Origin: a virus | DNA: 64,000 bases | Virus record (IMG/VR): IMGVR_UViG_3300005293_000009 | Span: 2,416 to 66,415 of that record | Direction: 5' to 3' (one strand) | In this document: positions 1 through 64,000 of the stretch, one piece after another | How the letters are laid out: every line of letters begins with the position of its first letter | Numbering within the stretch: position 1 is the first letter of the stretch | Notes under the pieces: generated by a model | What the model was told of the DNA's origin: nothing | What the model saw: only the letters and a program-made list of their open reading frames with translations | The model's database searches: none | Position numbers and translations under genes: made by a program

Positions 1-494
1 ACCCTCAGGTGCTCGCTACGCTGTGGCTGCGCGAGTTCATCGAGTACCACGAGTGGTTCAGTTTCCTCCAGAACAACCGCCGTCTCTGTGTGTCCAAGAA
101 CGCCGGTCGAAAGTACCTCGGTTATATGAAGAGCCAGCGATACAACCTCGAAGGTCTGAAGGGCGGCAAGACGAATCGTCCCGAGCTTGTGCACACTCAT
201 GGGTATGATACTAAGTTCGCCATGCACGCAGTTCGCCTGGGATATCAGGGGAATGAACTGATGGAGACAGGCAATATCTCCCTCCCTATGGAGGGGGAAG
301 CCCTCGAAACTTGCCAGGCTATTCGCGCCGGTAAGATGACGAAGGACGAGTGCCTGGAGCTTCTGACTGTTCTGGAGTTTGGATTGGAGACCGCTATTCT
401 CCACTCGGACTTCCCGGAGAGGGGAGACCGTGGCCTCATGAGCCAAATCCTGCACGACATCTACCTGATTGATTGGGACCGTAACTATGCCTAA
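1..494 (+). CDS. Phage nucleotidyltransferase (Pol-beta superfamily), 5'-truncated
   Basis: The C-terminal segment GYDTKFAMHAVRLGYQGNELMETGNISLP is typical of phage minimal nucleotidyltransferases; the frame is open from the window edge. Confidence 0.65.
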   Translation, partial: PQVLATLWLREFIEYHEWFSFLQNNRRLCVSKNAGRKYLGYMKSQRYNLEGLKGGKTNRPELVHTHGYDTKFAMHAVRLGYQGNELMETGNISLPMEGEALETCQAIRAGKMTKDECLELLTVLEFGLETAILHSDFPERGDRGLMSQILHDIYLIDWDRNYA

Positions 495-1026
495 CCTGCC
501 AATGCCTGAGGGGCTGGGGACACCAGACCTCGAATGCGTGATGATTGACATCGCGCCGCTGGACGTGCTCAACATCCTGCACCCGACCGCCGAGAATGAA
601 CTATTCTTCGGCACCACGCCTGAACTGAAGTACGCTCAGGGCGCGGTCGGTGCGACCAAGCCGCACGTCACGCTGCTGTTCGGCATCCACCCGAGCGCGA
701 GCTATCACCGCTGGGTGTGGGCGGTGCTCAAGGATTGGACGCCTGAGCCGATCAAGATCACCGAGGTTGGTGTCTTCCCGGTGCGTGACGAGGACCAGGA
801 GTATCGGGTCGTCATCGGCCACGTCGAGAAGACCCCGAACCTCCTAGAGGCTCGTGCACGTCTAGAGACCCTAGACTACACAGACGGATTCCCCGAATAC
901 AAGCCTCACGTCACCCTTGCATACATCAAGCGTGACGCCGACGAGCACCGTTGGATTCAGCGGCTCGGTGAGGAATACAACGGCAAGGTTTTCCCCGTTA
1001 CCGGAGTAAATCTGGGAGACGACTGA
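487..1026 (+). CDS. 2H phosphoesterase, Acb1/T4 57B-like
   Basis: Two HxT motifs: PHVTLLFG and YKPHVTLAY. Confidence 0.75.
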   Translation: MPNLPMPEGLGTPDLECVMIDIAPLDVLNILHPTAENELFFGTTPELKYAQGAVGATKPHVTLLFGIHPSASYHRWVWAVLKDWTPEPIKITEVGVFPVRDEDQEYRVVIGHVEKTPNLLEARARLETLDYTDGFPEYKPHVTLAYIKRDADEHRWIQRLGEEYNGKVFPVTGVNLGDD

Positions 1027-1063
1027 GCTTGACAGACCGCATCGCTGCTAGTAAGGTAGAAGC

Positions 1064-1672
1064 ATGACAAAGCGATTCTTCACAAGCGACCAGCACATCG
1101 GACATAAGTTCGTTGCTGGCACACGCGGCTTTGCCGACCCCGCTGAGCACGACCGTGTGCTCGCTGAGAAGTGGGATGCGGTCGTAGGTCCAGACGACAC
1201 GGTGTTCGTACTGGGGGACATCTCGATCAACCCGAAGCGCGATGGTGCCTGGGACTGGTTTCGAGTCCGCCCCGGCAAGAAGCACCTGATCGCTGGAAAC
1301 CACGATGAGGTCCACGCGATGCACTCCAAGGCGCTTCAGGCGCAGCAGGACCCTCGCTGGACCGAGACGTTTGCCACGATCAACACTTGGGCGCGTCTGA
1401 AGGTTCAGGGCCGCACGCTGCTGATGAGCCACCACCCGTACGACGGTGAGGGCTCGCGGGATATCGAGGACCGGAATGTCGAGTACCGACTGAAGGACTC
1501 TGGATTCCCGTTGCTGCACGGTCACACGCACGCCAAGCATCGCGTTCACACGTCTGCGCTGGGTTCCCCCCAGTTTCATGTCGGCGTGGACGCCTGGGAC
1601 TTCGAGCTTGTCCCGGAAGCAACCATCGTAGAGTGGCTGGAGTTCCTGCCACCGAGCCCGCAGGGGACGTGA
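1064..1672 (+). CDS. Calcineurin-like metallophosphoesterase
   Basis: SDQHIGH, LGDIS, GNHD and HGHTH motifs; leaderless promoter at 1029-1057. Confidence 0.85.
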   Translation: MTKRFFTSDQHIGHKFVAGTRGFADPAEHDRVLAEKWDAVVGPDDTVFVLGDISINPKRDGAWDWFRVRPGKKHLIAGNHDEVHAMHSKALQAQQDPRWTETFATINTWARLKVQGRTLLMSHHPYDGEGSRDIEDRNVEYRLKDSGFPLLHGHTHAKHRVHTSALGSPQFHVGVDAWDFELVPEATIVEWLEFLPPSPQGT

Positions 1673-2316
1673 CAAGTATGAATCCGCTATACATCTGGGG
1701 TGGTCCCTGGCGTGACATCGACTACGTAATACGTGGTCGTGATGTTGTGGACATTGGGCTGCAAAAAACTCACCTGGAGCCTGACACACTTGAAGTAACA
1801 CTCATAGGGGACTCCGCCGCGCGCATTATCGCGGCTATCGAAGGCTACCTTCCGGATACGGAGCCGACGCCTGAGCCGGTGAATCGTCAGGACGAGGCGC
1901 TAGCTGCGGCCCGCCGTGACGCCCTTGAGGCGAAGCGGCGGGCTCAAGCTGCCGAGGATGCACACACCGCGCTAGAGGATACCCTCGCTGATTATGAAGG
2001 CGAGATTGAGACCCTTCGTGCAGAGGTTGCACGACTTAAAGTTGCAAATGCTATGACGGTTTCCTTCGACCCGGCACCCCCTGGAGGGCCACGTCCGAAC
2101 TCAACTGGATTTGCAACAGGGGGGTATGTCAGCGGGAAGGGCCGTACCCTCTCGGAACAGGTCGAGACGCTAGATCGTTGGGTACGCAGGGAGCGGGTCC
2201 GGAGGCATCCTATGGATGAGCCCTGGCACACCGAGTACCTGAATCAGCCAATTCTGTCGGCTGAGGCCAGAGCACATCTCGAAAAGTACGACCCCTTTAC
2301 ATACGGAGACAACTAA
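1669..2316 (+). CDS. Hypothetical protein with central coiled coil
   Basis: GTGA overlap with the upstream gene; heptad-like A/E/L-rich segment. Confidence 0.6.
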   Translation: MTSMNPLYIWGGPWRDIDYVIRGRDVVDIGLQKTHLEPDTLEVTLIGDSAARIIAAIEGYLPDTEPTPEPVNRQDEALAAARRDALEAKRRAQAAEDAHTALEDTLADYEGEIETLRAEVARLKVANAMTVSFDPAPPGGPRPNSTGFATGGYVSGKGRTLSEQVETLDRWVRRERVRRHPMDEPWHTEYLNQPILSAEARAHLEKYDPFTYGDN

Positions 2317-3209
2317 TGAAGCTAGGCATTCTTGGGGACCTGCACGGCAACATCGCCGCAGGCCGCTTCATGCTGTGGTCGATGGGCCAGATGGGCATCG
2401 ATACCGTCATCCATGTAGGTGACTTCGGTATTTACTCGACTAATGACGGTATGAAGTTCGCCAGCAGGATGAACGAATACGCAAAGTTGCTGGACATCAC
2501 GATCATTGTGGTGCCAGGTAACCACGAGAACTGGCGAATCATCAACGAGCTTACCGGAGACAACCGGACGAAGCTCGCCATGTATCGCTCGAATATCTTC
2601 ATTGCGCCGCGTGGTTATCGTTACACGTTCGATGGTGTTAGCTTCGTGATGCTCGGTGGTGCGCCCTCGGTGGACCGCAACTGGCGGGCTGCGGCTGATC
2701 GTAAGCGCGCCAACAAGGGCGAGTTCCAGGCTAACCAGAATTGGTATTGGGAAGAGCAGATCACTGCCGCTGACGTGGACTATGTGGTGGCTGGCGGCTA
2801 CGCGGACGTGATGATCGGCCACGATGCCCCCCACGGTATCCAGGGGATAGAGAGCCGGATCAAGGGAAACCCTCACGGTTTCCACATTGCTGATATCCTC
2901 TATGCGGAGGATGGGCGGAAGCTGATGACTGAGGCTTTTCAGGGTGTGGCACCGCGATTCTTCTTCCACGGCCACTACCACTTCCCGGTGAACGAGTGGA
3001 TTCAGCGACCTAAAGGTGAGTATGGTCTTGACAAGACTCACGTAATCGGGCTAGACTGTGAGTTCAACAACTATTCTATGGCGATCCTCGACACGGTTGA
3101 GCAGAGCGCCTGGAATGTTGACCACAAAACACTGCTCTTCCAATATCGAAAGGATGGAATCGGAACATGGCCCTCGCACGCCTCTACGAAGACATCGATG
3201 GATGCCTGA
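2316..3209 (+). CDS. Calcineurin-like metallophosphoesterase
   Basis: GDLHGN, VGDFG, PGNHE and HGHYH motifs. Confidence 0.85.
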   Translation: MKLGILGDLHGNIAAGRFMLWSMGQMGIDTVIHVGDFGIYSTNDGMKFASRMNEYAKLLDITIIVVPGNHENWRIINELTGDNRTKLAMYRSNIFIAPRGYRYTFDGVSFVMLGGAPSVDRNWRAAADRKRANKGEFQANQNWYWEEQITAADVDYVVAGGYADVMIGHDAPHGIQGIESRIKGNPHGFHIADILYAEDGRKLMTEAFQGVAPRFFFHGHYHFPVNEWIQRPKGEYGLDKTHVIGLDCEFNNYSMAILDTVEQSAWNVDHKTLLFQYRKDGIGTWPSHASTKTSMDA

Positions 3210-3718
3210 ACGCAAGCTGGAACGCTCGCGTATGGCGTGACAAAGAGAACCCTGAAGACCTGGGCGGATACCAGCGTGGCTGGGCGCACCCCTGTCACGA
3301 CGACTTCGGCGTAGAGCGGGAAGTGTCCATTGCGAAGTACCGCATGGAGTACAACGAGCGTCTTATCCGGGCGATGAACAACCTCTCGGTCGAGTTCGTC
3401 TGGGCGACCACCTGGCGTCAGGACGCTATCGGGGTGGGCATTCTGATGGGGCTACTTCACAGCCCTCAGCGCGTGCTACACCCGCTGGACGGTCAGACGC
3501 GATTCCCCTCAATCAAATGGAAGTTCGATGCGATCCTCCATGAGCAGGACCACGACCCCTCACCGTTCATTGCCGTGGACGATGAGTGGGACTCGGATCG
3601 GGGCTACTACCGAGAGACCCTTGAGAGCATCGGCGGGCTAGTAATCTGCCCGGATTTCAACTTCGGAATCACCCCAGCGCACATCTCGCAGATGGAGCGC
3701 TACCTGGCAAAGTTCTAG
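3167..3718 (+). CDS. HAD-domain protein (HAD_SAK type, RNA-repair associated)
   Basis: DIDGCLN motif I, WATTW, VDDE. Confidence 0.7.
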   Translation: MALARLYEDIDGCLNASWNARVWRDKENPEDLGGYQRGWAHPCHDDFGVEREVSIAKYRMEYNERLIRAMNNLSVEFVWATTWRQDAIGVGILMGLLHSPQRVLHPLDGQTRFPSIKWKFDAILHEQDHDPSPFIAVDDEWDSDRGYYRETLESIGGLVICPDFNFGITPAHISQMERYLAKF

Positions 3719-3780
3719 ATCATCACACATCGACACCCCTGGTAGTATAGAGTGAGCATTGTCTCACTCTTCTACTGGGG

Positions 3781-4419
3781 GTGTCTGTGTTTCCTGAGGG
3801 AATCATCACGCGAGAACTACTGGTCGGGCCAGCCTACGACCTAACCTCCGGTGTACCCTTTGGCATCCGAGTAATGGTCCAGTCGAGTCGCGCACTTGTC
3901 AAGGACGGGATTCCTGTGCTGCCTAAGCTCACGGTTTACGAAGCCCCGCCAGGCGAGCAGATTTCAATCAGCCTTCCAGTTTGTGACCAGCCTGGATACT
4001 CTGACGGTCGGGGCAATCCCATCGACGCGGGGCCTGGCGCATTCTCCCACTACTATCATATCGCTACAAGCTACCTGCACAGCGAGTCGGTAGCGGAGAA
4101 GGACCCGACAGTAAAGGTCGCCATTAGTACCGACGATCTGTCTCCGATTGACATCGATGACCTCATTTATTTCCAGAACGGAAAGCCTGCTGAGATTATT
4201 TATGTGCCGGATATCTGGTCTGCTCAGGTTGAAAATATCCCCATCCTAGTAAATGATACAATGGAGGAGTGGCTGGCAGGTACCGAACTACCGACCACAG
4301 CCGCCGACCTGAACGTTCTAGGGTGGCCTGAGTTTATCATTCTAGAACATGACACAGATTCCACGTCCGTACCTGACGGAGCGTTCATAGTAAGACTGCC
4401 TGAGGATTGGACCCCTTAG
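3781..4419 (+). CDS. Hypothetical, probably virion-associated protein
   Basis: ORF immediately upstream of the tail-like genes. Confidence 0.5.
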   Translation: MSVFPEGIITRELLVGPAYDLTSGVPFGIRVMVQSSRALVKDGIPVLPKLTVYEAPPGEQISISLPVCDQPGYSDGRGNPIDAGPGAFSHYYHIATSYLHSESVAEKDPTVKVAISTDDLSPIDIDDLIYFQNGKPAEIIYVPDIWSAQVENIPILVNDTMEEWLAGTELPTTAADLNVLGWPEFIILEHDTDSTSVPDGAFIVRLPEDWTP

Positions 4420-4442
4420 GCCTACAAATAAGGATAACCATC

Positions 4443-4817
4443 ATGGCAGGACTAACCCAGGCTCTCCAGCAGCAGGTACTTGATAGCACTGTGCTGTTTC
4501 CGACAACCGCCGCTACGGACCACATCGCTTACTCGTCCAACGGCACTTCTGAGGCCGCGATCCTCGCCCGTACCCCTATCGGTGCTACTGGTTGGGCCGC
4601 AGCTACAGCAGCCACCCCCTCGGTGAAGGCAAACAACGCCGTCCTAACCTCGGCAACTGCTTCCGGTTCGGGCACCATCACGCACTTCGCGATCTACTCC
4701 GCATCAACCGCTGGTACGCAGAAGACGGACTGGCAGGCCCTCTCGGCTTCCCGCGCGGTCGTATCTGGTGACACACTTCAGTGGGCTATCGGAGCCCTCC
4801 AGATCACGCTCGACTAA
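4443..4817 (+). CDS. Minor tail/virion protein
   Basis: Ala/Thr-rich; ITHFAIYSASTAG...RAVVSGDTLQWAIGALQITLD resembles small phage tail proteins; RBS AAGGA. Confidence 0.6.
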   Translation: MAGLTQALQQQVLDSTVLFPTTAATDHIAYSSNGTSEAAILARTPIGATGWAAATAATPSVKANNAVLTSATASGSGTITHFAIYSASTAGTQKTDWQALSASRAVVSGDTLQWAIGALQITLD

Positions 4818-4837
4818 TCTTCCTGGAATACAGATAG

Positions 4838-4862
4838 GGGCACCGGGGATTTTCCGGTGCCC
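4838..4862 (+). terminator. Hairpin, putative terminator
   Basis: GGGCACCGG-N7-CCGGTGCCC inverted repeat. Confidence 0.5.
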
Positions 4863-4893
4863 CTGATTAGCAGTACGGGGAGGGGGTAGAGTA

Positions 4894-7800
4894 GTGGCGG
4901 TCACTTTCGTTCGCAGTCACGTCGCGGAGTTCGTCAAGGCGGCGGGCACGACCGATGCCTACGCGCTGACTTCTCTCGTACCCGCAGGCAACCTCCTGGT
5001 CATGACGCTGGTGCATGACAATGCGGCAGTGGTCGCCAACTCGGTCGTGTCCTCGATCAGCAAGCCTGCCGGGGAGACTGCCTCGTGGGTGTTCCTCGGG
5101 CGAGCACAGCACCCGACATCCACCAGCGCTGGTGCGTTCGCCAACGGTGAGATGTGGGCGATCAAAACCACAGTGGACTGGCCGAACGCGACCTCTCTGA
5201 CGGTCACGTACGGTGCCTCGATCACGATGAAGGCGCAGAACATCCTGGAGTTCTCCGGGGCTGAGGCAGTCCTGCGCTCTACGGTCGGCACGGCGTACAC
5301 CGCCGTCGCCGGTGGTGTGGCTATGGCTAGTACCAGCGGCACCACTCCGGTCGTCGGTGACCTCGCTGTCGGCCTGATCTTCGGCTCCAACCTCTCCGCC
5401 GCCCAGTCCGGGGATAACGACACCACGGGCGGCGCGTGGTCTAGCGTATTCGGGCTGGGTTCCACAGGCGGCAATGCGACGACCAACAACTTCGGCATTG
5501 GCCAATACAAGATCATAACTACCACGTCTCATCAGTCGTTTAGTAGCCCAGGTGCATTGACGACGGGCAACGGTTCCATCGTCGCGATCCTGCGAGCCAC
5601 TCCCGACCCGGTGATCAGTCAGGCCGCGTTCCGGTTCTACGAGGACGGCACCGAGTCCGGGTCCATCGCGCTCGCCGCGCAGAACACCGCACCGCTGGTG
5701 AACATCTCCGCTGGTGATGCAGTATTCCAGCTTCGGGTGCGGATGCAGGAGACCGGCAACGGCAATGTTCCGCCGACCGACAACTTCCAGTTGCAGTTCG
5801 AGAAGAACGCCAGCGGGACGTGGACGAACGTCTCACCTGCGCCTGGTCCGGTCATGTCCTACGACAGCCCGCGCCTGACCAACGCGGGCGCAACTACCAG
5901 CCGCCTCACCGGAGGCACGGGCTCCTTCGCCGCTGGTGAGATTTCTGAGGGTGGGGTGGTTGACAGCCTCGGCTGGGCGCAGAGTGGCTACACCGAACTG
6001 CTCTACTCGTTGAAGCTGATCGCCGCCGACCTCGCGCCCGGCGACACGCTCCGGTTTCGGGTGCTCCGAAATGGTCTGACAACCGGAGTAACGTACACTC
6101 AAACCCCGACTCTCACTGCTTTTGCCGGTCCTATGCCGCTCGCGGGGACCGTCGCCATTAGGAGCACGGTCCCTGCCGCCTCTCTTGTCCAAGACTCTGT
6201 AGTCCTTACACCACTGTATCCATCCTGGTCCCAGGAATTCGACATCAAAGAGACGACGGTGACTGTGCCGCCAGGGTACGGCATCCTCGTGGTTGACCTA
6301 GCGCAGTTCGACTCCGGGGCGCAGGTTACCGATCTGGCGGTTAACGCTGATTTTCCAGAGGCCGTACACACCAGCGGAAACTACAATTTCTGGCTATGCG
6401 CTCCAACCCCCGGCTCAGTAAACCTGTGGGCCGAGTATTCGGGGGGTATGCCCTACGACAACGCCGCGATGGTTTGGCTTGTCAGTCTGAATTCTGACGG
6501 AAATCTTCCGGAGATTTACGACATCGACGAACAGTATGATAAGACTGTGGATGTTGCTACGGCATCAAAGGGTGCCGTTATTTTCGTTATCCACTCCAGA
6601 GACGGTTGGGATTTCTACCCAGAGCCCCTACCCTCTCTTGTCGCACTCGTTCCGTCATATATCCAGTCGTCTAACGAGGGATTCGGATTCTTCCACGCTC
6701 TCCCAACCCCAGACAGTGGCTCTATGGCCTTCGGAGTCGATTTCTCTGGCGGCTGGGGTTCGACGGCGATAGGTGTGTCGCTAAAGCCCGCCCCCCTTGC
6801 TGGGGGAGGTACGACACATATCGCGGCTGGTACCATTGCAATATCTAGTACGGCATCCGGAAACGCCACAGTACCAAGCGTCGGAACCACTTACCAGGTA
6901 TCCGGAACAGTATCCGGAGCTACGGCACTAACAGGCACGGCAACGAAGCGTACGCAAGTTACGGGCGCAGTCACTGCGGTGAGTGTGTCATCGGGTTCCG
7001 CCACTAGAGTACCTGTTACGTACCAGGCATCCGGAGTTAAGGTACTTACTTCGACTGTCTCAGGGACCGCCACGGTAGTTGCGGGCGCTCAGACTTATCC
7101 GGCATCCGGAGTTAAGGTACTTACTTCAGCAATTTCTGGCACCGTCTCGAAGAGAACCCAAGTATCGGGGGCGCTCGCTTTCGTTTCGGTGAATTCCGGA
7201 GCCGCGAAACTGACAGCTACGGCTTCCGGAGCGGTGGTGGGTGTGTCCGCTGTTTCCGGAACTCTGTCCAAGACCACTCAGGCCTTCGGTACTTCCTCTG
7301 CGGTATCCTCTGTTTCCGGAAACCCAAACAAGACCACTCAGGCCTCCGGCAGCCTGTCGGTAACTACCGACTCTACGGGTAGCGCTACAGTGGTGTCCAC
7401 TGGCACCACATATCAGGCAACAGGTTCTATTAGCGCCTCTAGCTCTGTGTCGGGCACCGTTACAGCCCTTAAGACTATCCTTGCACCGGGCACAGAAGTC
7501 CGTCGCAACCTGTTCCGCAATCCTTCTCCCTCCAACTCTACTACGCACTTCAGTTCAACGGGGAGCACGCTCTCCCTGGGTGTGAGCCAGTACGGCGGTC
7601 TGGCCGTATCGACGCGCACTACCATCGGCAACTACAGACTCCTGGACATGCTGACCGGCAATACGGTTGTAGCGGGCGAGAGTTACCGCTTTCAGTTCGT
7701 ATTTACGACAACGGAAGCAATGACAGGAATATATATCTATTTCCGTCCAAATGTGACCAGCAATACGAACCAAGTAACCCTGTGGAGCAACGGGTCTATT

Positions 7801-10800
7801 GCGAGCCCCCTCAGCTACCTACAGTTCGGCACTAATTTTACGGTACCTGCTGGTGCCGGGGACCTTACCAACTCCGGTATTGTAATAGTGCAGAGCGGCT
7901 CCACGGTGGGGTCGGAGCTTAGAGTCGGTCAGGTTCTCCTTGAGCGCGGGGTTAGTGTCATGTCCCCGTGGTTTGATGGGGATTTGTGGGACACCCCTCA
8001 ATTCGATTTCCAGTGGGTAGGAACACCAGAGGACTCGGCGTCTGTGGCCCTTGAAGTGGGCTCGAAGATCGCTATCAATTCTTCAGTATACGGGCCTCCA
8101 AAGGATGCTGCACTTAGAGCAGAGTACGGATTCAACGAAGGCAGCGGAGACTTCATTGCCGGTGAGGGACCGGATGCTGTTACTCTCGAAGGCTCTCCCC
8201 CGGCGTGGTACACAGACGGAGTATACGGCACTGCATTTGGTAGCGCCACTGACCCTGACGCTTACTTCTACTCCTCGCTGGATGCGGCTGGGCTGGATGA
8301 GTTCTCCAGCACTATATGGCTAAAGCCTCACACCTCGATATATGGTGGTGGGGAGATTTGGTGGGGGCCTGCCGCACTCTGTTTTACTGTAATAGACGGC
8401 GTGGCTTCACTATCTTACAAGTTGAGACGCCCCACTGGTGTGACAATCGTCGTCGCGTTCGACACCACTATCCCGATGTTCGCCTGGTCACATGTTGCGG
8501 TAAGTGTTATTCGTCCTCAGGGTGCCATTAAGCTATACCTGAATGGTGTTCTAGTCGAAACGAAGGGATTCTCTCCACACTCTGCGGCGGGACTCCTCTA
8601 CGATATTGAGGCGTGGCTTGACACCGTTGCGGTAGATGACTTCAGATTCTTCGAAGGCATTCTTACTGAGTCCGAAGTTTCTGCGTATATGTTGCAGAGC
8701 GTGGGGGAGCCGCCTCCGCCGCTGCCGACATCGGGCGCGATTGCCGTCACATCCGCTACGGACGGGGCTGTCTCCCTACAGCGTGCCGCTGTCGGTGTTG
8801 TCCCTAGCTCATCGTCCGTTTCCGGTACGCCTACAAAGCGCTCTCCGGTGGCGGGTTCGGTTGTAGTGTTGTCTATTGCGAGCGGTGCGCTCACACTCAA
8901 GACTGCCGTCAGCGCCACGCTCCCCATTGTCTCGACGGTGAGCGGCGCACCCATCACGAGCGCTAAGCCGGTAACCGGAACGGTTATTGCAGTCTCCGCA
9001 GCTAACGGTGCCCCGACTACCCGCACGCAGGTCGCTGGAGCGGTGGCGTCGGGGTCGGCGGTCGCTGGAGCGGTGGCGTCGGGGTCGGCGGTCGCTGGAG
9101 CCGCACCTATTGTCTCTGCAATAACAGGCGCAGCCGGTCGCACGACCTACATCGGCGGTGTCATCTCGGCGGTCACCGCCACATCTGGATCAATCACTAA
9201 CCGCACGCAGGTCGTCGGTACGCTGCCTATTGTTTCAACGGTAGCCGGAACAGCTATCCCGCCGACCAGCATCAACGGAACGGTGTCGGTAGTTTCGTCT
9301 TCGGTCGGTATAGTCTTCGCTAGTATGCAGGTAACCGGTGCGGTGGACATCGCCTCGACCGCCAACACCGGATTCGCTTCGCAGAATAGTCTTATCGGCG
9401 GAACGGTCAGCACTGTCGTCGGCAGTTCCGGTGACGCTATTCGACGTGCGCCTACTGCCGGTGCTGTTCAGATCGTATCGACCGTTTCCGGTGTTTCGAC
9501 AAAGCGGACCCCTGTTTCGGGAACTGTCCCTGTAGTCAGTACCACAACAGGAATTTCGAAGCTGACCGGGGTCACGTCAGGTGCGATCACTGTAGTTTCG
9601 GCTGCGGCGGGCACGTCCACCAAGACCACCCAGGCGGCGGGCACGTCTGCCATTGTCTCCGAGGTAGTCGGGTCGGAGTCGCTACGCTCCGCCGTCTCCA
9701 GTCAAGTAAATGTCGTCTCGACCCAGACGGGCTCGGTTGCTACAGGGTCGTCTCAGAACGGCATCGTGCGAATCTACTCTGCGGTGTCCGGTGCTGTTAC
9801 CGCCACGCTCCCGATAGCGGGGTCGGTCGTAATCACGAGTGACGTTTCCGGTGAGCCGGTCAAGCTCACGTCTGCGGGCGGCGCGGTAGGGGCATCCAGC
9901 GCGGTAAGCGGTGCCTTGACAAAGGTTGGCCCGCTAACGTCTACCGTGGGGCTAGTCTCTAATACTTCTGGGTCGATACGCAGCCTACTGCCCACCGCAG
10001 GCACAGGTACGATCATCTCGACGGGTTCTGGGGCTCCCACTAAGTACACACAGGGGAGCGGGGTCGTCACCGCCACATCTACAGTGACCGGATTTGTCGT
10101 CTCCGGTAACTCCGTTGTCGCTCCTTCCATGCCCATCGTCTCTAGCGTAAGCGGGGCAGTGACCGCCAGGGGTACAACCGCTGGGGTTGTGCCTGTCCAG
10201 GTCGCCGTAACAGGAGCACCGGCGAAGCGCACACCGGTTAGCGGCGCTGCCAGCCTTACCTCGTCTGTATCCGGCGCTCCGACCAAGCAGACGCAGATTA
10301 CCGGCACCCCCATTCAAACCATCAGCGGTGTGGGTGGGTCTGTGCTCGGCACACTGGTGGCGGGCGGCATCGTCACCATTACCTCGACAGTTATCGGAGA
10401 CACAAACCCGCCGAAGCCTGTGAGTGGTGCCGTATCTGTCGTGTCTACTGTGACCGGCAGTGCGCTGCGTCAAGTTCCGACCTTCGGTACGGTGTCAGTC
10501 GTCAGCACCGCCCAGGGTGTCCCGGCTGGTACCCTCTCCGCCACTTCGGGACCCGTTGTGGTGGGCTCGGGAGTCGCCGGAACTGTGGCCCTCCGGAGAG
10601 TCGCCGGGGGCACCGTTGCTGCTGTCTCGGGTGTTCTCGGGACGGTTGGGAAGGTGTCTTCGGTATCCGGAACCACGGAAATTACAGCCGCCACATTCGG
10701 TGCAGCTACGCGACTGGTACAGCTTGCGGGTATAGTCACGATCCTCTCCAGCGTGGTAGGCATCTCGTCCTCCCTGGAGACGCTCCACGTCAAGATCGCG

Positions 10801-10917
10801 GGACAGGAAATTATGCTCGCTCCGGGTATGCTGTTCTGGAAGAAGAATGGTGTGGAGGTTCCTGTGGGTATCGCGCGTAAGACAAACGGTATCGAGCAGC
10901 CGTACTGGACTATTTAG
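4894..10917 (+). CDS. Large tail fibre/minor tail protein with ~22-aa S/T/G/V repeats and a LamG/ConA-like domain
   Basis: 2007 aa; repeated G-x-V-x-V-x-S-x-V-S-G units; WSHVAVSV...IKLYLNG...VDDFRFF LamG-like signature. Confidence 0.75.
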   Translation: MAVTFVRSHVAEFVKAAGTTDAYALTSLVPAGNLLVMTLVHDNAAVVANSVVSSISKPAGETASWVFLGRAQHPTSTSAGAFANGEMWAIKTTVDWPNATSLTVTYGASITMKAQNILEFSGAEAVLRSTVGTAYTAVAGGVAMASTSGTTPVVGDLAVGLIFGSNLSAAQSGDNDTTGGAWSSVFGLGSTGGNATTNNFGIGQYKIITTTSHQSFSSPGALTTGNGSIVAILRATPDPVISQAAFRFYEDGTESGSIALAAQNTAPLVNISAGDAVFQLRVRMQETGNGNVPPTDNFQLQFEKNASGTWTNVSPAPGPVMSYDSPRLTNAGATTSRLTGGTGSFAAGEISEGGVVDSLGWAQSGYTELLYSLKLIAADLAPGDTLRFRVLRNGLTTGVTYTQTPTLTAFAGPMPLAGTVAIRSTVPAASLVQDSVVLTPLYPSWSQEFDIKETTVTVPPGYGILVVDLAQFDSGAQVTDLAVNADFPEAVHTSGNYNFWLCAPTPGSVNLWAEYSGGMPYDNAAMVWLVSLNSDGNLPEIYDIDEQYDKTVDVATASKGAVIFVIHSRDGWDFYPEPLPSLVALVPSYIQSSNEGFGFFHALPTPDSGSMAFGVDFSGGWGSTAIGVSLKPAPLAGGGTTHIAAGTIAISSTASGNATVPSVGTTYQVSGTVSGATALTGTATKRTQVTGAVTAVSVSSGSATRVPVTYQASGVKVLTSTVSGTATVVAGAQTYPASGVKVLTSAISGTVSKRTQVSGALAFVSVNSGAAKLTATASGAVVGVSAVSGTLSKTTQAFGTSSAVSSVSGNPNKTTQASGSLSVTTDSTGSATVVSTGTTYQATGSISASSSVSGTVTALKTILAPGTEVRRNLFRNPSPSNSTTHFSSTGSTLSLGVSQYGGLAVSTRTTIGNYRLLDMLTGNTVVAGESYRFQFVFTTTEAMTGIYIYFRPNVTSNTNQVTLWSNGSIASPLSYLQFGTNFTVPAGAGDLTNSGIVIVQSGSTVGSELRVGQVLLERGVSVMSPWFDGDLWDTPQFDFQWVGTPEDSASVALEVGSKIAINSSVYGPPKDAALRAEYGFNEGSGDFIAGEGPDAVTLEGSPPAWYTDGVYGTAFGSATDPDAYFYSSLDAAGLDEFSSTIWLKPHTSIYGGGEIWWGPAALCFTVIDGVASLSYKLRRPTGVTIVVAFDTTIPMFAWSHVAVSVIRPQGAIKLYLNGVLVETKGFSPHSAAGLLYDIEAWLDTVAVDDFRFFEGILTESEVSAYMLQSVGEPPPPLPTSGAIAVTSATDGAVSLQRAAVGVVPSSSSVSGTPTKRSPVAGSVVVLSIASGALTLKTAVSATLPIVSTVSGAPITSAKPVTGTVIAVSAANGAPTTRTQVAGAVASGSAVAGAVASGSAVAGAAPIVSAITGAAGRTTYIGGVISAVTATSGSITNRTQVVGTLPIVSTVAGTAIPPTSINGTVSVVSSSVGIVFASMQVTGAVDIASTANTGFASQNSLIGGTVSTVVGSSGDAIRRAPTAGAVQIVSTVSGVSTKRTPVSGTVPVVSTTTGISKLTGVTSGAITVVSAAAGTSTKTTQAAGTSAIVSEVVGSESLRSAVSSQVNVVSTQTGSVATGSSQNGIVRIYSAVSGAVTATLPIAGSVVITSDVSGEPVKLTSAGGAVGASSAVSGALTKVGPLTSTVGLVSNTSGSIRSLLPTAGTGTIISTGSGAPTKYTQGSGVVTATSTVTGFVVSGNSVVAPSMPIVSSVSGAVTARGTTAGVVPVQVAVTGAPAKRTPVSGAASLTSSVSGAPTKQTQITGTPIQTISGVGGSVLGTLVAGGIVTITSTVIGDTNPPKPVSGAVSVVSTVTGSALRQVPTFGTVSVVSTAQGVPAGTLSATSGPVVVGSGVAGTVALRRVAGGTVAAVSGVLGTVGKVSSVSGTTEITAATFGAATRLVQLAGIVTILSSVVGISSSLETLHVKIAGQEIMLAPGMLFWKKNGVEVPVGIARKTNGIEQPYWTI
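9031..9100 (+). repeat. Exact in-frame 30-bp tandem duplication (VAGAVASGSA x2.3)
   Basis: GTCGCTGGAGCGGTGGCGTCGGGGTCGGCG at 9031 and 9061, with a partial third copy at 9091. Confidence 0.95.
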
Positions 10918-10956
10918 CCGCTTGCGTAGACTCGCAGGATCATGTAGAATCGCGGG

Positions 10957-11574
10957 ATGCGACTACTATACGACCTGGACGGGAACCTCGTCCACTTTGA
11001 TCGAGGCTATGACCTCATCATGAACACGGACTATATCCACCTGACGGACATTCCGCGCTCGCACGAGCAGACGAGCTTCAACCTGTGGGATGGGCGTACG
11101 CCTGAAGAGCAGGAGGCTATTCGTGAAGTCATGAATCGCCCCGGATTCTATCGAGACCTGGACCCGATTGACGGTGCTGTCGATGCGGTCAAGGAAGCGG
11201 TGGCACTCGGACACGAAGTCCACTTCCTGTCGGCACCATGGACCACTAACCCTACCTGTGCGCAGGATAAGTACGACTGGATTGGCAAGCACTTCGGTGA
11301 CGACTGGCGTGACCGCCTGATCCTCGCCAAGGACAAGACCATTGTCTCGGGCGATATCCTGTTCGATGACAAGTACCCGATCCTCAAGAAGGAGCGCGCG
11401 GACTGGACGCAAGTCTTCTTCGATCAGCCATACAACCGCAATGCCGAGGGTCTGCGTATCACATCGTGGCAGACCGACGAGTGGAAGAACATTATCGAAC
11501 TGGTTGCAGAACGGAAGCGTGAAGCGGGCGCACGAGCCGATGAACTAAGTTGGGCAGGGAGCGCACCGTGGTGA
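10957..11574 (+). CDS. 5'(3')-deoxyribonucleotidase (NT5C-type HAD)
   Basis: YDLDG, FLSAPW, DKYDW, KDKT...GDILFDD, QPYN. Confidence 0.85.
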   Translation: MRLLYDLDGNLVHFDRGYDLIMNTDYIHLTDIPRSHEQTSFNLWDGRTPEEQEAIREVMNRPGFYRDLDPIDGAVDAVKEAVALGHEVHFLSAPWTTNPTCAQDKYDWIGKHFGDDWRDRLILAKDKTIVSGDILFDDKYPILKKERADWTQVFFDQPYNRNAEGLRITSWQTDEWKNIIELVAERKREAGARADELSWAGSAPW

Positions 11575-12197
11575 CGCAGGTCGTAGGTATCGGGGGCAAA
11601 CTAGCCTCCGGAAAGGATGCAATCGCTGACCACCTAGTCGAGAAGCACGGCTGGGTAAAGTTCGGCATGAGTGATGCACTCGCTGAAGCGCTGTACACGC
11701 TGGACCCGTACATCCCGCTTCCGACGCGACTCGGCTGGAAGAACCGCTTCACGGCATTCCTCGCTCGTGTATTCCGGGTTCCGCCCCGTAAGGTATTCGT
11801 CAAGTTCAAGTGGCTCTATGACTCCATGGGGTACGTACGCGCCAAGGAGAATGACGAGGTTCGCCGTCTGCTTCAGGTGCTTGGCACCGAGGTCGGTCGG
11901 AAGCAGCTTTCGGACGGTGACCTCTGGACCGGTATAATGGAACGTAAGATCAACAAGGCTGTGGCGGAGGGGGTCCCTGGCGTGATAGTTACCGGAGTCC
12001 GCTTTCCGAATGAACTCGCACTATTCGAGGACATGGACGCGGAAACCTGGTGGGTGGAGCGTCCGAGCCTCAAGTCCACAGTCAATGCAGCCCACGCTAG
12101 CGAAAACAGCGTGAGTGCTGTAGACTTCGAACGAGTGGTCCTGAACGATGGATCGCTGTCAGACCTGTATCGCAAGGCGGATGCCCTTGTGACCTAA
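11571..12197 (+). CDS. Deoxynucleoside monophosphate kinase
   Basis: GKLASGKD P-loop, RRLLQVLGTEVGR, GVRFPNE, HASE. Confidence 0.85.
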   Translation: MTQVVGIGGKLASGKDAIADHLVEKHGWVKFGMSDALAEALYTLDPYIPLPTRLGWKNRFTAFLARVFRVPPRKVFVKFKWLYDSMGYVRAKENDEVRRLLQVLGTEVGRKQLSDGDLWTGIMERKINKAVAEGVPGVIVTGVRFPNELALFEDMDAETWWVERPSLKSTVNAAHASENSVSAVDFERVVLNDGSLSDLYRKADALVT

Positions 12198-12216
12198 GCC
12201 GTAAGGAGGCGCAACC

Positions 12217-12603
12217 ATGGACCAGATTCTTTGCCTACAATACCGTCGTCGTGGCAAGCGCCTCCAGATCATCGTGCTGCCGTACTCATTCAACGTGAGT
12301 GCGGCAGCGCTGATCCGGTTCGTCAGCGCGTACGATGAGAACATCGACCCCATCAAGGGTTGGCGAATGTGGCCGATCACTGGCATGGCTACCACGCTGA
12401 AGATCAACGAACTTCCGGACTTCGAGGCGGATATTGCCGTCACCGAAATCTTCAAGAGTCAGTGGATGGACCCTGAGCGCGTGCGTCTAGAGTCGAAGGG
12501 GCACGCCAACACCGAGTCCTGGGACATGGGCGACCTTGTAGGAGGCCGCGTCCCGCGCCAGCTTCTAACTCGCATCCATGAGCAGGTTGACAACTGGGCC
12601 TGA
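12217..12603 (+). CDS. Hypothetical protein
   Basis: RBS AAGGAGG; ORF. Confidence 0.65.
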   Translation: MDQILCLQYRRRGKRLQIIVLPYSFNVSAAALIRFVSAYDENIDPIKGWRMWPITGMATTLKINELPDFEADIAVTEIFKSQWMDPERVRLESKGHANTESWDMGDLVGGRVPRQLLTRIHEQVDNWA

Positions 12604-12644
12604 CGGGTGTATCGTAGTGGGTACAACGACACCAGAAGGAACCC

Positions 12645-13073
12645 ATGTACGCTATCTACTTCGAATTCGGGCGAGGCGATGATGTCTATCAGTGCCTCTT
12701 CATCCCATCCACGTCCATCGGCGCGCACACGATCAAGCCGACGTTCGCTTACAAGGAACTGACCGCCATACGCTCGCGCCGCGTCTGGGAAGTGAAGACT
12801 AACTCCACGTACCGGCTCTCATCCGAGGTTCCTCGTGACACTGCCGACGTGATGAGTCACGAACTTGACCAGCTTCTCGGCCTCTCCGTCTACATGACGA
12901 GCATTCTCGTTGCTCCCGATTGGGTGATCAAGGGGACATTCCCTGTAGAGGTTTCGACCACCGATCTGCTCGCTCTCAAAGAGAAAGAAGACCGCATGCC
13001 CCCGGACCTGAACGCCCGGATCAAGACCATCCGCGACCAGAAGGGGTTCAGCCCCCTTCCTACGAACCGATGA
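12645..13073 (+). CDS. Hypothetical protein
   Basis: RBS GAAGGA; ATGA overlap with the next gene. Confidence 0.65.
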   Translation: MYAIYFEFGRGDDVYQCLFIPSTSIGAHTIKPTFAYKELTAIRSRRVWEVKTNSTYRLSSEVPRDTADVMSHELDQLLGLSVYMTSILVAPDWVIKGTFPVEVSTTDLLALKEKEDRMPPDLNARIKTIRDQKGFSPLPTNR

Positions 13074-14122
13074 CCGTGGATTGGGCTACCGCAGCGGTAG
13101 CAACAACCGTGGCTGACTACAGCCAGACGGACGGCGGTCGCATCATTGCGTCCCTGTCCGCTGACCACTCCCCGGTTCGTAACGAGCTTGCCCAGCTTCT
13201 CGTGGCGAGCCTCGCTCAGCGGCGTGATGGGACGGCGCATCAGTATCTCGCTGGCATCGCTGGCGACCCCAATGCTGCGCAGGGTGACCCCGATCTGGCT
13301 AAGCCTGGCGTTGACGCGGATCGTCCTCAATACATCCGTCCGAACGGCTCGGTCTACTACGCCCGCCACTGGGGGGACTACTGGGACGTGGACGTGCTCA
13401 AGAAGAGTCGTGACGCGGAGCAGTGGGCACTCCTGCTTGGCCCTCCTGGTACCGGCAAGACCGCCATGACGGAGGCGGCATTCGGTGACGACCTGCTGAC
13501 TGTTGTCATCACCGGAGACACGACCGTGAGCGGTATCGTGGGGGGATTCATTCCGGACGGCATGGGCGGCTACCGCTGGGCGCGTGGTCCGCTTCAGATT
13601 GCAGTCGAAGAGGGTCGTCCGATTCTCATTGACGAAATCCTTCTGGCTAACCCTGTCGTCCTTTCCGTGCTCTACCCCCTCATGGACGGTCGAGGCTTCC
13701 TGGACGTGCAGGAGAACCCCGAGATTGGGATCGTCCACGCCAAGGAAGGCTTCTACATCGTAGGTGCCGCCAACCCGGACGTGCCGGGTGCTAAGATGTC
13801 CGCAGCCCTCGGCTCCCGCTTCCCGATCCATGTGGAAGTGACGACCGACTGGGACCTGGCTAAGGCTCTCGGCGTGGACAACCGCGTGGTGGACGTGCTC
13901 GAAGGCCTGGCGCTCGCAGCTTCCGGTCGCAACTCGTCAATCTCTTGGGCTCCGCAGTTCCGTGAGGCGCTGGCGTTCAAGAGCCTGGAAGAGAAGTTCG
14001 GTCGCAAGTTCGCGATCCACAACCTCATGCGTCTGGTGCCGAAGGCGGACCTGGATGAAGTCACCACCCGCGTAGCTCCGCTGCTCGGCGGTCTCTCGGC
14101 TGTGACACCCGCCAAAATCTAA
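13070..14122 (+). CDS. MoxR/CbbQ/CobS-type AAA+ ATPase
   Basis: Walker A GPPGTGKT, Walker B ILIDE, AANP, ALGSRF. Confidence 0.85.
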   Translation: MTVDWATAAVATTVADYSQTDGGRIIASLSADHSPVRNELAQLLVASLAQRRDGTAHQYLAGIAGDPNAAQGDPDLAKPGVDADRPQYIRPNGSVYYARHWGDYWDVDVLKKSRDAEQWALLLGPPGTGKTAMTEAAFGDDLLTVVITGDTTVSGIVGGFIPDGMGGYRWARGPLQIAVEEGRPILIDEILLANPVVLSVLYPLMDGRGFLDVQENPEIGIVHAKEGFYIVGAANPDVPGAKMSAALGSRFPIHVEVTTDWDLAKALGVDNRVVDVLEGLALAASGRNSSISWAPQFREALAFKSLEEKFGRKFAIHNLMRLVPKADLDEVTTRVAPLLGGLSAVTPAKI

Positions 14123-14257
14123 GCTTCTGGGGGGCGAGCTTCGTCGTTGGACTCGCTCCCCAGATTTCTTTCACATCCGACTTGACAACGGAACAACGAC
14201 ACTGATAGTCTGTAATCACGGCACAGGAAGTGCCCACAACGACAGAAGGAAAAGCTC

Positions 14258-16432
14258 TTGGAACTCGTACAGAACACTGTGACTGTCCAGTCGAACATGC
14301 AGTTCGATGAGACGTTCAAGGTCGGAATCGCGGACGATGACGCGGCAGTCTCGATGGTCATCGAACGCCTCATCAGCGCCTACAAGAACCCGTATCTCGC
14401 CGCTCTCCGCGAGTACACGTCGAACGCCTATGACGAGCACGTAGAGGCTGGCGTCAGCCGCCCGGTCGAGGTCAGCCTCCCGAGCGCACTCTCACCGGTC
14501 CTGAAGGTTCAGGACTTCGGTCGAGGCCTCACCCGCGAAGGCCTGAAGGGCTTCGGCACCATCGGCACGTCCTCCAAGCGTGGCACGAACGAACTGACCG
14601 GTGGCTTCGGTATGGGCTCCAAGTGTGCTCTTGCGGCTGCTCCGACCTTCACGGTCGTGTCCGTCCGTGACGGCAAGCGCAACACGGTGGTCGTGGCTCG
14701 TGACGAGAACAACGTCCCCCACATGAACTTCCTCGCGGAGACTGAGACCACGGACGAGACCGGCACTACGGTCATCATCCCCATTTCGGACGCCAGTAAG
14801 TTCGGTGACCTCACCAACTTCTGGACCGGCTGGAAGCCTGGCACCATCCTGGTCGATGACGAGCAGCCGAAGCGCTCCCTCCACAACCCGGATCAGTATC
14901 GCGCCATGCGGAACGGGATCGCCTACTACGACCTCTCCAACACACCCTCATCGCGTGACGAAGTGCGTGTCGTGATCAACCAGGTCACCTACGAACTGAA
15001 CTACAAGGACCTCGGGCTGACCTACAACCAGCGCGAAATCCTGAAGTACTACGTGGTGCGTCTGGATAACGGCACGGTGGAAATCGCACCGTCTCGTGAA
15101 ACCCTGCTCTACAATGCCCGCACGAAGGCGGCAGTCGAGGCACGTATGGACGCTGTGCTGTCGCTGTCGGCTATCGAGCAGGCGAACGCGATCACGAACG
15201 CTCCTGACATCAAGACGGCGCTGACGCTGCTGGACCGGATGCGGAACAACGGATACCCCACCACAGGTATCAAGTTCAACGGTACCGGAATCGCTCTGCC
15301 GGGTGCGGTCATCAACGGCAACGTTGTCCCGGACGCTATGGGCACCTGGGCTTCCCCCCACCGCGACCACTCCATCAAGACGGGGTGGCGCGTGGACAAG
15401 GAGTTCCGTTCGCTGAGCGGTCGGAAGGTGTGGCTCAACTACGACCACACCAAGTTCGTCATCATCCACAGTGCGGGTGACCCCACCCCGTACGGTCGGG
15501 CCGGTCGCCGGAAGGCTCACCGCGAGGCTTATGGTGTCGCGGAATACCTCTCCACGATTACCCCCGCCTCCGGTCGTGACTGGAACTTCTTCATCACGAG
15601 TGAGCCGCTGAAGCGTGTCAACCGTCACTACCGCGACATGGCTGATGTCATCCTTTCCGCTGACGAGTTCAACGCTGTCGTCAAGACGGTGCGTGCCGAG
15701 GCGGCGAAGGTGGCAAAGGCTGAGAGCGCCGCGAAGAAGGCGAGCCGTAAGCTGGTTGTGCTGGACAACTACTCGTCCTACCGCAACCCGGTCGAAATTC
15801 CTGCGAGCGATATCGCCAGCAACTACGACTACACGATCATCCTGCGCAATCAGGACGGCGGAATGGGTGAGCGCTTCCGCGACTCGCTCATGACGAAGGC
15901 TCACGCAAACCGGACGTGGAACACCGCGCTCGACAAGCTGCGTCGGGAGTTCAAGGTGGCGGTGGTTCTGGTCGGCAAGAATGACAAGATCGATGATCTG
16001 CTGCCGTTCATGCCCCCGGTCACCACGTTCCAGGAGCTTGCCGTCCAGAAGATCAAGGCGAGCTACGCGACCGCCTCGAAGTGGGACCTCATGGCTCAGC
16101 GTGACCGTGACACCGAGTCGGTCGATGTGTTCCGCTACCTCAAGGACCACCACCTTGACCTCATCAACAACAAGAAGACGGTCAAGTGGGCAAAGGCTGT
16201 GCGGGATTACCGTGACACCGGAGCCGAAACTCGTCGTGAGTTTGAATGGCTCTCACACTACAGCACGGAGGTTCGTGACGCCCTGGCGGGGACCCGTTCG
16301 GACGGCATGACGGCTCTCCCTGAGAGCCCCATCAAGCGGTACCCCCTGCTGCGCTCCGTCTACGGACACAGCGCCAAGCCGGAAGATGTCGTAGACTACG
16401 TGAATCTCCGGGACAAGGCCCTCAAGGGTTGA
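14258..16432 (+). CDS. rIIA: rIIA-like protein (GHKL ATPase N-terminus)
   Basis: LREYTSNAYD, QDFGRGL, TSSKR, GGFGMGSK; adjacent to the rIIB-like gene. Confidence 0.85.
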   Translation: MELVQNTVTVQSNMQFDETFKVGIADDDAAVSMVIERLISAYKNPYLAALREYTSNAYDEHVEAGVSRPVEVSLPSALSPVLKVQDFGRGLTREGLKGFGTIGTSSKRGTNELTGGFGMGSKCALAAAPTFTVVSVRDGKRNTVVVARDENNVPHMNFLAETETTDETGTTVIIPISDASKFGDLTNFWTGWKPGTILVDDEQPKRSLHNPDQYRAMRNGIAYYDLSNTPSSRDEVRVVINQVTYELNYKDLGLTYNQREILKYYVVRLDNGTVEIAPSRETLLYNARTKAAVEARMDAVLSLSAIEQANAITNAPDIKTALTLLDRMRNNGYPTTGIKFNGTGIALPGAVINGNVVPDAMGTWASPHRDHSIKTGWRVDKEFRSLSGRKVWLNYDHTKFVIIHSAGDPTPYGRAGRRKAHREAYGVAEYLSTITPASGRDWNFFITSEPLKRVNRHYRDMADVILSADEFNAVVKTVRAEAAKVAKAESAAKKASRKLVVLDNYSSYRNPVEIPASDIASNYDYTIILRNQDGGMGERFRDSLMTKAHANRTWNTALDKLRREFKVAVVLVGKNDKIDDLLPFMPPVTTFQELAVQKIKASYATASKWDLMAQRDRDTESVDVFRYLKDHHLDLINNKKTVKWAKAVRDYRDTGAETRREFEWLSHYSTEVRDALAGTRSDGMTALPESPIKRYPLLRSVYGHSAKPEDVVDYVNLRDKALKG

Positions 16433-16486
16433 CAACCAAAACCGTTACTGCTAGACTGGCAGTAATCCAACGAAAGGACAGCCACC

Positions 16487-17608
16487 GTGGCATTCTATTC
16501 AATTCAGTCCAGCGATGAATTCTCTGGTGCGACCGTCATCTTCCCTGACGGGAGCACGCAGACCATCGCATCGGACAACGCGAACTATGAGACGGTCGTC
16601 AAGGGCCTTCTCGATGGTTCGCTGTCGGACGATCAGCTTCTCGATCTGATCGCCCCCTTCGAAGCGATCTACAAGACGCTGACGAAGCTCTCCGAGCGGG
16701 TCTCCCGCAAGGGTTCCAAGCTCCTGTTCGACGGCGATGTGGTGAGCAGCAAGCTCAGCAACTTCATCATCGAACTCATGAACGAGGGCAAGGACGAGGC
16801 CTGGAAGGCGTACGTGGCCTTCATGGAGAAGCTGTACACCAACCCCTCCGAGCAGTCGCGTGAGCACCTGTTTCACTTCATCGAGGACAACGGCCTCCAG
16901 CTTACGGCAGACGGTGACCTCCTGCTCTACAAGGGCACCAAGGAGGACGGCAAGTCCACCCACGCCGGTTATGGAATCGTAAACGGTGTCGAGTTCCAGA
17001 ACGACTACCTCCAGAACGCGCTCGGCGCTGTCGTGGAGATTCCTCGTTCGCTGGTGGACGAGGATCGTGGCTCGCTCTGCTCGACCGGTCTGCACGTCGG
17101 TGCGTTCGAGTACGTCACCGGCAACTACGTGTCCACCTGGCCGCGCCTGTGGCTCGTGCTGGTCAACCCGCGCGATGTGGTCGCGGTCCCGCACGACTAC
17201 CACTCCAGCAAGATTCGCGTCACGCGCTACGTCGTGGTCGGGGAGCTTGGTGCGACCCGCGAAGCCACGAAGTACGAGGGTCTGATCTGGACGCCCGGTG
17301 ACGTTGCGCCTGAGGCCGACGAGTTCGAAGAGGACGACGAGGACTTCTACGCAGACGAGTACGACGAGGCTGACTACAGCGAGTACGATGAGGATGAGGA
17401 CGAGCCCATTCAGGTTCAGGCTTCTGCCCCGGCTACCGTGGCGAAGTCGGCCACCGACTCGCGTGTCGAAGAGTACAAGAAGGTCATCCGCGATCTGATC
17501 GCTCAGGACCCGAACGTCTCCCTTCGCCGGTACCGCTCGAAGAAGGTCACCGCTGCTCGCCGTGGCGAGTTCAAGCAGGCCGCTGAGGAACTGGGCTTCA
17601 AGCTCTAA
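16487..17608 (+). CDS. rIIB: rIIB-like protein
   Basis: LYTNPS, DGDLLLYK, CSTGLHVG, VNPRDVVAVP. Confidence 0.85.
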   Translation: MAFYSIQSSDEFSGATVIFPDGSTQTIASDNANYETVVKGLLDGSLSDDQLLDLIAPFEAIYKTLTKLSERVSRKGSKLLFDGDVVSSKLSNFIIELMNEGKDEAWKAYVAFMEKLYTNPSEQSREHLFHFIEDNGLQLTADGDLLLYKGTKEDGKSTHAGYGIVNGVEFQNDYLQNALGAVVEIPRSLVDEDRGSLCSTGLHVGAFEYVTGNYVSTWPRLWLVLVNPRDVVAVPHDYHSSKIRVTRYVVVGELGATREATKYEGLIWTPGDVAPEADEFEEDDEDFYADEYDEADYSEYDEDEDEPIQVQASAPATVAKSATDSRVEEYKKVIRDLIAQDPNVSLRRYRSKKVTAARRGEFKQAAEELGFKL

Positions 17609-17618
17609 CATCAGACGG

Positions 17619-17651
17619 AAAGGGTCCGGGCCTTGTGCCTGGACCCTTTTT
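17619..17651 (+). terminator. Rho-independent terminator
   Basis: AAAGGGTCCGGGC...GCCTGGACCCTTTT. Confidence 0.75.
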
Positions 17652-17667
17652 CGTGTACGATAGTACT

Positions 17668-18366
17668 ATGGTTCATCTTGTTTACTACTGCAAAAACCCC
17701 GGCGAAGAGCTACGGTATAGCCTCCGCTCCGCTGCGGCACACGCAAATGTGGATCGGGTCACCATCATCGGGGATGCACCTAGCTGGCTGAAGTATGCCA
17801 AGGTGATCCCAGGGAACCCCACTGCGGATGCTCATGTCAACTCCGTGGCGAACGCGCACATTGCGGCACGGAATTTCAAGGATGAATTCATTCTGTGTAA
17901 TGACGACTTCTACTGGCTGAAGGATGCGCCGGTCGTCTACCCGCGCTGGTTCTTCCGTACGATGACCTCCCACATGGGGCTCTACTCCGATCCGCGATCC
18001 GCGCATTGGAAGAAGCTCTATATGGACACTACAAAGTACCTCACATATAAGCAGGTACCGATGCCGAAGAGCTTTGAGCTACACATTCCGATGCCCGTCC
18101 AGGGTGCCGAGCTTGACCGTATTCTCACGATGTCTGCTGCGGACCCGCACCTAGCTGGGCCGGGACTGTGGCGGTCGCTGTACGGCAACCTAGCGCCGAG
18201 CCTGCGGAATGTTCGGGCTATGCAACGAGACGATGTTAAGCTACACTCAATCAAGGCCCTCTCGCCGGATCAGGATTTCCTGTCCACGGACGAGAAGACC
18301 GCCAAAGACCTACTGCAAATGCTTCGGGATCGGTTCCCGGAGCGCTCACCCTGGGAGAAGCGTTGA
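17668..18366 (+). CDS. Stealth-family-like sugar-phosphate transferase
   Basis: EELRYSLRS and FILCNDDFY match Stealth CR2-type motifs; RFPERSPWEK resembles CR4. Confidence 0.55.
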   Translation: MVHLVYYCKNPGEELRYSLRSAAAHANVDRVTIIGDAPSWLKYAKVIPGNPTADAHVNSVANAHIAARNFKDEFILCNDDFYWLKDAPVVYPRWFFRTMTSHMGLYSDPRSAHWKKLYMDTTKYLTYKQVPMPKSFELHIPMPVQGAELDRILTMSAADPHLAGPGLWRSLYGNLAPSLRNVRAMQRDDVKLHSIKALSPDQDFLSTDEKTAKDLLQMLRDRFPERSPWEKR

Positions 18367-18566
18367 ACGTATCGGCTCGCGAAGAAGCACTAGCTAAGGA
18401 ACTGTACACTCAGGACATGGGTGTCCACCAGGGGGAGTTCGTTCCCTGGGAGCAGCAGATCGAGAAAGTGCGAGACAGCTACCGCCGTCAGGCTATGAAG
18501 GTCGTCAACTCCAAGTGGTTCAAGCACCAGCTAGACAAGGCGTTCTATCGAGGCAAAGCTGCATGA
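18363..18566 (+). CDS. Hypothetical protein
   Basis: Overlapping start/stop with neighbours. Confidence 0.55.
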   Translation: MNVSAREEALAKELYTQDMGVHQGEFVPWEQQIEKVRDSYRRQAMKVVNSKWFKHQLDKAFYRGKAA

Positions 18567-18949
18567 AGCGTATCCTGATTACCGGCGCACGAGAATGGCA
18601 GGATGAGAATGCTGTTCAAGATGCTATCTTCGAGTGGGTCTATTTCAACTCCCCGGAACCCGAAGAGATAGTTGTGGTGCACGGTGATGCTGCACGCGGT
18701 GCGGATCGTATGGCGCGCGACTTCGCTCGCGCCTGTGACTGGATCACGGAAGAGGCGCACCCGGCTGACTGGTCATGGGGCAACGGCGGCGGGGCTCTGC
18801 GGAACATTCATATGGTGAGCCTAGGCGCGGACGTGTGCCTGGCGTTCATCCGGGGGAAGTCTGCGGGAACCAGACATTGTGCTGGTGAGGCGGCAAAAGC
18901 AGGCATCCCCGTAATCCGCTATGTTGACAACCCGGACGAAGAGGCATAG
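18563..18949 (+). CDS. SLOG/YspA-like (DUF2493-type) protein
   Basis: ILITGAR, VVHGDAARGAD, HPADW, RNIHMV, SAGT. Confidence 0.75.
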   Translation: MKRILITGAREWQDENAVQDAIFEWVYFNSPEPEEIVVVHGDAARGADRMARDFARACDWITEEAHPADWSWGNGGGALRNIHMVSLGADVCLAFIRGKSAGTRHCAGEAAKAGIPVIRYVDNPDEEA

Positions 18950-18985
18950 ACTGGAGGCTCCTTCAACAACGACTAGGAGCAAGAC

Positions 18986-19378
18986 TTGACATTCTTCGAC
19001 ACCGACACTAAGGTGGAAACCGTGACCTCAGATAATTACATCGACGTGAAGTGGGAGTACACCGGCCTCCCAGATGAGAACGGCCTTCGCCTTCGCACTC
19101 GCGATGTGTGGTACGCCACAAAGCCGACCGTCCCAGAATTCCATGTCGTAGACAAAGACGACGCGCCGGTTCCTGACCATGAGGTCGTCGTGGATACCGC
19201 GTGGACCATCGGCAAGGCGGGCCTCAACAACATCATCATCATCTGCGACCGCGATGACATCAACGGACTTCGCGCCCTGCTGAACTCGCTCGAATCCGAG
19301 TTCGACCGCCGCGATATGGACAAGCTGCACGCGCAGTTCAATGACGCCGACGAAGAGAGCGACAACAACGATGTCTGA
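18986..19378 (+). CDS. Hypothetical protein
   Basis: RBS AGGAG, TTG start. Confidence 0.6.
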   Translation: MTFFDTDTKVETVTSDNYIDVKWEYTGLPDENGLRLRTRDVWYATKPTVPEFHVVDKDDAPVPDHEVVVDTAWTIGKAGLNNIIIICDRDDINGLRALLNSLESEFDRRDMDKLHAQFNDADEESDNNDV

Positions 19379-19429
19379 GTCTCGGAAGCCGACCTTGACA
19401 AGCGGGACAAGGGCCTGTAAGCTACAGGT

Positions 19430-19606
19430 ATGAACAAGTTCCGCGACAAGATCGCACACGCCGTGTCCAACTGGGTGCTGAACCATATCGCCACGGAAGA
19501 CTACCGTGAGAAGCTGGAGTTCATCATCGTCCTCGGCATGAATGAGCTTGAGCAGCGCGCTCAGGACGAGCGTGAATACATCGCATGGAAGAAGGGCCAG
19601 GCATGA
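19430..19606 (+). CDS. Small hypothetical protein (58 aa, not in ORF track)
   Basis: TTGACA-17-TAAGCT-6-ATG; MNKFRDKIAHAV...; ATGA overlap with the next gene. Confidence 0.65.
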   Translation: MNKFRDKIAHAVSNWVLNHIATEDYREKLEFIIVLGMNELEQRAQDEREYIAWKKGQA

Positions 19607-20535
19607 CCATCAAATTCACCGCCAAGCACAAGAGCGGTTTCAGCGTCCACTCTCAGCTTTCCGCGTTCCTCTTCCCCGATGGGGCGGCGCACATCAAGGG
19701 CGCTGACAACGAGGCGAACGAGGGCGAGTTCCTGTACGAGGTCGCGGACCTTCGCGGCTTCAGCCACACCGACCTCTTCACGCTAGCCATGTGGGCCAAC
19801 GCCTGCGACAACCGTGCCGTGGACAAGGTGCTCATCCTGCCGTACCTCCCCGGTGCGCGCATGGATCGTGGCAACCCGGAAGGTGCTGCCGTCTACTCGT
19901 GGTTCATCCTGAACGATGTCAACCCCCGCCAGATCATCACCATCGATCCGCACTCGGAGCGGGCACGGAACAATTTCTACGAGGTCTACGAGCGGGACGG
20001 TCGGCTGGACAAGTTCACCGTCTTCCCTGTGGAGCGCATCATCCGCAGGGGAGTGCAGGACGCCACCAGCGACTCCAAGCCGAACAACACCTACCAGGGT
20101 GTCATCGCCCCGGACAAGGGGGCTCACGACCGAGCAGCGCGTGCTGCGGAGGTCATGGGGGTTCCGGTCTACACCGGAGGCAAGACGCGCGACTTCGAAA
20201 CCGGCAAGATCACCGGCTTCCACATGGAGGACGAGCTTCCCGACGAGGGCCGCTTCCTCATTGTAGATGACATCTGTGACGGTGGCGGAACCTTCCTCGC
20301 TCTCGCTGAGGCTACGGGCCTTCCGAAGGAACGGCTGGACCTGTGGGTCACGCACGGCATCTTCTCGAAGGGGCTCAAGGAACTGCTGAACCATTTCGGA
20401 ACCATCCACACCACGGACTCGTACCTCGGCGGTGATGAGAATGACCCCATCCTCGCTCAGGTCATGATGAGCGGGGGGCGTGTCAAGATTCACCCCCTCA
20501 CACCCTACCTGTACCCGGAGATTAGCCCCGCCTAG
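19603..20535 (+). CDS. Ribose-phosphate pyrophosphokinase-like protein (possible ADPR-PP synthetase, NARP1 Adps-like)
   Basis: FPDG, PYLPGARMDR, IDPHS, IAPDKGA, IVDDICDGGGTF, VTHGIFS. Confidence 0.85.
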   Translation: MTIKFTAKHKSGFSVHSQLSAFLFPDGAAHIKGADNEANEGEFLYEVADLRGFSHTDLFTLAMWANACDNRAVDKVLILPYLPGARMDRGNPEGAAVYSWFILNDVNPRQIITIDPHSERARNNFYEVYERDGRLDKFTVFPVERIIRRGVQDATSDSKPNNTYQGVIAPDKGAHDRAARAAEVMGVPVYTGGKTRDFETGKITGFHMEDELPDEGRFLIVDDICDGGGTFLALAEATGLPKERLDLWVTHGIFSKGLKELLNHFGTIHTTDSYLGGDENDPILAQVMMSGGRVKIHPLTPYLYPEISPA

Positions 20536-20575
20536 GGGGTTGACAAACCTAACCAGAAAGACGTAGACTAAGAAC

Positions 20576-20992
20576 ATGAAAACACGCACAAAGATCACAG
20601 GCGTAGGCCTCGCGGCAGTCCTGGGCGTCTTCGCCCTCACCGGGGCCGCATGTGCCTCCGACGCCGACAAGGCTTCCGAGAACATCAGCACCGCCGCCGA
20701 AGCCTTCGAGGTCCAGCGTACGCTGGTCGCTACCAACGGCATCACCGGACAGGTCATGCTCTTCGCTGAGGGTCGCTGCTCGTTCGAGCACCCCAGCAAG
20801 ATTCGCATCGACATCACATGCAAGTACGGCCCGGATGAGTACCGCCGTCACACCTACATCAAGGGTGATCAGGATCAGGTCGTCATCAGCCAGGAAGAGT
20901 CCATCGATGTGAGCGAGTACCACTCGCGCATCGTCATCAAGCCGCAGAACGTCATCCCCGAGTTCGACATCATGGTGGGCGAGGACGAGTAG
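20576..20992 (+). CDS. Putative lipoprotein
   Basis: Basic N-terminus, hydrophobic stretch and lipobox-like GAAC. Confidence 0.65.
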   Translation: MKTRTKITGVGLAAVLGVFALTGAACASDADKASENISTAAEAFEVQRTLVATNGITGQVMLFAEGRCSFEHPSKIRIDITCKYGPDEYRRHTYIKGDQDQVVISQEESIDVSEYHSRIVIKPQNVIPEFDIMVGEDE

Positions 20993-21004
20993 TCCGACCC
21001 CTAA

Positions 21005-21034
21005 GTAGCCCCGGTCTTCGGATCGGGGCTACTT
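21005..21034 (+). terminator. Terminator hairpin
   Basis: AGTAGCCCCGGTC-TTCG-GATCGGGGCTACT. Confidence 0.75.
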
Positions 21035-21114
21035 CCATATCTGGACTTGACACCGATGCGATCATCGGTATAGACTGAGTACAGACCGAAAGACAATCAA
21101 CCAGAAAGGCTCGC

Positions 21115-22632
21115 ATGAGCAAGTTCGACCCCATCCAGGCACTCATCGATACCGATGCGTACAAGCTCGGGCATATCCACATGTACCCGGAGGGAACCAC
21201 GCGAGTCCTCTCCAACTTCACCGACCGAGGCTCTCGCATCCCGGACCTGACGCACACGGTCCACTTCGGACTTCAGGCGTTCCTCCACTCGTGGATCACC
21301 GACGCCTGGGCACCCTTCTTCGCGGCGGATGAGGATCAGGTCTGCGACCTGTACGAAGAGTTCACCACGTCTGTCATCGGGCCGAACACCATCGGCACGG
21401 ATCACATTCGTGCCCTGCATAAGCTCGGATACCTGCCGCTCCGCTTCCGCTCGCTGCCGGAAGGTAGCCGCGTCCCGATCCGGGTTCCGAAGTTCACGGT
21501 GGAGAACACCGTACCGGAATTCTTCTGGCTGACGAACTACATCGAGACGGCAATGTCCTCGGAAGTTTGGCAGATCGCCACGTCCGCCACCATCGCTGAC
21601 CGCTTCCGTAAGCTGCTCGATGAGTGGGCAATCAAGACGACCGGCTCGACCGAGGGTGTGCAGTGGCAGGGCCACGACTTCTCGTTCCGTGGCATGGCTG
21701 GCGTTCACGCCGCCGCGCTGTCGGGTATGGGGCACGCACTCAGCTTCACCGGCTCGGACAACCTCAACGTCATCCGCGCGGTGGACAACTACTACGGCCC
21801 TGCCGAGGGTCTGATCATCGGATCGGTCCCCGCTACAGAGCACTCGGTCGCTACCGCCTTCGGCCCTGCCGATGAGCTTGGATACTTCAACCGTATCCTG
21901 GACCAGAATCCCGCTGGCATCCTCTCGGCAGTCTCCGACTCGTACGACCTGTGGAATGTCCTCACCGATATCCTTCCGCAGATCAAGGACCGTATCCTCT
22001 CGCGTGACGGCAAGCTCGTCATCCGCCCGGACAGCGGCAACCCTGTGGATATCCTCACCGGCACTATCCAGAACACCGACCCGGAGTGGGGACGTTCAGT
22101 CAACACCCGCACGCCTGCCGAAGTCGGCACCGTGGAACTGCTGTGGGATGTCTTCGGCGGCACCGTCAACGAGCAGGGCTACAAGGTCCTGGACCCGCAC
22201 ATCGGCGTCATCTACGGTGACTCGATCACCTATGACCGCGCGCTGCAAATCTTCCAGCGGCTTGAAGCGAAGGGTTTCGCTTCGACCAATGTCGTGTTCG
22301 GCGTCGGCAGCTTCACCTACCAGTACCAGACTCGTGACACGTTCATGAGCGCCATGAAGGCGACCTGGGTACAGGTCAACGGTGAGGGTAAGGACATCTT
22401 CAAGGACCCGGCTACCGACAGCGGGACCAAGAAGTCGGCTCGCGGTCGGATCGCGGTCCTTCAGGATTCGACTGGCGACTACTTCCTGGTGGACAGCACG
22501 TCATCGCCCGACGCCTCCGAGATTGAGGGTGGAGATTTCGATCACCTGAATACTGTCTGGGAGGACGGTAAGTTCCTGGTCGAACACACCTTCGCTGAGG
22601 TCCGCGCACGTCTGGGGCATATCAATGGCTAA
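21115..22632 (+). CDS. Nicotinamide phosphoribosyltransferase-like protein (possible Namat)
   Basis: TDAYKLGH, HDFSFRG, PATEHSV, SDSYD, IRPDSG, IYGDSI, KKSARG. Confidence 0.9.
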   Translation: MSKFDPIQALIDTDAYKLGHIHMYPEGTTRVLSNFTDRGSRIPDLTHTVHFGLQAFLHSWITDAWAPFFAADEDQVCDLYEEFTTSVIGPNTIGTDHIRALHKLGYLPLRFRSLPEGSRVPIRVPKFTVENTVPEFFWLTNYIETAMSSEVWQIATSATIADRFRKLLDEWAIKTTGSTEGVQWQGHDFSFRGMAGVHAAALSGMGHALSFTGSDNLNVIRAVDNYYGPAEGLIIGSVPATEHSVATAFGPADELGYFNRILDQNPAGILSAVSDSYDLWNVLTDILPQIKDRILSRDGKLVIRPDSGNPVDILTGTIQNTDPEWGRSVNTRTPAEVGTVELLWDVFGGTVNEQGYKVLDPHIGVIYGDSITYDRALQIFQRLEAKGFASTNVVFGVGSFTYQYQTRDTFMSAMKATWVQVNGEGKDIFKDPATDSGTKKSARGRIAVLQDSTGDYFLVDSTSSPDASEIEGGDFDHLNTVWEDGKFLVEHTFAEVRARLGHING

Positions 22633-22993
22633 GACGAATTCGCTCAAGGAAGTTCCGTACGGTACAAAGCGGCTGAGGGTGGGGAAGGACCTTGTGGAGT
22701 ACCCTACCCTCCTGGAGTACACCTACGGCAGTCCGGAGTATCCCTCTGCGGGTGTCACCTACAAGGACAACCTGCCGTTCGAGGCCACGCTGAAGATCGT
22801 CTCTCTTGAGCGAGGACGTTCGGCGGCACGATTCTGGTTTCAAGATATTGATACCGGCACCTACTATCCGTTCTTCGGGCAGACCCTTGTTGATATGTTG
22901 GAGCGTACTGTGGCAGATCATGGTGTCGTTGAGGGCACCTGGATTGCCGTCAAGAAGGGTTCCAACTACGGCATCGAACTGTACACCCCCTGA
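22625..22993 (+). CDS. Hypothetical protein
   Basis: ORF overlapping the stop of the Nampt-like gene. Confidence 0.6.
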   Translation: MAKTNSLKEVPYGTKRLRVGKDLVEYPTLLEYTYGSPEYPSAGVTYKDNLPFEATLKIVSLERGRSAARFWFQDIDTGTYYPFFGQTLVDMLERTVADHGVVEGTWIAVKKGSNYGIELYTP

Positions 22994-23030
22994 GGTTGAC
23001 ACCGGTTACTGGAGACGCTAGGCTTTAATC

Positions 23031-24107
23031 ATGCGAAGACGACTTCGAATCTGGATTTACTGGCTGAGCGAGAACGCCGCAGCCGTCCGGGGGGATTTCC
23101 CCACAGCCCGCTATTACCTCGCCAGGAGAATAGAAGAGGAAAACAAGTGACACGTTTTGAAGTAGTCTTTGAGACCGCGCTCTACCGCTCGGTGTTCGTT
23201 GAGGCCGCTGACAGAGAAGAGGCGGAGACGCTGGCGGTGGAGAATCACTTCCCCGCCAGTGAGCTTCCGCTGCCTCCGGGGTACGATCTGAACCCCGACT
23301 GGTTTGTTGAAGGAACGGTGCGGGTGCGCGATGACGACTGACACCGAACTGCATTCGTCCGACGAGTGGTCGATTCTGCTCGATGTTCTCGTGGTCAATC
23401 CTGACGGATGGGATCGCTCGAACTTTGCACAGGACTGGGCTCGCCCCATTACCCGTCCGGAGTTCATCCGGAAGGTTGGGATGAGCACCATCGACATGAG
23501 AGGGCGGCGGGGCCGATGACTGATGAGAAGCCTGTAGCCCTCGGCTGGGTAGACGTGGACCAACTTGCCGCACGTATTGAGCGGGAAGTAGAGCCCTCAT
23601 TTCTGGAACTGGTTTACGGCAACCCCGCCAACACCAGAACCGTCGAGTCCCTGCTTCAAGAGGTTTACCGCCAGAGGGGGTGCCATGTCGGACGTAGGTG
23701 ACGTGAACCAGGCGCATACGCCTGGCAGCGGTGGCACCCTCGGAGACGAGCTTGAGACCTACCTGCTCGCTGCCCAGCGTGTCCATGAGGGCGGCACCAT
23801 GCTTGACCGTATGGTGTTCCAGTCGCTCCACAACGCGCAGAATGTGATCACCCTCGGCAAGATCATCACCGCTCTTGAGGAAGAGAATCGGACGCTGATG
23901 GAAATGCTGTACGGGGGACTTGACGGAATGGGTTGAGTGCGGTAGGCTTACTCCATGGCAACCAACGAGTTCAGGTCCAGTAACGGATTCACCGTCCGCA
24001 CCGTGGACTACCAACACATCTACATCGACAACGTGTACCTCAACCGCCCACACCTGGAGGCGCTTTTGGAGTACGCCGAATATCTGAGAGAGAATCCAAT
24101 CCGATGA
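23031..24107 (+). CDS. Run of six tiny hypothetical genes (23031-23150, 23147-23341, 23331-23519, 23516-23701, 23685-23936, 23955-24107)
   Basis: Tightly overlapping ORFs; leaderless promoters at 22996 and 23920. Confidence 0.55.
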
Positions 24108-25033
24108 GCATTCCCCACATCCCCACGCCGGTCTCTGGCGTCGTGCGATTCGTCAAGAACGATATCTTCATCGCGTTTGTGGTCGCAATCGTCCTGTCGG
24201 GGGCGACCTTCGCACTCGGCTTCGCGCTGCACTGGTTCCCGAACGGGGTCAACGGCTTCGAGGTTGCCGCCGCCACGCTGAACTACGGCGCGACCTACCT
24301 CAGCATCAAGCAGCGCCGGTTCGCCTACACCCTCGGCTTCGTGGCGTCTGCCTTCTGGGCGGTCGCGTACTACCAGTACAACCTGCTTGGCTCCGCGATC
24401 CTCTCGCTGTACCTTGTGGGTCAGCTTATCTATGGCTACTTCCGCTGGGGTCCTGACGGCAAGACGCGCCCGGTGCATAAGTTCCAGTGGAAGTGGGCGT
24501 GGGCCTATGCGCTCGCTACCGTGCTCACCTACGCGGGTGCGGTCGGTATCATTACCCTCTTCGGCGGCAGCTTCGCCTTCTGGGATGGTGCCATTCTGGT
24601 GCTGACTATCCTCGCGCAGTTCCTCCTGGACAACAAGGTGCTCTCGTCTTGGTACGTGTGGGGTGCCGTCAACGTGATCGGTGTCGTGCTCTACACTACG
24701 GCAGGCGCTCCGTTCGCTGCGGTCCAGCAGTTCATCTTCGGCGTGGCTAACATCTGGGGCTTCATTGCCTGGAAGAAGAGCATGGAAAATTCGGGTGAAA
24801 ATTTTTCTGAAAGGGCCATTTCAAAATCAGAGCCCAAAGAAGAATCTCGTCTAATGTTCATAGATGAATCAACGGGCGAGAGCCCTCTCGTCAAGCGTCT
24901 CGTGGGTGAGCAGTACAGCGGAAGCTCGAAGGTGGACGCCACATTCCACCCGCACACGTCTCTGTTCCTGATGAGCGGTGAGAAGCCGATCATCCGTGAC
25001 GCGACCACCGAAATCGATCAAATCAAGCCCTGA
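24104..25033 (+). CDS. pnuC: PnuC-family nicotinamide riboside transporter
   Basis: Multi-TM; YGYFRW, FWDG, AQFLLDNK...SWYVW; adjacent to nadR. Confidence 0.85.
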   Translation: MSIPHIPTPVSGVVRFVKNDIFIAFVVAIVLSGATFALGFALHWFPNGVNGFEVAAATLNYGATYLSIKQRRFAYTLGFVASAFWAVAYYQYNLLGSAILSLYLVGQLIYGYFRWGPDGKTRPVHKFQWKWAWAYALATVLTYAGAVGIITLFGGSFAFWDGAILVLTILAQFLLDNKVLSSWYVWGAVNVIGVVLYTTAGAPFAAVQQFIFGVANIWGFIAWKKSMENSGENFSERAISKSEPKEESRLMFIDESTGESPLVKRLVGEQYSGSSKVDATFHPHTSLFLMSGEKPIIRDATTEIDQIKP

Positions 25034-25070
25034 GCTTGACACACGAAGGGCCGTCAGGTAGGCTGAGAGC

Positions 25071-26120
25071 ATGACAAAAGCTTTCGTCCTCATGACCGCT
25101 CTCCCACCGACCTTTGGTCATCTGGACCTGATCCAGTTCGCCGGTAATCTGTTCGTGGACCAGGTGACTGTGTTGCTGAATACTGATCCTCGTGAGCCGC
25201 TGGCGAGAGAGCGCTACTACGCGCTGTCTCTGGCTGTCAACAAGCTTGCCCTTGGTGGGAAGATTCATGTGCTGTGGCAGAACGAAGAGGTCCAGCAGGA
25301 GCCTACCGACCCTGACGACCAAGCTTTCTGGGATGACTGGGTAGCTAACCTCGTCCGCTTCGGCTTCGAGCCGGGTGACTACATCGTAGCGTCTGAGCAG
25401 TACGGTGTGCGTCTGGCGGCGGAAGCTCGTGGGAGATTCATGCCTTACGACCGGGACCGCTGGGTGCGCTATACCAAGGGCACCAAGGCGCGTGAGGATT
25501 ACCTTCAGGAGTGGAGCAACATTCTCCCCGAGTTCCGTCACAACCTACAGAAGAAGGTGACAATCTTCGGTGCGGAATCCACCGGCAAGACGACACTGAC
25601 AGAATCGCTAGCTAGTGACGCATTCTTCGGGATGTCCACTAAGCTGTTCGAGTGGGCGCGTCCGTTCCTGGAAATGACCGGGCCGGAAGTTACTCGGGAA
25701 GGTATGTACCGAATTTGGGAGGGGCAGTATGCTCTCCAGGCTTCGACCTACGAGAATGCGCTGAAGCCGCTCGTGATTCAGGATACCGACCTCTTCACCA
25801 CCATCGGATTCTGGGAGGACTGGGAACCGGATACGGTGCCGCAGGGCATCTACCCGAGCGCTCGCGAAACGCAGAGCGACCTGTACATCCTGACAAAGAG
25901 CAACATCCCGTTCGAGCACGACATCCTGCGGTATGGGGGAGACGAGCGTCAGACGAGTGATGAGTACTGGCTTGACATCTGTGCGCGTCATGGGCTAAAC
26001 TACATAGTACTGGACGGTGACGATCCGAAGGAACGCCTCATGGAGGCTTCTGAAGCGATCTGGGACCTTCTGGAAGACAACCCCCTGACCTACAAGCGCA
26101 TCGGAGCAGAATATGCCTGA
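25071..26120 (+). CDS. nadR: NadR-like NMN adenylyltransferase / ribosylnicotinamide kinase
   Basis: PPTFGH (T/HxGH) NTase motif, ASEQYG, GAESTGKTT, EWAR, QDTD, DILRYGG. Confidence 0.85.
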   Translation: MTKAFVLMTALPPTFGHLDLIQFAGNLFVDQVTVLLNTDPREPLARERYYALSLAVNKLALGGKIHVLWQNEEVQQEPTDPDDQAFWDDWVANLVRFGFEPGDYIVASEQYGVRLAAEARGRFMPYDRDRWVRYTKGTKAREDYLQEWSNILPEFRHNLQKKVTIFGAESTGKTTLTESLASDAFFGMSTKLFEWARPFLEMTGPEVTREGMYRIWEGQYALQASTYENALKPLVIQDTDLFTTIGFWEDWEPDTVPQGIYPSARETQSDLYILTKSNIPFEHDILRYGGDERQTSDEYWLDICARHGLNYIVLDGDDPKERLMEASEAIWDLLEDNPLTYKRIGAEYA

Positions 26121-26517
26121 CACCATCACCATCACCGACCCCGGCTGGGACTGGGTATTTACCGCCTGGATTGTCGCGCTACCTGCGGCGGGGCTCCTGG
26201 TCGTGATCACTCTGCTGGCGCTCTCGTTCATCCTGCCGGGGCGGAGCAGACGGAAGGCGCTGCGAGGGGGTGCGAGTGCTATCGGATTCATCACCCTCAT
26301 CCTTGGCGCGTTTGCATTTCTCCTGATTGCGATGATCGGCAGCGATATATACGAGGACCGCATCTATGCGCTTCAGACGGAAGCGCTAGAAGACGCCGGA
26401 TTCGAGAAGGTGACGCTCACTTACGACAGATTCACCGCCAGCATGGAGGGGGACTACTTCTCCGGAGTCCTCGTGGAAACTGACACCCTCACCTACCAGA
26501 TTGTGGAAATCAAATGA
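26113..26517 (+). CDS. Membrane protein
   Basis: Two hydrophobic helices. Confidence 0.6.
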   Translation: MPDTITITDPGWDWVFTAWIVALPAAGLLVVITLLALSFILPGRSRRKALRGGASAIGFITLILGAFAFLLIAMIGSDIYEDRIYALQTEALEDAGFEKVTLTYDRFTASMEGDYFSGVLVETDTLTYQIVEIK

Positions 26518-27260
26518 TCACCTTCAAGAACGAGAAGCCTCTTAAAGAGTACGACGCAGTTTCGCTGGCAGAAATGCTGCGGGCGGATTTTGTAGAGAAG
26601 TATCCTGCACCGACCGTTCAGCGACTTCAGAATGCAATCCAGGTGGCGAGCTACCTGCACCGCAACGATGTGCGCAGGGGTGCGCGTAGCACGAGCGTGA
26701 GCCCGCCCTACATCGAGCACCCGCTCCGTGTGGCGCTTCGAGCGCTTCGCCGGTTCCAGGTGGCGGACCCTAACGTCATCATCGCTGCGGTCCTGCATGA
26801 CACGGTAGAGGACCACGCGCTTGACTTCGTGGACTTCGAGGGTGTGCGTGCCACGGACAAGGGGTACGAGGATCGAGTCGCCCTCGGGTATCTCTCGCAG
26901 CAGTTTGGGTTCGAGGTTGCGAAGTTCGTGGAACTTGTCTCAAACCCGCCGATCACACCCGGCACCCCGAAGGCGGAGAAGATCGCCGCATACCAGGCAC
27001 ATGTTGCCAAGGTGGTCAACCTCTCCAGCGAAGCGCTCATCATCAAGGTGAGTGACTTCATCGACAATGCTGGGTCGCTACACCACCACTACTCGTACGG
27101 CGACCCGAAGGTTGGGTATTTCCTGGACCGGTATGAGCCGCTTCTGGAGGTCTACCGAGGCGCACTCAACACCGGCAATCACGAGTTCTGGGTGGCTAAG
27201 GTGCGGGAACGTCTGGATGACGTGGAGAGCCAGTTCGACAAGTTCCGCTCTGTGGCTTGA
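26514..27260 (+). CDS. HD-domain hydrolase, SpoT/Mesh1 (small alarmone hydrolase)-like
   Basis: PYIEHPLRVA, AAVLHDTVED, IKVSDFIDN. Confidence 0.8.
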   Translation: MITFKNEKPLKEYDAVSLAEMLRADFVEKYPAPTVQRLQNAIQVASYLHRNDVRRGARSTSVSPPYIEHPLRVALRALRRFQVADPNVIIAAVLHDTVEDHALDFVDFEGVRATDKGYEDRVALGYLSQQFGFEVAKFVELVSNPPITPGTPKAEKIAAYQAHVAKVVNLSSEALIIKVSDFIDNAGSLHHHYSYGDPKVGYFLDRYEPLLEVYRGALNTGNHEFWVAKVRERLDDVESQFDKFRSVA

Positions 27261-27291
27261 CTTCCGTCTACCCCTACAGTAAGCTGAGAGC

Positions 27292-28026
27292 ATGACAAAC
27301 ATCAAGACCTACCTGGTCGGCGGCGCTGTGCGCGACGAACTGCTGGGCCTGCGGTCAAAGGACCTGGACTACGTGGTGGTGGTGGAAGATGCGCCTACCG
27401 TCGAGTGGGCCTGGACCGGGATGCGGGATTACCTGATCGACCAGGGCTTCAAGATTTTCCTGGAGACCCCCGAGTACTTCACGATCCGGGCGCGCTTCCC
27501 GAAGGGTCACGTCAACGAGAAGATCGTGGGTGACTTCGTGCTGGCTCGGAAGGACGGCCCCTACACGGATGGTCGCCGCCCGGACTGGGTTGAGGCAGGC
27601 ACCCTGGAGGATGATCTGCGGCGTCGAGACTTTACAGTCAACGCCCTGGCGAAGGCTGAGGATGGTTCGATCATCGACCTGTTCGGTGGTCAGGCTGATC
27701 TGGCGGATCGGCGTCTGCATGCGGTGGGAGACCCCCGAGAGCGGTTGACCGAGGATGCTCTGCGCGCCTTCCGTGCGGTTCGCTTCGCGATCACTAAGGG
27801 CTTCCACATCGATGACGAACTGTCGAACGCTATGCGTACGCTGCGTGTACTCGATGCGCTGGAACAGAACATTGCCGCCGAGCGAATCAAGGATGAACTG
27901 CACCGCTGCTTCGCCTTCGATACCGTGATGACAATCAGCTTCCTGACCCGCCACTTCCCAGCGTACCTGCCTATCATGCAGGCAAAGGGCATTTGGCTTC
28001 GTCCGACGATGGAGACCCCGAAGTGA
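27292..28026 (+). CDS. tRNA nucleotidyltransferase (class II CCA-adding/poly(A) polymerase family)
   Basis: YLVGGAVRD, KDLD, DLRRRDFTVNA, EDALRAFRAVRF, ERIKDEL. Confidence 0.9.
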   Translation: MTNIKTYLVGGAVRDELLGLRSKDLDYVVVVEDAPTVEWAWTGMRDYLIDQGFKIFLETPEYFTIRARFPKGHVNEKIVGDFVLARKDGPYTDGRRPDWVEAGTLEDDLRRRDFTVNALAKAEDGSIIDLFGGQADLADRRLHAVGDPRERLTEDALRAFRAVRFAITKGFHIDDELSNAMRTLRVLDALEQNIAAERIKDELHRCFAFDTVMTISFLTRHFPAYLPIMQAKGIWLRPTMETPK

Positions 28027-28583
28027 CCCACAGCGTGTACGTGTTTATGATGACGGTGCCTGAGGCGGACCTAGAGAAGAAGTCGCTGATGAAGCGATAC
28101 TGGGCTCTGGGTCTTTCTCAGGCGGTCAACCAGGCTGAGAGCAAAGGCTTCAACGTGATCAAGAGCGTTGAGCCTTCCTACCATGTGGGTCGGGACGTGG
28201 CGTATGACGAGGACGGCAATGTCGTTCGCGGAATGGCTGCGCTGTATGTCGAACTGATGGTGCGTGCGAAGGCTTGAAAAGAGCCTGAAATTATGGGGTA
28301 TAGTGCTCCCCTACAAATCACACTTTTTCTAGGAAAAAATTGACAGGAGAATCCAATGGCCGTATACCAGTCCGGTACAGAGCCTCTAGTGCGCCGAAGG
28401 ACCTATACGGAGCGTGTCCCGTACCACTGGTACGAGCAGATGTCTGAGGCGGGGATCGCTCGCTACATGCGAAAGCGGAACCATATTCCTCGGAAAGCAT
28501 CGCTCTCGATTGAGACGGATGGGTGGGACCCCAGCTTTCAGGTGTTCGGCTTCAGATGGTACGAAGTTGAAACGAATGCTTGA
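28023..28583 (+). CDS. Two hypothetical genes (28023-28277, 28356-28583)
   Basis: GTGA overlap; RBS AGGAG. Confidence 0.55.
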
Positions 28584-28645
28584 CTTCGGATACTCCTATA
28601 TACTAGAGTAGAGACATGGCGGATGGACCGCCCGAAAGGAACACA

Positions 28646-29431
28646 ATGAAGAAGCTTCTTCAGACTGCCGCTGGCATCGCACTGGGTGCGGGGCTCGTCG
28701 GTGCGTCTCTTGTCGCCGCTGCCCCCGCCAGTGCGGCCAAGCCTACCCCACCGCCCGCGCCGGTCTGCTATGAGACTGCCTGGACGATTGAGAATCGTAT
28801 TCTCATCGACCCAGGAACCCCTACCGTAGCGGACGACTACGTAGAGATTGGTGAGTACGTTGTCTCACCGGGCTCTTTCGTAGAGGCTGAACAGGGCGGT
28901 GTTTATCTTTCGTCGTCCTCATCCTGGACGGGCGGTAACATCTTTGGCACCCAGGCGGTAAACTACGACGCCCCCTTCTCGGAGGCTGTTAGCGACGAGC
29001 CTCAGACGTATTTTACCCCGAACTACGTGGATCACACCTATCAGTACCCTTCGCCTCTCGGTCAGATTGGCGTAGACCTGGACAACAACGGGGACGCTGA
29101 AACTACACTCACGTTCGATACGTTCGATACGTGGGCCGGAATCTCGGCGGCTAACCCCGAGGCTCGCATCAAGTCTGTGGGGTTTGTCCTCTCAGGGTTC
29201 AGTGAGGGCTGGCTGTCTCATAGCACAGTCGGGGAGAACATCTTCCCCTGGTTCTACTTCGTCAAGGGCTATTGGGGTAAGGACGCTATTTACGAGTGGG
29301 TGCCCGCTGGCACCGGGCATGGCAAGACTGTCCCCGCCAACACGGCTGACATTCGCTACACGGTAACAGGGCAGGTTGAAGTTGCTTGTCCCTACACCCC
29401 GCCTACGAAGCCCGGTAAGGGCAATAAGTAG
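28646..29431 (+). CDS. Secreted protein (alternative start 28616)
   Basis: Signal peptide MKKLLQTAAG...APASA; Pro-rich linker. Confidence 0.65.
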   Translation: MKKLLQTAAGIALGAGLVGASLVAAAPASAAKPTPPPAPVCYETAWTIENRILIDPGTPTVADDYVEIGEYVVSPGSFVEAEQGGVYLSSSSSWTGGNIFGTQAVNYDAPFSEAVSDEPQTYFTPNYVDHTYQYPSPLGQIGVDLDNNGDAETTLTFDTFDTWAGISAANPEARIKSVGFVLSGFSEGWLSHSTVGENIFPWFYFVKGYWGKDAIYEWVPAGTGHGKTVPANTADIRYTVTGQVEVACPYTPPTKPGKGNK

Positions 29432-29438
29432 TCACACG

Positions 29439-29476
29439 AAGACCCCCCGTCTGTTCTTGACAGGCGGGGGTTTTCT
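29439..29476 (+). terminator. Terminator whose 3' arm carries the -35 of the next promoter
   Basis: AAGACCCCCCGTCTG...TTGACAGGCGGGGGTTTT. Confidence 0.7.
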
Positions 29477-29491
29477 GTGTAGGCTGTAGGT

Positions 29492-30013
29492 ATGACTACT
29501 CTTGTCGGACTGGATTTCGAAATGGCGAACCCCATCGTGGGGTCGCTGTGTGCGTACGGACTGGCGTACGAAGATGGGACCGTGGAGAGCGGCGTCCTAG
29601 CTCTGCATCCTACGAAGGGCGGACGCCAGGAGCGTCAGCGTTTCCACGGTATCTCCCCCGCTGAGACGGCGGCAGGCTTCGGCCCGCAGGCTCTCTACCG
29701 GCGTCTGCTGGCTCTGCCTTCGGACGCGGTGCTCGTAGCACATGATGCTCGGATCGACCGCACCCATCTGTACGCTTGGCTTGACATGTGGGGGCTTCCG
29801 CTGCTGGACTTCCGCTGGTTCGACACCCTGCGTATCGCACGTCGAGAGTTCGGCAAGCAGGGGAAGACGGGCGTGGCGGCTATGGCTGAGCGCATGGGGC
29901 TTACCGTGAAGGCGCATGACCCGGCTGATGATGCGCGGGTGGCGCTAGAGATTGCTACGCGCTTCGAGTGGGGACAGTTCCGAGTGCTTGACAACCCTAT
30001 CGGCGTCCTGTAG
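29492..30013 (+). CDS. DEDDh (DnaQ-like) 3'-5' exonuclease
   Basis: LDFE, VAHDARID, FDTL, HDPADDA. Confidence 0.8.
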   Translation: MTTLVGLDFEMANPIVGSLCAYGLAYEDGTVESGVLALHPTKGGRQERQRFHGISPAETAAGFGPQALYRRLLALPSDAVLVAHDARIDRTHLYAWLDMWGLPLLDFRWFDTLRIARREFGKQGKTGVAAMAERMGLTVKAHDPADDARVALEIATRFEWGQFRVLDNPIGVL

Positions 30014-30022
30014 GCTGTAGTC

Positions 30023-30673
30023 ATGGAAACAGTCATCGCTATTCTTCTCCTTCTGCTGCTCGTGGTTCTGGGAGTCTGCATGATCCTGTCGTGGGTGCGT
30101 TACAACGTCGAGGGGCGTGGCGGTAGGTATCTCGCTGGTGCGCTTGCGACTACAACATTTGCTGTGGTAGGCTTCTGGTACATATTCTTCTCAGGGGCAC
30201 TCTCGTGATGTACCCGATCCCGGCTGACAACCCCCGGCTGATGGTGTGGTTGTACCACTACATCGTCTGCTTCATCGTTGGATCGGTGATAGGGCACCTT
30301 ATCTCCTTCGTACCGGAAGCATGGATAGCACTCATCGTGCTGAATGTGATCGTGCTGACATTCCTCGTGAACAACACAAGTAGAAAGATGAAAAATTATG
30401 AAAGCAACCACTGAAAGCGGAGCCGTGTACGAGTTCACTAAGGACGGATCGAAGTTCCGCCGTCTGAAGAACAAGCTCGCTCGGGACCCTGAAGCTGAAG
30501 TTCCTCGCGTGGACCTGCGCCAGGACGGCAAGTGGCTGACTCTCTTCCAGCCGGTTGAGCCGGTCGTGGGTCTGCCGATGACTCTGTTCGTGGAGCCGCT
30601 GGACCCGCCGCAGATCGAGGGCGCATCCATCACGGTACGCCACACGTCTGTCGTTGTGGGGGTGGAAGCGTGA
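30023..30673 (+). CDS. Three small genes (30023-30208 and 30205-30414 membrane; 30398-30673 hypothetical)
   Basis: Overlapping ORFs behind a leaderless promoter at 29988. Confidence 0.6.
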
Positions 30674-31248
30674 CCATCTTCGCATTTCTCGATGTGGAAA
30701 CCACTGGACTCGACCCGGTAGACAACTACGTCCTTGAGGTTGCCTGGCAGTTCACGGATGATCGGTTCAACCCTATCGGGGAAGGCCAGTCGTGGATCGT
30801 GGACCACGGCCTGAGGGAGCCGACTGTCGCGGCCCAGATTCGGGACTCGGCGTTCATCACCAACATGCATTCGGAGTCGGGCCTGCTGCTGGACCTGGCG
30901 AACCCGAGCGTTCCGAAGCTTCGTATGGATGACATTCTTGATGCGTTCGTAGATAGCGCGCTGGATGTGGGGGCAGCTAATGACCAGGTTCGCCTCGCCG
31001 GATACTCCGTATCATTCGACCGTGAATTCCTCCGGGAGAATGGTTGGCGTGACTTGTTCGAGTCGAAGGCGCTCGGCTTCCAGATGCATCACCGCATCCT
31101 GGACCTGTCGTCCGTGATCCAGATGTTCGAGGCGGCTGACCGTGAGGTTCCGTCCACCTACAACGAGAACCCACACCGTGCGCTGGATGACGCTCTCGAT
31201 GCACTGGAGAAGGCTCAACTCATGGCTCGCGAGATTTCCTGGTCTTGA
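30670..31248 (+). CDS. Oligoribonuclease/DnaQ-like exonuclease
   Basis: LDVETTGLD, MHSESGL, SVSFDREFL, HRILDLSS, HRALDD. Confidence 0.85.
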   Translation: MTIFAFLDVETTGLDPVDNYVLEVAWQFTDDRFNPIGEGQSWIVDHGLREPTVAAQIRDSAFITNMHSESGLLLDLANPSVPKLRMDDILDAFVDSALDVGAANDQVRLAGYSVSFDREFLRENGWRDLFESKALGFQMHHRILDLSSVIQMFEAADREVPSTYNENPHRALDDALDALEKAQLMAREISWS

Positions 31249-31279
31249 CAACCGTAGATCAGTGATGTAGGCTAGGAGC

Positions 31280-31799
31280 ATGCAGCAGCTACAGGAACTC
31301 CTCGCCTACATCGCCCTCCTCACTGCGGGGGTGTATGTGTCCGTCATGGCGGTGGCACTCGTAATGAGCTTCGCCACACTCATCGTCGTGTTCTTGCTGT
31401 CTCTTATTACGAAGGATCGGACAAATGGTTGAACTCTTCCTGCTTCTCCCCTTCACACTGATGTCCCTGTCAGCGGGCAAGATCGCCATAGAACACCGCC
31501 GTGCGCTTCGGGGTGGTATCGAGATTCCTCGTACGGGTCGGCTGAGGGCTGTCGCCTCGCTGGACCGTGAGCGCCAGAAGGCTATCGAAATCGGTAAGCG
31601 TGAGCTTGCGGTTCGTGACGCTGAAGTTTGGGATTGGGCCTTCGAGCGGGCGATAGAGGATGCCGACCCCCAGCGGGCCATTGCGGAGAGTCGGACGGAC
31701 GACCGAGCCTGCTACTGCCCTGAGTGTGTAGGGTCGAACGGTGAACCCTACATCGGACTCCCTTGGATTGCCGTTGATCGCCCCTATCGGATTGGGTAG
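31280..31799 (+). CDS. Two small genes (31280-31432 membrane; 31425-31799)
   Basis: Leaderless promoter at 31245; overlapping ORFs. Confidence 0.55.
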
Positions 31800-31801
31800 C
31801 G

Positions 31802-32107
31802 GTGCCTATGACTGAAGATCAGATCACCGCTCTCTGTGAGAGTATGCTTCGTGACTGGGGGCTGGACCGCTGGATCATCCGGTGGGAAGATACGCTGCCT
31901 TCCTTCCAGGGTAACCTTGCGGGACACTGTAGCTGGGACGAGCGTGTCATCCGACTGTCTCGGGAGTACGTGCTGGATTACGAGTCCAGCGATGTGGTGG
32001 CGATTCTTCAGCATGAAATTGCACACGCTCGGACACCTGAAGAGAAGTTTCATGGTCCGAGATTCGATTGGAACCTAAGAGAAATGAGGTCAGGCTGTGC
32101 CACGTAA
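31802..32107 (+). CDS. SprT-like zinc metalloprotease
   Basis: AGHC, IRLS, HEIAH, HGPRF. Confidence 0.75.
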   Translation: MPMTEDQITALCESMLRDWGLDRWIIRWEDTLPSFQGNLAGHCSWDERVIRLSREYVLDYESSDVVAILQHEIAHARTPEEKFHGPRFDWNLREMRSGCAT

Positions 32108-32232
32108 AGATGGACGACCGCGCATGCCGGTGAAGCTGGGACTGGACCCGCTGCCCTGGGTAGACAAGGAAGACGGCGAAGGTCGCTGGATTCGTCAGGC
32201 TCACCCGGACGGGTGGACCGAGTTCGAGCCGC

Positions 32233-33125
32233 GTGACGGCTACTCCAAGAATGAAGAGGACTACTATGGCTCGTAAGAGTGCCCCGCGCCTGCCGGTGAC
32301 TGGACGATTCTTCTTCTCGGTAGGTAACTACCAGGAGAATGCGGAACTGGACCCGGAGTTTGTGGACCTGTATGCGCGTAATGCGCAAGGCATCTGGTTC
32401 GTGAACGGACTAAAGACTGACGAAAACGAAATCCCGGACGACCTCTGGGAAGTAAGGACCGTGCAACGGTAGAATGGTGTACAGTAAGAGCATGAGCAAC
32501 ACGTCAAACAACAAGCCCGTAGAAACCGTAGACGCTTTCGTCCTTCAGGAGTGCATCCGCATCGCCAACGATGTGACGGAGAGTGTGGAGCGTCGGCGTA
32601 AAGCGTCAGCGTGGGCGAAGAAGCTGGTCGAGTCTGCGGGCTCTAACTGGGAGGGCGGCGGGCGTACCGTGGCGGAGAAGGCTGGGGTCGAGGTAGACCC
32701 TAAGGCTCCGGGCGGACAGCGCGTAGACAGCGGGAGCGGCTATGCCGGGGTCTCGCGTAACAGTGGGCGTGTGGCGGACATCGAGGCGGGGCAGCTTAGC
32801 TCCGAGCTTCACTCGGGACAGCGGGTGTCTCGTGGGTAAGCGCGTCAAATTCAAGGATGGTGGGGTGCTCCTTTTCGGAAAGTACTTCGTGGATGAGGAC
32901 CTAGCGTTCTGGACCGGGTTCGTGCTGTTCATCCTGTCTATGGGGCTGTCTGTGGTCGCCGCCGCTACCGATTGGTGGGTGCTGTATATCCCGTTCTTCC
33001 TTATTATCGGGAGTGTGGGGTTGGCTGTTGTGTGGGCTGTCCTCTCGTTCTTCTGGGGCAGATGGGCTGAAGTGTTTCGTAAGGGGCGTCGGCGGGGACT
33101 TGACACCGAGGCTGAAGACCGGTAG
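32233..33125 (+). CDS. Three hypothetical genes (32233-32472, 32492-32839, 32832-33125 membrane)
   Basis: Contiguous ORFs. Confidence 0.5.
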
Positions 33126-33134
33126 GCTGATCGT

Positions 33135-33461
33135 ATGAGCATGCTACGGAATCTATTCGTTGACGACGAGCGGACCCCGCCTCCGGGAATGGACTGGGAA
33201 GTCGTCAAGACGGCAGGAGACGCCTATTCGGCGCTTTCTGGCGCAGAGTATGCCGTAGTCTCCCTAGACTACGTGCTGATCGGCTGGGAGAGCGGCTTCG
33301 ATGTGGTGTGGTGGATGCATACCAACAACCGCTGGCCTACGCACGAGCTTCGCGTACATTCGTCCTCCTATATGGGGCGCGCGCAGATCATCGAGTTCGC
33401 TCAGGCGCATGCGCCTAAGGGTCTGCGGGTCATCGATGCTTCTGCTGAGCGGGGGCTGTGA
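33135..33461 (+). CDS. Cyclic-phosphate-processing receiver-like domain protein
   Basis: LFVDDERTPP, VSLDY, SGFDVV, VHSS. Confidence 0.7.
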   Translation: MSMLRNLFVDDERTPPPGMDWEVVKTAGDAYSALSGAEYAVVSLDYVLIGWESGFDVVWWMHTNNRWPTHELRVHSSSYMGRAQIIEFAQAHAPKGLRVIDASAERGL

Positions 33462-34531
33462 TGCATTTGTGGGTTTCGAAGACCGGACTGGTCCGAGAGG
33501 ACTGGCGGATCAGGCACGGCACTAAGAGTCGTGTGGCGGCAGGTTGCGAGTGCGACCTATGCAAGAAGGCGGCGCGCTCATTCGAGATTGCGTCCAAGCA
33601 GCCTAAAGAGGCGTCCGCCCCGCTCGCGGTCGGCATGACCGATGTCGGCTGGATCGTGCTACAGATTCAGCGTATGGCGGAGGATCGTTCGATCCCTGCC
33701 GCTAAGCGTGCGCGTGCCCGCTGGTGGTACCAACGGCTGACGTACGCAGACTCCGCGTCGGCTACCTCCATCGTCCAGGAGAGCGGCGGGCGTCGGCGCT
33801 CGCATAACGCGAGGCGTCTCGTGGCGTCGGACCTAGAGTACAGCGGGGACTACAAGCGCCCGCTGATTCAGACTTGACAGTTGGAGCGGGAGCGGGTAGG
33901 CTGTAGGCATGACAACTCGAACGCACCCGCTTCTTCGCATCAAGCGATTCTTCCAGGTGGCCGTCAAGCATTACCCCTGGACCTTCTGGACCGTAGTGGT
34001 GATTCTGGCGGCGATCCACATTCCAGTGCTGATCTGGCCTCTGGAGATGGGGGCCGTGGCCCTGGGCCTCTGGGCAGTCATCGTCGGTGCGACTCTTTTC
34101 GTTGGGCTGATCTGGAAGATCGTCACCGAGATTGCGGACGGGGGAGGACGCTGATGGGCTGGGCGGGCGGCGGTAAGCGTGTCATCGACATGCGCGCGTT
34201 CATTGAGAACGAGCTTGCGAAGTGGGAGCTTGGTGCGCTGGTGGCGGTCGTGGGTCCGGAGAAGACGACTGACGACTGGTTCAAGCTGACTATCAAATAC
34301 CGCCCTCCGGGCAACGAGCACCGGAAGGATATCCAGTTCTACGACAAGAACATCGTCGTCAACATCGGCTATAGTCGGAAGGCTGGCTACTGGAACCGCA
34401 CCTTCATCCGGAAGGCTATCCGGAACGCGGGACAGGAGTTCCAGGAAGAGAAGGTGGCTGCGGTCGTGTGGTCTTCCATGCCGCGTGAACTGACGACCGG
34501 TCGTGACGAGGATGGACGGTTCGCGCTGTGA
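33458..34531 (+). CDS. Three hypothetical genes (33458-33877, 33909-34154 membrane, 34154-34531)
   Basis: Contiguous ORFs; leaderless promoter at 33874. Confidence 0.55.
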
Positions 34532-34741
34532 GACGGTGCGGATGGTGTGGTGTCGAGCTTCGGTGGTGGCAACTAAACCACTGCCGAGTTTGCGCCTTCT
34601 CGCTGCGGTATGACACGTCTTCGCCGCCTTGTCGGCACGCTTCGCGCTGGGATGGTGTGCCTGACCACGCGCCTTGGTCCTTCAAGCGCCCTGAGTATCC
34701 AATCACTTGACATCCCTGCGGGGATAGAGTAGGCTGTAGAC

Positions 34742-35086
34742 ATGACAAACAAGAACAACCTCATCTTCTACGAATCGGGGCACTACACCCGAGAGGCGTA
34801 CGGTCATGTGGAAGAGTACCACCCCGCCGTCTTCGTGGTGGCGGGAGGGCGTGCGCGCGTTCCTGTGATGCTGCTCTGGCTGACGTGGAGCCTCATCCTC
34901 GCCGTGCTCTTCGTGATCGACACCTGGACAGGTATTGCGAGCGGGGACATCGCTACGGAGTTCGTCTGGAACCTGTCCCTGTACTGGGTGCTCGGTCTGG
35001 TGGCGGTCTTCGTGATCTACTGGCCGCTGAAGTTCGTCTGGTACGTCCTGTCGTGGTGGGTCGAAATCTTCCGGAAGGCGATGTGA
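34742..35086 (+). CDS. Membrane protein, paralog of the next gene
   Basis: AGGRARVPVMLLWLTW...VIYWP. Confidence 0.7.
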   Translation: MTNKNNLIFYESGHYTREAYGHVEEYHPAVFVVAGGRARVPVMLLWLTWSLILAVLFVIDTWTGIASGDIATEFVWNLSLYWVLGLVAVFVIYWPLKFVWYVLSWWVEIFRKAM

Positions 35087-35433
35087 TGATTACTCGTAAG
35101 AAGAATGACTTCCTCTACTACGAGCCGAGCGGGTTTACGCTGAACGGCCTGCACCTAGGTGAAAGGTTCACTGCAAGGCTCGTCCTCGCTGGCGGCAGGG
35201 TGAAGGTGCCCGTATCGCTGCTGTGGGCAACCTGGGCGTTGATCGGTGCGGTAATCTTCACCGTGGAGACGGTGGTGGGCTTGAACACCGGAGTGGCGTT
35301 CTATGGTCCCTGGTGGACCGTCACCGGCTACTACCTGCTGTTCACCCTCGGTTGGTTCGTCATCTACTGGCCCATCTACGCGGTGATCTTCATCGTTCGG
35401 ACGTGGGTTGATGTTGTCCGGAGCGCGCTGTAG
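35086..35433 (+). CDS. Membrane protein, paralog of the previous gene
   Basis: AGGRVKVPVSLLWATW...VIYWP. Confidence 0.7.
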   Translation: MITRKKNDFLYYEPSGFTLNGLHLGERFTARLVLAGGRVKVPVSLLWATWALIGAVIFTVETVVGLNTGVAFYGPWWTVTGYYLLFTLGWFVIYWPIYAVIFIVRTWVDVVRSAL

Positions 35434-35474
35434 TCGCGCTTGACGTTCGTCACTAAAGAGAGTAGACTGTAGTC

Positions 35475-36399
35475 ATGATCGCACTTATCCTCATCCTAGC
35501 ATTCATCGCGGGACTCATCGCCTACTTCGTGGATGGTCGCCTGCCGGTGGCTCTCTCGGTGGCGGGCATCGTCGGGTTGGCAGCAACCGTAGCGTCGGTG
35601 ATCCTGGATGTCTTCGTCTGAGGGCAGCTTGGCTAAGCCGGTGTGGACCCCGCCCTACTGTGACACCTTCTGGGGTTCGCACGGATGCTCGCTGGACCGA
35701 GGCCATTCGGGGCCGTGCCTGTGCATCACCGTGTTCTATGACGAAGACGGTCAGATTGAAGAGACCGTCTGTGACGGTAACTGCGCTCCGCCGTACTTCG
35801 GGCCGGATACGGAGTTCTTCTCCAACCATGGGATGCCTACACCTGAGGCTACACTTAGGGCGGCGCATAATGGCAACTAGAATCTGGAGCCCGCCTGACT
35901 ACTGGTACAACCAGCCCTCTGACGGACCTGCGGAGGGGGAGAGTCGTGCGGCGTGGAAGAACCGCACCTTCGCCGCGCACTACGGCAACCCTGGGATGTT
36001 CACCCTGGCGGAACTACTGGAAGATGGAGACCGGTGAGCGGGTCGGGGTGGGACTGGGACGCCATTGCTGCGTCCGATTATCCGGTGGTGGTAAATCCTG
36101 CCGCGCTACGGCGGGACATGGTGTACTGCGAGTTCTGGACGCTGAGCCTCCCTTCGGAGTCGTACGGCTACGTGACCGGGCTAGTCATAGAGTGGTCGGA
36201 GTGGCTACGGGTGCGAGAGCAGCGAGCGGGACCCCTGCGTATCGACCTGAGCGGGTACGGGCTGGAGGGTGCGGAGCTTTACCCCTTCATGCGTGCACGC
36301 TTCTCGCTGTGGACCGCTCCGGAGAACCCGCGCTGGCCGCGTACAGTCGTGGCGGTGTGGACGCTGGACGGCGGCTTCAAAAAGCCGGGTCGGGCTTGA
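35475..36399 (+). CDS. Four small genes (35475-35621 membrane, 35608-35880 Cys/His-rich, 35870-36037, 36034-36399)
   Basis: Leaderless promoter at 35440; overlapping ORFs. Confidence 0.55.
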
Positions 36400-36409
36400 C
36401 AAAAGCGGC

Positions 36410-36710
36410 CCGGTGAACTAAAATAACTAATCAACAGTCCCCCCAACAGGTAGCAGACTATTGGAAACTAATAAAACTAAACTAGTGTTTTAGATATTAG
36501 TTTTTAGTGGTAGGATATTAGTTAGAGGCCGATTTGCAATCTGGCTGAAAAATGGGGTAAGCTCTTCTAATATAATTAATTAACTTAAACTTATATACTT
36601 ATCCGACTACGTACCGGTAGATTAGGAAAAAACGCTACTCCCTATTTCTACTGCTCTTCCTTAGGGAACGTGGTCGGAAAGGTTTATTAGTTTTTGTCAG
36701 TATACACCAA
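36410..36710. other. AT-rich non-coding island with AACTAA/TTAGTT repeats (candidate origin or protein-binding hub)
   Basis: Abrupt drop in GC content; AACTAA x4 facing GATATTAGTT x2 across ACTAGT at 36481. Confidence 0.55.
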
Positions 36711-36721
36711 TGGAGATAGAA

Positions 36722-37249
36722 ATGAGTGAAGTAATTGACCCGGTAACGGGGATGACCCAGGCGGACCTGGATGCGTTCGTGGAGGCTCGGAAGGCGAAAG
36801 GTCCGAAGCGTGATGCGCGCGTGTGTGTCTGCGGTCACGGTGCCGGTGCACACTTCTCGGTGACGGGGCTTGGCGGGCCTTCGGACATCGCAGAGCGTGA
36901 AGCGGGAACGATTCGGTGCCAGGCTGGTAAGACGCCGTGCGAGTGCCAGAAGTTTACGTACGTGCTGCGTTCGACTGACATTCGGTCGTTCATCCAGAAG
37001 ACGACAGGTCCCGGAGCGGAGCATGCGCTGGCTAAGGGGATCGCGTCTACCCTTGGACGTGGGATCGTGGTGGAGTGGCGCGAGGATATCGCCTGCTTCT
37101 ACTGCGGTAAGGCTCCTTCGGAAGTTGGTGCACTGATTCCGATCCCGTACAATGAGCGTGGTGGTGAAGCGTTCCGTTCGACTGTGGAGAATCGTCTGCA
37201 TTGCGCGGGGTGCCGGATCGAGATTCAGAAGCAGGTCTCTGGCGTATAA
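36722..37249 (+). CDS. Cys-rich zinc-binding hypothetical protein
   Basis: CVCGH...H, C-x6-CEC, CFYC, HCAGC. Confidence 0.65.
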   Translation: MSEVIDPVTGMTQADLDAFVEARKAKGPKRDARVCVCGHGAGAHFSVTGLGGPSDIAEREAGTIRCQAGKTPCECQKFTYVLRSTDIRSFIQKTTGPGAEHALAKGIASTLGRGIVVEWREDIACFYCGKAPSEVGALIPIPYNERGGEAFRSTVENRLHCAGCRIEIQKQVSGV

Positions 37250-37256
37250 TAGCTTC

Positions 37257-38695
37257 ATGGAAACCGTTGAGCTTCAGGTGCCTGGAGGCAGGCGTGTAAG
37301 TGCGCTTCGCCTTCAGGACCTTCCTGCTGAGCATGTGCTGGCGTTCATGTCGCTGCCGGTGGGGGTCAAGGAGCATATGGGCGTGAAGCTATTCAAGCTG
37401 GCGCTAGGCTCTAACGGGGAAGATGTGCTCGCGGGACTGACGTTCGGAGAGCTTGAGTATCTGATGAGCGAATGGTTCCTGTTGTCGGGTGAGTCGGAGG
37501 CGGAGGACCCGGACGGTCGAGGGCTGGGGCTTGACTGGAATCTGATTCCGTAGTAGTCTTGGGGTATGGCACTCAAACATACTCATACACTCAGCGGTAC
37601 CGGACCCTTCCCGTTCGAATCGCTCTCGGAACTGGTGACCGCTGTATCGGAGGCGGCAGGCGAGAGCCGAGACTGGAAGAATGACATTACTGTCAACCTC
37701 CTCACGGAGAACCGAACCGCAGACGGGGTACGCTACCTCGACTGGGAGATTCAGGTTACCTGGTGAGCTTGCTGGCGGTGGCGGCTATCCCTCTGCTCGT
37801 TGCCGTGATCGCGACTGTTCACGGTGCGGCACTTCATCGGAGTCTTGACAAGCCTGCCTTCGGCTGATAGCGTTTAGGCAACTCAACAGAAAGTGAAATG
37901 AAACCTTGACAGAAGCACTCGGCGGGGAAATCCTCGCTACAATCCTCTGGTTCGTACTCGGAGATATCGCCGTGTTCGGCGTGGCGATGCTCGTGTTCGG
38001 ACTGTTCGTACTCATCGCGTCGGCTACGGATGCGGAGTGGGTTGCCGGTCTTGGCGTCCTGTTCGCATGGATCGCGGCGATTGCAACGGTCGTGATCGTG
38101 TGGTGGAACATCATCACGCACGCACTCGCGGCTGGTTCGCTCATCTGGGGGTGGTAACGGTGGCTCGGTACGTTCACGGCAGTAGTGAGCTTCTGGATCA
38201 CGCGGCGGCGGCTAAGTCGCTGTCGGAGAAGGAAGAGTGGCTTAGACTCTCCAAGAGAGTGTATGCCCTCGGTCCAAGCATCCCGAGAGGCGCTACCCTC
38301 GAAGGGGCGCAGCAGGATGTGGATAATGCTCGCATTGTTCTCGCTGCGGCGTACAAGCTATACACGAACCCGTTCGGGGTGGTGAAGACGGTCTGATGGT
38401 TGACCGACTGGTGTTTAGTGTGGACGGGGTTTGGGAGACGCGCGCAGTCGCGCCGTACACCATACCGTCTAACGGATTCATCCAACGCGGGGACGCCTGG
38501 GTCAACGCTAGTTCGATCACTGTAGTTGCTCTTGAGCATATTCGCCACAAGCCTCTTTACATCCGGATAGAAAGTTGTCAGGGACGCCGTACGGATTGGG
38601 GCTTCGTGGGTGGCGGACGACCGTTTGACATCCGCGCGGGAGATACGATCCAATTCCAGCCTGGTAATCTAGAATCGAGGATTCACTATTACTGA
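37257..38695 (+). CDS. Five small genes (37257-37553, 37566-37766, 37906-38157 membrane, 38160-38396, 38396-38695)
   Basis: Contiguous ORFs; TATAAT-6-ATG at 37257; leaderless promoter at 37531. Confidence 0.55.
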
Positions 38696-38879
38696 CGACG
38701 ATGCAGAACTTGAACGGCTCGCGGCTGTGATCCGTGCGAACATGCACTGGAAGAAGATGATGGAGGACGGCTACATGTCTGTCGGCTTTAACACACCGGA
38801 AGAGATTGCGCAAGCTGTCTGGGACTCCGGGTTCCGTCCAGGGGTTGACAAGTAGCCTCATGGCCGCTATAGTTGAAGT

Positions 38880-40625
38880 ATGACAGGCCACGAGACGCAG
38901 CTTCAGCGCATGACCGCAAACCCCGACTGGGTTCGCGTCAGCGGGGACCTGTCCATCCTCTGCAACATGTGGGCAGGTCGCCGCGACCTTCAGGTGTACT
39001 TGGGTCGTGACGGTGGGAAGGGGAAAGCTTCGGCGTTCTTCGACCCTCGCAGCGCACAGATCGAAATCAATTCGGAGGATGCGTTCGGTAAGGGTTCGGA
39101 CGGTTCGCTCGTTGGGGACCTGACTTCTCGCATGGAGCTTGCGAAGTATCCCGTTGCAGGAGGTCTTTCCCTGCACGAGAGCGGACACGCACGGCACAGC
39201 ACCGCAGACTGGGAGGAACTTCGTAAGTCGTTCGACTCGGAAGCGGAGTGGACCGTGTTCGTCCGTCTGGAAGAGACGCGCATCGAAGGCCTTATGGCCC
39301 TCACCTTTCCGCAGGATGTCGGATACTTGCGGGCTAGCACTCGGGAACTGCTGATGGGCGATGACCCTGCGGGGTGGACCGGACGTGGTGCGGCGCAGCT
39401 TCTTGTTGGACGTGCGGAAATCGGTGTACTGGAAGCGTCGGATGTTCAGGCGGTAGAGACTGCACTCGTATCTGCGGGGTGGTCGCCGTCTGTGTTGACG
39501 CGCCTGCGTGAAATCGTGGGAGAGTTTCTTCTGCTGGTTGACCGTGGCGATGATCTTGAGATTATGGTTGCGCTCGCGAAGGAGCTTCACGCGCTGATGC
39601 CTGAGGACCCTGCGGGGGATGAAGACGGAGAAGATTCCGGGATGCCGTCTGACTTGGCGGACGCTATTGCGGATGCGCTGGGGCGTGCGGCTCAGGGTGG
39701 GCGACTGTCCGCTATTGAGGCGGGCGACCGTGCGGAGTCCGCGCGTAAGCGTGAAGAGGCTGATGCGGCTGACCGTATCCAGTCGGAGAATGAAGCGAAG
39801 GCTCGCGAAACGTTTACCGATTCTGGTAATGGGACGGCGAAGGTGCCGTCACAACTACGGACTAACCGAGCACCAACAGGGGACGAGCGTTCTGCGGCGG
39901 TTCGTCTGAGTAGAGACCTAGAGAAAGCGAAGTATCGTGACCGGATCGAAACGGAATGGAACACCGACGTACCGCCTGGGAAATTCAACGGTGGGGAAGC
40001 TATGCGTCTGGATGCTGCGCGGAGTGTCGGCGGAGACACCAGTCGTTACAAGCCGTTCCGCACAAAGCGCTACGAGGAAACTGATGAGCCGCCGCTGACC
40101 GTAGGCATCATGTCTGATGTGTCGGGTTCGATGAGCGCGGTGCAGGAAGCAGTCGGTACGGCGGTGTGGGTGATGAACGAGGCGGTATACCGTCTGGACC
40201 TCGCAACCTGCGCGGCTGTCTACTTCGGAGAGCGCGTCTACCCTGGACTTCGGAAGGGCGAGCACAGCAGTAGGGTGCGTGAGTGGAACGGGCGTGACGG
40301 CTGGGAAGACTTCGATGGGGCGTTCCGTGCGCTTGACGGTGAGCTTGAACTGCTCAACGGTAAAGGCGCACGACTGTTGGTTGTCGTGTCGGATGGGCAG
40401 TACGGATCAACCGTGCGTGTCAATCAGGCTGAGGCTCGTGATCGCTGGGTGCGGACTTGCGTCCAGAATGGTGTGGGTGTAGTCTGGCTACAGGTGCGAG
40501 GGCAGAAGACGCCGGTTGCAGAGGGACCGGGGATTGAGATTGTGAGTGTCGGGACTTCGATCCTGGACGCTATTGGACCGATAGGACAAGCTTGCATCCG
40601 TGCATTGTCGCACGCTAGCGCATAA
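38880..40625 (+). CDS. CobT-like VWA-domain protein with an HExxH motif
   Basis: HESGH...LEETRIE N-domain; MIDAS DVSGSM; VVSDG. Confidence 0.8.
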   Translation: MTGHETQLQRMTANPDWVRVSGDLSILCNMWAGRRDLQVYLGRDGGKGKASAFFDPRSAQIEINSEDAFGKGSDGSLVGDLTSRMELAKYPVAGGLSLHESGHARHSTADWEELRKSFDSEAEWTVFVRLEETRIEGLMALTFPQDVGYLRASTRELLMGDDPAGWTGRGAAQLLVGRAEIGVLEASDVQAVETALVSAGWSPSVLTRLREIVGEFLLLVDRGDDLEIMVALAKELHALMPEDPAGDEDGEDSGMPSDLADAIADALGRAAQGGRLSAIEAGDRAESARKREEADAADRIQSENEAKARETFTDSGNGTAKVPSQLRTNRAPTGDERSAAVRLSRDLEKAKYRDRIETEWNTDVPPGKFNGGEAMRLDAARSVGGDTSRYKPFRTKRYEETDEPPLTVGIMSDVSGSMSAVQEAVGTAVWVMNEAVYRLDLATCAAVYFGERVYPGLRKGEHSSRVREWNGRDGWEDFDGAFRALDGELELLNGKGARLLVVVSDGQYGSTVRVNQAEARDRWVRTCVQNGVGVVWLQVRGQKTPVAEGPGIEIVSVGTSILDAIGPIGQACIRALSHASA

Positions 40626-40689
40626 GCTCCGGGGGCTGGTTCGCACTGTCCCGCACACCAGACCCCCGGATCAACCGTAAGGAAAGAAT

Positions 40690-42877
40690 ATGAGTGAAGC
40701 ACTACCAGCAATACCGCGCAACGAGGCGCTTGCACGACTCATGGCTCAACTGAAAGAACAACAAGAAAAGGATAAAGACAATGGGACCAATTTCGAGTGA
40801 TGTACTGATGTTCCTCGCGGAGCTTGAACAGGCCACGAGCGAAATCATCACGAAGTACTACGATGCCAGCGCGGCTGACTGGGATGAGAACGGCACCGAG
40901 GCAACCAAGAACTTCAAGTTCTACGCGCCTATTCTCGTGAAGGTTGTCACGTCCGAGGATGGGAAGGTGCTGGCTCAGTTCGTGGAGGAAGGGGTTGACT
41001 TCTACCCGGATCAGGAGTAACATGACTGTAGGTGTGAATGACAGCCCCACCCGGTGTGAGCAATGCGGGCGCACCGAAGCGACGTACACCTGGGTAGGCC
41101 AATGGGTCTGCTCTCTCTGCGAGAGAAAGGCACGACGATGACAATCAAGATCGAAACCGAGTGGGGCGTGGTCTATCCATATGCTCCTGAAGTTGTCCAC
41201 CCGATGGTGGACCGCGCCTCTGCCGAAGCGCACGCCCGCTCTACCGGGTCGATCCTTATGTGCCGAGACTGGTCTGTGGTTCGACAGCAACCCGGCTGTA
41301 CTGACCATAATCCTGTTCAACATCGTGACGGCAAGCCCGCGTGGTGTAAGCGGTGCGGGCTGACCGCTAGCTTCACTGTTCCGGAATTTCGGTTTGTCAA
41401 ATCCTCCAACGCCCCTCAACCGAGTGAGCAGCATCCGGTTGGAGACGTGGACCCGAGCATGGTCTATCGCCCGACCGAGACGCCCCGCACGCGGAGAGTT
41501 GACAATGGGCCTAGAGGGCAGTAAGCTGTAGGTATGGAACTTCTACACGACTTCATGCTCTACATCCAGAGCCTCTTCGTTCGCCCTAAGCGCTCGGATC
41601 GCGAGCGACGTAGGTGCACCAGCGAAATCCTGAAGGCTGGACTGCCGGTGTTCATCATCGTTAGTCTGATCGGCACTACGCTTCTCGCGCTGTTCGTCAA
41701 CCTCTGGTTCCTCCTGCTGCTTATCGTCATCGCGGTGGGTTGGCCGCTGTGGTACGGCTTTGTCAAGTACCACGCTTCGAAGTACGGACTACTCGGATGG
41801 TGAACCTGCACGGGCCGGGGGCGAAACTTCTACCTATCAGCCCTGCAACGTACGATCCGGGCAAGCGAATGCAGGCCGCAACTATGGCGGCGTACGTAGG
41901 CCTTGGCGTGGCGATGCATGTCCACTCATCCCACACGGAGTTCTGGACGGACAAGCGGGTCCCTCCGTGGAAGATCGACGTGTATTCGGCTCGCACCTAT
42001 AAGGGGCCGCTAGAGTTCGACCGGCGACTAGAGCACCCGACCGAGCCGTGGTCACCATTCGCCCCGCCAGTCAGGACGGCAGAAGATCGAATCGAGCAGG
42101 CTATCGCGGTCCTGTCCGAGCTAGCGGAGACTGATCCGGTGGCGCTCCAGGCGATTGACATTCTGGAGGGAAGGTTGACAAACCCAGAACAAGAGAGTAG
42201 GCTGTAACTATGACAATCGATCTTCGCAACTTCAAGTCCGGTGACCGGGTACGTGCCACCAACCAGAGAAACACGGACACCGCTGAGTTTACCGTGGATT
42301 CGTCCTCCGAGACCCTCCTGTACTCCGCGACCAATGTTTTCAATGCAGAGTCGTGGGACTTCACCCTCATCGAACCGCCCAAGCCCAAGCTGCCGAAGGT
42401 GGCGGGTGTGTACCGTCTGACGCCAGGCAAGTTCGGTGACCGTCACCTGATTCTGACTACGGTGGGTTCGTGGTACTGGATCGACTTCACGACCGCGCAC
42501 AAGAATGATGGTGGCTTCGTGTATCAGGGTGAGCACATCAAGGAGAGCGTCGTGAAGAAGTACGCGGGAGAGCTTCACCTTCAGTGGGCGTACTGATGAC
42601 ACACGCAACACTGGGGCAGGACTTTCAGCAGTTCCTCCGCGAAGCCTTCCCGAAGCGCACCAAGAAATCTTTCTCCCGCGAGAAGCGGATCAGCCGCATG
42701 CTGTCCGTCGTGATGTTCGTGATGATGCTCGGAGGTACGGCGGCGTCTCTTGCGTCTGCGGCCTTCTTCGGAAACGGATACCTCGCGTTTCTGATCATCC
42801 CCTCGTTAGGGGTTGGCTTCGTGGTCGGGATGTTCGGGGACTGGTATGACGCCAAGTATCATCTGAACGGGCTCTGA
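40690..42877 (+). CDS. Run of small hypothetical genes (40690-40800, 40781-41020, 41022-41141, 41138-41524, 41534-41803 membrane, 41797-42207, 42210-42596, 42596-42877 membrane)
   Basis: Contiguous ORFs; leaderless promoters at 41499 and 42175. Confidence 0.55.
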
Positions 42878-42922
42878 TGTAAAACATTCTAGACAAATAA
42901 ATAACATGGTAGTATGTTATTT

Positions 42923-43345
42923 ATGACCACTAGAATCTGCACCCGCCGAGAATGCGGACAACCTGAAGAGGGGCTTGGCCTCTGCCTCGAACATCTAGAA
43001 GAGGTAGAGGCCAGGATCACGCAGGGACTCCCGCCTACAGGAACGCTACTCGGAGAATGGGGGCGTTGGCGGACGAACGGTGCTGGATATCGCATCCGGT
43101 CGCGAACCGTCAACGGCGTGCAAGAGTTTCAACTAGAGCATCGTCATGTGATGGAGGAACACCTTGGACGACCACTGGAACGTGGTGAGAATGTGCACCA
43201 CCGCAACGGTTTTCGGGATGATAACCGTCTAGAGAATCTAGAGCTTTGGTCAACGGCACAGCCCGCTGGTCAGCGAGTAGCCGAGAAGCTGGCGTGGGCA
43301 AAAATGATCACGGAGCGCTACGGCCCAGAAGAACACCTTCTGTAA
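42923..43345 (+). CDS. HNH endonuclease
   Basis: EHRHVME..LGRPL...[20 protein letters not shown]. Confidence 0.9.
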
Positions 43346-43358
43346 TAGAGGTATAATA

Positions 43359-43490
43359 CTTTGTAGACCAACTGAATCGATCCGAGAAAGAACCCAGGCA
43401 TTTAAGGGGTTTCGGACGTGAAAGTTGCTGAAAAGCAGGCCGTCTCGTTGAATAAGCGAAGATTTATCCTGCATAGTTCACACTACAAAG
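43359..43490 (+). ncRNA. Candidate structured 5' leader RNA upstream of the terS-like gene
   Basis: Closing stem CTTTGTAG/CTACAAAG; internal hairpins TCCGA...TCGGA and TGCT-GAAA-AGCA. Confidence 0.35.
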
Positions 43491-43493
43491 GAT

Positions 43494-44405
43494 TTGTACA
43501 TGCAGGAAATCGAAGCAGGGGAACCCGCTGAGCTAGAGATTGAAGCCCCGCCAGGGCTGCTTCCCGACCTCGAAGCATGGGGCATTGTCGAGATTGAGCG
43601 TGGTGTTTGCGAAGATACCTTTGAAAACCGGAAGGCTATCCGAGCCAATAAGGGCAAGGCCAATACCGTCTTCGATAGTAATGGAAACCCAACAGGCTAT
43701 CTACAGGTGGTCACGGCGGAAATGTACGCCACCGCTCAAGGCCTGTCAAAAAGCGATCTTCTTTCCGACCCGGACGATTACAACTCCGACTACCTCAACG
43801 GTGTCAAGCTCCTGCTCGCTCAGAACGCAGACCACCTGGCACCGACGTGGGTCCTCAATACTACCAAAACTTTTATCCGTCAGCAAGACCGTATCAAGGA
43901 ACTCGGCGCAGACGGCGAACTGTACGCCAGCCAGACTCGGCTCGTAACCGTACCGCACCGTTGCAAGACGACGAAGGCTGACGGCACGCGATGCTGGGGC
44001 TGGGCAGACGGTAGCTCGGACCTGAACGGCATGTGCCGTGTACACGCACGGCGCGCGAACCGCTCCCCCTCACACGGCCTGAGTACACGCCAGATTATGC
44101 GCAACCGTATGGACTCCGCCGTCCCCGGTCTGTGGGAAAAGCTGGAAGTGCTGACCGACTCGGAAGACGAGCGCATTGCGCTGACCGCTATCCGTGACAT
44201 GATGGACCGTGCCGGTTACAAGGCCGTGGACCACGTTGAGCAGAAGGTCGAAGTAACCGTAACCGACGCCTCGGACGTTGTGAAGGATCGCCTCAAGAAA
44301 CTGAAGAAGGGCCAGGACGACAAGGCCGCACTTCTCAAGCAGATGCGTGAAGCAACCGCCGCCGAAGATGTAGTAGACGCGGAGGTTGTTGACGATGACG
44401 AGTGA
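43494..44405 (+). CDS. Terminase small subunit-like protein
   Basis: RCKTTKADGTRC...CRVH zinc knuckle; IALTAIRDMMDRAGYK...KVEVTV motif common in terS. Confidence 0.55.
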   Translation: MYMQEIEAGEPAELEIEAPPGLLPDLEAWGIVEIERGVCEDTFENRKAIRANKGKANTVFDSNGNPTGYLQVVTAEMYATAQGLSKSDLLSDPDDYNSDYLNGVKLLLAQNADHLAPTWVLNTTKTFIRQQDRIKELGADGELYASQTRLVTVPHRCKTTKADGTRCWGWADGSSDLNGMCRVHARRANRSPSHGLSTRQIMRNRMDSAVPGLWEKLEVLTDSEDERIALTAIRDMMDRAGYKAVDHVEQKVEVTVTDASDVVKDRLKKLKKGQDDKAALLKQMREATAAEDVVDAEVVDDDE

Positions 44406-44971
44406 AGCCCGCGAGAAGCTAGAGCAGATGCGCGACCAAATAGTTTTTGACGCACAGGGGGCGCTCTCCCGCGCGGAGCTTCAGCGTCTACGGCAGTACT
44501 GGGGTGACATTACCCAGATTCTCCAGCTTGACACGGACGCCAAGGGCGAGTAAACTAAGACCATGCTCACAACCGAACGGCTCGCCGCACTGCACGCTGT
44601 CAAGAACGGCGAGGTAACCGTGCGGAAAGTCAGCGCGCCGGGACTCCCCTGGAGATTCCAGCCTGCCGAGCGAACCGTAGCACTCGGGTTCCTGCTGAAG
44701 GCGGACCTGATTTCGGTAACCGCTGAGTTCGGCCCGAACCGTTCACGACCGTCAACCGTGACACTCACGGATCGAGGGTGGCGTGCTATTCGAGCTACGG
44801 CGTGAACTGATCCGGCTTGCGAACCGTAACCGTCTGAGCGCGGAAGCCGTGACCGACCTACTGGACCTCGCGGAGCATCTGAACGGCCTGGTTGTAGACG
44901 AGGATGACCGTGAACTTCTCACCGCCGAGCATGTGCTAGACTTCTGGCAGGAGAGTTTCGATGAATCGTAG
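44395..44971 (+). CDS. Three small genes (44395-44553, 44563-44805, 44783-44971)
   Basis: Overlapping ORFs; leaderless promoter at 44528. Confidence 0.55.
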
Positions 44972-45716
44972 ACAACGGCAAGCAACCGCAACCGCTATCG
45001 TGTCTGAAGCGAAGCGGCACGTTGGGTATCGCGCCCAACCGCAGCGCCGTAGCGCCTTTGCCCTTAAGCAGTACCTCGGGAAAGCGTGGAACGGCACGTT
45101 CATAGACCGCGTACTCCATGACGCATTCGGAGACTTCGCGGAAGTGCGGTTTGTGTCAACCGTGTCAGCGCTCGGGTACTACCTGAACCGTAACCGTGTC
45201 TATCACAAGCCCCGGCCCGGAGACATCGCGTTCTTCAACTTCGCATCGAACCCGCTGGAACCGTTCGAGCAACCGCACGTTGGTGTGGTAATTTCGGTTG
45301 AACCGAACGGCTCGTTCCGAACCGTAGAGGGCGAGACTTCACCCGGCACGCCTCAAGGGTCGCAGCTTGCAGACGGTGTATTCGAGAGAGTGCGGCACGT
45401 AACCGATACCGTAGGCTTCGTGCGCCCAACCGTACGGAAGATCGAACCGCTAGACGGCACGCCTACAACCGTGCAGATGAGCTACTTCGACTCGAACCCC
45501 AGTACGCGCGCCAAGGCAATCGAAACCGTGCAGCGAGCGCTGAACCGTGTACGGCCTGCTTGGACGTTCAACCGTGGCAAGAAGGACGGCGAGTTTAAGA
45601 GCGCTCTCGGCCTGTACGCTCGTGAGACGGGAACCGTGGAGAACCGTGGCGAACTGACGTACCCGGTACTCGACACCCTCGGAACCGAGACCGGCGTGTA
45701 TACGGTAGACTCATGA
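44961..45716 (+). CDS. CHAP-fold protein with a degenerate active site and a possible peptidoglycan-binding C-terminus
   Basis: PRPGDIAFF, HVGVV and TVEGET match the CHAP pattern, but the catalytic W-C reads W-N. Confidence 0.6.
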   Translation: MNRRQRQATATAIVSEAKRHVGYRAQPQRRSAFALKQYLGKAWNGTFIDRVLHDAFGDFAEVRFVSTVSALGYYLNRNRVYHKPRPGDIAFFNFASNPLEPFEQPHVGVVISVEPNGSFRTVEGETSPGTPQGSQLADGVFERVRHVTDTVGFVRPTVRKIEPLDGTPTTVQMSYFDSNPSTRAKAIETVQRALNRVRPAWTFNRGKKDGEFKSALGLYARETGTVENRGELTYPVLDTLGTETGVYTVDS

Positions 45717-45964
45717 CACGCTCAGAACGGTGCAAGTCTGACGACCTCTTCGACAACGAGCACCACCGATGCATCGGCGCGATCTACACCGGCTGGCTCG
45801 AAGAAGGCGTGCCGTGTGAGTGCGCCTGCCACAAGCTTCCACGGTGCTTCACACCGTATGTCGCAAACCACGGAACCGGCATCTACGACTGCGACCTACA
45901 CGAAGGGCACGGCGGGAACTTTCACTCACACAGAGGTCGGATACTTTGGTCGAAGCGTGTTTGA
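45713..45964 (+). CDS. Small Cys/His-rich protein
   Basis: CECACH, CDLHEGH. Confidence 0.55.
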   Translation: MTRSERCKSDDLFDNEHHRCIGAIYTGWLEEGVPCECACHKLPRCFTPYVANHGTGIYDCDLHEGHGGNFHSHRGRILWSKRV

Positions 45965-45995
45965 CATCGAGTAAACCGTGTGCTAGAGTAGTCTT

Positions 45996-46116
45996 ACGTC
46001 CAGGTAGTAAACGCCGAAACGGTATTACGAAACAACGTGCCAAACCGGGTGAGTGGTTCCTGTGCCTCCCCGGCTCTCGGCAAAACCCCGCTCATCAGTT
46101 ACGGCGGGGTTTTGTT
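45996..46116 (+). ncRNA. Candidate ~120-nt small RNA
   Basis: TTGACA(45961)-17-TAGAGT; no start codon at +1; two hairpins; strong terminator at 46081-46114. Confidence 0.55.
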
Positions 46117-46167
46117 GTTGGTACGGCGTGCCACATAACCGTAACCGGTTTGTGGTAGGCTCGCAGC

Positions 46168-47177
46168 ATGTCCCACGTAGAGATTCACTGGCTTGAGACC
46201 GCAACCGATGCGGCACGCCTGGAGTACGCCGGTCTGCCCCGGCTCGACCTTGAACCGTCACAGTGCACGGCGTGCAACGCAAGAGTTGGGGAGGTAAACG
46301 GCACGAACGGTGATGTCTTCTGGAAACCGTGCGGCCTGGTGCTCAACGGTGATGCAATCGGCACGCTCTGCCGCAAGTGCTTCGCTCCAGTTGACAAAAG
46401 CCTCACGGCACGCTAAGCTGACGGCATGAGAAGCAACAGCAAACCGGTCCCGATTCGCGACCTGTCCGAAGAGGACCAACGCGGTCTCGTCGGAAACGTC
46501 GTGACCGTGAAGGTCTACGAAGACCTGGAAACACAGGAACCGTCCGCCACACTACATGGGCGGCTCGCCTTGATCGCCCTGACCCCGGACGGCACCGTCG
46601 TAGTCTTCGAGTACCAGCCCAACTTCCAGCCTGTACCGGCGTCTCAGCCGATCACTGTCGAGTGGTGACCCGGCTTGACAACGGTCGAACGGCACGCTAG
46701 GATGGGAAGCATGAAGGACACGTCCAAGACCATCCCACTCGCTGAGGTTGCTAGCTACAGCAACGGTGACCTCATCTATCTGATCGACCAGGTTGTCGTT
46801 CTCGACTTCACGGAGAACGGCGAGACCGCGACCGTAACTGGCACGCTCGAACTGCTGCTTCGAACCGACGAGGGGTTCGCCCTGAAGTTCGCCGGATACC
46901 CGGATGTCGTACCGGTGCCACTCGCCAGCGATGCAACGCTCTCGTTCACCGACTACGAGAAGTGGGGGCTCTGATCATGGCAGTTCATGGTGTGAGCGCA
47001 ACCGCCAAGGGCAAGAACTCGGAACCGGGGGACTGGACCCTCAAGACCAACACCGGCAAGCCGGTACTGGATGAGAAGAACAAGCCCATCGCTGGGCTCT
47101 CATTCCGTTCGGCCAGTGACGCGGCGCGTAGTCACCTGACTCGTACGGGAGAGTACGTCTTCCCGATTCGCGGCTAA
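46168..47177 (+). CDS. Four small genes (46168-46416 Zn-finger, 46426-46668 and 46711-46974 paralogous, 46977-47177)
   Basis: Leaderless promoters at 46391 and 46675; shared pattern ATxxGxLxLxxxTxxG...F..P..VP. Confidence 0.6.
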
Positions 47178-47260
47178 GGCTGGGAGAGGCCTCGTCCACG
47201 TCCTCTGTTGTGTTATAAGTACAGCATAGCAGGGTTCCCCCGATAGTGCAATACCTAAAT

Positions 47261-47299
47261 GAAAGAATTCCGTCTGGACTCCAGGCGGAATTTCTTTTG
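47261..47299 (+). terminator. Terminator hairpin preceding the early-type region
   Basis: GAAAGAATTCCGTCTGG...CCAGGCGGAATTTCTTTT. Confidence 0.7.
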
Positions 47300-47371
47300 C
47301 CCTAGGACTTGACACCGGCTCCAGCTTGCCGTAGTGTAGGAACTACCAACCCGGTCAACGAAGGGAAAACA

Positions 47372-47958
47372 ATGACCAACACACTCACCCCCGAGCAGCT
47401 TGAGCAGCTTGCCAGCATCGAGGTAGGCATGGGAGCGACCTACCGCACGGCACTCGGCGGCATCTACATCCCGTTCACCGTGGTCGCCGTGCGGCGCGGA
47501 GGCAAGGAAGTCGATGTGCGCCGCGACAAGACGATCATCGTGGAGCGCAAGAGCGGCTGGGAAGACAACCACGTCAAGGCGTACGAGTACGACCCCGAGG
47601 GTCGGCTCGAAACCTACACGCTCCGGAACAACGGCCAGTACATCGCAAAGGGCGAGCCGAAAGAGCGCTGGTCCTCGACACTCCAGATCGGCTACCGCCG
47701 TGACTGGACAGACATGAGCATGTGATGAACCGGCTCGCGAAAGACGGGTACGACCGTTGCGAGTGCGGGTGCAAGTACTGGGAGCACGACCGCTGTATCG
47801 ACTGCGGCACGTACATCCGGTCTGCACTCGTGCTCGACGTGAAGGACGCGCAGGAAGACTACGACCGTGCGTCCATCCCCCAGCTTGCCGCAGCGCAAGC
47901 AGAACTGAAGCGTGCGAGAAACCGTCTCGCTCAGCTTGACAAGCAACTTCTAGGCTAG
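47372..47958 (+). CDS. Two hypothetical genes (47372-47725, 47722-47958)
   Basis: Promoter TTGACA at 47309; RBS GAAGGGA. Confidence 0.6.
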
Positions 47959-47970
47959 TAAGGTAGGAAC

Positions 47971-48348
47971 ATGAGATTCAACATCGTACACGAGCGCAGT
48001 GACACCGTGGTTGGCGAGGCCGACCAGGTGGAGGTCGCGCAGTCCGTACTCTCCGGAATTTACGGCGAGATGTTCGTCGTCATCGACAAGTGGAGCGGTG
48101 TGGCACTCGACCGCCCTGCCCAGAACGCCGTACCTGGAGCATCAATCCTCACGGAAGAGCAGCTTCCCTGGGGCACCATCGACCTTCTCTCTCGCGAGGG
48201 CAAAAAGGTTCTCGCGATCAAGCTCGTCCGCGAACTGACGCACCTGGGCCTCGGTGAAGCCAAGGATGTCGTTGACCGCCGTGTGGTCGAAGCCAACCGG
48301 CTCGCGCAAGAGCAGGCCCGACTTGACGAAGAGCGTCGGAACTGGTAG
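47971..48348 (+). CDS. Protein with a ribosomal L7/L12 C-terminal-like domain
   Basis: KVLAIKLVRELTHLGLGEAKDVVD. Confidence 0.75.
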   Translation: MRFNIVHERSDTVVGEADQVEVAQSVLSGIYGEMFVVIDKWSGVALDRPAQNAVPGASILTEEQLPWGTIDLLSREGKKVLAIKLVRELTHLGLGEAKDVVDRRVVEANRLAQEQARLDEERRNW

Positions 48349-48357
48349 GGTTAAGAC

Positions 48358-48672
48358 ATGAGCACACAGGAAATTCGCCAGGCAGAACTGGCGCTCGCGG
48401 AAGCCAACCGTGCCGTCCGAATCGCGCAGCTTCAACTGGCTCGCGCTAAGAGCCGGGAGCCGGAAGAGCCCCCGGTCGATACGACCCTCCAGATCAAGGT
48501 CCAGTATCGCGAGGGCGAGAAGGCCTACACGTACGTCGCATACCGCACCCCCGAAGGCTACTGGCTCGTTACGGGTCGGAACTACGCGGGCAAGCGGCTC
48601 GGGTGGGAAGACATTCTCCACCTGGCTGACAAGAACTATTCGGGTCCCGCGCATCTGCGCGTCCTGAAGTAA
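48358..48672 (+). CDS. Hypothetical protein
   Basis: Leaderless promoter at 48323. Confidence 0.6.
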   Translation: MSTQEIRQAELALAEANRAVRIAQLQLARAKSREPEEPPVDTTLQIKVQYREGEKAYTYVAYRTPEGYWLVTGRNYAGKRLGWEDILHLADKNYSGPAHLRVLK

Positions 48673-48863
48673 CAAGCTGCCGGTTTCTCCTTCCGGCTTC
48701 CCCGGCCCCGGCTCGCGTCCTCCCTTCCGCGAGTCGGGGCCTTCTCCGTTTAGTGCCCGGACTCTTACGTGGTTATGGATGCCGAAGATAAGGTCATCGC
48801 TTATAGTTGACATGCGGTACCGGATCATGTAAGCTGGAGCTACGCCGACGAAGGGAAATCGAA

Positions 48864-49622
48864 ATGGCGAAGATGCTGACAGTGCAGGTTGAGGAAGGCC
48901 CCCTGGTCATTCCGGTTGCCGTGGATGTGTGGCAGGAGTGGATCGACGTTCACGCCGACGAGGATGAGGATGGGTTCGCGCTCGCAGAGGCGTACCTCTA
49001 CGCCGACGAGGATGGTGCGATCATCTGCCAGTGTTGCGGCGTGAACTACAACCCGGCAGTTGACAAGGACTGAAGAGTCCTGTAGGCTGTAACTACAACG
49101 AACAGGAAGGGAAATCATGTTCACTCTCAAGCTCACCGATTCCGATGAGGCACTCCAGGTCGAAGGCATCGACCTCAACGTCTGGGACTCGAACCTCTAC
49201 GGCTCTGGACCGGCGCGCGGTATCGTGGTCACCGGATACCCCATGTTCAAGGACGAGAACGGTCTCTGGGACACCGACACCGATGTCATCCTGTTCAGCG
49301 CCGACACCAACTTCAATCCGGAAGAGTGGGACGAAGACGCCTGGTACGGCCTGAGCGAGGACACCGCCCCCGGCGAGGTCCCGAATGAAGTCATGACCCT
49401 CGTCAATAACATCCTCAAGGAGCTTTCGGTATGAGCACGATCACCGTTCACCCCCGGTTCGCCACCCTGGAATGGGCGTGCAACAACGACGATGAGCACG
49501 AGGGTGCGGACGACCAGGAAATCGTCCTCCAGCCTCTCTCGGACATCGAGGATTCCGGCACCGCGATCTGCCCGCAGTGTGGCGAGGACATGGAACTCGT
49601 GAGCGTGACTGTCACGCAGTAG
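48864..49622 (+). CDS. Three small acidic proteins (48864-49073, 49117-49434, 49431-49622)
   Basis: TTGACA promoters at 48807 and 49060; GAAGGGAAATC leaders. Confidence 0.6.
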
Positions 49623-49704
49623 TCCCAAAGTAGTGCGGGTCGGGTTTGACATCCGGCCCGCATTGCTGTACGCTTGAAGTATCAGCCAAACGGAAGGGAA
49701 ACCA

Positions 49705-50166
49705 ATGGCATCTCTCACTCAGACTCAACTCGAAGCGAACGCGCTTCTCCGTCAGCACGGCCTCTACGAGAAGGGGTGGCGGTTCATCTGGGACAACGCG
49801 AAGACGCGCGGCGGTCAGTGCAAGCACCGCGAGCGCACGATCAGCATGAGCAAGTACCTCGTGCCGCTGTGGTCCGAGGACCAGGTGACGCAGACGCTCA
49901 TCCACGAGGTCGCGCACGCGGTCGTGGGTCCCGGCAACGGGCACGGCCCCGTATGGGCGCGGCAGATGCGCGCCATGGGTGTGCGGGCGGATCGTTGCCA
50001 CAGCAACGAGACCGTACAGGGCCGGTACCTTGCGATCTGCGACCACTGCGGCGTGGAGGCACACCGCGCGCACCGCATGAGCCCCGCCATGAAGCAGGGC
50101 CGACACCTTCACGCGGCGTGCCGCAAGCCGGTGCGGTGGGTTGACACCGCCACCCTGGTGCGGTAA
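49705..50166 (+). CDS. SprT-like zinc metalloprotease
   Basis: RGGQC, HEVAH, HGPVW, CDHC. Confidence 0.85.
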   Translation: MASLTQTQLEANALLRQHGLYEKGWRFIWDNAKTRGGQCKHRERTISMSKYLVPLWSEDQVTQTLIHEVAHAVVGPGNGHGPVWARQMRAMGVRADRCHSNETVQGRYLAICDHCGVEAHRAHRMSPAMKQGRHLHAACRKPVRWVDTATLVR

Positions 50167-50175
50167 GGTAGAGGC

Positions 50176-52348
50176 ATGGCAAGAGAAACGCGCCGGGTCC
50201 GGGTCGAAGACATCGATCCGGGCCTTGAGCAGGAGAACCCGCAGACCTGGCTTCGCATCCTGCCGTATGACGGGTGCGGTCAGTACAACGCGGATCGCAC
50301 CATGCGGTACATCAACTGGTGCGACCCGGACGATGACGATGAGTACCCGGTACAGCACGGACAATGGTACCCGGTCGGCACACTGATACCGCTTGACTTC
50401 TACGTCTAGACCCTGTAAGCTGTAAGTACAAGCCAACCGAAGGGAAATCGAAATGGCAACGTACACAGACGACATTGACCCGGAGGGCCGCTTCTGGGTC
50501 CACGACACCGTGACGGACGATCAGCCGGATGTCGGCATGCCGTTCGGTGAAGCGACGGTCGGGATCGTGGACGAGCACGAGGGCGGTGTGGTGCTGTACT
50601 GCCACGAGGCTTCCGCGCCGTCCATCCTCAAAATGCTCCGCCGATCAGCCGCACCGGGAAAGCTGGTGTTTCAGGGCGCAATCGTGGACACGCACCAGGA
50701 GCTTCCCGAGTCCGAGCGGTTCGTCACGGTCTGGGGCGAGACGGAGTGGTTCGAGCGCGTCAAGCTCGCGCGGTTCGAGTAAACAGCACGCCGCCTCCGG
50801 GCGGCTTTGCTGTTTAGTGCCGATCCTCTTGCGTGCGGATGCGGCTTGACATTGGCGTGCGGATGCGATACGCTTGAGGTACATCGAGGGAAGGGAACCC
50901 CATGAAGGAATACCAAGTCAGCCTGAGCCTGCCGGTCGAAGCGCTGGACGTTGCGGGCGCGGTCGCAGAGTTTCGCTGGGACGTGGCGAACGGGCCTGCC
51001 TATGTGTACGGCGTGGATACGGGCGAGGAACTGCTGAGCTACGACTCGGAGACTCGCACCGCTACCGCTGGCGCACGGATCGACAAGGGCGCGCTTGACG
51101 CGCTCGCGGATCGCGTGCTTGACCGTGCGGACGTGGACGAGACAGGCTACCTCATCGCGGGCGCGGATGAGGTTCGCGACATCCTCCGTGACGAGCTTTA
51201 CAAGCTGCTCGGCATGGTGTAGGCTAGAGCCATGGGACAGACACAGACCACCAAGCTCGCCGGTAGCCTCGCGGTCGGGGATCGCATCCTCTGGGACGGC
51301 GTGCCTGCAACGGTGACGTACCGCCAGAACTACCGGGTGGCGATGCTCCCCGGCGTGCAGACCGAACTCATGGTGCAGGGCGAGAACTTCACCGCCGCGA
51401 CCACGATCAACGCGGGCGATGCGGTCGTCATGGCAGACGAGCCGTGTGCCAAGTGCGCGAACGGGATGCATCGCGGGGTGCTCGCGTGACGCTCGGAGAT
51501 GAGGCGCAGAAGTACGCCGACCTCGCAACGGGCGCGCTCGAAGAGTCGAAGCGCCGGTCAGACCCCCGCGAAGCCGACCGAGACATCGCACGCGCGGCAG
51601 TCTACGCGCAACTGGCTCGCGCCGCGCAGAGTTGACAGCTTGCCGCCGATGCGGTAAGCTCGAAGTATCACAACGACAACCGAGAAGGGAAATCTCATGC
51701 TCAACCTCTACTCCACCCCCTCACACATCGAGGCACCGGACTTCGGCAAGTACTTCGGGCGTGACGGTCTGGGATACCAGGCCTACGCGGAAGCGGAACA
51801 GGCGTACATCGACGCGCTGAAAGCGTGGGCGAAGAAGCTCGCACCGGCATCGCCCATCGCTGGCGAGCTTGTCAGCATGCCCTACGCGGACGGTGCCGCG
51901 CTGTACATCATCGTGCAGTCGTCGGGCAAGCACGGACTCATGCCGGTGCCGGTCGGGGACGCCTGGCGCGACCCGAACTTCGAGCAGTACGCAACGGTCG
52001 CCGCACTGAAAGACATGGTGGCGCGGAACCGACGCTTCGAGAAGGCGCGGGCGCGCGTTTGACACTCTGAACGTGAGGGTGTAGTCTGGGGACATGGCAA
52101 ACGAACCGGACTACATCCTCACGATCAAGATGTCCAAGCACGGCGCGGAGGACGCGCTGGAGAAGTTCGACGGCTGGGAGGGCACGCGGCACATCGCGAG
52201 CGTCCCGGACGATGACGGTGCGCGCATCGTCACAATCTGGCATGTGCCGAACGCAACCGTAGGCGCGGGGATCATCCTCTCATGCGGAGGCTGGATCGAT
52301 GACCTCGTTTGGGGAGACTACCGTCTCATCCCGAATCGGCGTCTGTAG
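50176..52348 (+). CDS. Seven small hypothetical genes (50176-50409, 50453-50782, 50902-51222, 51232-51489, 51486-51635, 51697-52062, 52094-52348)
   Basis: Most have their own TTGAC-17-TAnnnT promoter, with either a leaderless start or a GAAGGGAA leader. Confidence 0.6.
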
Positions 52349-52565
52349 TGGCGCGCGTCATCGACCCCAGCACAGGGGAGGACGTGCGGACGTGTGCCGG
52401 ATGCGGCATCGACCATGATGCGGAAGGCTTGACGTGCTTCAACGCGCGGGACTTGTGCATCGACTGTTGTGGCGAGACTCACTGAAAGGCCCTCCGGGGC
52501 GAACGCAAGAGTATGGGCACTAAACGTGCAACGCGAAAGGGCACCCTCTCGGATGCCCTTTCGGA

Positions 52566-52730
52566 TCAGTTGGCGAACAGAACCTTGCGCTTGTCGATCC
52601 AATCGACTACGCGGGCCTCTCCAGCGGGGCGACCCTTGAGCCAAGTGCGGGATGCCGCTTCGGTTCCCCGCGCGTAATCCAGCCATTCCCCATCAACGAG
52701 AATCTGTCCGAGATATTCTTCCAGTTCCAT
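52566..52730 (-). CDS. Small hypothetical protein (MELEEYLGQ...)
   Basis: Minus-strand TTGACA(52787)-17-TAGTAT promoter; AGGGAGAG leader. Confidence 0.65.
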   Translation of the reverse strand: MELEEYLGQILVDGEWLDYARGTEAASRTWLKGRPAGEARVVDWIDKRKVLFAN

Positions 52731-52870
52731 TTTCTCTCCCTTTTGACTTGTTACTTCGATACTACAGGAAAGAATGCGGAATGTCAAACTAAGAATCTTC
52801 GGATTCTGGCTTGCAATGCCGTGCGGATGGGTGTAGGCTGGCTTTAGACAGACAGGGAAGGGAACCTAAA

Positions 52871-53488
52871 ATGTCAAACCTCCACACCCGCCACATCACG
52901 GCGGTTTTCCGCACGGCGGATGCCGACCTCATTGCGGAAGGCATCGACTGGTACGCGGACGCGCGCCGCGTTGCGGACGCTTACGCGGTCAAGTACAACG
53001 TGCCGGTGTCGGTCGCGGCTGGCGTGCTCGCGGCGCTCTCGCCCCTCAATTCGTGGGGGAACAACGTCAACCTCGCGGGGCGCATGCTCGCGTCGGGCGG
53101 GACCCTTGAGCGCGGATATCTCAAGGCGAACCTCGCAAAGGCGCGGGCGATCATGGCTACGGGATCACTTGAGCCTTTGGGCGGGCTCAAGGTGAACAAC
53201 TTCTACCTCTCGATCATTACGGGCGGCGCGGAAGGCGTGACGATTGATCGCCACGCATGGTGCATCGCGCACAACGATCGTTCGCGGACAAACTCGATCC
53301 CGAAACTCTCGCCTAAGGCGTACGCGGAGATTGCCGAGCGCTACCGCCGTGCGGCTGTAATCCTCTCGAAAGAGTACGGCATGCCGCTCTCGCCCGCCGT
53401 GGTACAGGCGGTAACGTGGGTTGTCTGGCGTCGGCGGTACTGGGGCGCGGGCGCGTTTGACACTTACAACGTGGATGATGTAAACTAG
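52871..53488 (+). CDS. DNA-glycosylase-fold-like protein (DUF7178-like), paralog 1
   Basis: GIDWY, LAALSP..SW..N, K..NFY, TIDRHA, QAVTW. Confidence 0.55.
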   Translation: MSNLHTRHITAVFRTADADLIAEGIDWYADARRVADAYAVKYNVPVSVAAGVLAALSPLNSWGNNVNLAGRMLASGGTLERGYLKANLAKARAIMATGSLEPLGGLKVNNFYLSIITGGAEGVTIDRHAWCIAHNDRSRTNSIPKLSPKAYAEIAERYRRAAVILSKEYGMPLSPAVVQAVTWVVWRRRYWGAGAFDTYNVDDVN

Positions 53489-53492
53489 ATCC

Positions 53493-53735
53493 ATGGTTGT
53501 TATCTCATTCTTCATTTTCGCCGGGGTTATAGGTTTCGTGACCTATAACCTCGGACGTGCGCGCCGCATGAATCATGGTCTCAAGCATCGCCCGGATGAC
53601 TACGCGGTGAACCTCCAGACAGGCGAGATAATCGAACGCGGTTCGGCAGCGTGGAACCTCGCATGCCGTGAGGGTAACCTCGCGACAACCCTACAGCCCC
53701 AGAATGGCGCGCGGAAAGGTGTGACGTTCGAATGA
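53493..53735 (+). CDS. Small membrane-anchored protein
   Basis: N-terminal hydrophobic helix. Confidence 0.55.
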   Translation: MVVISFFIFAGVIGFVTYNLGRARRMNHGLKHRPDDYAVNLQTGEIIERGSAAWNLACREGNLATTLQPQNGARKGVTFE

Positions 53736-53956
53736 TCACAGTGTGGACTCAAGCGGGATGCGGGCCGTGCTACGCGCTCAAGCGGGCGCTCAAGGGCATT
53801 ACGTACCTTGAGCGGGATGCCGCTAGCGCGGACGCCGGTAGGCTCGCGTACTGGCGCGCTCAAGGCTGGCAGACGCCTATCGTAGAGCATGCGGGCGGGA
53901 CGTTCGGGGGTTTCGATCCCGCGAAGGTTCGCGCGCTCGCGGACGCGCGCCGATAG
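53732..53956 (+). CDS. NrdH-like glutaredoxin
   Basis: VWTQAGCGPC, QTPIV, GGFDP. Confidence 0.8.
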   Translation: MITVWTQAGCGPCYALKRALKGITYLERDAASADAGRLAYWRAQGWQTPIVEHAGGTFGGFDPAKVRALADARR

Positions 53957-54104
53957 CGCCCCCCTACGGGGACACGCAAGAGTTTGACCACTAAACCCGC
54001 GCCGAGATTTCTCGCGCGAGTTTCGCATTTCGTGTTGCGGTTTGGCGCGGACCATGCTAAGCTAGCTTTAGCAAGACAGAGAGAAACTAAACAGGGAGAA
54101 GCAC

Positions 54105-55237
54105 ATGAACGTTATCGAGATTGTCTACACTGTCGCTCAGATCGCGGTGGGGAACCTCTACATGTGGGATGCGCCGGGAAACCTCACCTTCAAGGTTGTG
54201 GGGCTTCACCCGGCTCCGGATGCCGCTTTCGCCGGTAACAGGATCGCCCCGTTCGCGGACGTTATCTGGTCCGATGACAATGGGAAGGTCACCACGATGA
54301 ACCTCCAGAGCATCGCCTCGGGCGTGCGGATCGGGCAGATCATCCCGACAGACTGAACGCGGGGGAGCTACGGCTCCCCCGCTTTCGTTTGCCCGTTTAG
54401 TGCCCATATGCTTACGTGCTCCGGACGTGCGGCGCGTGCCGCGAGCATGCGGCAGGGGTTATCAATCTGTTACCAAAGTCATGCGGTTTCGGGTTTGCAA
54501 TGACGCCGGATGCGTGTATAGTAGTAATTACAGAGGGACACCCAGTAAGGGACTCCCCAGAACAGGAAGGTTAGTCATCATGGCTACCACCACGAAAGAT
54601 CGCCGCAACGCCGCTCGCAAGCCGGGGCTCAACGTCACGAACGACGCCGCGCTCCACGCCCTTGTGAATCGCCACAAGGAACTCAAGGCAATCGAGCGCG
54701 CCGCCGCCGAGGCTGAGCGCGAGCGCAAGGGCATCGAGTCCGAACTTCGTGCCGCCATGGGTGACGAAGAGCAGATCGTCGTGCGCGGTGTCGTCATCGC
54801 TCGCCTGTCGTCCGAGCGCAAGACGCAGAAGATCGACAGGGACACGCTCCGCAACGTCTTCCCCGAGGCCTACAGCGCGGTTGTGTCCTACGCGCCGTAT
54901 CGCTACATCGAGGTCCTGTAGCCTCACACAGAAAGCCCCCGGCCCTTGCGGTCGGGGGTTTTCTAGTGTAAGCTATGAGTAACAGACAAGGGAGGCCACA
55001 ATGGCTATCAACACGGCAGGATACCACGTCGCAGGAATCGCGCGGGCGTCACGCATGAACCCCTCGCCCCGCTATGAGGCGCGGGTGTACGTCATGCGCC
55101 ATGAGGCGGATGAGCGGCACATCGTGATCGACGCCGAGCTAGGCAAGATCGTGAAGCGGTTCCGCGACACTGAGACAGCGTGGATGGACGCCGAGCGCTG
55201 GGCGAACGACTACGCCGACAAGGTGCACGCGGAGTAG
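54105..55237 (+). CDS. Three hypothetical genes (54105-54356, 54580-54921, 55001-55237)
   Basis: Each has a promoter/RBS and a downstream hairpin. Confidence 0.6.
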
Positions 55238-55319
55238 GGCGCGGGGCTTCGGCCCCAAACCCAGCAACACGCAAGAGTAGCGCCGCTAAACGCGGGAAAA
55301 ACTGCCGGTAGAACCACTT

Positions 55320-55550
55320 AGGGGGAGAGTGCGCTAACACTCTCCCCTTGCATCCTCCGGTTCGGATTCACCACTCACGGGTTTCACCTGCCAGGGCCGT
55401 TGGACACCCCTTAGCGTTGGCCGATATTTAGTTATTGTGCATGTTAGGGTGTGGACTCTTTGGCGGTCGCACTTACCCCTACGGGGACTCGAATTCCTAG
55501 GCTCACGGACTGAACGCCCGGTCTTGCTGTGATCTTCGCCCTTTTGGTTG
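55320..55550 (-). ncRNA. Candidate ~230-nt non-coding RNA
   Basis: Minus-strand TTGACA(55585)-18-TAAGCT; no credible ORF; ends at hairpin GGGGAGAGTG..CACTCTCCCC. Confidence 0.55.
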
Positions 55551-55673
55551 TCACCAGCTTATCATGGTTGCGGAGCGTATGTCAACTTCAATCTCATCCA
55601 ATTTCAGATTTGTTTTCGCGCCAGAGTATGCTAAGCTTGCCGTAGGCAGAACAACAGAGAGAAAGGAACTGCC

Positions 55674-55883
55674 ATGAACGAGGACTTCGAGTCGGAGCTT
55701 TACGACGAGGGCTTCCTGGACGACATTGAGTCGTTCTCGGACACGTCCCTCGATGACGAGGACGAGGACTGGGACGACGAGGACGAGCCCGAGTACGATG
55801 ACGCGGACTACTGGGACGAGCGCCAGGCCGCGTACGACGACGAGTGGCCCGACCCGCTGGAACTTCCGAGCTACGGGTCGTAG
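55674..55883 (+). CDS. Extremely acidic small protein
   Basis: About half of the residues are D/E; leader AACAGAGAGAAAGGA. Confidence 0.7.
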   Translation: MNEDFESELYDEGFLDDIESFSDTSLDDEDEDWDDEDEPEYDDADYWDERQAAYDDEWPDPLELPSYGS

Positions 55884-56015
55884 CGCATAGCCCCAGGTTT
55901 TCAACGCCGGTACTACTCCGGGACCTGGGGCTTCGTGCTGCCCGGTTTAGTGGCGAGACTCTTGCGTTGCGCTGCTCGCGCCGCAAATGACAACAGCCCC
56001 TTTCGGGGCTGTGTG

Positions 56016-56237
56016 TCAGGCGAAGATTCCGCGTGCCGCTTCCCAGGCTTCCTGGGCTCGGGCTTCTTCCCATCCCCGGTTCTCGTAGTAGCGTTCTACT
56101 GCGAGTTCTGCCTGAACCTCAGCGTACGATTCTTCGGCATCCGGGAGGTATTCGCAAATCTGCGCGAAGGTGAATGTAACGCCGGGGCGAATCAGGCCGC
56201 AACGCTTAGCGCGGGCGATGATATCCATGGGGTTCAT
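56016..56237 (-). CDS. Hypothetical protein
   Basis: Minus-strand promoter; AACAGAGAGACAGGGA leader. Confidence 0.65.
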   Translation of the reverse strand: MNPMDIIARAKRCGLIRPGVTFTFAQICEYLPDAEESYAEVQAELAVERYYENRGWEEARAQEAWEAARGIFA

Positions 56238-56426
56238 TTCGTTCCCTGTCTCTCTGTTTAGTTTCTGTCTTGCTGTATATCTATACTCTACAGCACAATG
56301 CCGCGAGAGTCAAGCCGAGATTCAAGAAAAAAACTTTCCGTTCTAGGTTGACACGTTGCCAGGCATAGGGTAATGTTGTACTTACAAGGGCAGAGAGCCC
56401 CAAACCACAACAGGAAGAGAAACATC

Positions 56427-56747
56427 ATGCGTACCACCCTCAACATCAAGCACTCGTCCCCCGCCGACCTCGCCCGCGCGCTCCGCTCCGCCGCCGCGAA
56501 GATCGATGCCGGTGACATCACGCCCGGTGCGGACATCACGGTCGGAAGCGTCCGCGTGCAGGTCGCGGTCCCGCAGGAGTCGGAGAAGCGCGCGTGGGCG
56601 CGTGCCAATGGCTACCCGGTCGGTTCGCGCGGTCGCTACTCGAAGGCCCTCGAAGAGGCCTACGCCGCGCACGTCGCGTCGGAGAAGGCCGCACGCGCCG
56701 CAGAGCGCAAGGCCGCACGCGCCGCGAAGGCCCTTGTCAGCGCCTAG
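56427..56747 (+). CDS. Lsr2-like DNA-binding protein
   Basis: RAWARANGYPVGSRGR AT-hook-like motif. Confidence 0.8.
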   Translation: MRTTLNIKHSSPADLARALRSAAAKIDAGDITPGADITVGSVRVQVAVPQESEKRAWARANGYPVGSRGRYSKALEEAYAAHVASEKAARAAERKAARAAKALVSA

Positions 56748-56833
56748 CGCTCGCGGAAGGTCCCGCTAAGAATCCCCCGGCAAATCGCCGGGGGTTTCTT
56801 GCATTCCCCGCAGAACTATGGTAGGCTTACAGC

Positions 56834-57210
56834 ATGGACATTACGACACCCTGCCACGGCCTACCCCCGCAGATTGACTATGCGTTCGAGGGTCGCGCGT
56901 ACATGCAAGAGCGGGTAGTTGACGGCTTTGGGTGCCCTGCCCCCGGATGCTATCTATCCTGGGATGCCCAAGGCAAAGCGCAATAGCGCTTGACACAATG
57001 GAAAAAGCCTGATAGGCTATAGACATAGGGAGAGAGGCTCCCAGGGAAGAGGGAATCATGCTCAAGGTCATCGCCACCGGGATCGCGACCGACTACGCCT
57101 TTGAGGCGGAGTTCGCGGAGGCGGCGGCTGAGGATGCCCTCCGCGACTGGTACGCGGACGCGGCGAACTGGCCGCGCTGGGACCACGAAGAGGGGAAGTG
57201 GGACCTGTAG
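56834..57210 (+). CDS. Two 50-aa genes (56834-56986, 57058-57210), not in ORF track
   Basis: TAGGCT-6-ATG at 56834; TTGACA promoter and GGGA RBS for 57058. Confidence 0.55.
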
Positions 57211-57533
57211 GGTCCCCGCCCCTCGCGGGCCAGCACGCAAGAGTCTGCCCACTAAACAGAAGAGCCGCGACCCTCGCGGATCGCGGCGTTCCGTGCCGCC
57301 GAGCGCGTGCGCGCTCGCTGTGTGCGGCTGTCGGCGTGCGGACTGGTCCGGGAGCCTTTCCGGAGTTCCTGCATCGCGCGGTACTGGGCTGTCGGCTCAT
57401 TCTTGCGCTTGCTCATACTGAAAGCTTAGCACACTCTCGCGAGGATGCAAGACAAAAGTTTTTTTAGTTTGAGCTTGCATTCTCGCTGGAACCTGATAAG
57501 CTTGCTATCAAGAGCAAGAGAGAGGAACCCCAA

Positions 57534-58145
57534 ATGCTCAACACCATCCCCACCCCCGCGCACATCGTCGCGGCGTTCCACGCCATTGATGACCTGGCTG
57601 ACGTGTCGGCAGGCATCGCATGGTATGAGGATGCCTACGGCATGGCTGAGACGCTGGGCGTCGTCTACGGGTGCACTACGGCACAGGCGGCAGGCATCAT
57701 CGCCGCGCTGAGCCCTCAGCAGGGCTGGGCGCAGAACGTCAAGGCGGCAGAGAAATTCCTCGCCACGGGCGCGCGTGTGCACACTGAGAGCAACATGGGC
57801 AAGTGCCGTCGCATCCTCGCGGGTGAGGACATTCTGAAAGTGCTCAACGCACCTAAGACCCAGAATTTCTACCTGGGAATTGTGAGCATGGGCGTTCAGG
57901 GCGTGTGCATTGATCGGCACGCGCTTGATATCGCCCTGGGCGTCCGCCACACTGACGCCTCGCGCCCTGCCATTGGCGCGCGTCTCTACGTCACCGCCGC
58001 ACAGGCCTACAGGGACGCCGCTGAGGCCCTGAACGCTGAGGGTGTGGTAATCACCCCGGCAGAGCTTCAGAGCGTCACCTGGGCCGCACACGTCCCCGTG
58101 TGGTCGGGCGTCAAGACGGGTGAGCCGGTCGCGCTGAGCTACTGA
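57534..58145 (+). CDS. DNA-glycosylase-fold-like protein (DUF7178-like), paralog 2
   Basis: GIAWY, IAALSP..GW..N, K..NFY, CIDRHA, QSVTW. Confidence 0.55.
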   Translation: MLNTIPTPAHIVAAFHAIDDLADVSAGIAWYEDAYGMAETLGVVYGCTTAQAAGIIAALSPQQGWAQNVKAAEKFLATGARVHTESNMGKCRRILAGEDILKVLNAPKTQNFYLGIVSMGVQGVCIDRHALDIALGVRHTDASRPAIGARLYVTAAQAYRDAAEALNAEGVVITPAELQSVTWAAHVPVWSGVKTGEPVALSY

Positions 58146-58249
58146 GGCAAGGCAAGCGCCCTAGAATCTCTCAGAGAATCTAGGGCGTTTGACTTGACAG
58201 AATGGCGCGGCATGCCTTATGCTTGTACTAACAGGGAGAGAGGAACCCC

Positions 58250-59305
58250 ATGGACATCACTCACGAAGACTACTGCGACTGCGGTGACGCGCAGGCTTGC
58301 GCAGAGCGCGAGGCGGAGGCGCACAAGGGCCTCGCGCACGCGGACCCGGTGTGGGTCGCGAGCATCAGCCGCTAGCGGGAGGGGCTGGGCCTACGGGCTC
58401 AGCCCTTTTACCGGCCCCGGCACACGCAAGAGTATCGGCACTAAACTGGGCGGAAATTAGTTTCCATTTCGGTTTGACATATGCCCCCGGCATGCTATAG
58501 ACTGTAAGTAACGAGGGAGAGGAACCCCAGAATGGCCGCAACAATCGCCGCAGAGTCGGCACTCGACAACCTGATCGAAGAGGAATGGTTTGACGCTGAG
58601 GGCATCCTGATCAATCGGACGGATGACGGCGCGATCATCGTCTGGTGCGACCGGGAAGTCTACTACATCAGTAGCGAGGGTTTCATCAGCCGCCGCGACT
58701 TCAAGGGTGGACCCCAGCGGGTCATCCTGTAAAAACTAGAGTGGCCTGGGGGTTTGACTCCCAGGCCATTCTGGTGTAGACTACTAGTAACGAGGGAGAG
58801 GAACCCTAATGGACCTGAACGCACTGGATCGCTGGATCACCGGCAACGACGGCATGGATCAGTACGAGGATTGCCCCTGCGGCGATGAGGAATGCGATGG
58901 GGAGCACGAGGATGATCGTGACTTCGACAGCATGCCGGGAGGCGCGGACTACGAGGACTGGGAGCCGTTCTTCCCTGAGGACTGAGAGGGAGGGGTTCGC
59001 CCCTCCCTCTCCCGTTTAGTGCCTGTACTCTTACGTGATCCGGTTTCCGCTTTTTATGGGATTCCCGATTGTACTTTGTCCCCCGTATGGTGTATGCTGT
59101 AACTATGAACGAAGACCTGGTGCAGACTCAGCCCATCCTCATCATCCCCCCGCGTCCCGCGCTCCCCGCGCGCGTGCGGACGCGCAAGCGTGTGAACATG
59201 CCGCTGTGGGGATTCATGCTTACGCTCTTCGGCGCGCAGGCTGTGGGCGGAGTCGCCACAATCATCGGGATTGTGGCTCTGGCTTTGACATTCGGTTCAA
59301 ACTAG
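58250..59305 (+). CDS. Four small genes (58250-58375, 58532-58732, 58809-58985 acidic, 59105-59305 membrane)
   Basis: Own promoters; GGGAGAGGAACCC leaders on the first three. Confidence 0.6.
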
Positions 59306-59341
59306 AGTACGATAGTACTAACAGAGAGAAGGGAAGCCCCA

Positions 59342-59650
59342 ATGGCTACTCAGACGGCAATCATCCTCGGCCAGGACGGCACTGTCACGGAAGTGCAGTA
59401 CGCCGAAAAGGACTCGTACCCCACGATGCGCAACGCGGTCGGCGGCATGATCGAGTCCGTGTCCTACTGGACGAAGAACATCGACGCCTACGTGAACGAA
59501 GAGGGCCTGTACACGCCGGGACTGGAAGTGAACCCGTTCGGGCGCAAGGTCTTCGGTCAGCGCTGGATGGGCAACATCGTGATCCCCCGCGTGACGCCCA
59601 CGAAGCGCAAGCGCCTCGCGGCGATGGGCCTGCCCATCGCGCAGGCCTAG
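59342..59650 (+). CDS. DUF3846-like protein
   Basis: MRNAVGGMIESV, YVNEEGL, NP, GNIV. Confidence 0.7.
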   Translation: MATQTAIILGQDGTVTEVQYAEKDSYPTMRNAVGGMIESVSYWTKNIDAYVNEEGLYTPGLEVNPFGRKVFGQRWMGNIVIPRVTPTKRKRLAAMGLPIAQA

Positions 59651-59714
59651 CGCCTCGCACAAGCCGCCCAGATGCCGATTAGGTGTCTGGGCGGTTCTGT
59701 GTTAGAGTAGAGAT

Positions 59715-59845
59715 ATCGCAACGCGGGGCTTTGACTGTGAGACTCAGCGTGAAATCGGAGTAATAGCCTCCGGAGTATGCACCCGCTTGCGTTGGCCCTA
59801 GCCGGTCTCCCTTCCTCTCTGTTCATCCGGCTAGGGCCTCTCTCG
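59715..59845 (+). ncRNA. Candidate ~130-nt sRNA with an anti-leader loop
   Basis: Extended -10 TGnTAGAGT at 59700; no ORF; 12-bp stem 59794-59838 with loop CCTTCCTCTCTGTTC. Confidence 0.55.
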
Positions 59846-59884
59846 TTTTTGACACAGCGCTAGAGTAATGCTAGACTTGAATGT

Positions 59885-60262
59885 ATGGCCCTTCCCATCC
59901 TCGTCGGCGTAGGGGCGTTCGTGATCTTGGCGATCATGCTCGCCCTTCTTTGGACGAGCGCACGCTCTGACGAGAAGACAGACGCCGTAACGCAGGAAAT
60001 CATCATCAAGGCCAATACGGGGCCTGTCATCGTGCACGCGCCCGTTGACACAACGCAAGAGGAGGAACACTAAATGCGAAACTTCTGGAATGTAGTACGT
60101 GAAGTCGAGTGGTACGCCGTGCTATCTATTGTGCTACTAGTCATCGCGCTAGTGCTCGCCGTGCTTATCGCCGTAGGCGTTATCGCCCCTCTGCTATGGG
60201 TGCTCATTATCGTACTGACACAGGCTGCTGTGGTCGCCGCTGTACTGTCTCACCGGACTTGA
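59885..60262 (+). CDS. Two small membrane proteins (59885-60073, 60074-60262)
   Basis: One and two TM helices; RBS GGAGG. Confidence 0.6.
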
Positions 60263-60293
60263 CCCGCTAGCCGGTAGGGTGTATGCTTGTCCC

Positions 60294-60851
60294 ATGGGAC
60301 AAGCAACAGAGAAGCAGACCACGCTCATCAAGAGCCTGCTGGACGAGCGCGAAGTCGGATCGACTGAAGCGCTCATCCGTGGGGCTCTGGACTCGGGCTC
60401 GCTGGACATTCGTTCGGCGTCCGAGTTCATCACGAAACTCTTCGCCGCGCCTCGCAAGCCGAAGGCCGCGCCTGCGGAGTCGCCCTGGACGAAGGCGAAT
60501 GCCGCGCTCGCGAAGGTGGAAATCTCGTTCTACGCGATTCCGGCAGGATACGTCACGGCACAGCGTATCGACCTGTACGGCTCGGACTACCTGTTCGTGC
60601 GCGTGCGCAACTATCAGGGCAAGCGGTATATCTCGCGCGTGCACGGCGCACCTGGCTCGCCCCGGTACTCGCGTATCGACCCTGTGACGACTCTGGCGCT
60701 CGCGACCATCATGCAGGACCGTCACGTCGAGTTTGCGGCGCTCTGGCACGAGCACAGCGGGCGCTGTGGGCGTTGCAACGCGACCCTGACGGATCAGGTT
60801 TCGCGTGAAAAGGGCCTCGGGCCTGACTGCGCGAAGGTCTGGGGCCTGTAG
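60294..60851 (+). CDS. DUF6011-like zinc-finger protein
   Basis: GRCGRCNATLTDQVSREKGLGPDCA. Confidence 0.75.
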   Translation: MGQATEKQTTLIKSLLDEREVGSTEALIRGALDSGSLDIRSASEFITKLFAAPRKPKAAPAESPWTKANAALAKVEISFYAIPAGYVTAQRIDLYGSDYLFVRVRNYQGKRYISRVHGAPGSPRYSRIDPVTTLALATIMQDRHVEFAALWHEHSGRCGRCNATLTDQVSREKGLGPDCAKVWGL

Positions 60852-60910
60852 GGTTCGCATTCTCTCCCGTTGTATGCTAGGCTAGGTGCAACGGGAGAGA
60901 GGAACCCCAG

Positions 60911-61632
60911 ATGTGCACTTGCGAAAACCCCATCGCTACCGGCTCGGAGTGGTACAAGATTCCGGGCGGGCGCGAGCGGCTGTGGTGCTGCCACCTGTGC
61001 GGAGGCGACCTGCCTGCCGAGACGGAAGGCGGATACAGCGCCTCGCTGATCCAGTACTGAGCGAAGGGTGGGCCTGCGGGCTCACCCTTTTCTCTTGCCC
61101 GTTTAGCGCCCGTACTCTTGCGTGGCATTGCTGCGGCGCGCTGCCGAAACTCCCGCGAAACTCGCCACATTCTGGGTTGTACTTTGACGCGAGAGTGTGT
61201 TAGGATTGTATCAACAGAGAGAGGGAGACCATGGAAACCATCAAGGTCATCAACATCAGCCGGATCAAGAACTCGCGCAACGGGAACGCCCGGTTCGAAC
61301 TCGAACTTCAGGACGGGACGAAGCGCCAGACGGCGGCTGACTCGTCCTACGCCGCTGACGTGGAGAACGCCTATCACGCCTGGGACGGCGCGTCAGGGCT
61401 GACGGCATCCGTGGAGTACAACGGATGGGGAAAAATCACCCGCTTCGCGGTGCTTGCATTCCACAGCCGAGTATGATAGGCTGTAATCACAACAACAGAG
61501 AGGGGAGCAGAAATGCTCATCATGACGCAGGCACAGGCCGAGGACTTCGGTCTTGAGCACCTGGACATGACCAAGGTCACGATTCTTACCGAGGCCCAGA
61601 TGCAGGCCCACATCCGGAACCTGCTCGGCTAG
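60911..61632 (+). CDS. Three small genes (60911-61060, 61231-61476, 61513-61632)
   Basis: Purine-rich leaders and own promoters. Confidence 0.6.
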
Positions 61633-61700
61633 CCGCCACAGAAAACCCCCAAACCCCCAGCCGCCAGGTCGGGGGTTTTCTGTTGTAGTAGAATGGGTGC

Positions 61701-62135
61701 ATGAGCGAAGATAAGACACCCGAGGCTGTAAAGCCCACTAAGACTTCCGTACCCTCGCCCGATGAGGAGCCGAAGCAGGCTAGCGCAAAGCCCGCAGGAG
61801 CCAAACCCGCCACGCGCAAGATTGCGCCCGGTAGCGTGGTAAGTGGCGAGGATACGGACCCCATTAAGTACAGTAGCGCGAAGCCTAGCCCGCTCAAGCG
61901 CGTGCTAACCGTGCTGCACCTTCAGCGCCGCCTAGTGGAAGAGGGATTCACAGAGGCCGCTAGCTCGCCTGGAGGCCGCTACGACGAGCTAACGAAGCGT
62001 GCGGTATCCCAGTACCAGGAATCGCTAGGCGAGGCCGCTACGGGGCTCCTAACGCGCGAGCAGTTCGCGGGCCTGTTCGAGGGTGACCCGAATGTGTCGG
62101 TATCCCTCGACACCCACGAGGACCACGCGGTTTAG
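61701..62135 (+). CDS. Peptidoglycan-binding domain protein
   Basis: VLHLQRRL...GF...GRYDELTKRAVSQYQ...ATG (PG_binding_1 pattern). Confidence 0.7.
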   Translation: MSEDKTPEAVKPTKTSVPSPDEEPKQASAKPAGAKPATRKIAPGSVVSGEDTDPIKYSSAKPSPLKRVLTVLHLQRRLVEEGFTEAASSPGGRYDELTKRAVSQYQESLGEAATGLLTREQFAGLFEGDPNVSVSLDTHEDHAV

Positions 62136-62240
62136 TGGTCAGACTCTTGTGTGCTCTCGTCCTGGTGTCGTTCTGGGTGATCCTAAACTGGTCCCCGTCT
62201 GAGGTTGACACTCGGACTGAGGACGTGCTAGAGTAGAGTC

Positions 62241-62495
62241 ATACAGGCGGTCGCACAAGGAGCCGCCGAACCTCACCCAAGGATGGTGAGCGGTCCAGCC
62301 GAAAGTGTGATAGGCTGAATCACAGAGGGGCAAGAGCCTGAGCCACCTACCGGAGAAGTTCCGGGTCGCCCCTCTACTACAACTTCATAAACCTGCTCGG
62401 ATGAGCCATGCGGTGTTCCCATTGAGTAACAGAGCCGCCTGCCCCGGTGTCAACAACCTTCCTCTCTGTTCCCTAGTTGACACCGGGGCATTTCT
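62241..62495 (+). ncRNA. Candidate ~250-nt structured RNA with an anti-leader loop
   Basis: TTGACA(62205)-18-TAGAGT; no start codon at +1; closing stem CAGGCGG/CCGCCTG; several hairpins; 14-bp terminal stem 62441-62489 with loop CCTTCCTCTCTGTTC. Confidence 0.6.
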
Positions 62496-62534
62496 CTGTT
62501 AGGCTCAGAGTATTCAAGGGGAGAGGAACCCAAC

Positions 62535-63549
62535 ATGCTTTACTTCATCATCGGCGCATCGCTCGCATTCGGGCTGTTCATGGGGCTGAAGACTGCGCAC
62601 ACGGCCACTGTAGAGGGCGAGAGCGTAGCAGACGCGCGCCTCCACGGCGTGCTGGGCGGCGTGCTGTGCGCTGTGTTCGCGGCGTGGGCGCTGTTCCTGG
62701 CGTGGGGCGTGGGCATGGCCTACTGGCACTTTATCGTCGCCTGAGCGCGACACGCTAGCGGTCTAGGTTTGCAACCTAGGCCGCTTTGCTGTAGGCTGTA
62801 GGTATGGATGCAGAGGTACGCGAGACACTGAGCCGCCACGGTATGACCGACGCGGATATCGAAACGCTCGCGGCGTTTGAGGCGCAGACGCGCAAGCGCA
62901 AGCCGCGCGCAAAGATTGTTGCTGAGCCGCTTGACTTTGGCGACTGGGCATAGTAGACTGGAACTATTCAAGGGGAGAGGAACCCGAAATGTTTCACGTT
63001 ATCTACACCAAGCACACGCGGTTCGGATACGTCACGCGCGTCAAGACGATCCGTACCGGTATCGAGGGCGTTCGTAAGTTCGTCACGACCCGCTGTGCGC
63101 CTGAGACTCACGTCATCGTGAAGTACGCGCGTACCGGGCAGGTTGTTTCGGTCTGGGCTTGACACTCGCGCAAAGAGTAGAGTAGAATAGAGTCATGACA
63201 GAGACACAGCCCACAGAGTTCGAGGACATGGTTGAGCCCGAACTGTGCCCCCACTGCGACCGCTACTTCGACGCAGACATTCGCGCGAACTGGGTTTCGA
63301 CCCCGTTCCACCTGATCTGCGGCCAGTGCGGCACCAACATCTGGCCCGAGAACGAAGTCAAGTGGCAGGAGCGGTAAAAAGTTCGGGGGAGAATGCTTGA
63401 CATTCTCCCCCGTACTATGTTAGACTGTAGGTACAGAGGGAGAGAGGAACCCCGAAATGACCGCTTACGAAGTACCTGCACTGGCACCCCGGCCCTGCTC
63501 GCATGAGGGCATCGTTCACCGCCCGTTGCTCAACGCGGAGCAGGACTGA
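62535..63549 (+). CDS. Five small genes (62535-62744 membrane, 62804-62953, 62989-63162, 63195-63377 Zn-ribbon, 63457-63549)
   Basis: Each has its own promoter. Confidence 0.6.
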
Positions 63550-63653
63550 GGGAGAGGGACCCGAGAGGGTCCCTTTCTTGCGGGCAGCATCACGCAAGAG
63601 TTCAGGCACTAAACCAGGGCAAAAAATGAGGGCCGGTTTCCCGGCCCTCTCGG

Positions 63654-63776
63654 CTAGTCGTCCAGGTCGAGGTCCCACTCGCCCGAGTCGATGTAGTCCT
63701 GGTCGAGTTCCGCCTGGTCGATAGCGGCCTCGCCCTGGTAGAGCGCGTTGCTCCGGATGCTTGCGTAGAGTGCCAT
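63654..63776 (-). CDS. 40-aa acidic protein (MALYASIRS...)
   Basis: AACAGAGAGGGAGG leader and minus-strand promoter. Confidence 0.55.
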   Translation of the reverse strand: MALYASIRSNALYQGEAAIDQAELDQDYIDSGEWDLDLDD

Positions 63777-64000
63777 GGGGCCTCCCTCTCTGTTGATACA
63801 AGTCTAACATAGTCTGTCGCAGAATGCAAACCCGAAACCCTGGCCGTTTTTAGGTAGGGATTCCAGTCTATCGGGTTTTCGCCCAGGATGCAAGAGGGAA
63901 ATTCAAGAATCTTTTTTCGGGTTTTGGTATTGCAACCCTGCCAACCTATGCTAAGCTGGTACTACCAACCAGGGAGAGGAACCCTAAAATGTCGAAGATC

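Follow-up and report, generated by a model that had tools for sequence, protein, structure and literature searches.

A sharply bounded, asymmetric 24-bp word with the properties of a protein site is repeated along the right-hand part of the window, the 64,000-nucleotide stretch of viral DNA analyzed here. Sequence comparison places the array in the part of the window corresponding to the direct terminal repeat (DTR), 15.5-20 kb long, of a clade of Microbacterium siphophages with genomes of about 190 kb. The word is most likely a landing site for a protein rather than a site for the shuffling of genes. We tentatively read the copies as docking sites of a putative phage protein, which would act as stoperator-like transcription barriers or insulators; this is a substantial possibility that falls short of a probability.

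The 24-bp word and its copies

The first-pass annotation had described thirteen copies of CACGYAAGAGT-N6-RCTAAAC, six on the plus and seven on the minus strand. All thirteen are present where they were reported and with the same core strings; eight are exact and five carry one or two mismatches (table 1). The eight exact matches in the window compare with 0.00 expected from 100 shuffles. When up to three mismatches are allowed, there are 15 matches against 0.11 expected by chance, and the largest shuffle gave 1. The two additional matches are weak plus-strand copies at 46276 and 60052. Since both recur at corresponding places in relatives, they are probably genuine sites. The earlier statement that the first 48 kb contain no copy is thus nearly right, the weak copy at 46276 being the exception. 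A scan of the entire 66,415-base record for the word gave no additional copy.

A logo built from 103 distinct sites gives the consensus CACGYAAGAGT, then M-N-N-G-S, then CRCTAAAC. Positions 1-11 and 17-24 are strongly conserved, with about 0.8 to 2.3 bits each, position 17 being C. Positions 12 (A or C), 15 (mostly G) and 16 (G or C) are weakly constrained, and positions 13-14 are free. Only about 3 bp of the supposedly variable 6-bp core are free in this logo. Neither flank carries any information, and conservation breaks off abruptly at either end of the word. The dyad between the arms amounts to 3 bp only, and the GCAT variant lacks even that. Two pairs of copies do share a core, but this does not exceed chance (0.49 expected among 78 pairs, P(≥2) = 0.09).

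Table 1. Copies of the word and the repeat-matching stretch (window positions)
Feature	Coordinates	Strand	Setting in the window	Relatives
DTR-matching stretch	43439..64000		runs to window end; left end inferred at ~43439	
Weak site	46276..46299	+	2 mismatches; GGTAAAC right arm; in ORF 46168-46416	A3Wally counterpart differs by one base, at 2321 and 181542
Site	48748..48771	-	exact; GTTTAG-first on +, 3' of hairpins of gene 48358-48672	
Site	50812..50835	-	1 mismatch; past hairpin of gene 50453-50782; TTGACA hexamer 11 nt downstream	
Site	52502..52525	+	1 mismatch; convergent junction; minus-strand unit 52526-52800 ends there	orientation unchanged at pre-DUF7178 junction of G001, A3Wally, Cece, Big4
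Site	53973..53996	+	exact; past NrdH-like gene 53732-53956	junction: + also in L038, L039; - in L033, L062, A3Wally
Site, YAAGCAT variant class	54395..54418	-	2 mismatches	variant also in G001 (3 copies), Cece (2 copies), L039
Site	55268..55291	+	exact; ORF-less minus-strand unit ~55292-55600 ends there	
Site	55945..55968	-	1 mismatch; convergent junction of genes 55674-55883 (+) and 56016-56237 (-)	
Site	57234..57257	+	exact; conserved minus-strand gene 57252-57416 ends there	junction: - in G001, A3Wally, Big4; + in Cece
Site	58423..58446	+	exact; separates two + units	
Site	59014..59037	-	exact; past hairpin of gene 58809-58985	
Weak site	60052..60075	+	3 mismatches; spans stop of 59885-60073, ribosome site and start of 60074-60262	at matching junction in G001, A3Wally, Cece, Big4; orientation constant
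Site	61101..61124	-	exact; past hairpin of gene 60911-61060	
Site	62130..62153	-	1 mismatch; GTTTAG contains TAG stop of gene 61701-62135 (PG_binding_1 domain)	stop-codon overlap also in A3Wally, Big4
Site	63591..63614	+	exact; convergent junction; minus-strand gene 63654-63776 ends there	

Terminal repeats of related phages

Aligned by MAFFT, the window matches the genome starts of A3Wally, Cece, Big4 and Pumpernickel from about position 43439 onward, and the first DTR gene in all four isolates (nt 57-92) is a homologue of the window ORF 43494-44405. This first repeat gene resembles the small terminase subunit (E = 3e-4). The DTR measures exactly 15,503 bp in A3Wally and 19,963 bp in Pumpernickel. 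The window comes from a large soil phage, and by this comparison its array stretch is probably, in a physical sense, a terminal repeat. In its plan, the A3Wally genome combines tail genes of siphovirus type with a large tRNA block and with long direct repeats that hold many small genes.

A scan of relatives, as had been proposed, placed all copies of A3Wally, Cece and Big4 in the two identical end repeats (13, 12 and 11 copies per repeat, respectively), and outside the terminal repeats these three genomes contain none. A 171-kb viral contig (G001) carries 13 copies, all of them at 4.5-18.2 kb, and the word also occurs in 34 soil metagenome fragments. The ATPase common to the motif-bearing phages is only 44-57% identical between them. 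Retention of the motif across such diverged phages indicates that it is old and under selection. Its spelling differs among lineages: A3Wally has AAT, Big4 has a final G, and in Pumpernickel the word is respelled as ACGCArrAGAA-N5/6-yCTAAT. Such lineage-specific spellings would be the expected look of co-evolution with a reader protein. An exact-pattern scan of the genomes of 185,579 species gave just four single matches, in unrelated organisms, and the word is therefore no host repeat.

Geometry relative to terminators

The sites had been described as lying just past a terminator hairpin, and statistically this is true. A stem of at least six pairs ends within 30 nt of 107 of the 146 sites in the window and its relatives, compared with 214 of 620 random positions (73% versus 35%). 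The median hairpin-to-site gap is 7 nt for sites in the GTTTAG-first orientation and 15 nt for those facing the other way, and the distance from the site to the next promoter, read by eye, varies from about 10 to 75 nt. Where a hairpin is found on one side only, the site follows it GTTTAG-first in 57 of 83 cases (69%). The GTTTAG-first counts in the isolates are 9/13, 8/12 and 9/11, and at tandem junctions the orientation bias is just 61% (74/121).

Minus-strand units had also been said to end beside a site in all four cases. The adjacency holds, but there are five such units, with 3' ends at about 52526, 55292, 55969, 57258 and 63620; after four of the five the site is GTTTAG-first for the unit's own strand. 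The overlap of the copy at 62130 with a stop codon is likewise real. Copies embedded in a gene or operon (the 46276 and 60052 type) face the opposite way in all genomes in which they are present, and the orientation at one junction can differ between relatives. Host-type promoters and hairpins are also found outside the repeat part of the window, where no site accompanies them, and many unit boundaries inside the repeat part likewise have none. The site is thus no accessory of terminators in general.

Possible functions of the sites

The idea of an operator or roadblock acting on first-injected DNA is supported in outline: the word resembles a protein site, is found only in the repeats of the isolates and hugs the terminators. 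The process could be pictured as follows. The repeat, packed with short promoter-gene-terminator units, would be transcribed by the host RNA polymerase. A sequence-specific DNA-binding protein, probably phage-encoded, would dock on the 24-bp word directly past the terminator of a unit, and the bound protein would then halt a polymerase that overruns the terminator. Alternatively, the units of the repeat might be shut off once the protein has built up. The effect may depend on the face of the protein met by the polymerase, and the opposite orientation of the embedded copies is what a one-faced barrier would require. That the repeat might be the first part to enter the cell is an analogy with T5 and BF23, the repeat of which is described as being injected first and as the portion exposed to host restriction (PMC10644984).

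The closest known counterpart is provided by the stoperators of cluster A mycobacteriophages. As described for L5 gp71 and the TipsytheTRex repressor, the repressors bind as monomers to more than 20 asymmetric, non-palindromic copies of one word, located at promoters and in short intergenic spaces of an actinobacteriophage genome; they halt elongation in an orientation-dependent manner, and the way the sites point tends to follow the direction of transcription (PMC9283540). They prove that a monomer carrying two DNA-binding domains can read a word of this kind. Stoperators, however, are 13-mers distributed genome-wide in temperate phages, where they serve the immunity repressor (PMC9283540), whereas the present word is 24 bp long, bipartite and limited to the terminal repeats of phages without an integrase or an annotated repressor. 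In contrast to stoperators, the sites also lie directly past intrinsic terminators, and their orientation bias of about 60-70% can vary between relatives at one junction. This bias (61% and 69%) is far from the "striking" correlation seen for stoperators and counts against the barrier reading. Given the footprint of RNA polymerase, a protein docked 0-16 nt past the hairpin would be struck by the leading edge of the polymerase short of the release point, and a benefit for termination is not obvious. The phages of this group look lytic, and the A3Wally annotation lists no repressor. A Pfam search for a DNA binder among 43 small ORFs and 10 larger proteins of the region found only an Lsr2-type domain, a type known for binding the minor groove of AT-rich DNA and not for reading a 24-bp word. 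One-sided stopping of a polymerase or fork by a monomer bound to an asymmetric site of about 18-28 bp, present in both orientations, is known from Tus-Ter of E. coli, mTERF and TTF-I/Reb1, which belong to cells or organelles and have unrelated sites and proteins; at the phage sites, binding and polarity are putative.

The main rival, in our view a rather unlikely one, is a repeat-specific function at the DNA level that is unrelated to transcription. The sites might mark or protect the first-entering end, pace a T5-like stepwise entry, or serve replication, annealing or duplication of the repeat, and their position past terminators would merely reflect free space in a dense region. The strict confinement to the terminal repeats of three isolates is the strongest single fact in its favor, joined by the similar promoter-hairpin units without a site outside the repeat, the terminase-like first repeat gene and a genome plan like that of T5 and BF23. 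The tight, orientation-dependent spacing to the hairpin, combined with the loose spacing to the promoter, is however unexpected for the filling of free space; the known packaging and injection signals are local and do not extend over 13-15 kb; and stepwise entry in Microbacterium phages would be an analogy with T5. No dispersed 24-bp word is known from T5 or BF23. Their pre-early repeat is similar in being a long DTR rich in small genes, in a large siphovirus that also carries a tRNA block, and the account consulted mentions no such word (PMC10644984). A role of the sites as targets for a sequence-specific nicking enzyme, for example a phage HNH endonuclease, is improbable; it would produce single-strand interruptions at fixed places, as in T5 and BF23. 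Specific nicks in one strand are described for T5-like phages that have long terminal repeats (PMC10644984). The A3Wally annotation includes four HNH endonucleases and endonuclease VII, and most sites share one orientation, but about one third have the other. Homing-type endonucleases typically recognize long asymmetric words that are loose in the middle. T5 nicks are not limited to the repeat. Also very improbable is that the word works at the RNA level, as an element of 3' ends or of read-through (a hairpin and then GUUUAGUG...), or as a promoter for a modified polymerase firing antisense into finished units. About two thirds of the copies lie past the terminator in one orientation, so that read-through RNA would carry the same strand; the copies in the other orientation, however, are equally conserved, and some, as at the pre-DUF7178 junction, keep this orientation in all lineages. 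Internal pairing of the word does not exceed 3 bp, the window has no match to any Rfam family, the flanks in the 103-site logo lack a conserved -35 or -10 partner, and the A3Wally annotation contains no phage RNA polymerase or sigma factor. A likeness to sigma-54 promoters (TGGC-N7-TTGC) is limited to copies with C at position 16 (39/103), and Actinobacteria are not known to have sigma-54.

The first-pass annotation had also considered that cassettes are shuffled or inverted by a tyrosine recombinase; that the sites are crossover sites of such a system, or of an Xer-like one, now appears very improbable. The arm-spacer-arm layout of about 24-28 bp and the occurrence in both orientations do resemble dif/pdif and other tyrosine-recombinase core sites, but the arms have no inverted-repeat structure in the 103-site logo, the cores are mostly unlike one another, and positions 15-17 are conserved. 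No tyrosine recombinase (PF00589) was found in six genomes and no serine recombinase (PF00239) in five, and an integrase is also absent from the full A3Wally annotation. Mosaicism in the region is high: when sites with full flanks are paired between contigs, 46 pairs have both flanks in common, 50 only the CACG side and 61 only the AAAC side. Two minus-strand cassettes of the window are missing from G001 right next to a conserved site, and loose ends of contigs from the probable source run fall at the site edges 53997 and 59037 (2 among the 24 listed of 151). Polymorphisms in the arms are nevertheless independent of the flanks; pairs sharing only the left flank show a left-arm identity of 0.79, against a background of 0.74, and a right-arm identity of 0.96. 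Nor do breakpoints gather at the sites. Gene adjacency is kept in 21% of comparisons across site junctions versus 33% and 29% elsewhere, but in 21% versus 14% and 19% when only the five long genomes are used, and thus site junctions do not lose adjacency more than site-less ones. A given neighbor gene can lie on one face of the site in one relative and on the other face in another (26 cross hits), and the arrangement was therefore not produced by polarity-keeping site-specific exchange. In the PeSL cassettes of T4-type phages, too, small non-essential genes are divided into units by strong promoters of host type and by terminator stem-loops, and modules are extensively shuffled between relatives; there the promoter with its stem-loop is itself the repeated element, and the shuffling results from recombination among its copies (Arbiol et al. 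2010, PMC2839356). Here, in contrast, the word is separate from promoter and hairpin, and has unconserved flanks and no breakpoint enrichment. None of the 14 contig joints listed ends at a site. When read by eye, at least 2 of these 14 joints connect repeated promoter-leader sequences.

A bounded word confined to the long terminal repeat

The pattern CACGYAAGAGT-N6-RCTAAAC matches the window exactly at eight positions, none being expected from 100 shuffles, and at 15 positions when up to three mismatches are allowed, against 0.11 expected by shuffling. All 13 copies reported in the first-pass annotation, six on the plus strand and seven on the minus strand, are recovered by this search at their positions and strands. 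Two further weak copies are found at 46276, inside an ORF, and at 60052, across a stop codon, a ribosome site and a start codon. A wider scan covering the full 66,415-base record gives no additional copy, and the reversed-pattern control gives zero matches.

The logo of the site is derived from all copies with up to three mismatches in the window, in a related 171-kb viral contig (G001) and in 34 related metagenome loci, which together provide 110 sites with full flanks, 103 of them distinct. Sites whose distance to a contig end was shorter than the flank were left out here, as they were in the folding-energy and hairpin-side counts described below. In the 103 distinct sites, conservation is strong over positions 1-11 and 17-24; A or C stands at position 12, mostly G at 15 and G or C at 16, which leaves only positions 13 and 14 free, and the 40 bases on each side of the site carry about zero bits. 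Because the two blocks are conserved and the flanks are uninformative, the site is an asymmetric 24-mer with sharp edges. Its centre is indeed variable, as had been noted, but the freedom extends over about 3 bp rather than the 6 bp initially assigned to it. The sole dyad visible in the logo is AGT/ACT (3 bp), and this dyad is lost in a recurrent YAAGCAT variant class, which occurs at 54395 in the window, three times in G001, twice in the isolated phage Cece and in one of the collected loci, L039. The two pairs of sites sharing a core are present, but they do not exceed chance (0.49 pairs expected, P = 0.09).

A 12-kb megablast query had no match in the phage collection. A tblastn search with the 581-residue ATPase (38880-40625) reached a group of ~190-kb Microbacterium phages, namely A3Wally (57% identity), Cece (51%), Big4 and Zooman (43-44%) and Pumpernickel (40%). 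The CheckV completeness of the viral record, 34%, is compatible with a genome of about 190 kb. The Pfam families found in the region are DUF7178 (twice), SprT-like, DUF6011 and DUF3846, all of which are common in actinobacteriophages.

A3Wally begins and ends with the same 15,503 bases. In A3Wally, Cece and Big4 the word is present in both end copies of the terminal repeat (Table), with zero matches elsewhere in the three genomes. In alignment, ~43439 of the window corresponds to the left end of the repeat in the isolates, and the first gene of the repeat in all four isolates, Pumpernickel included, is a homologue of the window ORF 43494-44405. As the sites, the left end and the first gene all match the repeats of the isolates, the stretch originally described as the early region corresponds to a long direct terminal repeat. 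We infer from this correspondence that the stretch is physically repeated in the window's own phage as well.

At up to three mismatches, the site has no match in Pumpernickel, DSL-LC01 or GodonK. In the Pumpernickel repeat (19,963 bp, 1-19963) a related left arm, ACGCA-R-R-AG, occurs 12 times, nine of these on the minus strand. By eye, a right arm CTAAT/CTAAA at the same spacing is clear after seven of these left arms and weaker after four. The variant, with about 11 occurrences, reads ACGCA-R-R-AGAA, then 5-6 bases, then yCTAAT. The word seems to have been respelled in the Pumpernickel lineage.

Uncultured relatives carry the word as well. A scan of viral contigs returned 17 stretches, 16 with a single match, which by estimate is roughly the chance level, and one with three. 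The latter is G001, which is syntenic with the window in reverse and has its 12-13 sites all at 4.5-18.2 kb; a scan of viral contigs for the DUF7178 protein found no close relative other than G001. A metagenome scan returned 42 stretches, nine of them with at least two exact matches. Blastn relates 34 of the 42, and the other eight (L035, L037, L048, L050, L057, L058, L061 and L064), with no blastn hit to the window or G001, were excluded from all counts. The conservation of the word thus extends from the isolates to G001 and soil relatives. Scanning 185,579 prokaryote species, each represented by one genome, for the exact pattern produced four single hits in unrelated taxa, which rules out, for the exact pattern, a repeated element or a regulator box of the host. 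In the open-access literature no description of the word or of the repeats of the large Microbacterium phages was found.

Features of the terminal repeat in the isolated phages and of its counterpart in the window
Feature	Genome	Position	Remarks
Sites in the terminal repeat	A3Wally	1177-14246 and 180398-193467	13 sites per repeat copy; offset 179,221; repeat 15,503 bp
Sites in the terminal repeat	Cece	both ends	12 sites per repeat copy; offset 168,434; repeat 18,079 bp implied
Sites in the terminal repeat	Big4	both ends	11 sites per repeat copy; offset 174,694; repeat 17,669 bp implied
Small-terminase-like first gene	window	43494-44405	kept in all six genomes
CHAP endolysin-like gene	window	44961-45716	kept in all six genomes
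ORF holding a site	window	46168-46416	kept in all six genomes
DUF7178 gene	window		kept in all six genomes
ORF	window	54580-54921	kept in all six genomes
Lsr2-type DNA-binding domain protein	window	56427-56747	kept in all six genomes
PG_binding_1 gene	window	61701-62135	kept in all six genomes
GACACGCCCGGGAT word	A3Wally	near 6204, 12227 and 13709	
GACACGCCCGGGAT word	Big4	near 7974	
GACACGCCCGGGAT word	L062 (collected locus)	near 640	
GTGGATAA pair	A3Wally	~13745-13775	
GTGGATAA pair	Big4	~15945-15975	

Position and orientation of the sites at terminators

The usual layout in the isolates, as judged by eye, is a stop codon, a GC-rich hairpin, a short T-rich run, the site and, 10-75 nt further on, a TTGACA-type promoter. 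The earlier impression that the site lies just past a terminator hairpin is borne out statistically. A stem of at least six pairs ends within 30 nt, on either side, at 107 of 146 sites, compared with 214 of 620 random positions in the same sequences. A hairpin with a folding energy of -18 kcal/mol or lower is found within 45 nt at 95 of 148 sites, compared with 11% of control windows.

When a hairpin is present on one side only, the site follows it in the GTTTAG-first orientation in 57 of 83 cases. The median gap between hairpin and site is 7 nt for GTTTAG-first sites and 15 nt in the opposite orientation. In the former, the T-run itself seems to take in the T-rich GTTTAG; in the latter, a full T-run precedes the site. 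The gaps of 7 and 15 nt therefore place the site as close behind the terminator as possible in both orientations.

At tandem junctions, 74 of 121 sites are co-directional; this count, like the adjacency counts given below, is rough, as the home-made codon-score gene caller misses some small genes. The co-directional sites number 9 of 13 in A3Wally, 8 of 12 in Cece and 9 of 11 in Big4. The association of minus-strand units with sites, described initially for four units, holds for all five in the window, each of which ends beside a site, and four of these five sites are co-directional with their unit. The embedded copies, 46276 and 60052, are oriented opposite to their genes in every genome having them. 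Site orientation varies among relatives at two junctions. Some boundaries in the window have no site, several terminators running straight into the next promoter, and the non-repeat part of the window contains host-type promoters and hairpins with the site absent.

Recombination and other known systems

The arrangement of the sites is confirmed and extended by these comparisons; the reading of it as a tyrosine-recombinase system that shuffles or inverts cassettes is not supported. No enzyme, no linkage of site arms to flanks and no excess loss of adjacency at the sites was found, the arm-flank, adjacency and contig-joint tests all being crude. The tempting pdif-like explanation is hereby corrected.

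The tyrosine recombinase family PF00589 is found in none of six phage genomes or records (G000 and G001, both incomplete, A3Wally, Cece, Big4 and Pumpernickel), and its positive control was detected in 14 of 14 genomes. The serine recombinase family PF00239 is found in none of five genomes, with its positive control detected. The full annotation of A3Wally contains no integrase, recombinase, transposase, phage RNA polymerase, sigma factor or repressor; it includes a WhiB-type factor, RecA-like, RuvC-like and endonuclease VII genes, and four HNH endonucleases.

The repeat region is very mosaic. Of the between-contig site pairs with full flanks, 157 have flank homology on one side or both: 46 share both sides, 50 only the CACG side and 61 only the AAAC side. 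Neighbouring gene families remain adjacent in 266 of 1280 comparisons at site junctions, 412 of 1264 at site-less gaps and 294 of 1022 at tight junctions; the corresponding counts for the five long genomes are 50 of 241, 30 of 212 and 40 of 211. The mosaicism is not special to the sites. The identity of the left and right arms is 0.79 and 0.96 in pairs with only the left flank in common, and 0.78 and 0.87 in pairs with only the right flank in common, the background being 0.74 and 0.76 and the values for orthologous pairs 0.92 and 0.92. The arm-flank linkage expected from a crossover inside the site is not found in this comparison. Furthermore, in 26 cross hits a neighbour that one relative has on one face of the site is on the other face in another relative, and the site after the NrdH-like gene is on the plus strand in the window, L038 and L039, and on the minus strand in L033, L062 and A3Wally. 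A polarity-keeping exchange cannot yield such opposite-face neighbours; inheritance of the site together with a swapped-in neighbouring cassette can.

No tendency of rearrangement breakpoints to map to the sites is seen, adjacency loss not being in excess there and none of the 14 listed joints in the contigs of four soil runs ending within a site. By our reading, at least two of these 14 (58527 to 58786; 62502 to 63966), in contigs of the probable source run, link repeated promoter-leader sequences, and look like homologous exchange between repeated regulatory sequences of the PeSL kind. Near-identical promoter-leader sequences precede several small genes at 58500-58800 and 62480-63980 of the window. 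At least two loose contig ends in the probable source run, among the 24 listed of 151, are exactly at site edges, 53997 and 59037. Counter-evidence, in favour of some link between sites and rearrangement, comes from two minus-strand cassettes of the window that adjoin a conserved site and are missing in G001.

Several other known elements were compared with the site. A core site of the dif/pdif type is rejected, the arms not being ~11-bp inverted repeats (only 3 bp are symmetric) and no tyrosine recombinase being found in the six genomes. The same absence, together with the lack of a palindrome, applies to integron attC and REP-BIME elements, and longer mobile elements (MITE, REP) are excluded because the flanks are unconserved. 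The word has neither the hairpin nor the promoter hexamers of a T4-type PeSL regulatory cassette, and the adjoining hairpins and promoters vary by copy. The window has zero gathering-score matches to Rfam families and zero tRNA or tmRNA genes. Read as a promoter, the site lacks a conserved partner element within 40 nt on either side, and its hexamers do not match TANNNT. A sigma-54-like TGGC-N7-TTGC is limited to the 39 of 103 sites with C at position 16, and the AAC...CGT order of ECF-type promoters is missing on both strands, by eye. An activator or UP-type site is rejected because the distance to TTGACA, also by eye, ranges from ~10 to 75 nt.

Possible function of the site and candidate binding proteins

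The site consists of two conserved blocks about 14 bp apart. Its asymmetric, bounded, two-block form, its retention across genomes with ~40-60% identical proteins, its lineage-specific spellings and its not being a word of bacterial genomes all point to a putative target of a sequence-specific DNA-binding protein, which would co-evolve with it.

It is possible, and we tentatively propose, that the site is a one-faced transcription barrier, at which a phage protein would dock in a stoperator-like manner. PMC9283540 describes the cluster A mycobacteriophage repressor as a two-domain monomer that acts on more than 20 asymmetric sites and halts elongation in one orientation only. The likeness lies in the many asymmetric copies, 15 in the window (13 of them intergenic) and 11-13 in relatives. 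A barrier working mainly from one face of the site would fit the coupling to terminator edges, the orientation bias and the reversed embedded copies. The differences from the stoperator system are large, however, which is why the proposal is a tentative one. The site is longer and bipartite, it occurs only in the terminal repeat, and its orientation rule is weaker, co-directionality holding at 74 of 121 tandem junctions and for 57 of 83 sites with a single hairpin. Stoperators belong to an immunity repressor with an HTH and a stoperator domain and are spread genome-wide in temperate phages, whereas the phages considered here are apparently lytic, A3Wally annotating no integrase or repressor. 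The operator or roadblock reading, offered in the first-pass annotation as the alternative to recombination, is supported in outline.

The main rival to a transcription barrier, a DNA-level role specific to the repeat, is somewhat doubtful. It would account for the most striking fact about the word, its confinement to the repeat, and similar transcription units outside the repeat are without it. The genome plan of the Microbacterium phages is also reminiscent of T5 and BF23, in which, according to PMC10644984, the terminal repeat enters first and it is this part that is open to host restriction. An unlikely further reading is a "boundary code" in the terminal repeat of these T5-like actinophages, in which a dedicated phage protein with a 24-bp specificity would occupy about a dozen one-faced sites behind terminators and control the first-entering segment as a unit. 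Such a protein could insulate, and then silence, the genes of the repeat, or could label the repeat DNA as self during the attack on the host genome and the entry of the remaining genome.

The word is a conserved cis-element of a cultivable clade of ~190-kb Microbacterium phages (A3Wally, Cece and Big4, with a variant in Pumpernickel) and of soil relatives, and with isolates at hand bench tests are possible immediately. An identified binder would offer a new 24-bp DNA-binding specificity, and would provide a way into how large actinobacterial phages with terminal repeats time or insulate the genes of the repeat. If the barrier reading is true, actinobacterial genetics could furthermore gain small, orthogonal insulator parts from the sites.

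The Table lists, as mere candidates for the protein that reads the site, the repeat genes that all six genomes retain. The database searches identified no such reader. Pfam searches of 43 small ORFs (46168-63776) gave only Lsr2_DNA-bd (1e-8), a Ribosomal_L12 C-terminal domain (1.8e-7) and weak zinc-ribbon-type hits. Of four conserved proteins searched against PDB sequences, 43494-44405 matched a small terminase weakly and 56427-56747 matched Lsr2, and the other two had no useful match. The protein atlas returned only unnamed viral clusters for 57252-57416 (-) and 54580-54921.

In the 303-residue product of the first gene, residues 179-281 are weakly similar to the small terminase subunit 7joq_I (E = 3e-4). 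The gene is conserved at nt 57-92 of the terminal repeat in all four isolates; as it is small-terminase-like, the repeat would open with a packaging gene, and the CHAP endolysin-like gene comes next. The 106-residue product of 56427-56747 has an Lsr2-type DNA-binding domain (PF23359, 1e-8, assigned to this ORF through the PDB search, as the Pfam result names no ORF; PDB Lsr2 chains, E ~0.02) and is 40-70% identical in the repeats of the six genomes compared. The best-conserved product of the region is a very basic protein of 54 residues encoded at 57252-57416 (-). The best segment in tblastn, against A3Wally, reaches 91% identity, and the protein recurs in G001, Big4 and Pumpernickel, which brings it to four of five relatives; the A3Wally record has no annotated minus-strand gene in the terminal repeat. 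The L7/L12 C-terminal domain (PF00542, 1.8e-7) belongs to one of the 43 small ORFs, by eye probably 47971-48348.

Two promoter-driven units, at ~55292-55600 (-) and ~62240-62470 (+), have neither a convincing ORF nor an Rfam match. The former ends at a 10-bp hairpin next to the site at 55268; in Cece a similar hairpin, identical in its loop letters, comes after a site (at 9780). Among the A3Wally genes is one for a Ro-like RNA-binding protein, and the two units might specify Y-RNA-like partners of such a protein. In relatives, another conserved word, GACACGCCCGGGAT, stands between some of the sites and the promoter that follows, and none is present in the window at up to two mismatches. Near the inner end of the terminal repeat, GTGGATAA words are paired 5 nt apart, the second being a full TGTGGATAA; we take these words to read like DnaA boxes. 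A single exact TGTGGATAA occurs in the window at 38318, outside the repeat region.

What the first reader, a model, noticed from the sequence alone, without database searches (positions are those of the whole stretch)
59794..62489. Two candidate sRNAs display the same 15-nt loop, antisense to the phage's own early mRNA leaders
Seen: two unrelated perfect stems (59794-59838 and 62441-62489) enclose the identical CCTTCCTCTCTGTTC (59810-59824 and 62457-62471). Its complement contains AACAGAGAG, which lies at the 5' end or RBS of at least six nearby genes (55653, 59320, 61213, 61494 on +; 56250-58 and 63786-94 on -). Both hairpins terminate promoter-driven, ORF-less transcripts. Known: C/U-rich loops that pair with SD regions are a standard Gram-positive sRNA mechanism (e.g. 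RNAIII). Inference: trans-acting antisense RNAs switch off leadered early (and perhaps host) mRNAs while the phage's leaderless mRNAs are immune, giving an RNA-based temporal switch.
Basis: partly seen in the sequence, partly recalled or inferred. Interest (0 to 1): 0.8.

Follow-up and report, generated by a model that had tools for sequence, protein, structure and literature searches.

The report
Phage small RNAs with anti-leader loop
A group of large soil phages of Microbacterium-type hosts carries small non-coding RNA genes ending in a hairpin whose unchanging loop mirrors the ribosome-binding leaders of the phage's own early genes, so one RNA may control that whole gene class, though no transcript or effect has been measured.

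Summary
Two strong hairpins (59794-59838; 62440-62490) with unrelated stems each display CCTTCCTCTCTGTTC in a 21-nt open loop.

The window is the end of a 66-kb contig related to ~190-kb Microbacterium phages, where this region lies in the apparent terminal repeat. I found ten such hairpins in eight phages or contigs. Stems differ but always pair: 94 of 94 cells, and 11 of 12 pairs changed on both sides. The loop core TT[C/T]CTCTCTGT is fixed.

Each hairpin ends a short unit with its own promoter-like site. None has a conserved ORF, and two have no start codon before the loop.

The loop complement overlaps three leader types found only in the early region. It matches 17 of 118 called start regions by 8 nt or more, all 17 early; 0 of 2000 shuffled loops did as well. 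In three relatives the pairing reaches 14 of 14 or 17 of 18 nt.

Best reading (about 0.55): chaperone-free base-pairing sRNAs that mask early leaders and spare leaderless mRNAs. Expression, repression, timing and host targets are untested.

There is no Rfam match. This scan has noted similar, unverified anti-leader RNAs in unrelated phages.

The parts
59700..59708 (+). Extended -10-like promoter element (TGTTAGAGT) of the hp1 RNA, directly after the terminator of gene 59342-59650
   Evidence: The same TGnTAnnnT type lies 34-47 nt before the hairpin in A3Wally, L137, L136 and Cece. Big4 and Zooman have TAAGCT or TAGGCT 42 nt upstream; a -35-like TTGATC 17 nt before it is my reading of the printed sequence. 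Function as a promoter is inferred.
59715..59850 (+). Predicted hp1 small RNA (about 135 nt): variable 5' stem-loop, then the terminator hairpin and a U-rich tail
   Evidence: Fold (-54.4 kcal/mol, z -3.0, loop unpaired). No conserved ORF. The ends are inferred, not mapped.
59794..59838 (+). hp1 hairpin: 12-bp stem, 21-nt loop at 59806-59826, conserved core at 59810-59824
   Evidence: Covariance-model match of 57.1 bits, E 2.9e-12.
62205..62234 (+). Promoter-like site TTGACA-18-TAGAGT of the hp2 RNA
   Evidence: 10 of 12 matches, with TG before the -10. The L136 orthologue has TTGACA-18-TAAAGT and L138 has TTGCAT-17-TAGAGT.
62241..62498 (+). Predicted hp2 RNA (about 255 nt): structured 5' and central domains (core 62324-62375) plus the terminator hairpin
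   Evidence: Fold (z -2.9). It is homologous to a ~276-nt unit in L136, with a nearly identical central domain and compensatory changes. L138 has a ~104-nt version.
62440..62490 (+). hp2 hairpin: 15-bp stem, 21-nt loop at 62455-62475, core at 62457-62471. Its 3' arm carries TTGACA (62477-62482), which sits 17 nt before TAGGCT (62500-62505) of the next gene's promoter
   Evidence: Covariance-model match of 28.9 bits, E 5.6e-05. The -35 overlap was read from the sequence and is also seen in L136 and L138.
55653..55666 (+). Type A leader of gene 55674-55883 (acidic 69-aa protein): 13 of 14 nt complementary to both loops. This is the best contiguous match in the window outside the two loops themselves
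   Evidence: Net interaction about -18 kcal/mol. The protein shares a C-terminal motif with Big4 gene 30 and Zooman gene 27, whose leaders match their own loops in 17 of 18 nt.
59320..59336 (+). Type A leader of gene 59342-59650, the gene just upstream of the hp1 RNA: 9 + 6 bp with one bulge
   Evidence: Net about -20 kcal/mol. Its Cece relative, gene 30, has a leader with a 14 of 14 match to Cece's loop.
61213..61230 (+). Type A leader of gene 61231-61476, starting 6 nt after TAGGAT
   Evidence: hybrid -24.6, net -17.5 kcal/mol.
61494..61503 (+). Type A leader of gene 61513-61632
56242..56258 (-). Type A leader of minus-strand gene 56016-56237
63781..63794 (-). Type A leader of minus-strand gene 63654-63776
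57519..57527 (+). Example of the type B leader (AGAGAGGAA then CCCC). Others are at 58237, 58517, 58796, 60896, 62521, 62975, 63441 and 63974
   Evidence: Net -7 to -12 kcal/mol.
49104..49112 (+). Example of the type C leader (GGAAGGGAA). Others are at 49692, 50889 and 52856, with GAAGGGA-type leaders at 47372, 48864, 50453 and 51697
   Evidence: Net -11 to -15 kcal/mol with the hp1 loop.

Best explanation
These are two paralogous, independently transcribed small non-coding RNAs of a lytic, roughly 190-kb actinobacterial phage. They are encoded among the densely promoted early genes, which in the cultured relatives lie in the apparent long terminal repeat.

Each RNA has a variable 5' structured part and a 3' terminator hairpin. 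The hairpin's unusually large loop (19-23 nt) presents a fixed pyrimidine sequence, core UUCCUCUCUGU. That loop is the overlapped complement of three leader types used only by early leadered genes: A (AACAGAGAG at the mRNA 5' end), B (GAGAGGAA) and C (GGAAGGGA).

The proposed action is direct loop-to-leader pairing without a chaperone. This would cover the 5' end and the Shine-Dalgarno region, block 30S binding and perhaps create an RNase III substrate. The result would be damped or shut-off translation of leadered early genes, type A most strongly. The phage's many leaderless mRNAs, and leadered genes outside the early region, would escape.

Shown here: the structure, its conservation with covariation, loop invariance, the complementarity statistics and the promoter-like and terminator-like context.

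Inferred: transcription, pairing in vivo, the sign of the effect and its timing.
For: (1) Structure under selection. Ten hairpins were found in the window, four cultured phages and three metagenome contigs. Stems are 11-16 bp and all paired, with 2-5 pair types at each of the ten positions nearest the loop. Mean identity of the 5' arms is 0.34, yet the loop core is fixed apart from one C/T. On the model-fitted alignment of 8 of the 10, 94 of 94 cells pair and 11 of 12 pairs change on both sides. No shuffle out of 500 reaches this, and slid controls pair 27-49%. The neighbouring 185-aa protein is only 41-54% identical among four of these phages.

(2) The orientation is tied to transcription. 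The pyrimidine version lies on the strand of the flanking genes in 10 of 10 hairpins. The purine version lies on the sense strand of every leader, including the two minus-strand genes.

(3) Own transcription unit. A promoter-like element lies 34-229 nt upstream in 8 of 10 by a strict pattern. Big4 and Zooman have a -10-like hexamer. All hairpins have U-rich tails.

(4) Not coding. Big4 and Zooman have no start codon before the loop. I read the possible frames across the loop by hand from the sequences and the start lists, and they differ between phages.

(5) Complementarity. Of 118 called start regions, 17 hold 8 nt or more of perfect complement to the hp1 loop. That is 17 of 41 early genes and 0 of 77 others. 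Shuffled loops give 2.9 +/- 2.6, and 0 of 2000 reach 17.

The result repeats with each relative's own loop: A3Wally 10 against 2.4 (1 of 500 shuffles as high), Big4 15 against 3.2 (1 of 500), Zooman 13 against 3.1 (2 of 500) and L136 6 against 0.8 (7 of 500).

The longest matches are 17 of 18 nt (Big4 gene 30, Zooman gene 27) and 14 of 14 nt (Cece gene 30).

(6) Energies. Hybrid plus opening energy with the hp1 loop is -15 to -20 kcal/mol for type A, -11 to -15 for type C and -7 to -11 for type B. It is about 0 or positive for two leaderless genes and +2 to -9 for six leadered genes outside the early region.

(7) Leader types A, B and C occur in 20 of 41 early genes and 0 of 77 others.

(8) Precedent. 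The 6C sRNA of Actinobacteria binds purine/G-rich RBS regions through C-rich loops without a chaperone (PMC6486639, passages read).
Against: There are no expression data. No RNA run holds this DNA, and I found no transcriptome of the relatives in four literature searches.

Any pyrimidine-rich loop is somewhat complementary to purine-rich ribosome sites. The shuffle tests control for composition but not for shared ancestry of loop and leaders.

In Cece the count is not above chance: 5 against 2.6, with 81 of 500 shuffles as high.

A3Wally keeps the exact 15-mer but has no ACAGAGAGRRRG leader. Its best matches are only 9-10 nt, so the invariant CUGU part is unexplained there.

The unit is dispensable. 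L135 lacks it cleanly. Pumpernickel has only a hairpin with a similar loop in the opposite orientation.

Loop and leader co-variation is thin. It rests on one lineage (Big4 + Zooman) and one C-to-U change (Cece).

The promoters resemble those of the proposed targets, so a delayed switch needs an extra assumption, namely a stable, accumulating RNA.

The energy estimate ignores the topological strain of long helices inside a closed loop.
Confidence: 0.55

Rival explanations
1. The loop is a protein-binding site on RNA. The hairpin would then be a decoy or sponge for a host or phage protein that binds single-stranded pyrimidine-rich RNA. Alternatively it would be a control site where a protein modulates termination, in the manner of nut boxB or RAT/antiterminator systems (mechanisms recalled).
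For: An invariant loop on freely varying stems is also what a loop-specific RNA-binding protein would select. The 19-23-nt loops are unusual for simple terminators: the terminator scan, which allows loops of 3-8 nt, did not list either hairpin. A3Wally keeps the loop without long leader matches.
Against: This reading does not explain why the loop is the ordered complement of the early leaders (0 of 2000 shuffles; repeated in four of five relatives tested). It does not explain the 14-18-nt matches either. No candidate protein was identified.
Confidence: 0.12
2. The main targets are host RNAs. The loop would pair with ribosome-binding regions of host mRNAs, or with another host RNA, as part of host takeover. 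Complementarity to phage leaders would then be secondary.
For: The location among small early genes in the apparent terminal repeat. The loop is invariant even where phage leaders differ, as in A3Wally. A phage sRNA acting on a host mRNA has been reported (bioRxiv 10.1101/2024.10.31.621285, search listing and start of abstract only).
Against: Untested. The loop-plus-flank 18-mer has 10 matches in the representative bacterial genomes, none titled as an actinobacterium; their contexts were not inspected. This rival is not exclusive of the best explanation.
Confidence: 0.12
3. The loop acts in cis. When the upstream terminator is read through, the hairpin becomes the 3' end of the upstream mRNA and pairs with that mRNA's own leader.
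For: In the window and in Cece, a strong match is the leader of the gene immediately upstream: 59342 has 9 + 6 bp, and Cece gene 30 has 14 of 14.
Against: A terminator hairpin and a separate promoter-like element lie between that gene and the hairpin in every hp1-type case. In Big4 and Zooman the best target is two genes away. hp2-type RNAs follow a different gene. Most complementary leaders are elsewhere.
Confidence: 0.08
4. The motif works on DNA. One asymmetric double-stranded site would be bound by a phage or host protein, acting as an operator at +1 of early promoters. The copies in hairpin loops would be further binding sites.
For: The same duplex sequence occurs at promoters and in the loops. 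Pumpernickel has a similar loop in the opposite orientation.
Against: Ten of 10 loops have the same orientation relative to transcription. A DNA site gives no reason for perfectly covarying flanking stems. Its distance to the next promoter varies, being about 20 nt greater in window hp1 than in A3Wally. Types B and C match different parts of the loop, which suits base-pairing better than a single protein site.
Confidence: 0.06
5. These are ordinary intrinsic terminators. The shared loop would be a hitch-hiking remnant of duplicated promoter-leader cassettes with no function of its own.
For: GC-rich stems with U-rich tails at the ends of transcription units.
Against: A neutral remnant would not stay fixed at 10 of 11 core positions in ten copies (the eleventh varies only C/T) while the stems diverge to 0.34 identity and a neighbouring protein to 41-54%. 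Most other terminators listed here have 3-8-nt loops.
Confidence: 0.05

Closest known systems
6C sRNA of Actinobacteria (Rfam 6C; Mai et al. 2019, PMC6486639, passages read)
   Same: A short, highly structured sRNA of high-GC Gram-positives. Its unpaired C-rich loops pair with purine/G-rich ribosome-binding regions of several mRNAs and repress them without Hfq or ProQ.
   Different: No sequence or model similarity: no Rfam match at the gathering score or at E up to 10. The present RNAs are phage-encoded and have one CU-mixed loop of 19-23 nt in the terminator hairpin. Their best partners are the phage's own early leaders. Nothing has been tested experimentally.
c4 antisense RNA of phages P1 and P7 (as reviewed in PMC12197685, passages read)
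   Same: A phage-encoded, trans-acting RNA. Its loop-displayed sequences pair around the ribosome-binding site of a phage mRNA (ant) and block its translation.
   Different: c4 belongs to a temperate-phage immunity circuit with one target operon. Here a presumably lytic phage (an inference from its cultured relatives) has about 20 candidate targets of three leader types. No Rfam family matches the window.
Abundant early non-coding RNAs of Cluster A mycobacteriophages L5, D29 and StarStuff (Dedrick et al. 2017, PMC5712189, passages read)
   Same: Actinobacteriophage non-coding RNAs made from an early promoter near a genome end. They are stable and abundant.
   Different: Those RNAs come from a ~500-bp region at the right end, have unknown function and are toxic to the host. 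No anti-leader loop is described in the passages I read. No sequence relation was tested.
T4 RegB endoribonuclease and RegA translational repressor (recalled, not from a call)
   Same: Post-transcriptional shut-off of a class of early phage mRNAs, recognised through their ribosome-binding regions.
   Different: Those are proteins. Here an RNA would do the recognising. The analogy concerns function only.
RNAIII and RsaE-type sRNAs of Staphylococcus
   Same: C/U-rich hairpin loops that pair with Shine-Dalgarno regions of several targets.
   Different: Host-encoded, from low-GC bacteria and of unrelated sequence. The present loop also covers the mRNA 5' end upstream of the ribosome site.

Membership tests
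Trans-acting base-pairing sRNA with a C/U-rich seed loop (functional class) | Independent transcription unit: own promoter and intrinsic terminator | tested here: inconclusive
   Promoter-like elements lie upstream of 8 of 10 hairpins by a strict pattern, and a -10-like hexamer in the other two. All have U-rich tails. No RNA data exist.
Trans-acting base-pairing sRNA with a C/U-rich seed loop (functional class) | Non-coding: no conserved ORF | tested here: met
   Big4 and Zooman have no start codon before the loop. Elsewhere the possible starts and frames differ between phages (frames read by hand). A3Wally's annotated gene 29 spans the hairpin but looks like an over-extended start of the membrane-protein gene.
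Trans-acting base-pairing sRNA with a C/U-rich seed loop (functional class) | Conserved single-stranded seed held by a structure supported by covariation | tested here: met
   94 of 94 cells pair, 11 of 12 pairs change on both sides and 0 of 500 shuffles reach this. The loop core is fixed in 10 of 10 apart from one C/T.
Trans-acting base-pairing sRNA with a C/U-rich seed loop (functional class) | Seed complementary to translation-initiation regions of several mRNAs beyond chance | tested here: met
   17 of 118 start regions against 2.9 +/- 2.6 for shuffled loops, 0 of 2000 as high. Repeated in A3Wally, Big4, Zooman and L136 but not in Cece.
Trans-acting base-pairing sRNA with a C/U-rich seed loop (functional class) | Regulation of targets shown, with compensatory mutations | not testable with these tools
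   Needs reporter and phage genetics.
6C RNA family (Rfam) | Match to the family covariance model | tested here: not met
   No Rfam family reaches its gathering score in the 64-kb window. At E up to 10 in 59600-62600 there were only two unrelated weak matches.
c4 antisense RNA family (Rfam C4) | Match to the family covariance model | tested here: not met
   Same scans: no match.
Intrinsic (Rho-independent) terminator | GC-rich stem, short loop (usually 3-8 nt), then a U tract | tested here: inconclusive
   The stems and U-rich tails fit. The loops of 19-23 nt lie outside the scan's 3-8-nt range, so neither hairpin was listed. The U tracts are interrupted (for example TCTCTCGTTTTT and TTTCTCTGTT).
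icaR-type 5'-3' UTR pairing in cis | Anti-SD element and target leader on one transcript | tested here: inconclusive
   A terminator and a promoter-like element separate the upstream gene from the hairpin. Read-through cannot be excluded without RNA data.

The most novel reading that the evidence does not exclude
One 11-15-nt loop would serve as a master key for a gene class. It is the overlapped complement of three early leader types, so a single small RNA (in two paralogues here, and two gene copies per genome in relatives through the terminal repeat) would shut off or meter the whole leadered part of the host-takeover programme after transcription. It would be an RNA counterpart of T4 RegA/RegB. 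Leaderless mRNAs would be exempt by design. Together with the similar, unverified cases this scan noted in unrelated phages, this would point to a widespread and unrecognised layer of phage gene timing.
Probability: 0.3. Interest if true: 0.8.

Novelty: new variant of a known kind. Interest (0 to 1): 0.6.

Why it matters
Temporal control in lytic phages is usually explained by promoters, sigma factors, antitermination and a few proteins acting on mRNA. A conserved phage sRNA that recognises a whole class of early leaders would add an RNA-based layer to that picture.

It would also help explain why these phages mix distinctive leadered mRNAs with many leaderless ones. And it would give a chaperone-free, programmable translation switch for Actinobacteria.

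The cultured relatives (A3Wally, Big4, Zooman, Cece on Microbacterium foliorum or M. radiodurans) make this directly testable. The finding also corrects annotation: A3Wally gene 29 probably covers a non-coding RNA gene.

Tried and rejected
Coding reading: rejected. See and the hand reading of frames.

Known RNA family: none. No tRNA or tmRNA in the window.

Close DNA relatives in the phage collection: none by megablast.

IMG/VR searches. A 14-mer scan gave 113 stretches (80 listed). I opened one (L080), which was unrelated. The rest were not inspected and I treat them as uninformative. Protein-based scans of viral contigs found no relative.

Actinomycetia phage DSL-LC01 shares the 185-aa protein but has no such hairpin in the intergenic region I read.

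A genome-contig scan with the PnuC-like protein found nothing. No host genome was therefore available, and host targeting is untested.

The 18-mer scan of genome contigs gave 10 matches, none titled as Actinobacteria. Their hairpin context was not examined.

Expression: no RNA holder is listed. Laying four soil DNA runs gave only partial contig cover. There was none over hp1, and one 151-nt contig covers 62441-62505 with 2 differences. I draw nothing from this on expression or absence.

MAFFT alignments of the hairpins were not structure-aware. I replaced them with a position-from-loop table and a covariance-model alignment. L136_2 and L138 fell outside the E-value cut-off and are not in the 8-row count.

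The whole-window duplex scan was noisy in this GC-rich DNA. I replaced it with start-region tests.

Dimer MFE folding cannot represent loop-to-target pairing because it counts as a pseudoknot. I discarded it and used hybrid plus opening energies.

The comparison with a 16S anti-SD tail used a 12-mer recalled from memory and an unknown host. It gave mean duplex energies of -13.9 (loop) against -8.4 (tail) for early genes, and -10.0 against -6.9 for the rest. I give it little weight.

Literature search returned only unrelated papers. One search found no paper describing these phages' RNAs. Supplements were not consulted.

This call repeats it with that field added.

Full report
WHAT IS THERE

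The two hairpins are real and strong. hp1 spans 59794-59838 (12 bp) and hp2 spans 62440-62490 (15 bp). Each has a 21-nt loop. As RNA they fold at -27.7 and -34.5 kcal/mol, with z-scores of -6.2 and -7.4, and 0 of 200 shuffles fold as well. The loops stay open when the whole predicted transcripts are folded.

The two stems share no sequence. Both loops hold CCTTCCTCTCTGTTC.

The complement word AACAGAGAG occurs 8 times against 0.38 expected. Two copies are the loops themselves. The other six sit 8-13 nt before start codons, and three of them begin 6 nt after a -10-like hexamer, at the likely mRNA 5' end.

CONTEXT

The window is the last 64 kb of a 66,415-bp IMG/VR contig rated 34% complete. It has no near-identical relative in the phage collection.

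At 60-80% DNA identity, and by protein, it is related to Microbacterium phages of 186-195 kb: A3Wally, Big4, Zooman, Cece and Pumpernickel. It is related more distantly to Actinomycetia phage DSL-LC01.

In those genomes every copy of the loop or leader motif lies 8.6-13 kb from the left end and again at the mirrored place near the right end. This holds for 26 of 26 matches in five genomes. I take this to mean a long direct terminal repeat of roughly 15 kb, which is an inference.

The window's 47-64 kb stretch corresponds to that region. It is packed with promoter-like sites: 16 found against 2.2 expected in 54-64 kb. It encodes small genes of unknown function.

CONSERVATION AND COVARIATION

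The hp1 position lies between a conserved 102-aa gene and two small membrane-protein genes. A hairpin with the same loop is present there in A3Wally, Big4, Zooman and Cece. It is also present in two metagenome contigs, L136 and L137, found through the neighbouring 185-aa protein.

L135 lacks the unit cleanly. Pumpernickel has, one gene further upstream, a hairpin whose loop is similar (12 of 14 by my hand comparison) but in the opposite orientation. DSL-LC01 has nothing comparable in the region I read.

hp2 has orthologues in L136 and L138 but none in the four cultured phages. Each of those has only one copy of the loop per unique sequence.

Across the ten hairpins, stems are 11-16 bp and always paired. 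Each of the ten positions nearest the loop shows 2-5 pair types, and the 5' arms are 0.34 identical on average. The loop core TT[C/T]CTCTCTGT does not change.

A covariance model built from two of them finds all ten, with E from 1.6e-19 to 0.022. It finds no further strong copy in 190 kb of held sequence.

On the model-fitted alignment of the best eight, 94 of 94 cells pair and 11 of 12 pairs have changes on both sides. No shuffle out of 500 reaches the observed values, and slid registers pair only 27-49%. That alignment leans towards the model, but the hand table tells the same story.

A neighbouring protein is only 41-54% identical among four of these phages, so the fixed loop is under selection.

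TRANSCRIPTION UNITS, NOT GENES

Each hp1-type hairpin follows the terminator of the upstream gene and an extended -10-like element (TGnTAnnnT, 34-85 nt upstream). Big4 and Zooman instead have TAAGCT or TAGGCT 42 nt upstream.

hp2-type hairpins end longer units that start at full promoter-like sites: TTGACA-18-TAGAGT in the window, TTGACA-18-TAAAGT in L136 and TTGCAT-17-TAGAGT in L138.

The 5' parts vary from a simple stem-loop to a ~200-nt structured domain. Part of that domain (62324-62375) is almost identical in L136, with compensatory changes.

A 21-nt block just before window hp1 recurs before the hp2-type hairpin of L136, with 18 of 21 identical by my reading. The two RNAs are therefore paralogues with shuffled modules.

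No ORF is conserved. Big4 and Zooman have no start codon ahead of the loop, and elsewhere the possible frames differ. A3Wally's annotated gene 29 runs through the hairpin. It is best read as an over-extended start for the leaderless membrane-protein gene.

WHAT THE LOOP MATCHES

My rough gene calls give 118 start regions. Early-region genes use three distinctive leaders:
- Type A: AACAGAGAG at the mRNA start.
- Type B: GAGAGGAA followed by CCCC.
- Type C: GAAGGGA.

The counts are 7, 6 and 7 of 41 early genes and 0 of 77 elsewhere. Another 9 early genes and 20 others look leaderless.

The complement of the hp1 loop, GAACAGAGAGGAAGGGAGA, is the overlap of A, B and C.

Seventeen of the 118 start regions hold 8 nt or more of perfect complement, and all 17 are early. 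Composition-matched shuffled loops give 2.9 +/- 2.6, and 0 of 2000 reach 17.

With a start-agnostic count, each relative's own loop repeats the result in A3Wally, Big4, Zooman and L136. It does not in Cece, where 81 of 500 shuffles do as well.

The longest matches are:
- 17 of 18 nt to the leader of Big4 gene 30 and Zooman gene 27.
- 13 of 14 nt to the window gene that shares their C-terminal motif (55674, an acidic 69-aa protein).
- 14 of 14 nt to Cece gene 30, a relative of the window gene just upstream of hp1.

Cece's single loop change (C to U) makes that match perfect. The Big4/Zooman match extends into the loop flank that is particular to those two phages.

Hybrid plus opening energies rank the partners as type A (-15 to -20 kcal/mol), then C, then B. 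Leaderless genes and leadered genes outside the early region fall far behind.

MECHANISM AND RIVALS

The simplest reading is a chaperone-free base-pairing sRNA that covers the 5' end and ribosome site of leadered early mRNAs. The 6C sRNA of Actinobacteria works this way through C-rich loops (PMC6486639). The c4 RNA of P1/P7 is the phage precedent for loop-displayed anti-RBS pairing (PMC12197685). [quoted passage not shown]

Repression and a temporal role are inferred. The RNA's promoters look like those of its targets, so a delayed effect would need the RNA to accumulate.

The rivals are a protein-binding loop, host targets, cis pairing after read-through, a DNA-level site and a plain terminator. 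They are weighed in their own sections.

The orientation rule (10 of 10), the covarying stems and the ordered complementarity argue against the DNA and neutral readings. A3Wally keeps the loop but has no long match, and L135 has lost the unit. These two facts keep the protein-binding and host-target readings alive.

NOVELTY

No Rfam family matches. I found no paper describing these RNAs or these phages' transcription in four searches.

The kind of molecule is known. The family, the three-in-one loop and the setting in the terminal-repeat early region of large actinobacterial phages are new.

Earlier notes of this scan describe similar, equally untested anti-leader RNAs in unrelated phages. They are leads, not support.

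Noticed in passing
window 48679-48742 (+); L130 4737-4785; L131 5384-5420; L134 4571-4607: A second set of terminator hairpins has pyrimidine loops (UCCUCCCUUC, UUUUCCCUUC, CUUUCCCUUCCCUUUCC) complementary to the type C leader GGAAGGGAA. It occurs in the window, A3Wally, Big4 and Zooman at a different position. This may be a sister family of anti-leader hairpins.
   Followed up: partly
window 62324-62375; L136 about 4790-4840: The central domain of the hp2 RNA is nearly identical between the window and contig L136. An inner hairpin keeps pairing through two double changes. It looks like a conserved structured module of unknown role.
   Followed up: partly
L133 (Pumpernickel) 14080-14128: This hairpin after gene 36 has a 26-nt loop that reads purine-rich on the + strand. 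On the minus strand it gives CTTTCCTCTCTCTT, similar to the loop core. A TGCTAGGCT element lies just upstream on the minus strand. It is either an inverted version of the RNA gene or a coincidence. The covariance model did not pick it up.
   Followed up: partly
L135 2562-2625: This relative lacks the hp1 RNA unit. The upstream gene's terminator is followed directly by the promoter and start of the leaderless membrane-protein gene, so the unit is an accessory insert.
   Followed up: yes
window 48748-48771, 61100-61125, 62131-62155; also upstream of A3Wally genes 23, 27, 40, 41; L135 about 3797 and 4818; L136 about 4590; L138 about 1583: A recurrent site of the form GTTTAG(T/C)G-N6-ACTCTT(G/A)CGTG lies just past terminators or stop codons. 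It may be a phage-specific promoter class or a protein site.
   Followed up: no
window 60861-60900 and 63380-63416; Cece near 15400-15444: Inverted repeats bracket the -10 element of type B promoters. The upstream arm could mask the leader and ribosome site only in read-through transcripts, which would favour translation from the gene's own promoter.
   Followed up: no
window 62476-62505; L136 about 4950-4985; L138 about 1785-1815: The 3' arm of hp2-type hairpins carries the -35 hexamer (TTGACA, TAGACA, TTGACT) of the next promoter, 17 nt before its -10. Terminator and promoter therefore overlap.
   Followed up: partly
window 59664-59699; L130 about 9960-9990; L132 about 11990-12015: The terminator before the hp1 RNA has its own conserved loop sequence (GATTAGGT in the window, A3Wally and Cece; GATTTGAT in Big4 and Zooman). 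It may supply a -35-like element for the RNA's promoter.
   Followed up: no
L130 10019-10297 (A3Wally gene 29): The annotated 93-aa gene starts at a TTG inside the RNA unit and runs through the hairpin into the membrane-protein frame. The likely true start is the leaderless ATG about 90 nt downstream, as annotated in Big4, Zooman and Cece.
   Followed up: partly
window 19603-25033: There is a cluster of NAD-salvage-type genes: a nicotinamide/nicotinate phosphoribosyltransferase (21115-22632), a PnuC-like NMN transporter (24104-25033) and a weak phosphoribosyltransferase-domain match (19603-20535).
   Followed up: no
whole window: About a quarter of the called genes (29 of 118) have a -10-like hexamer 5-9 nt before the start codon and no ribosome site. 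That is an unusually heavy use of leaderless mRNAs.
   Followed up: partly
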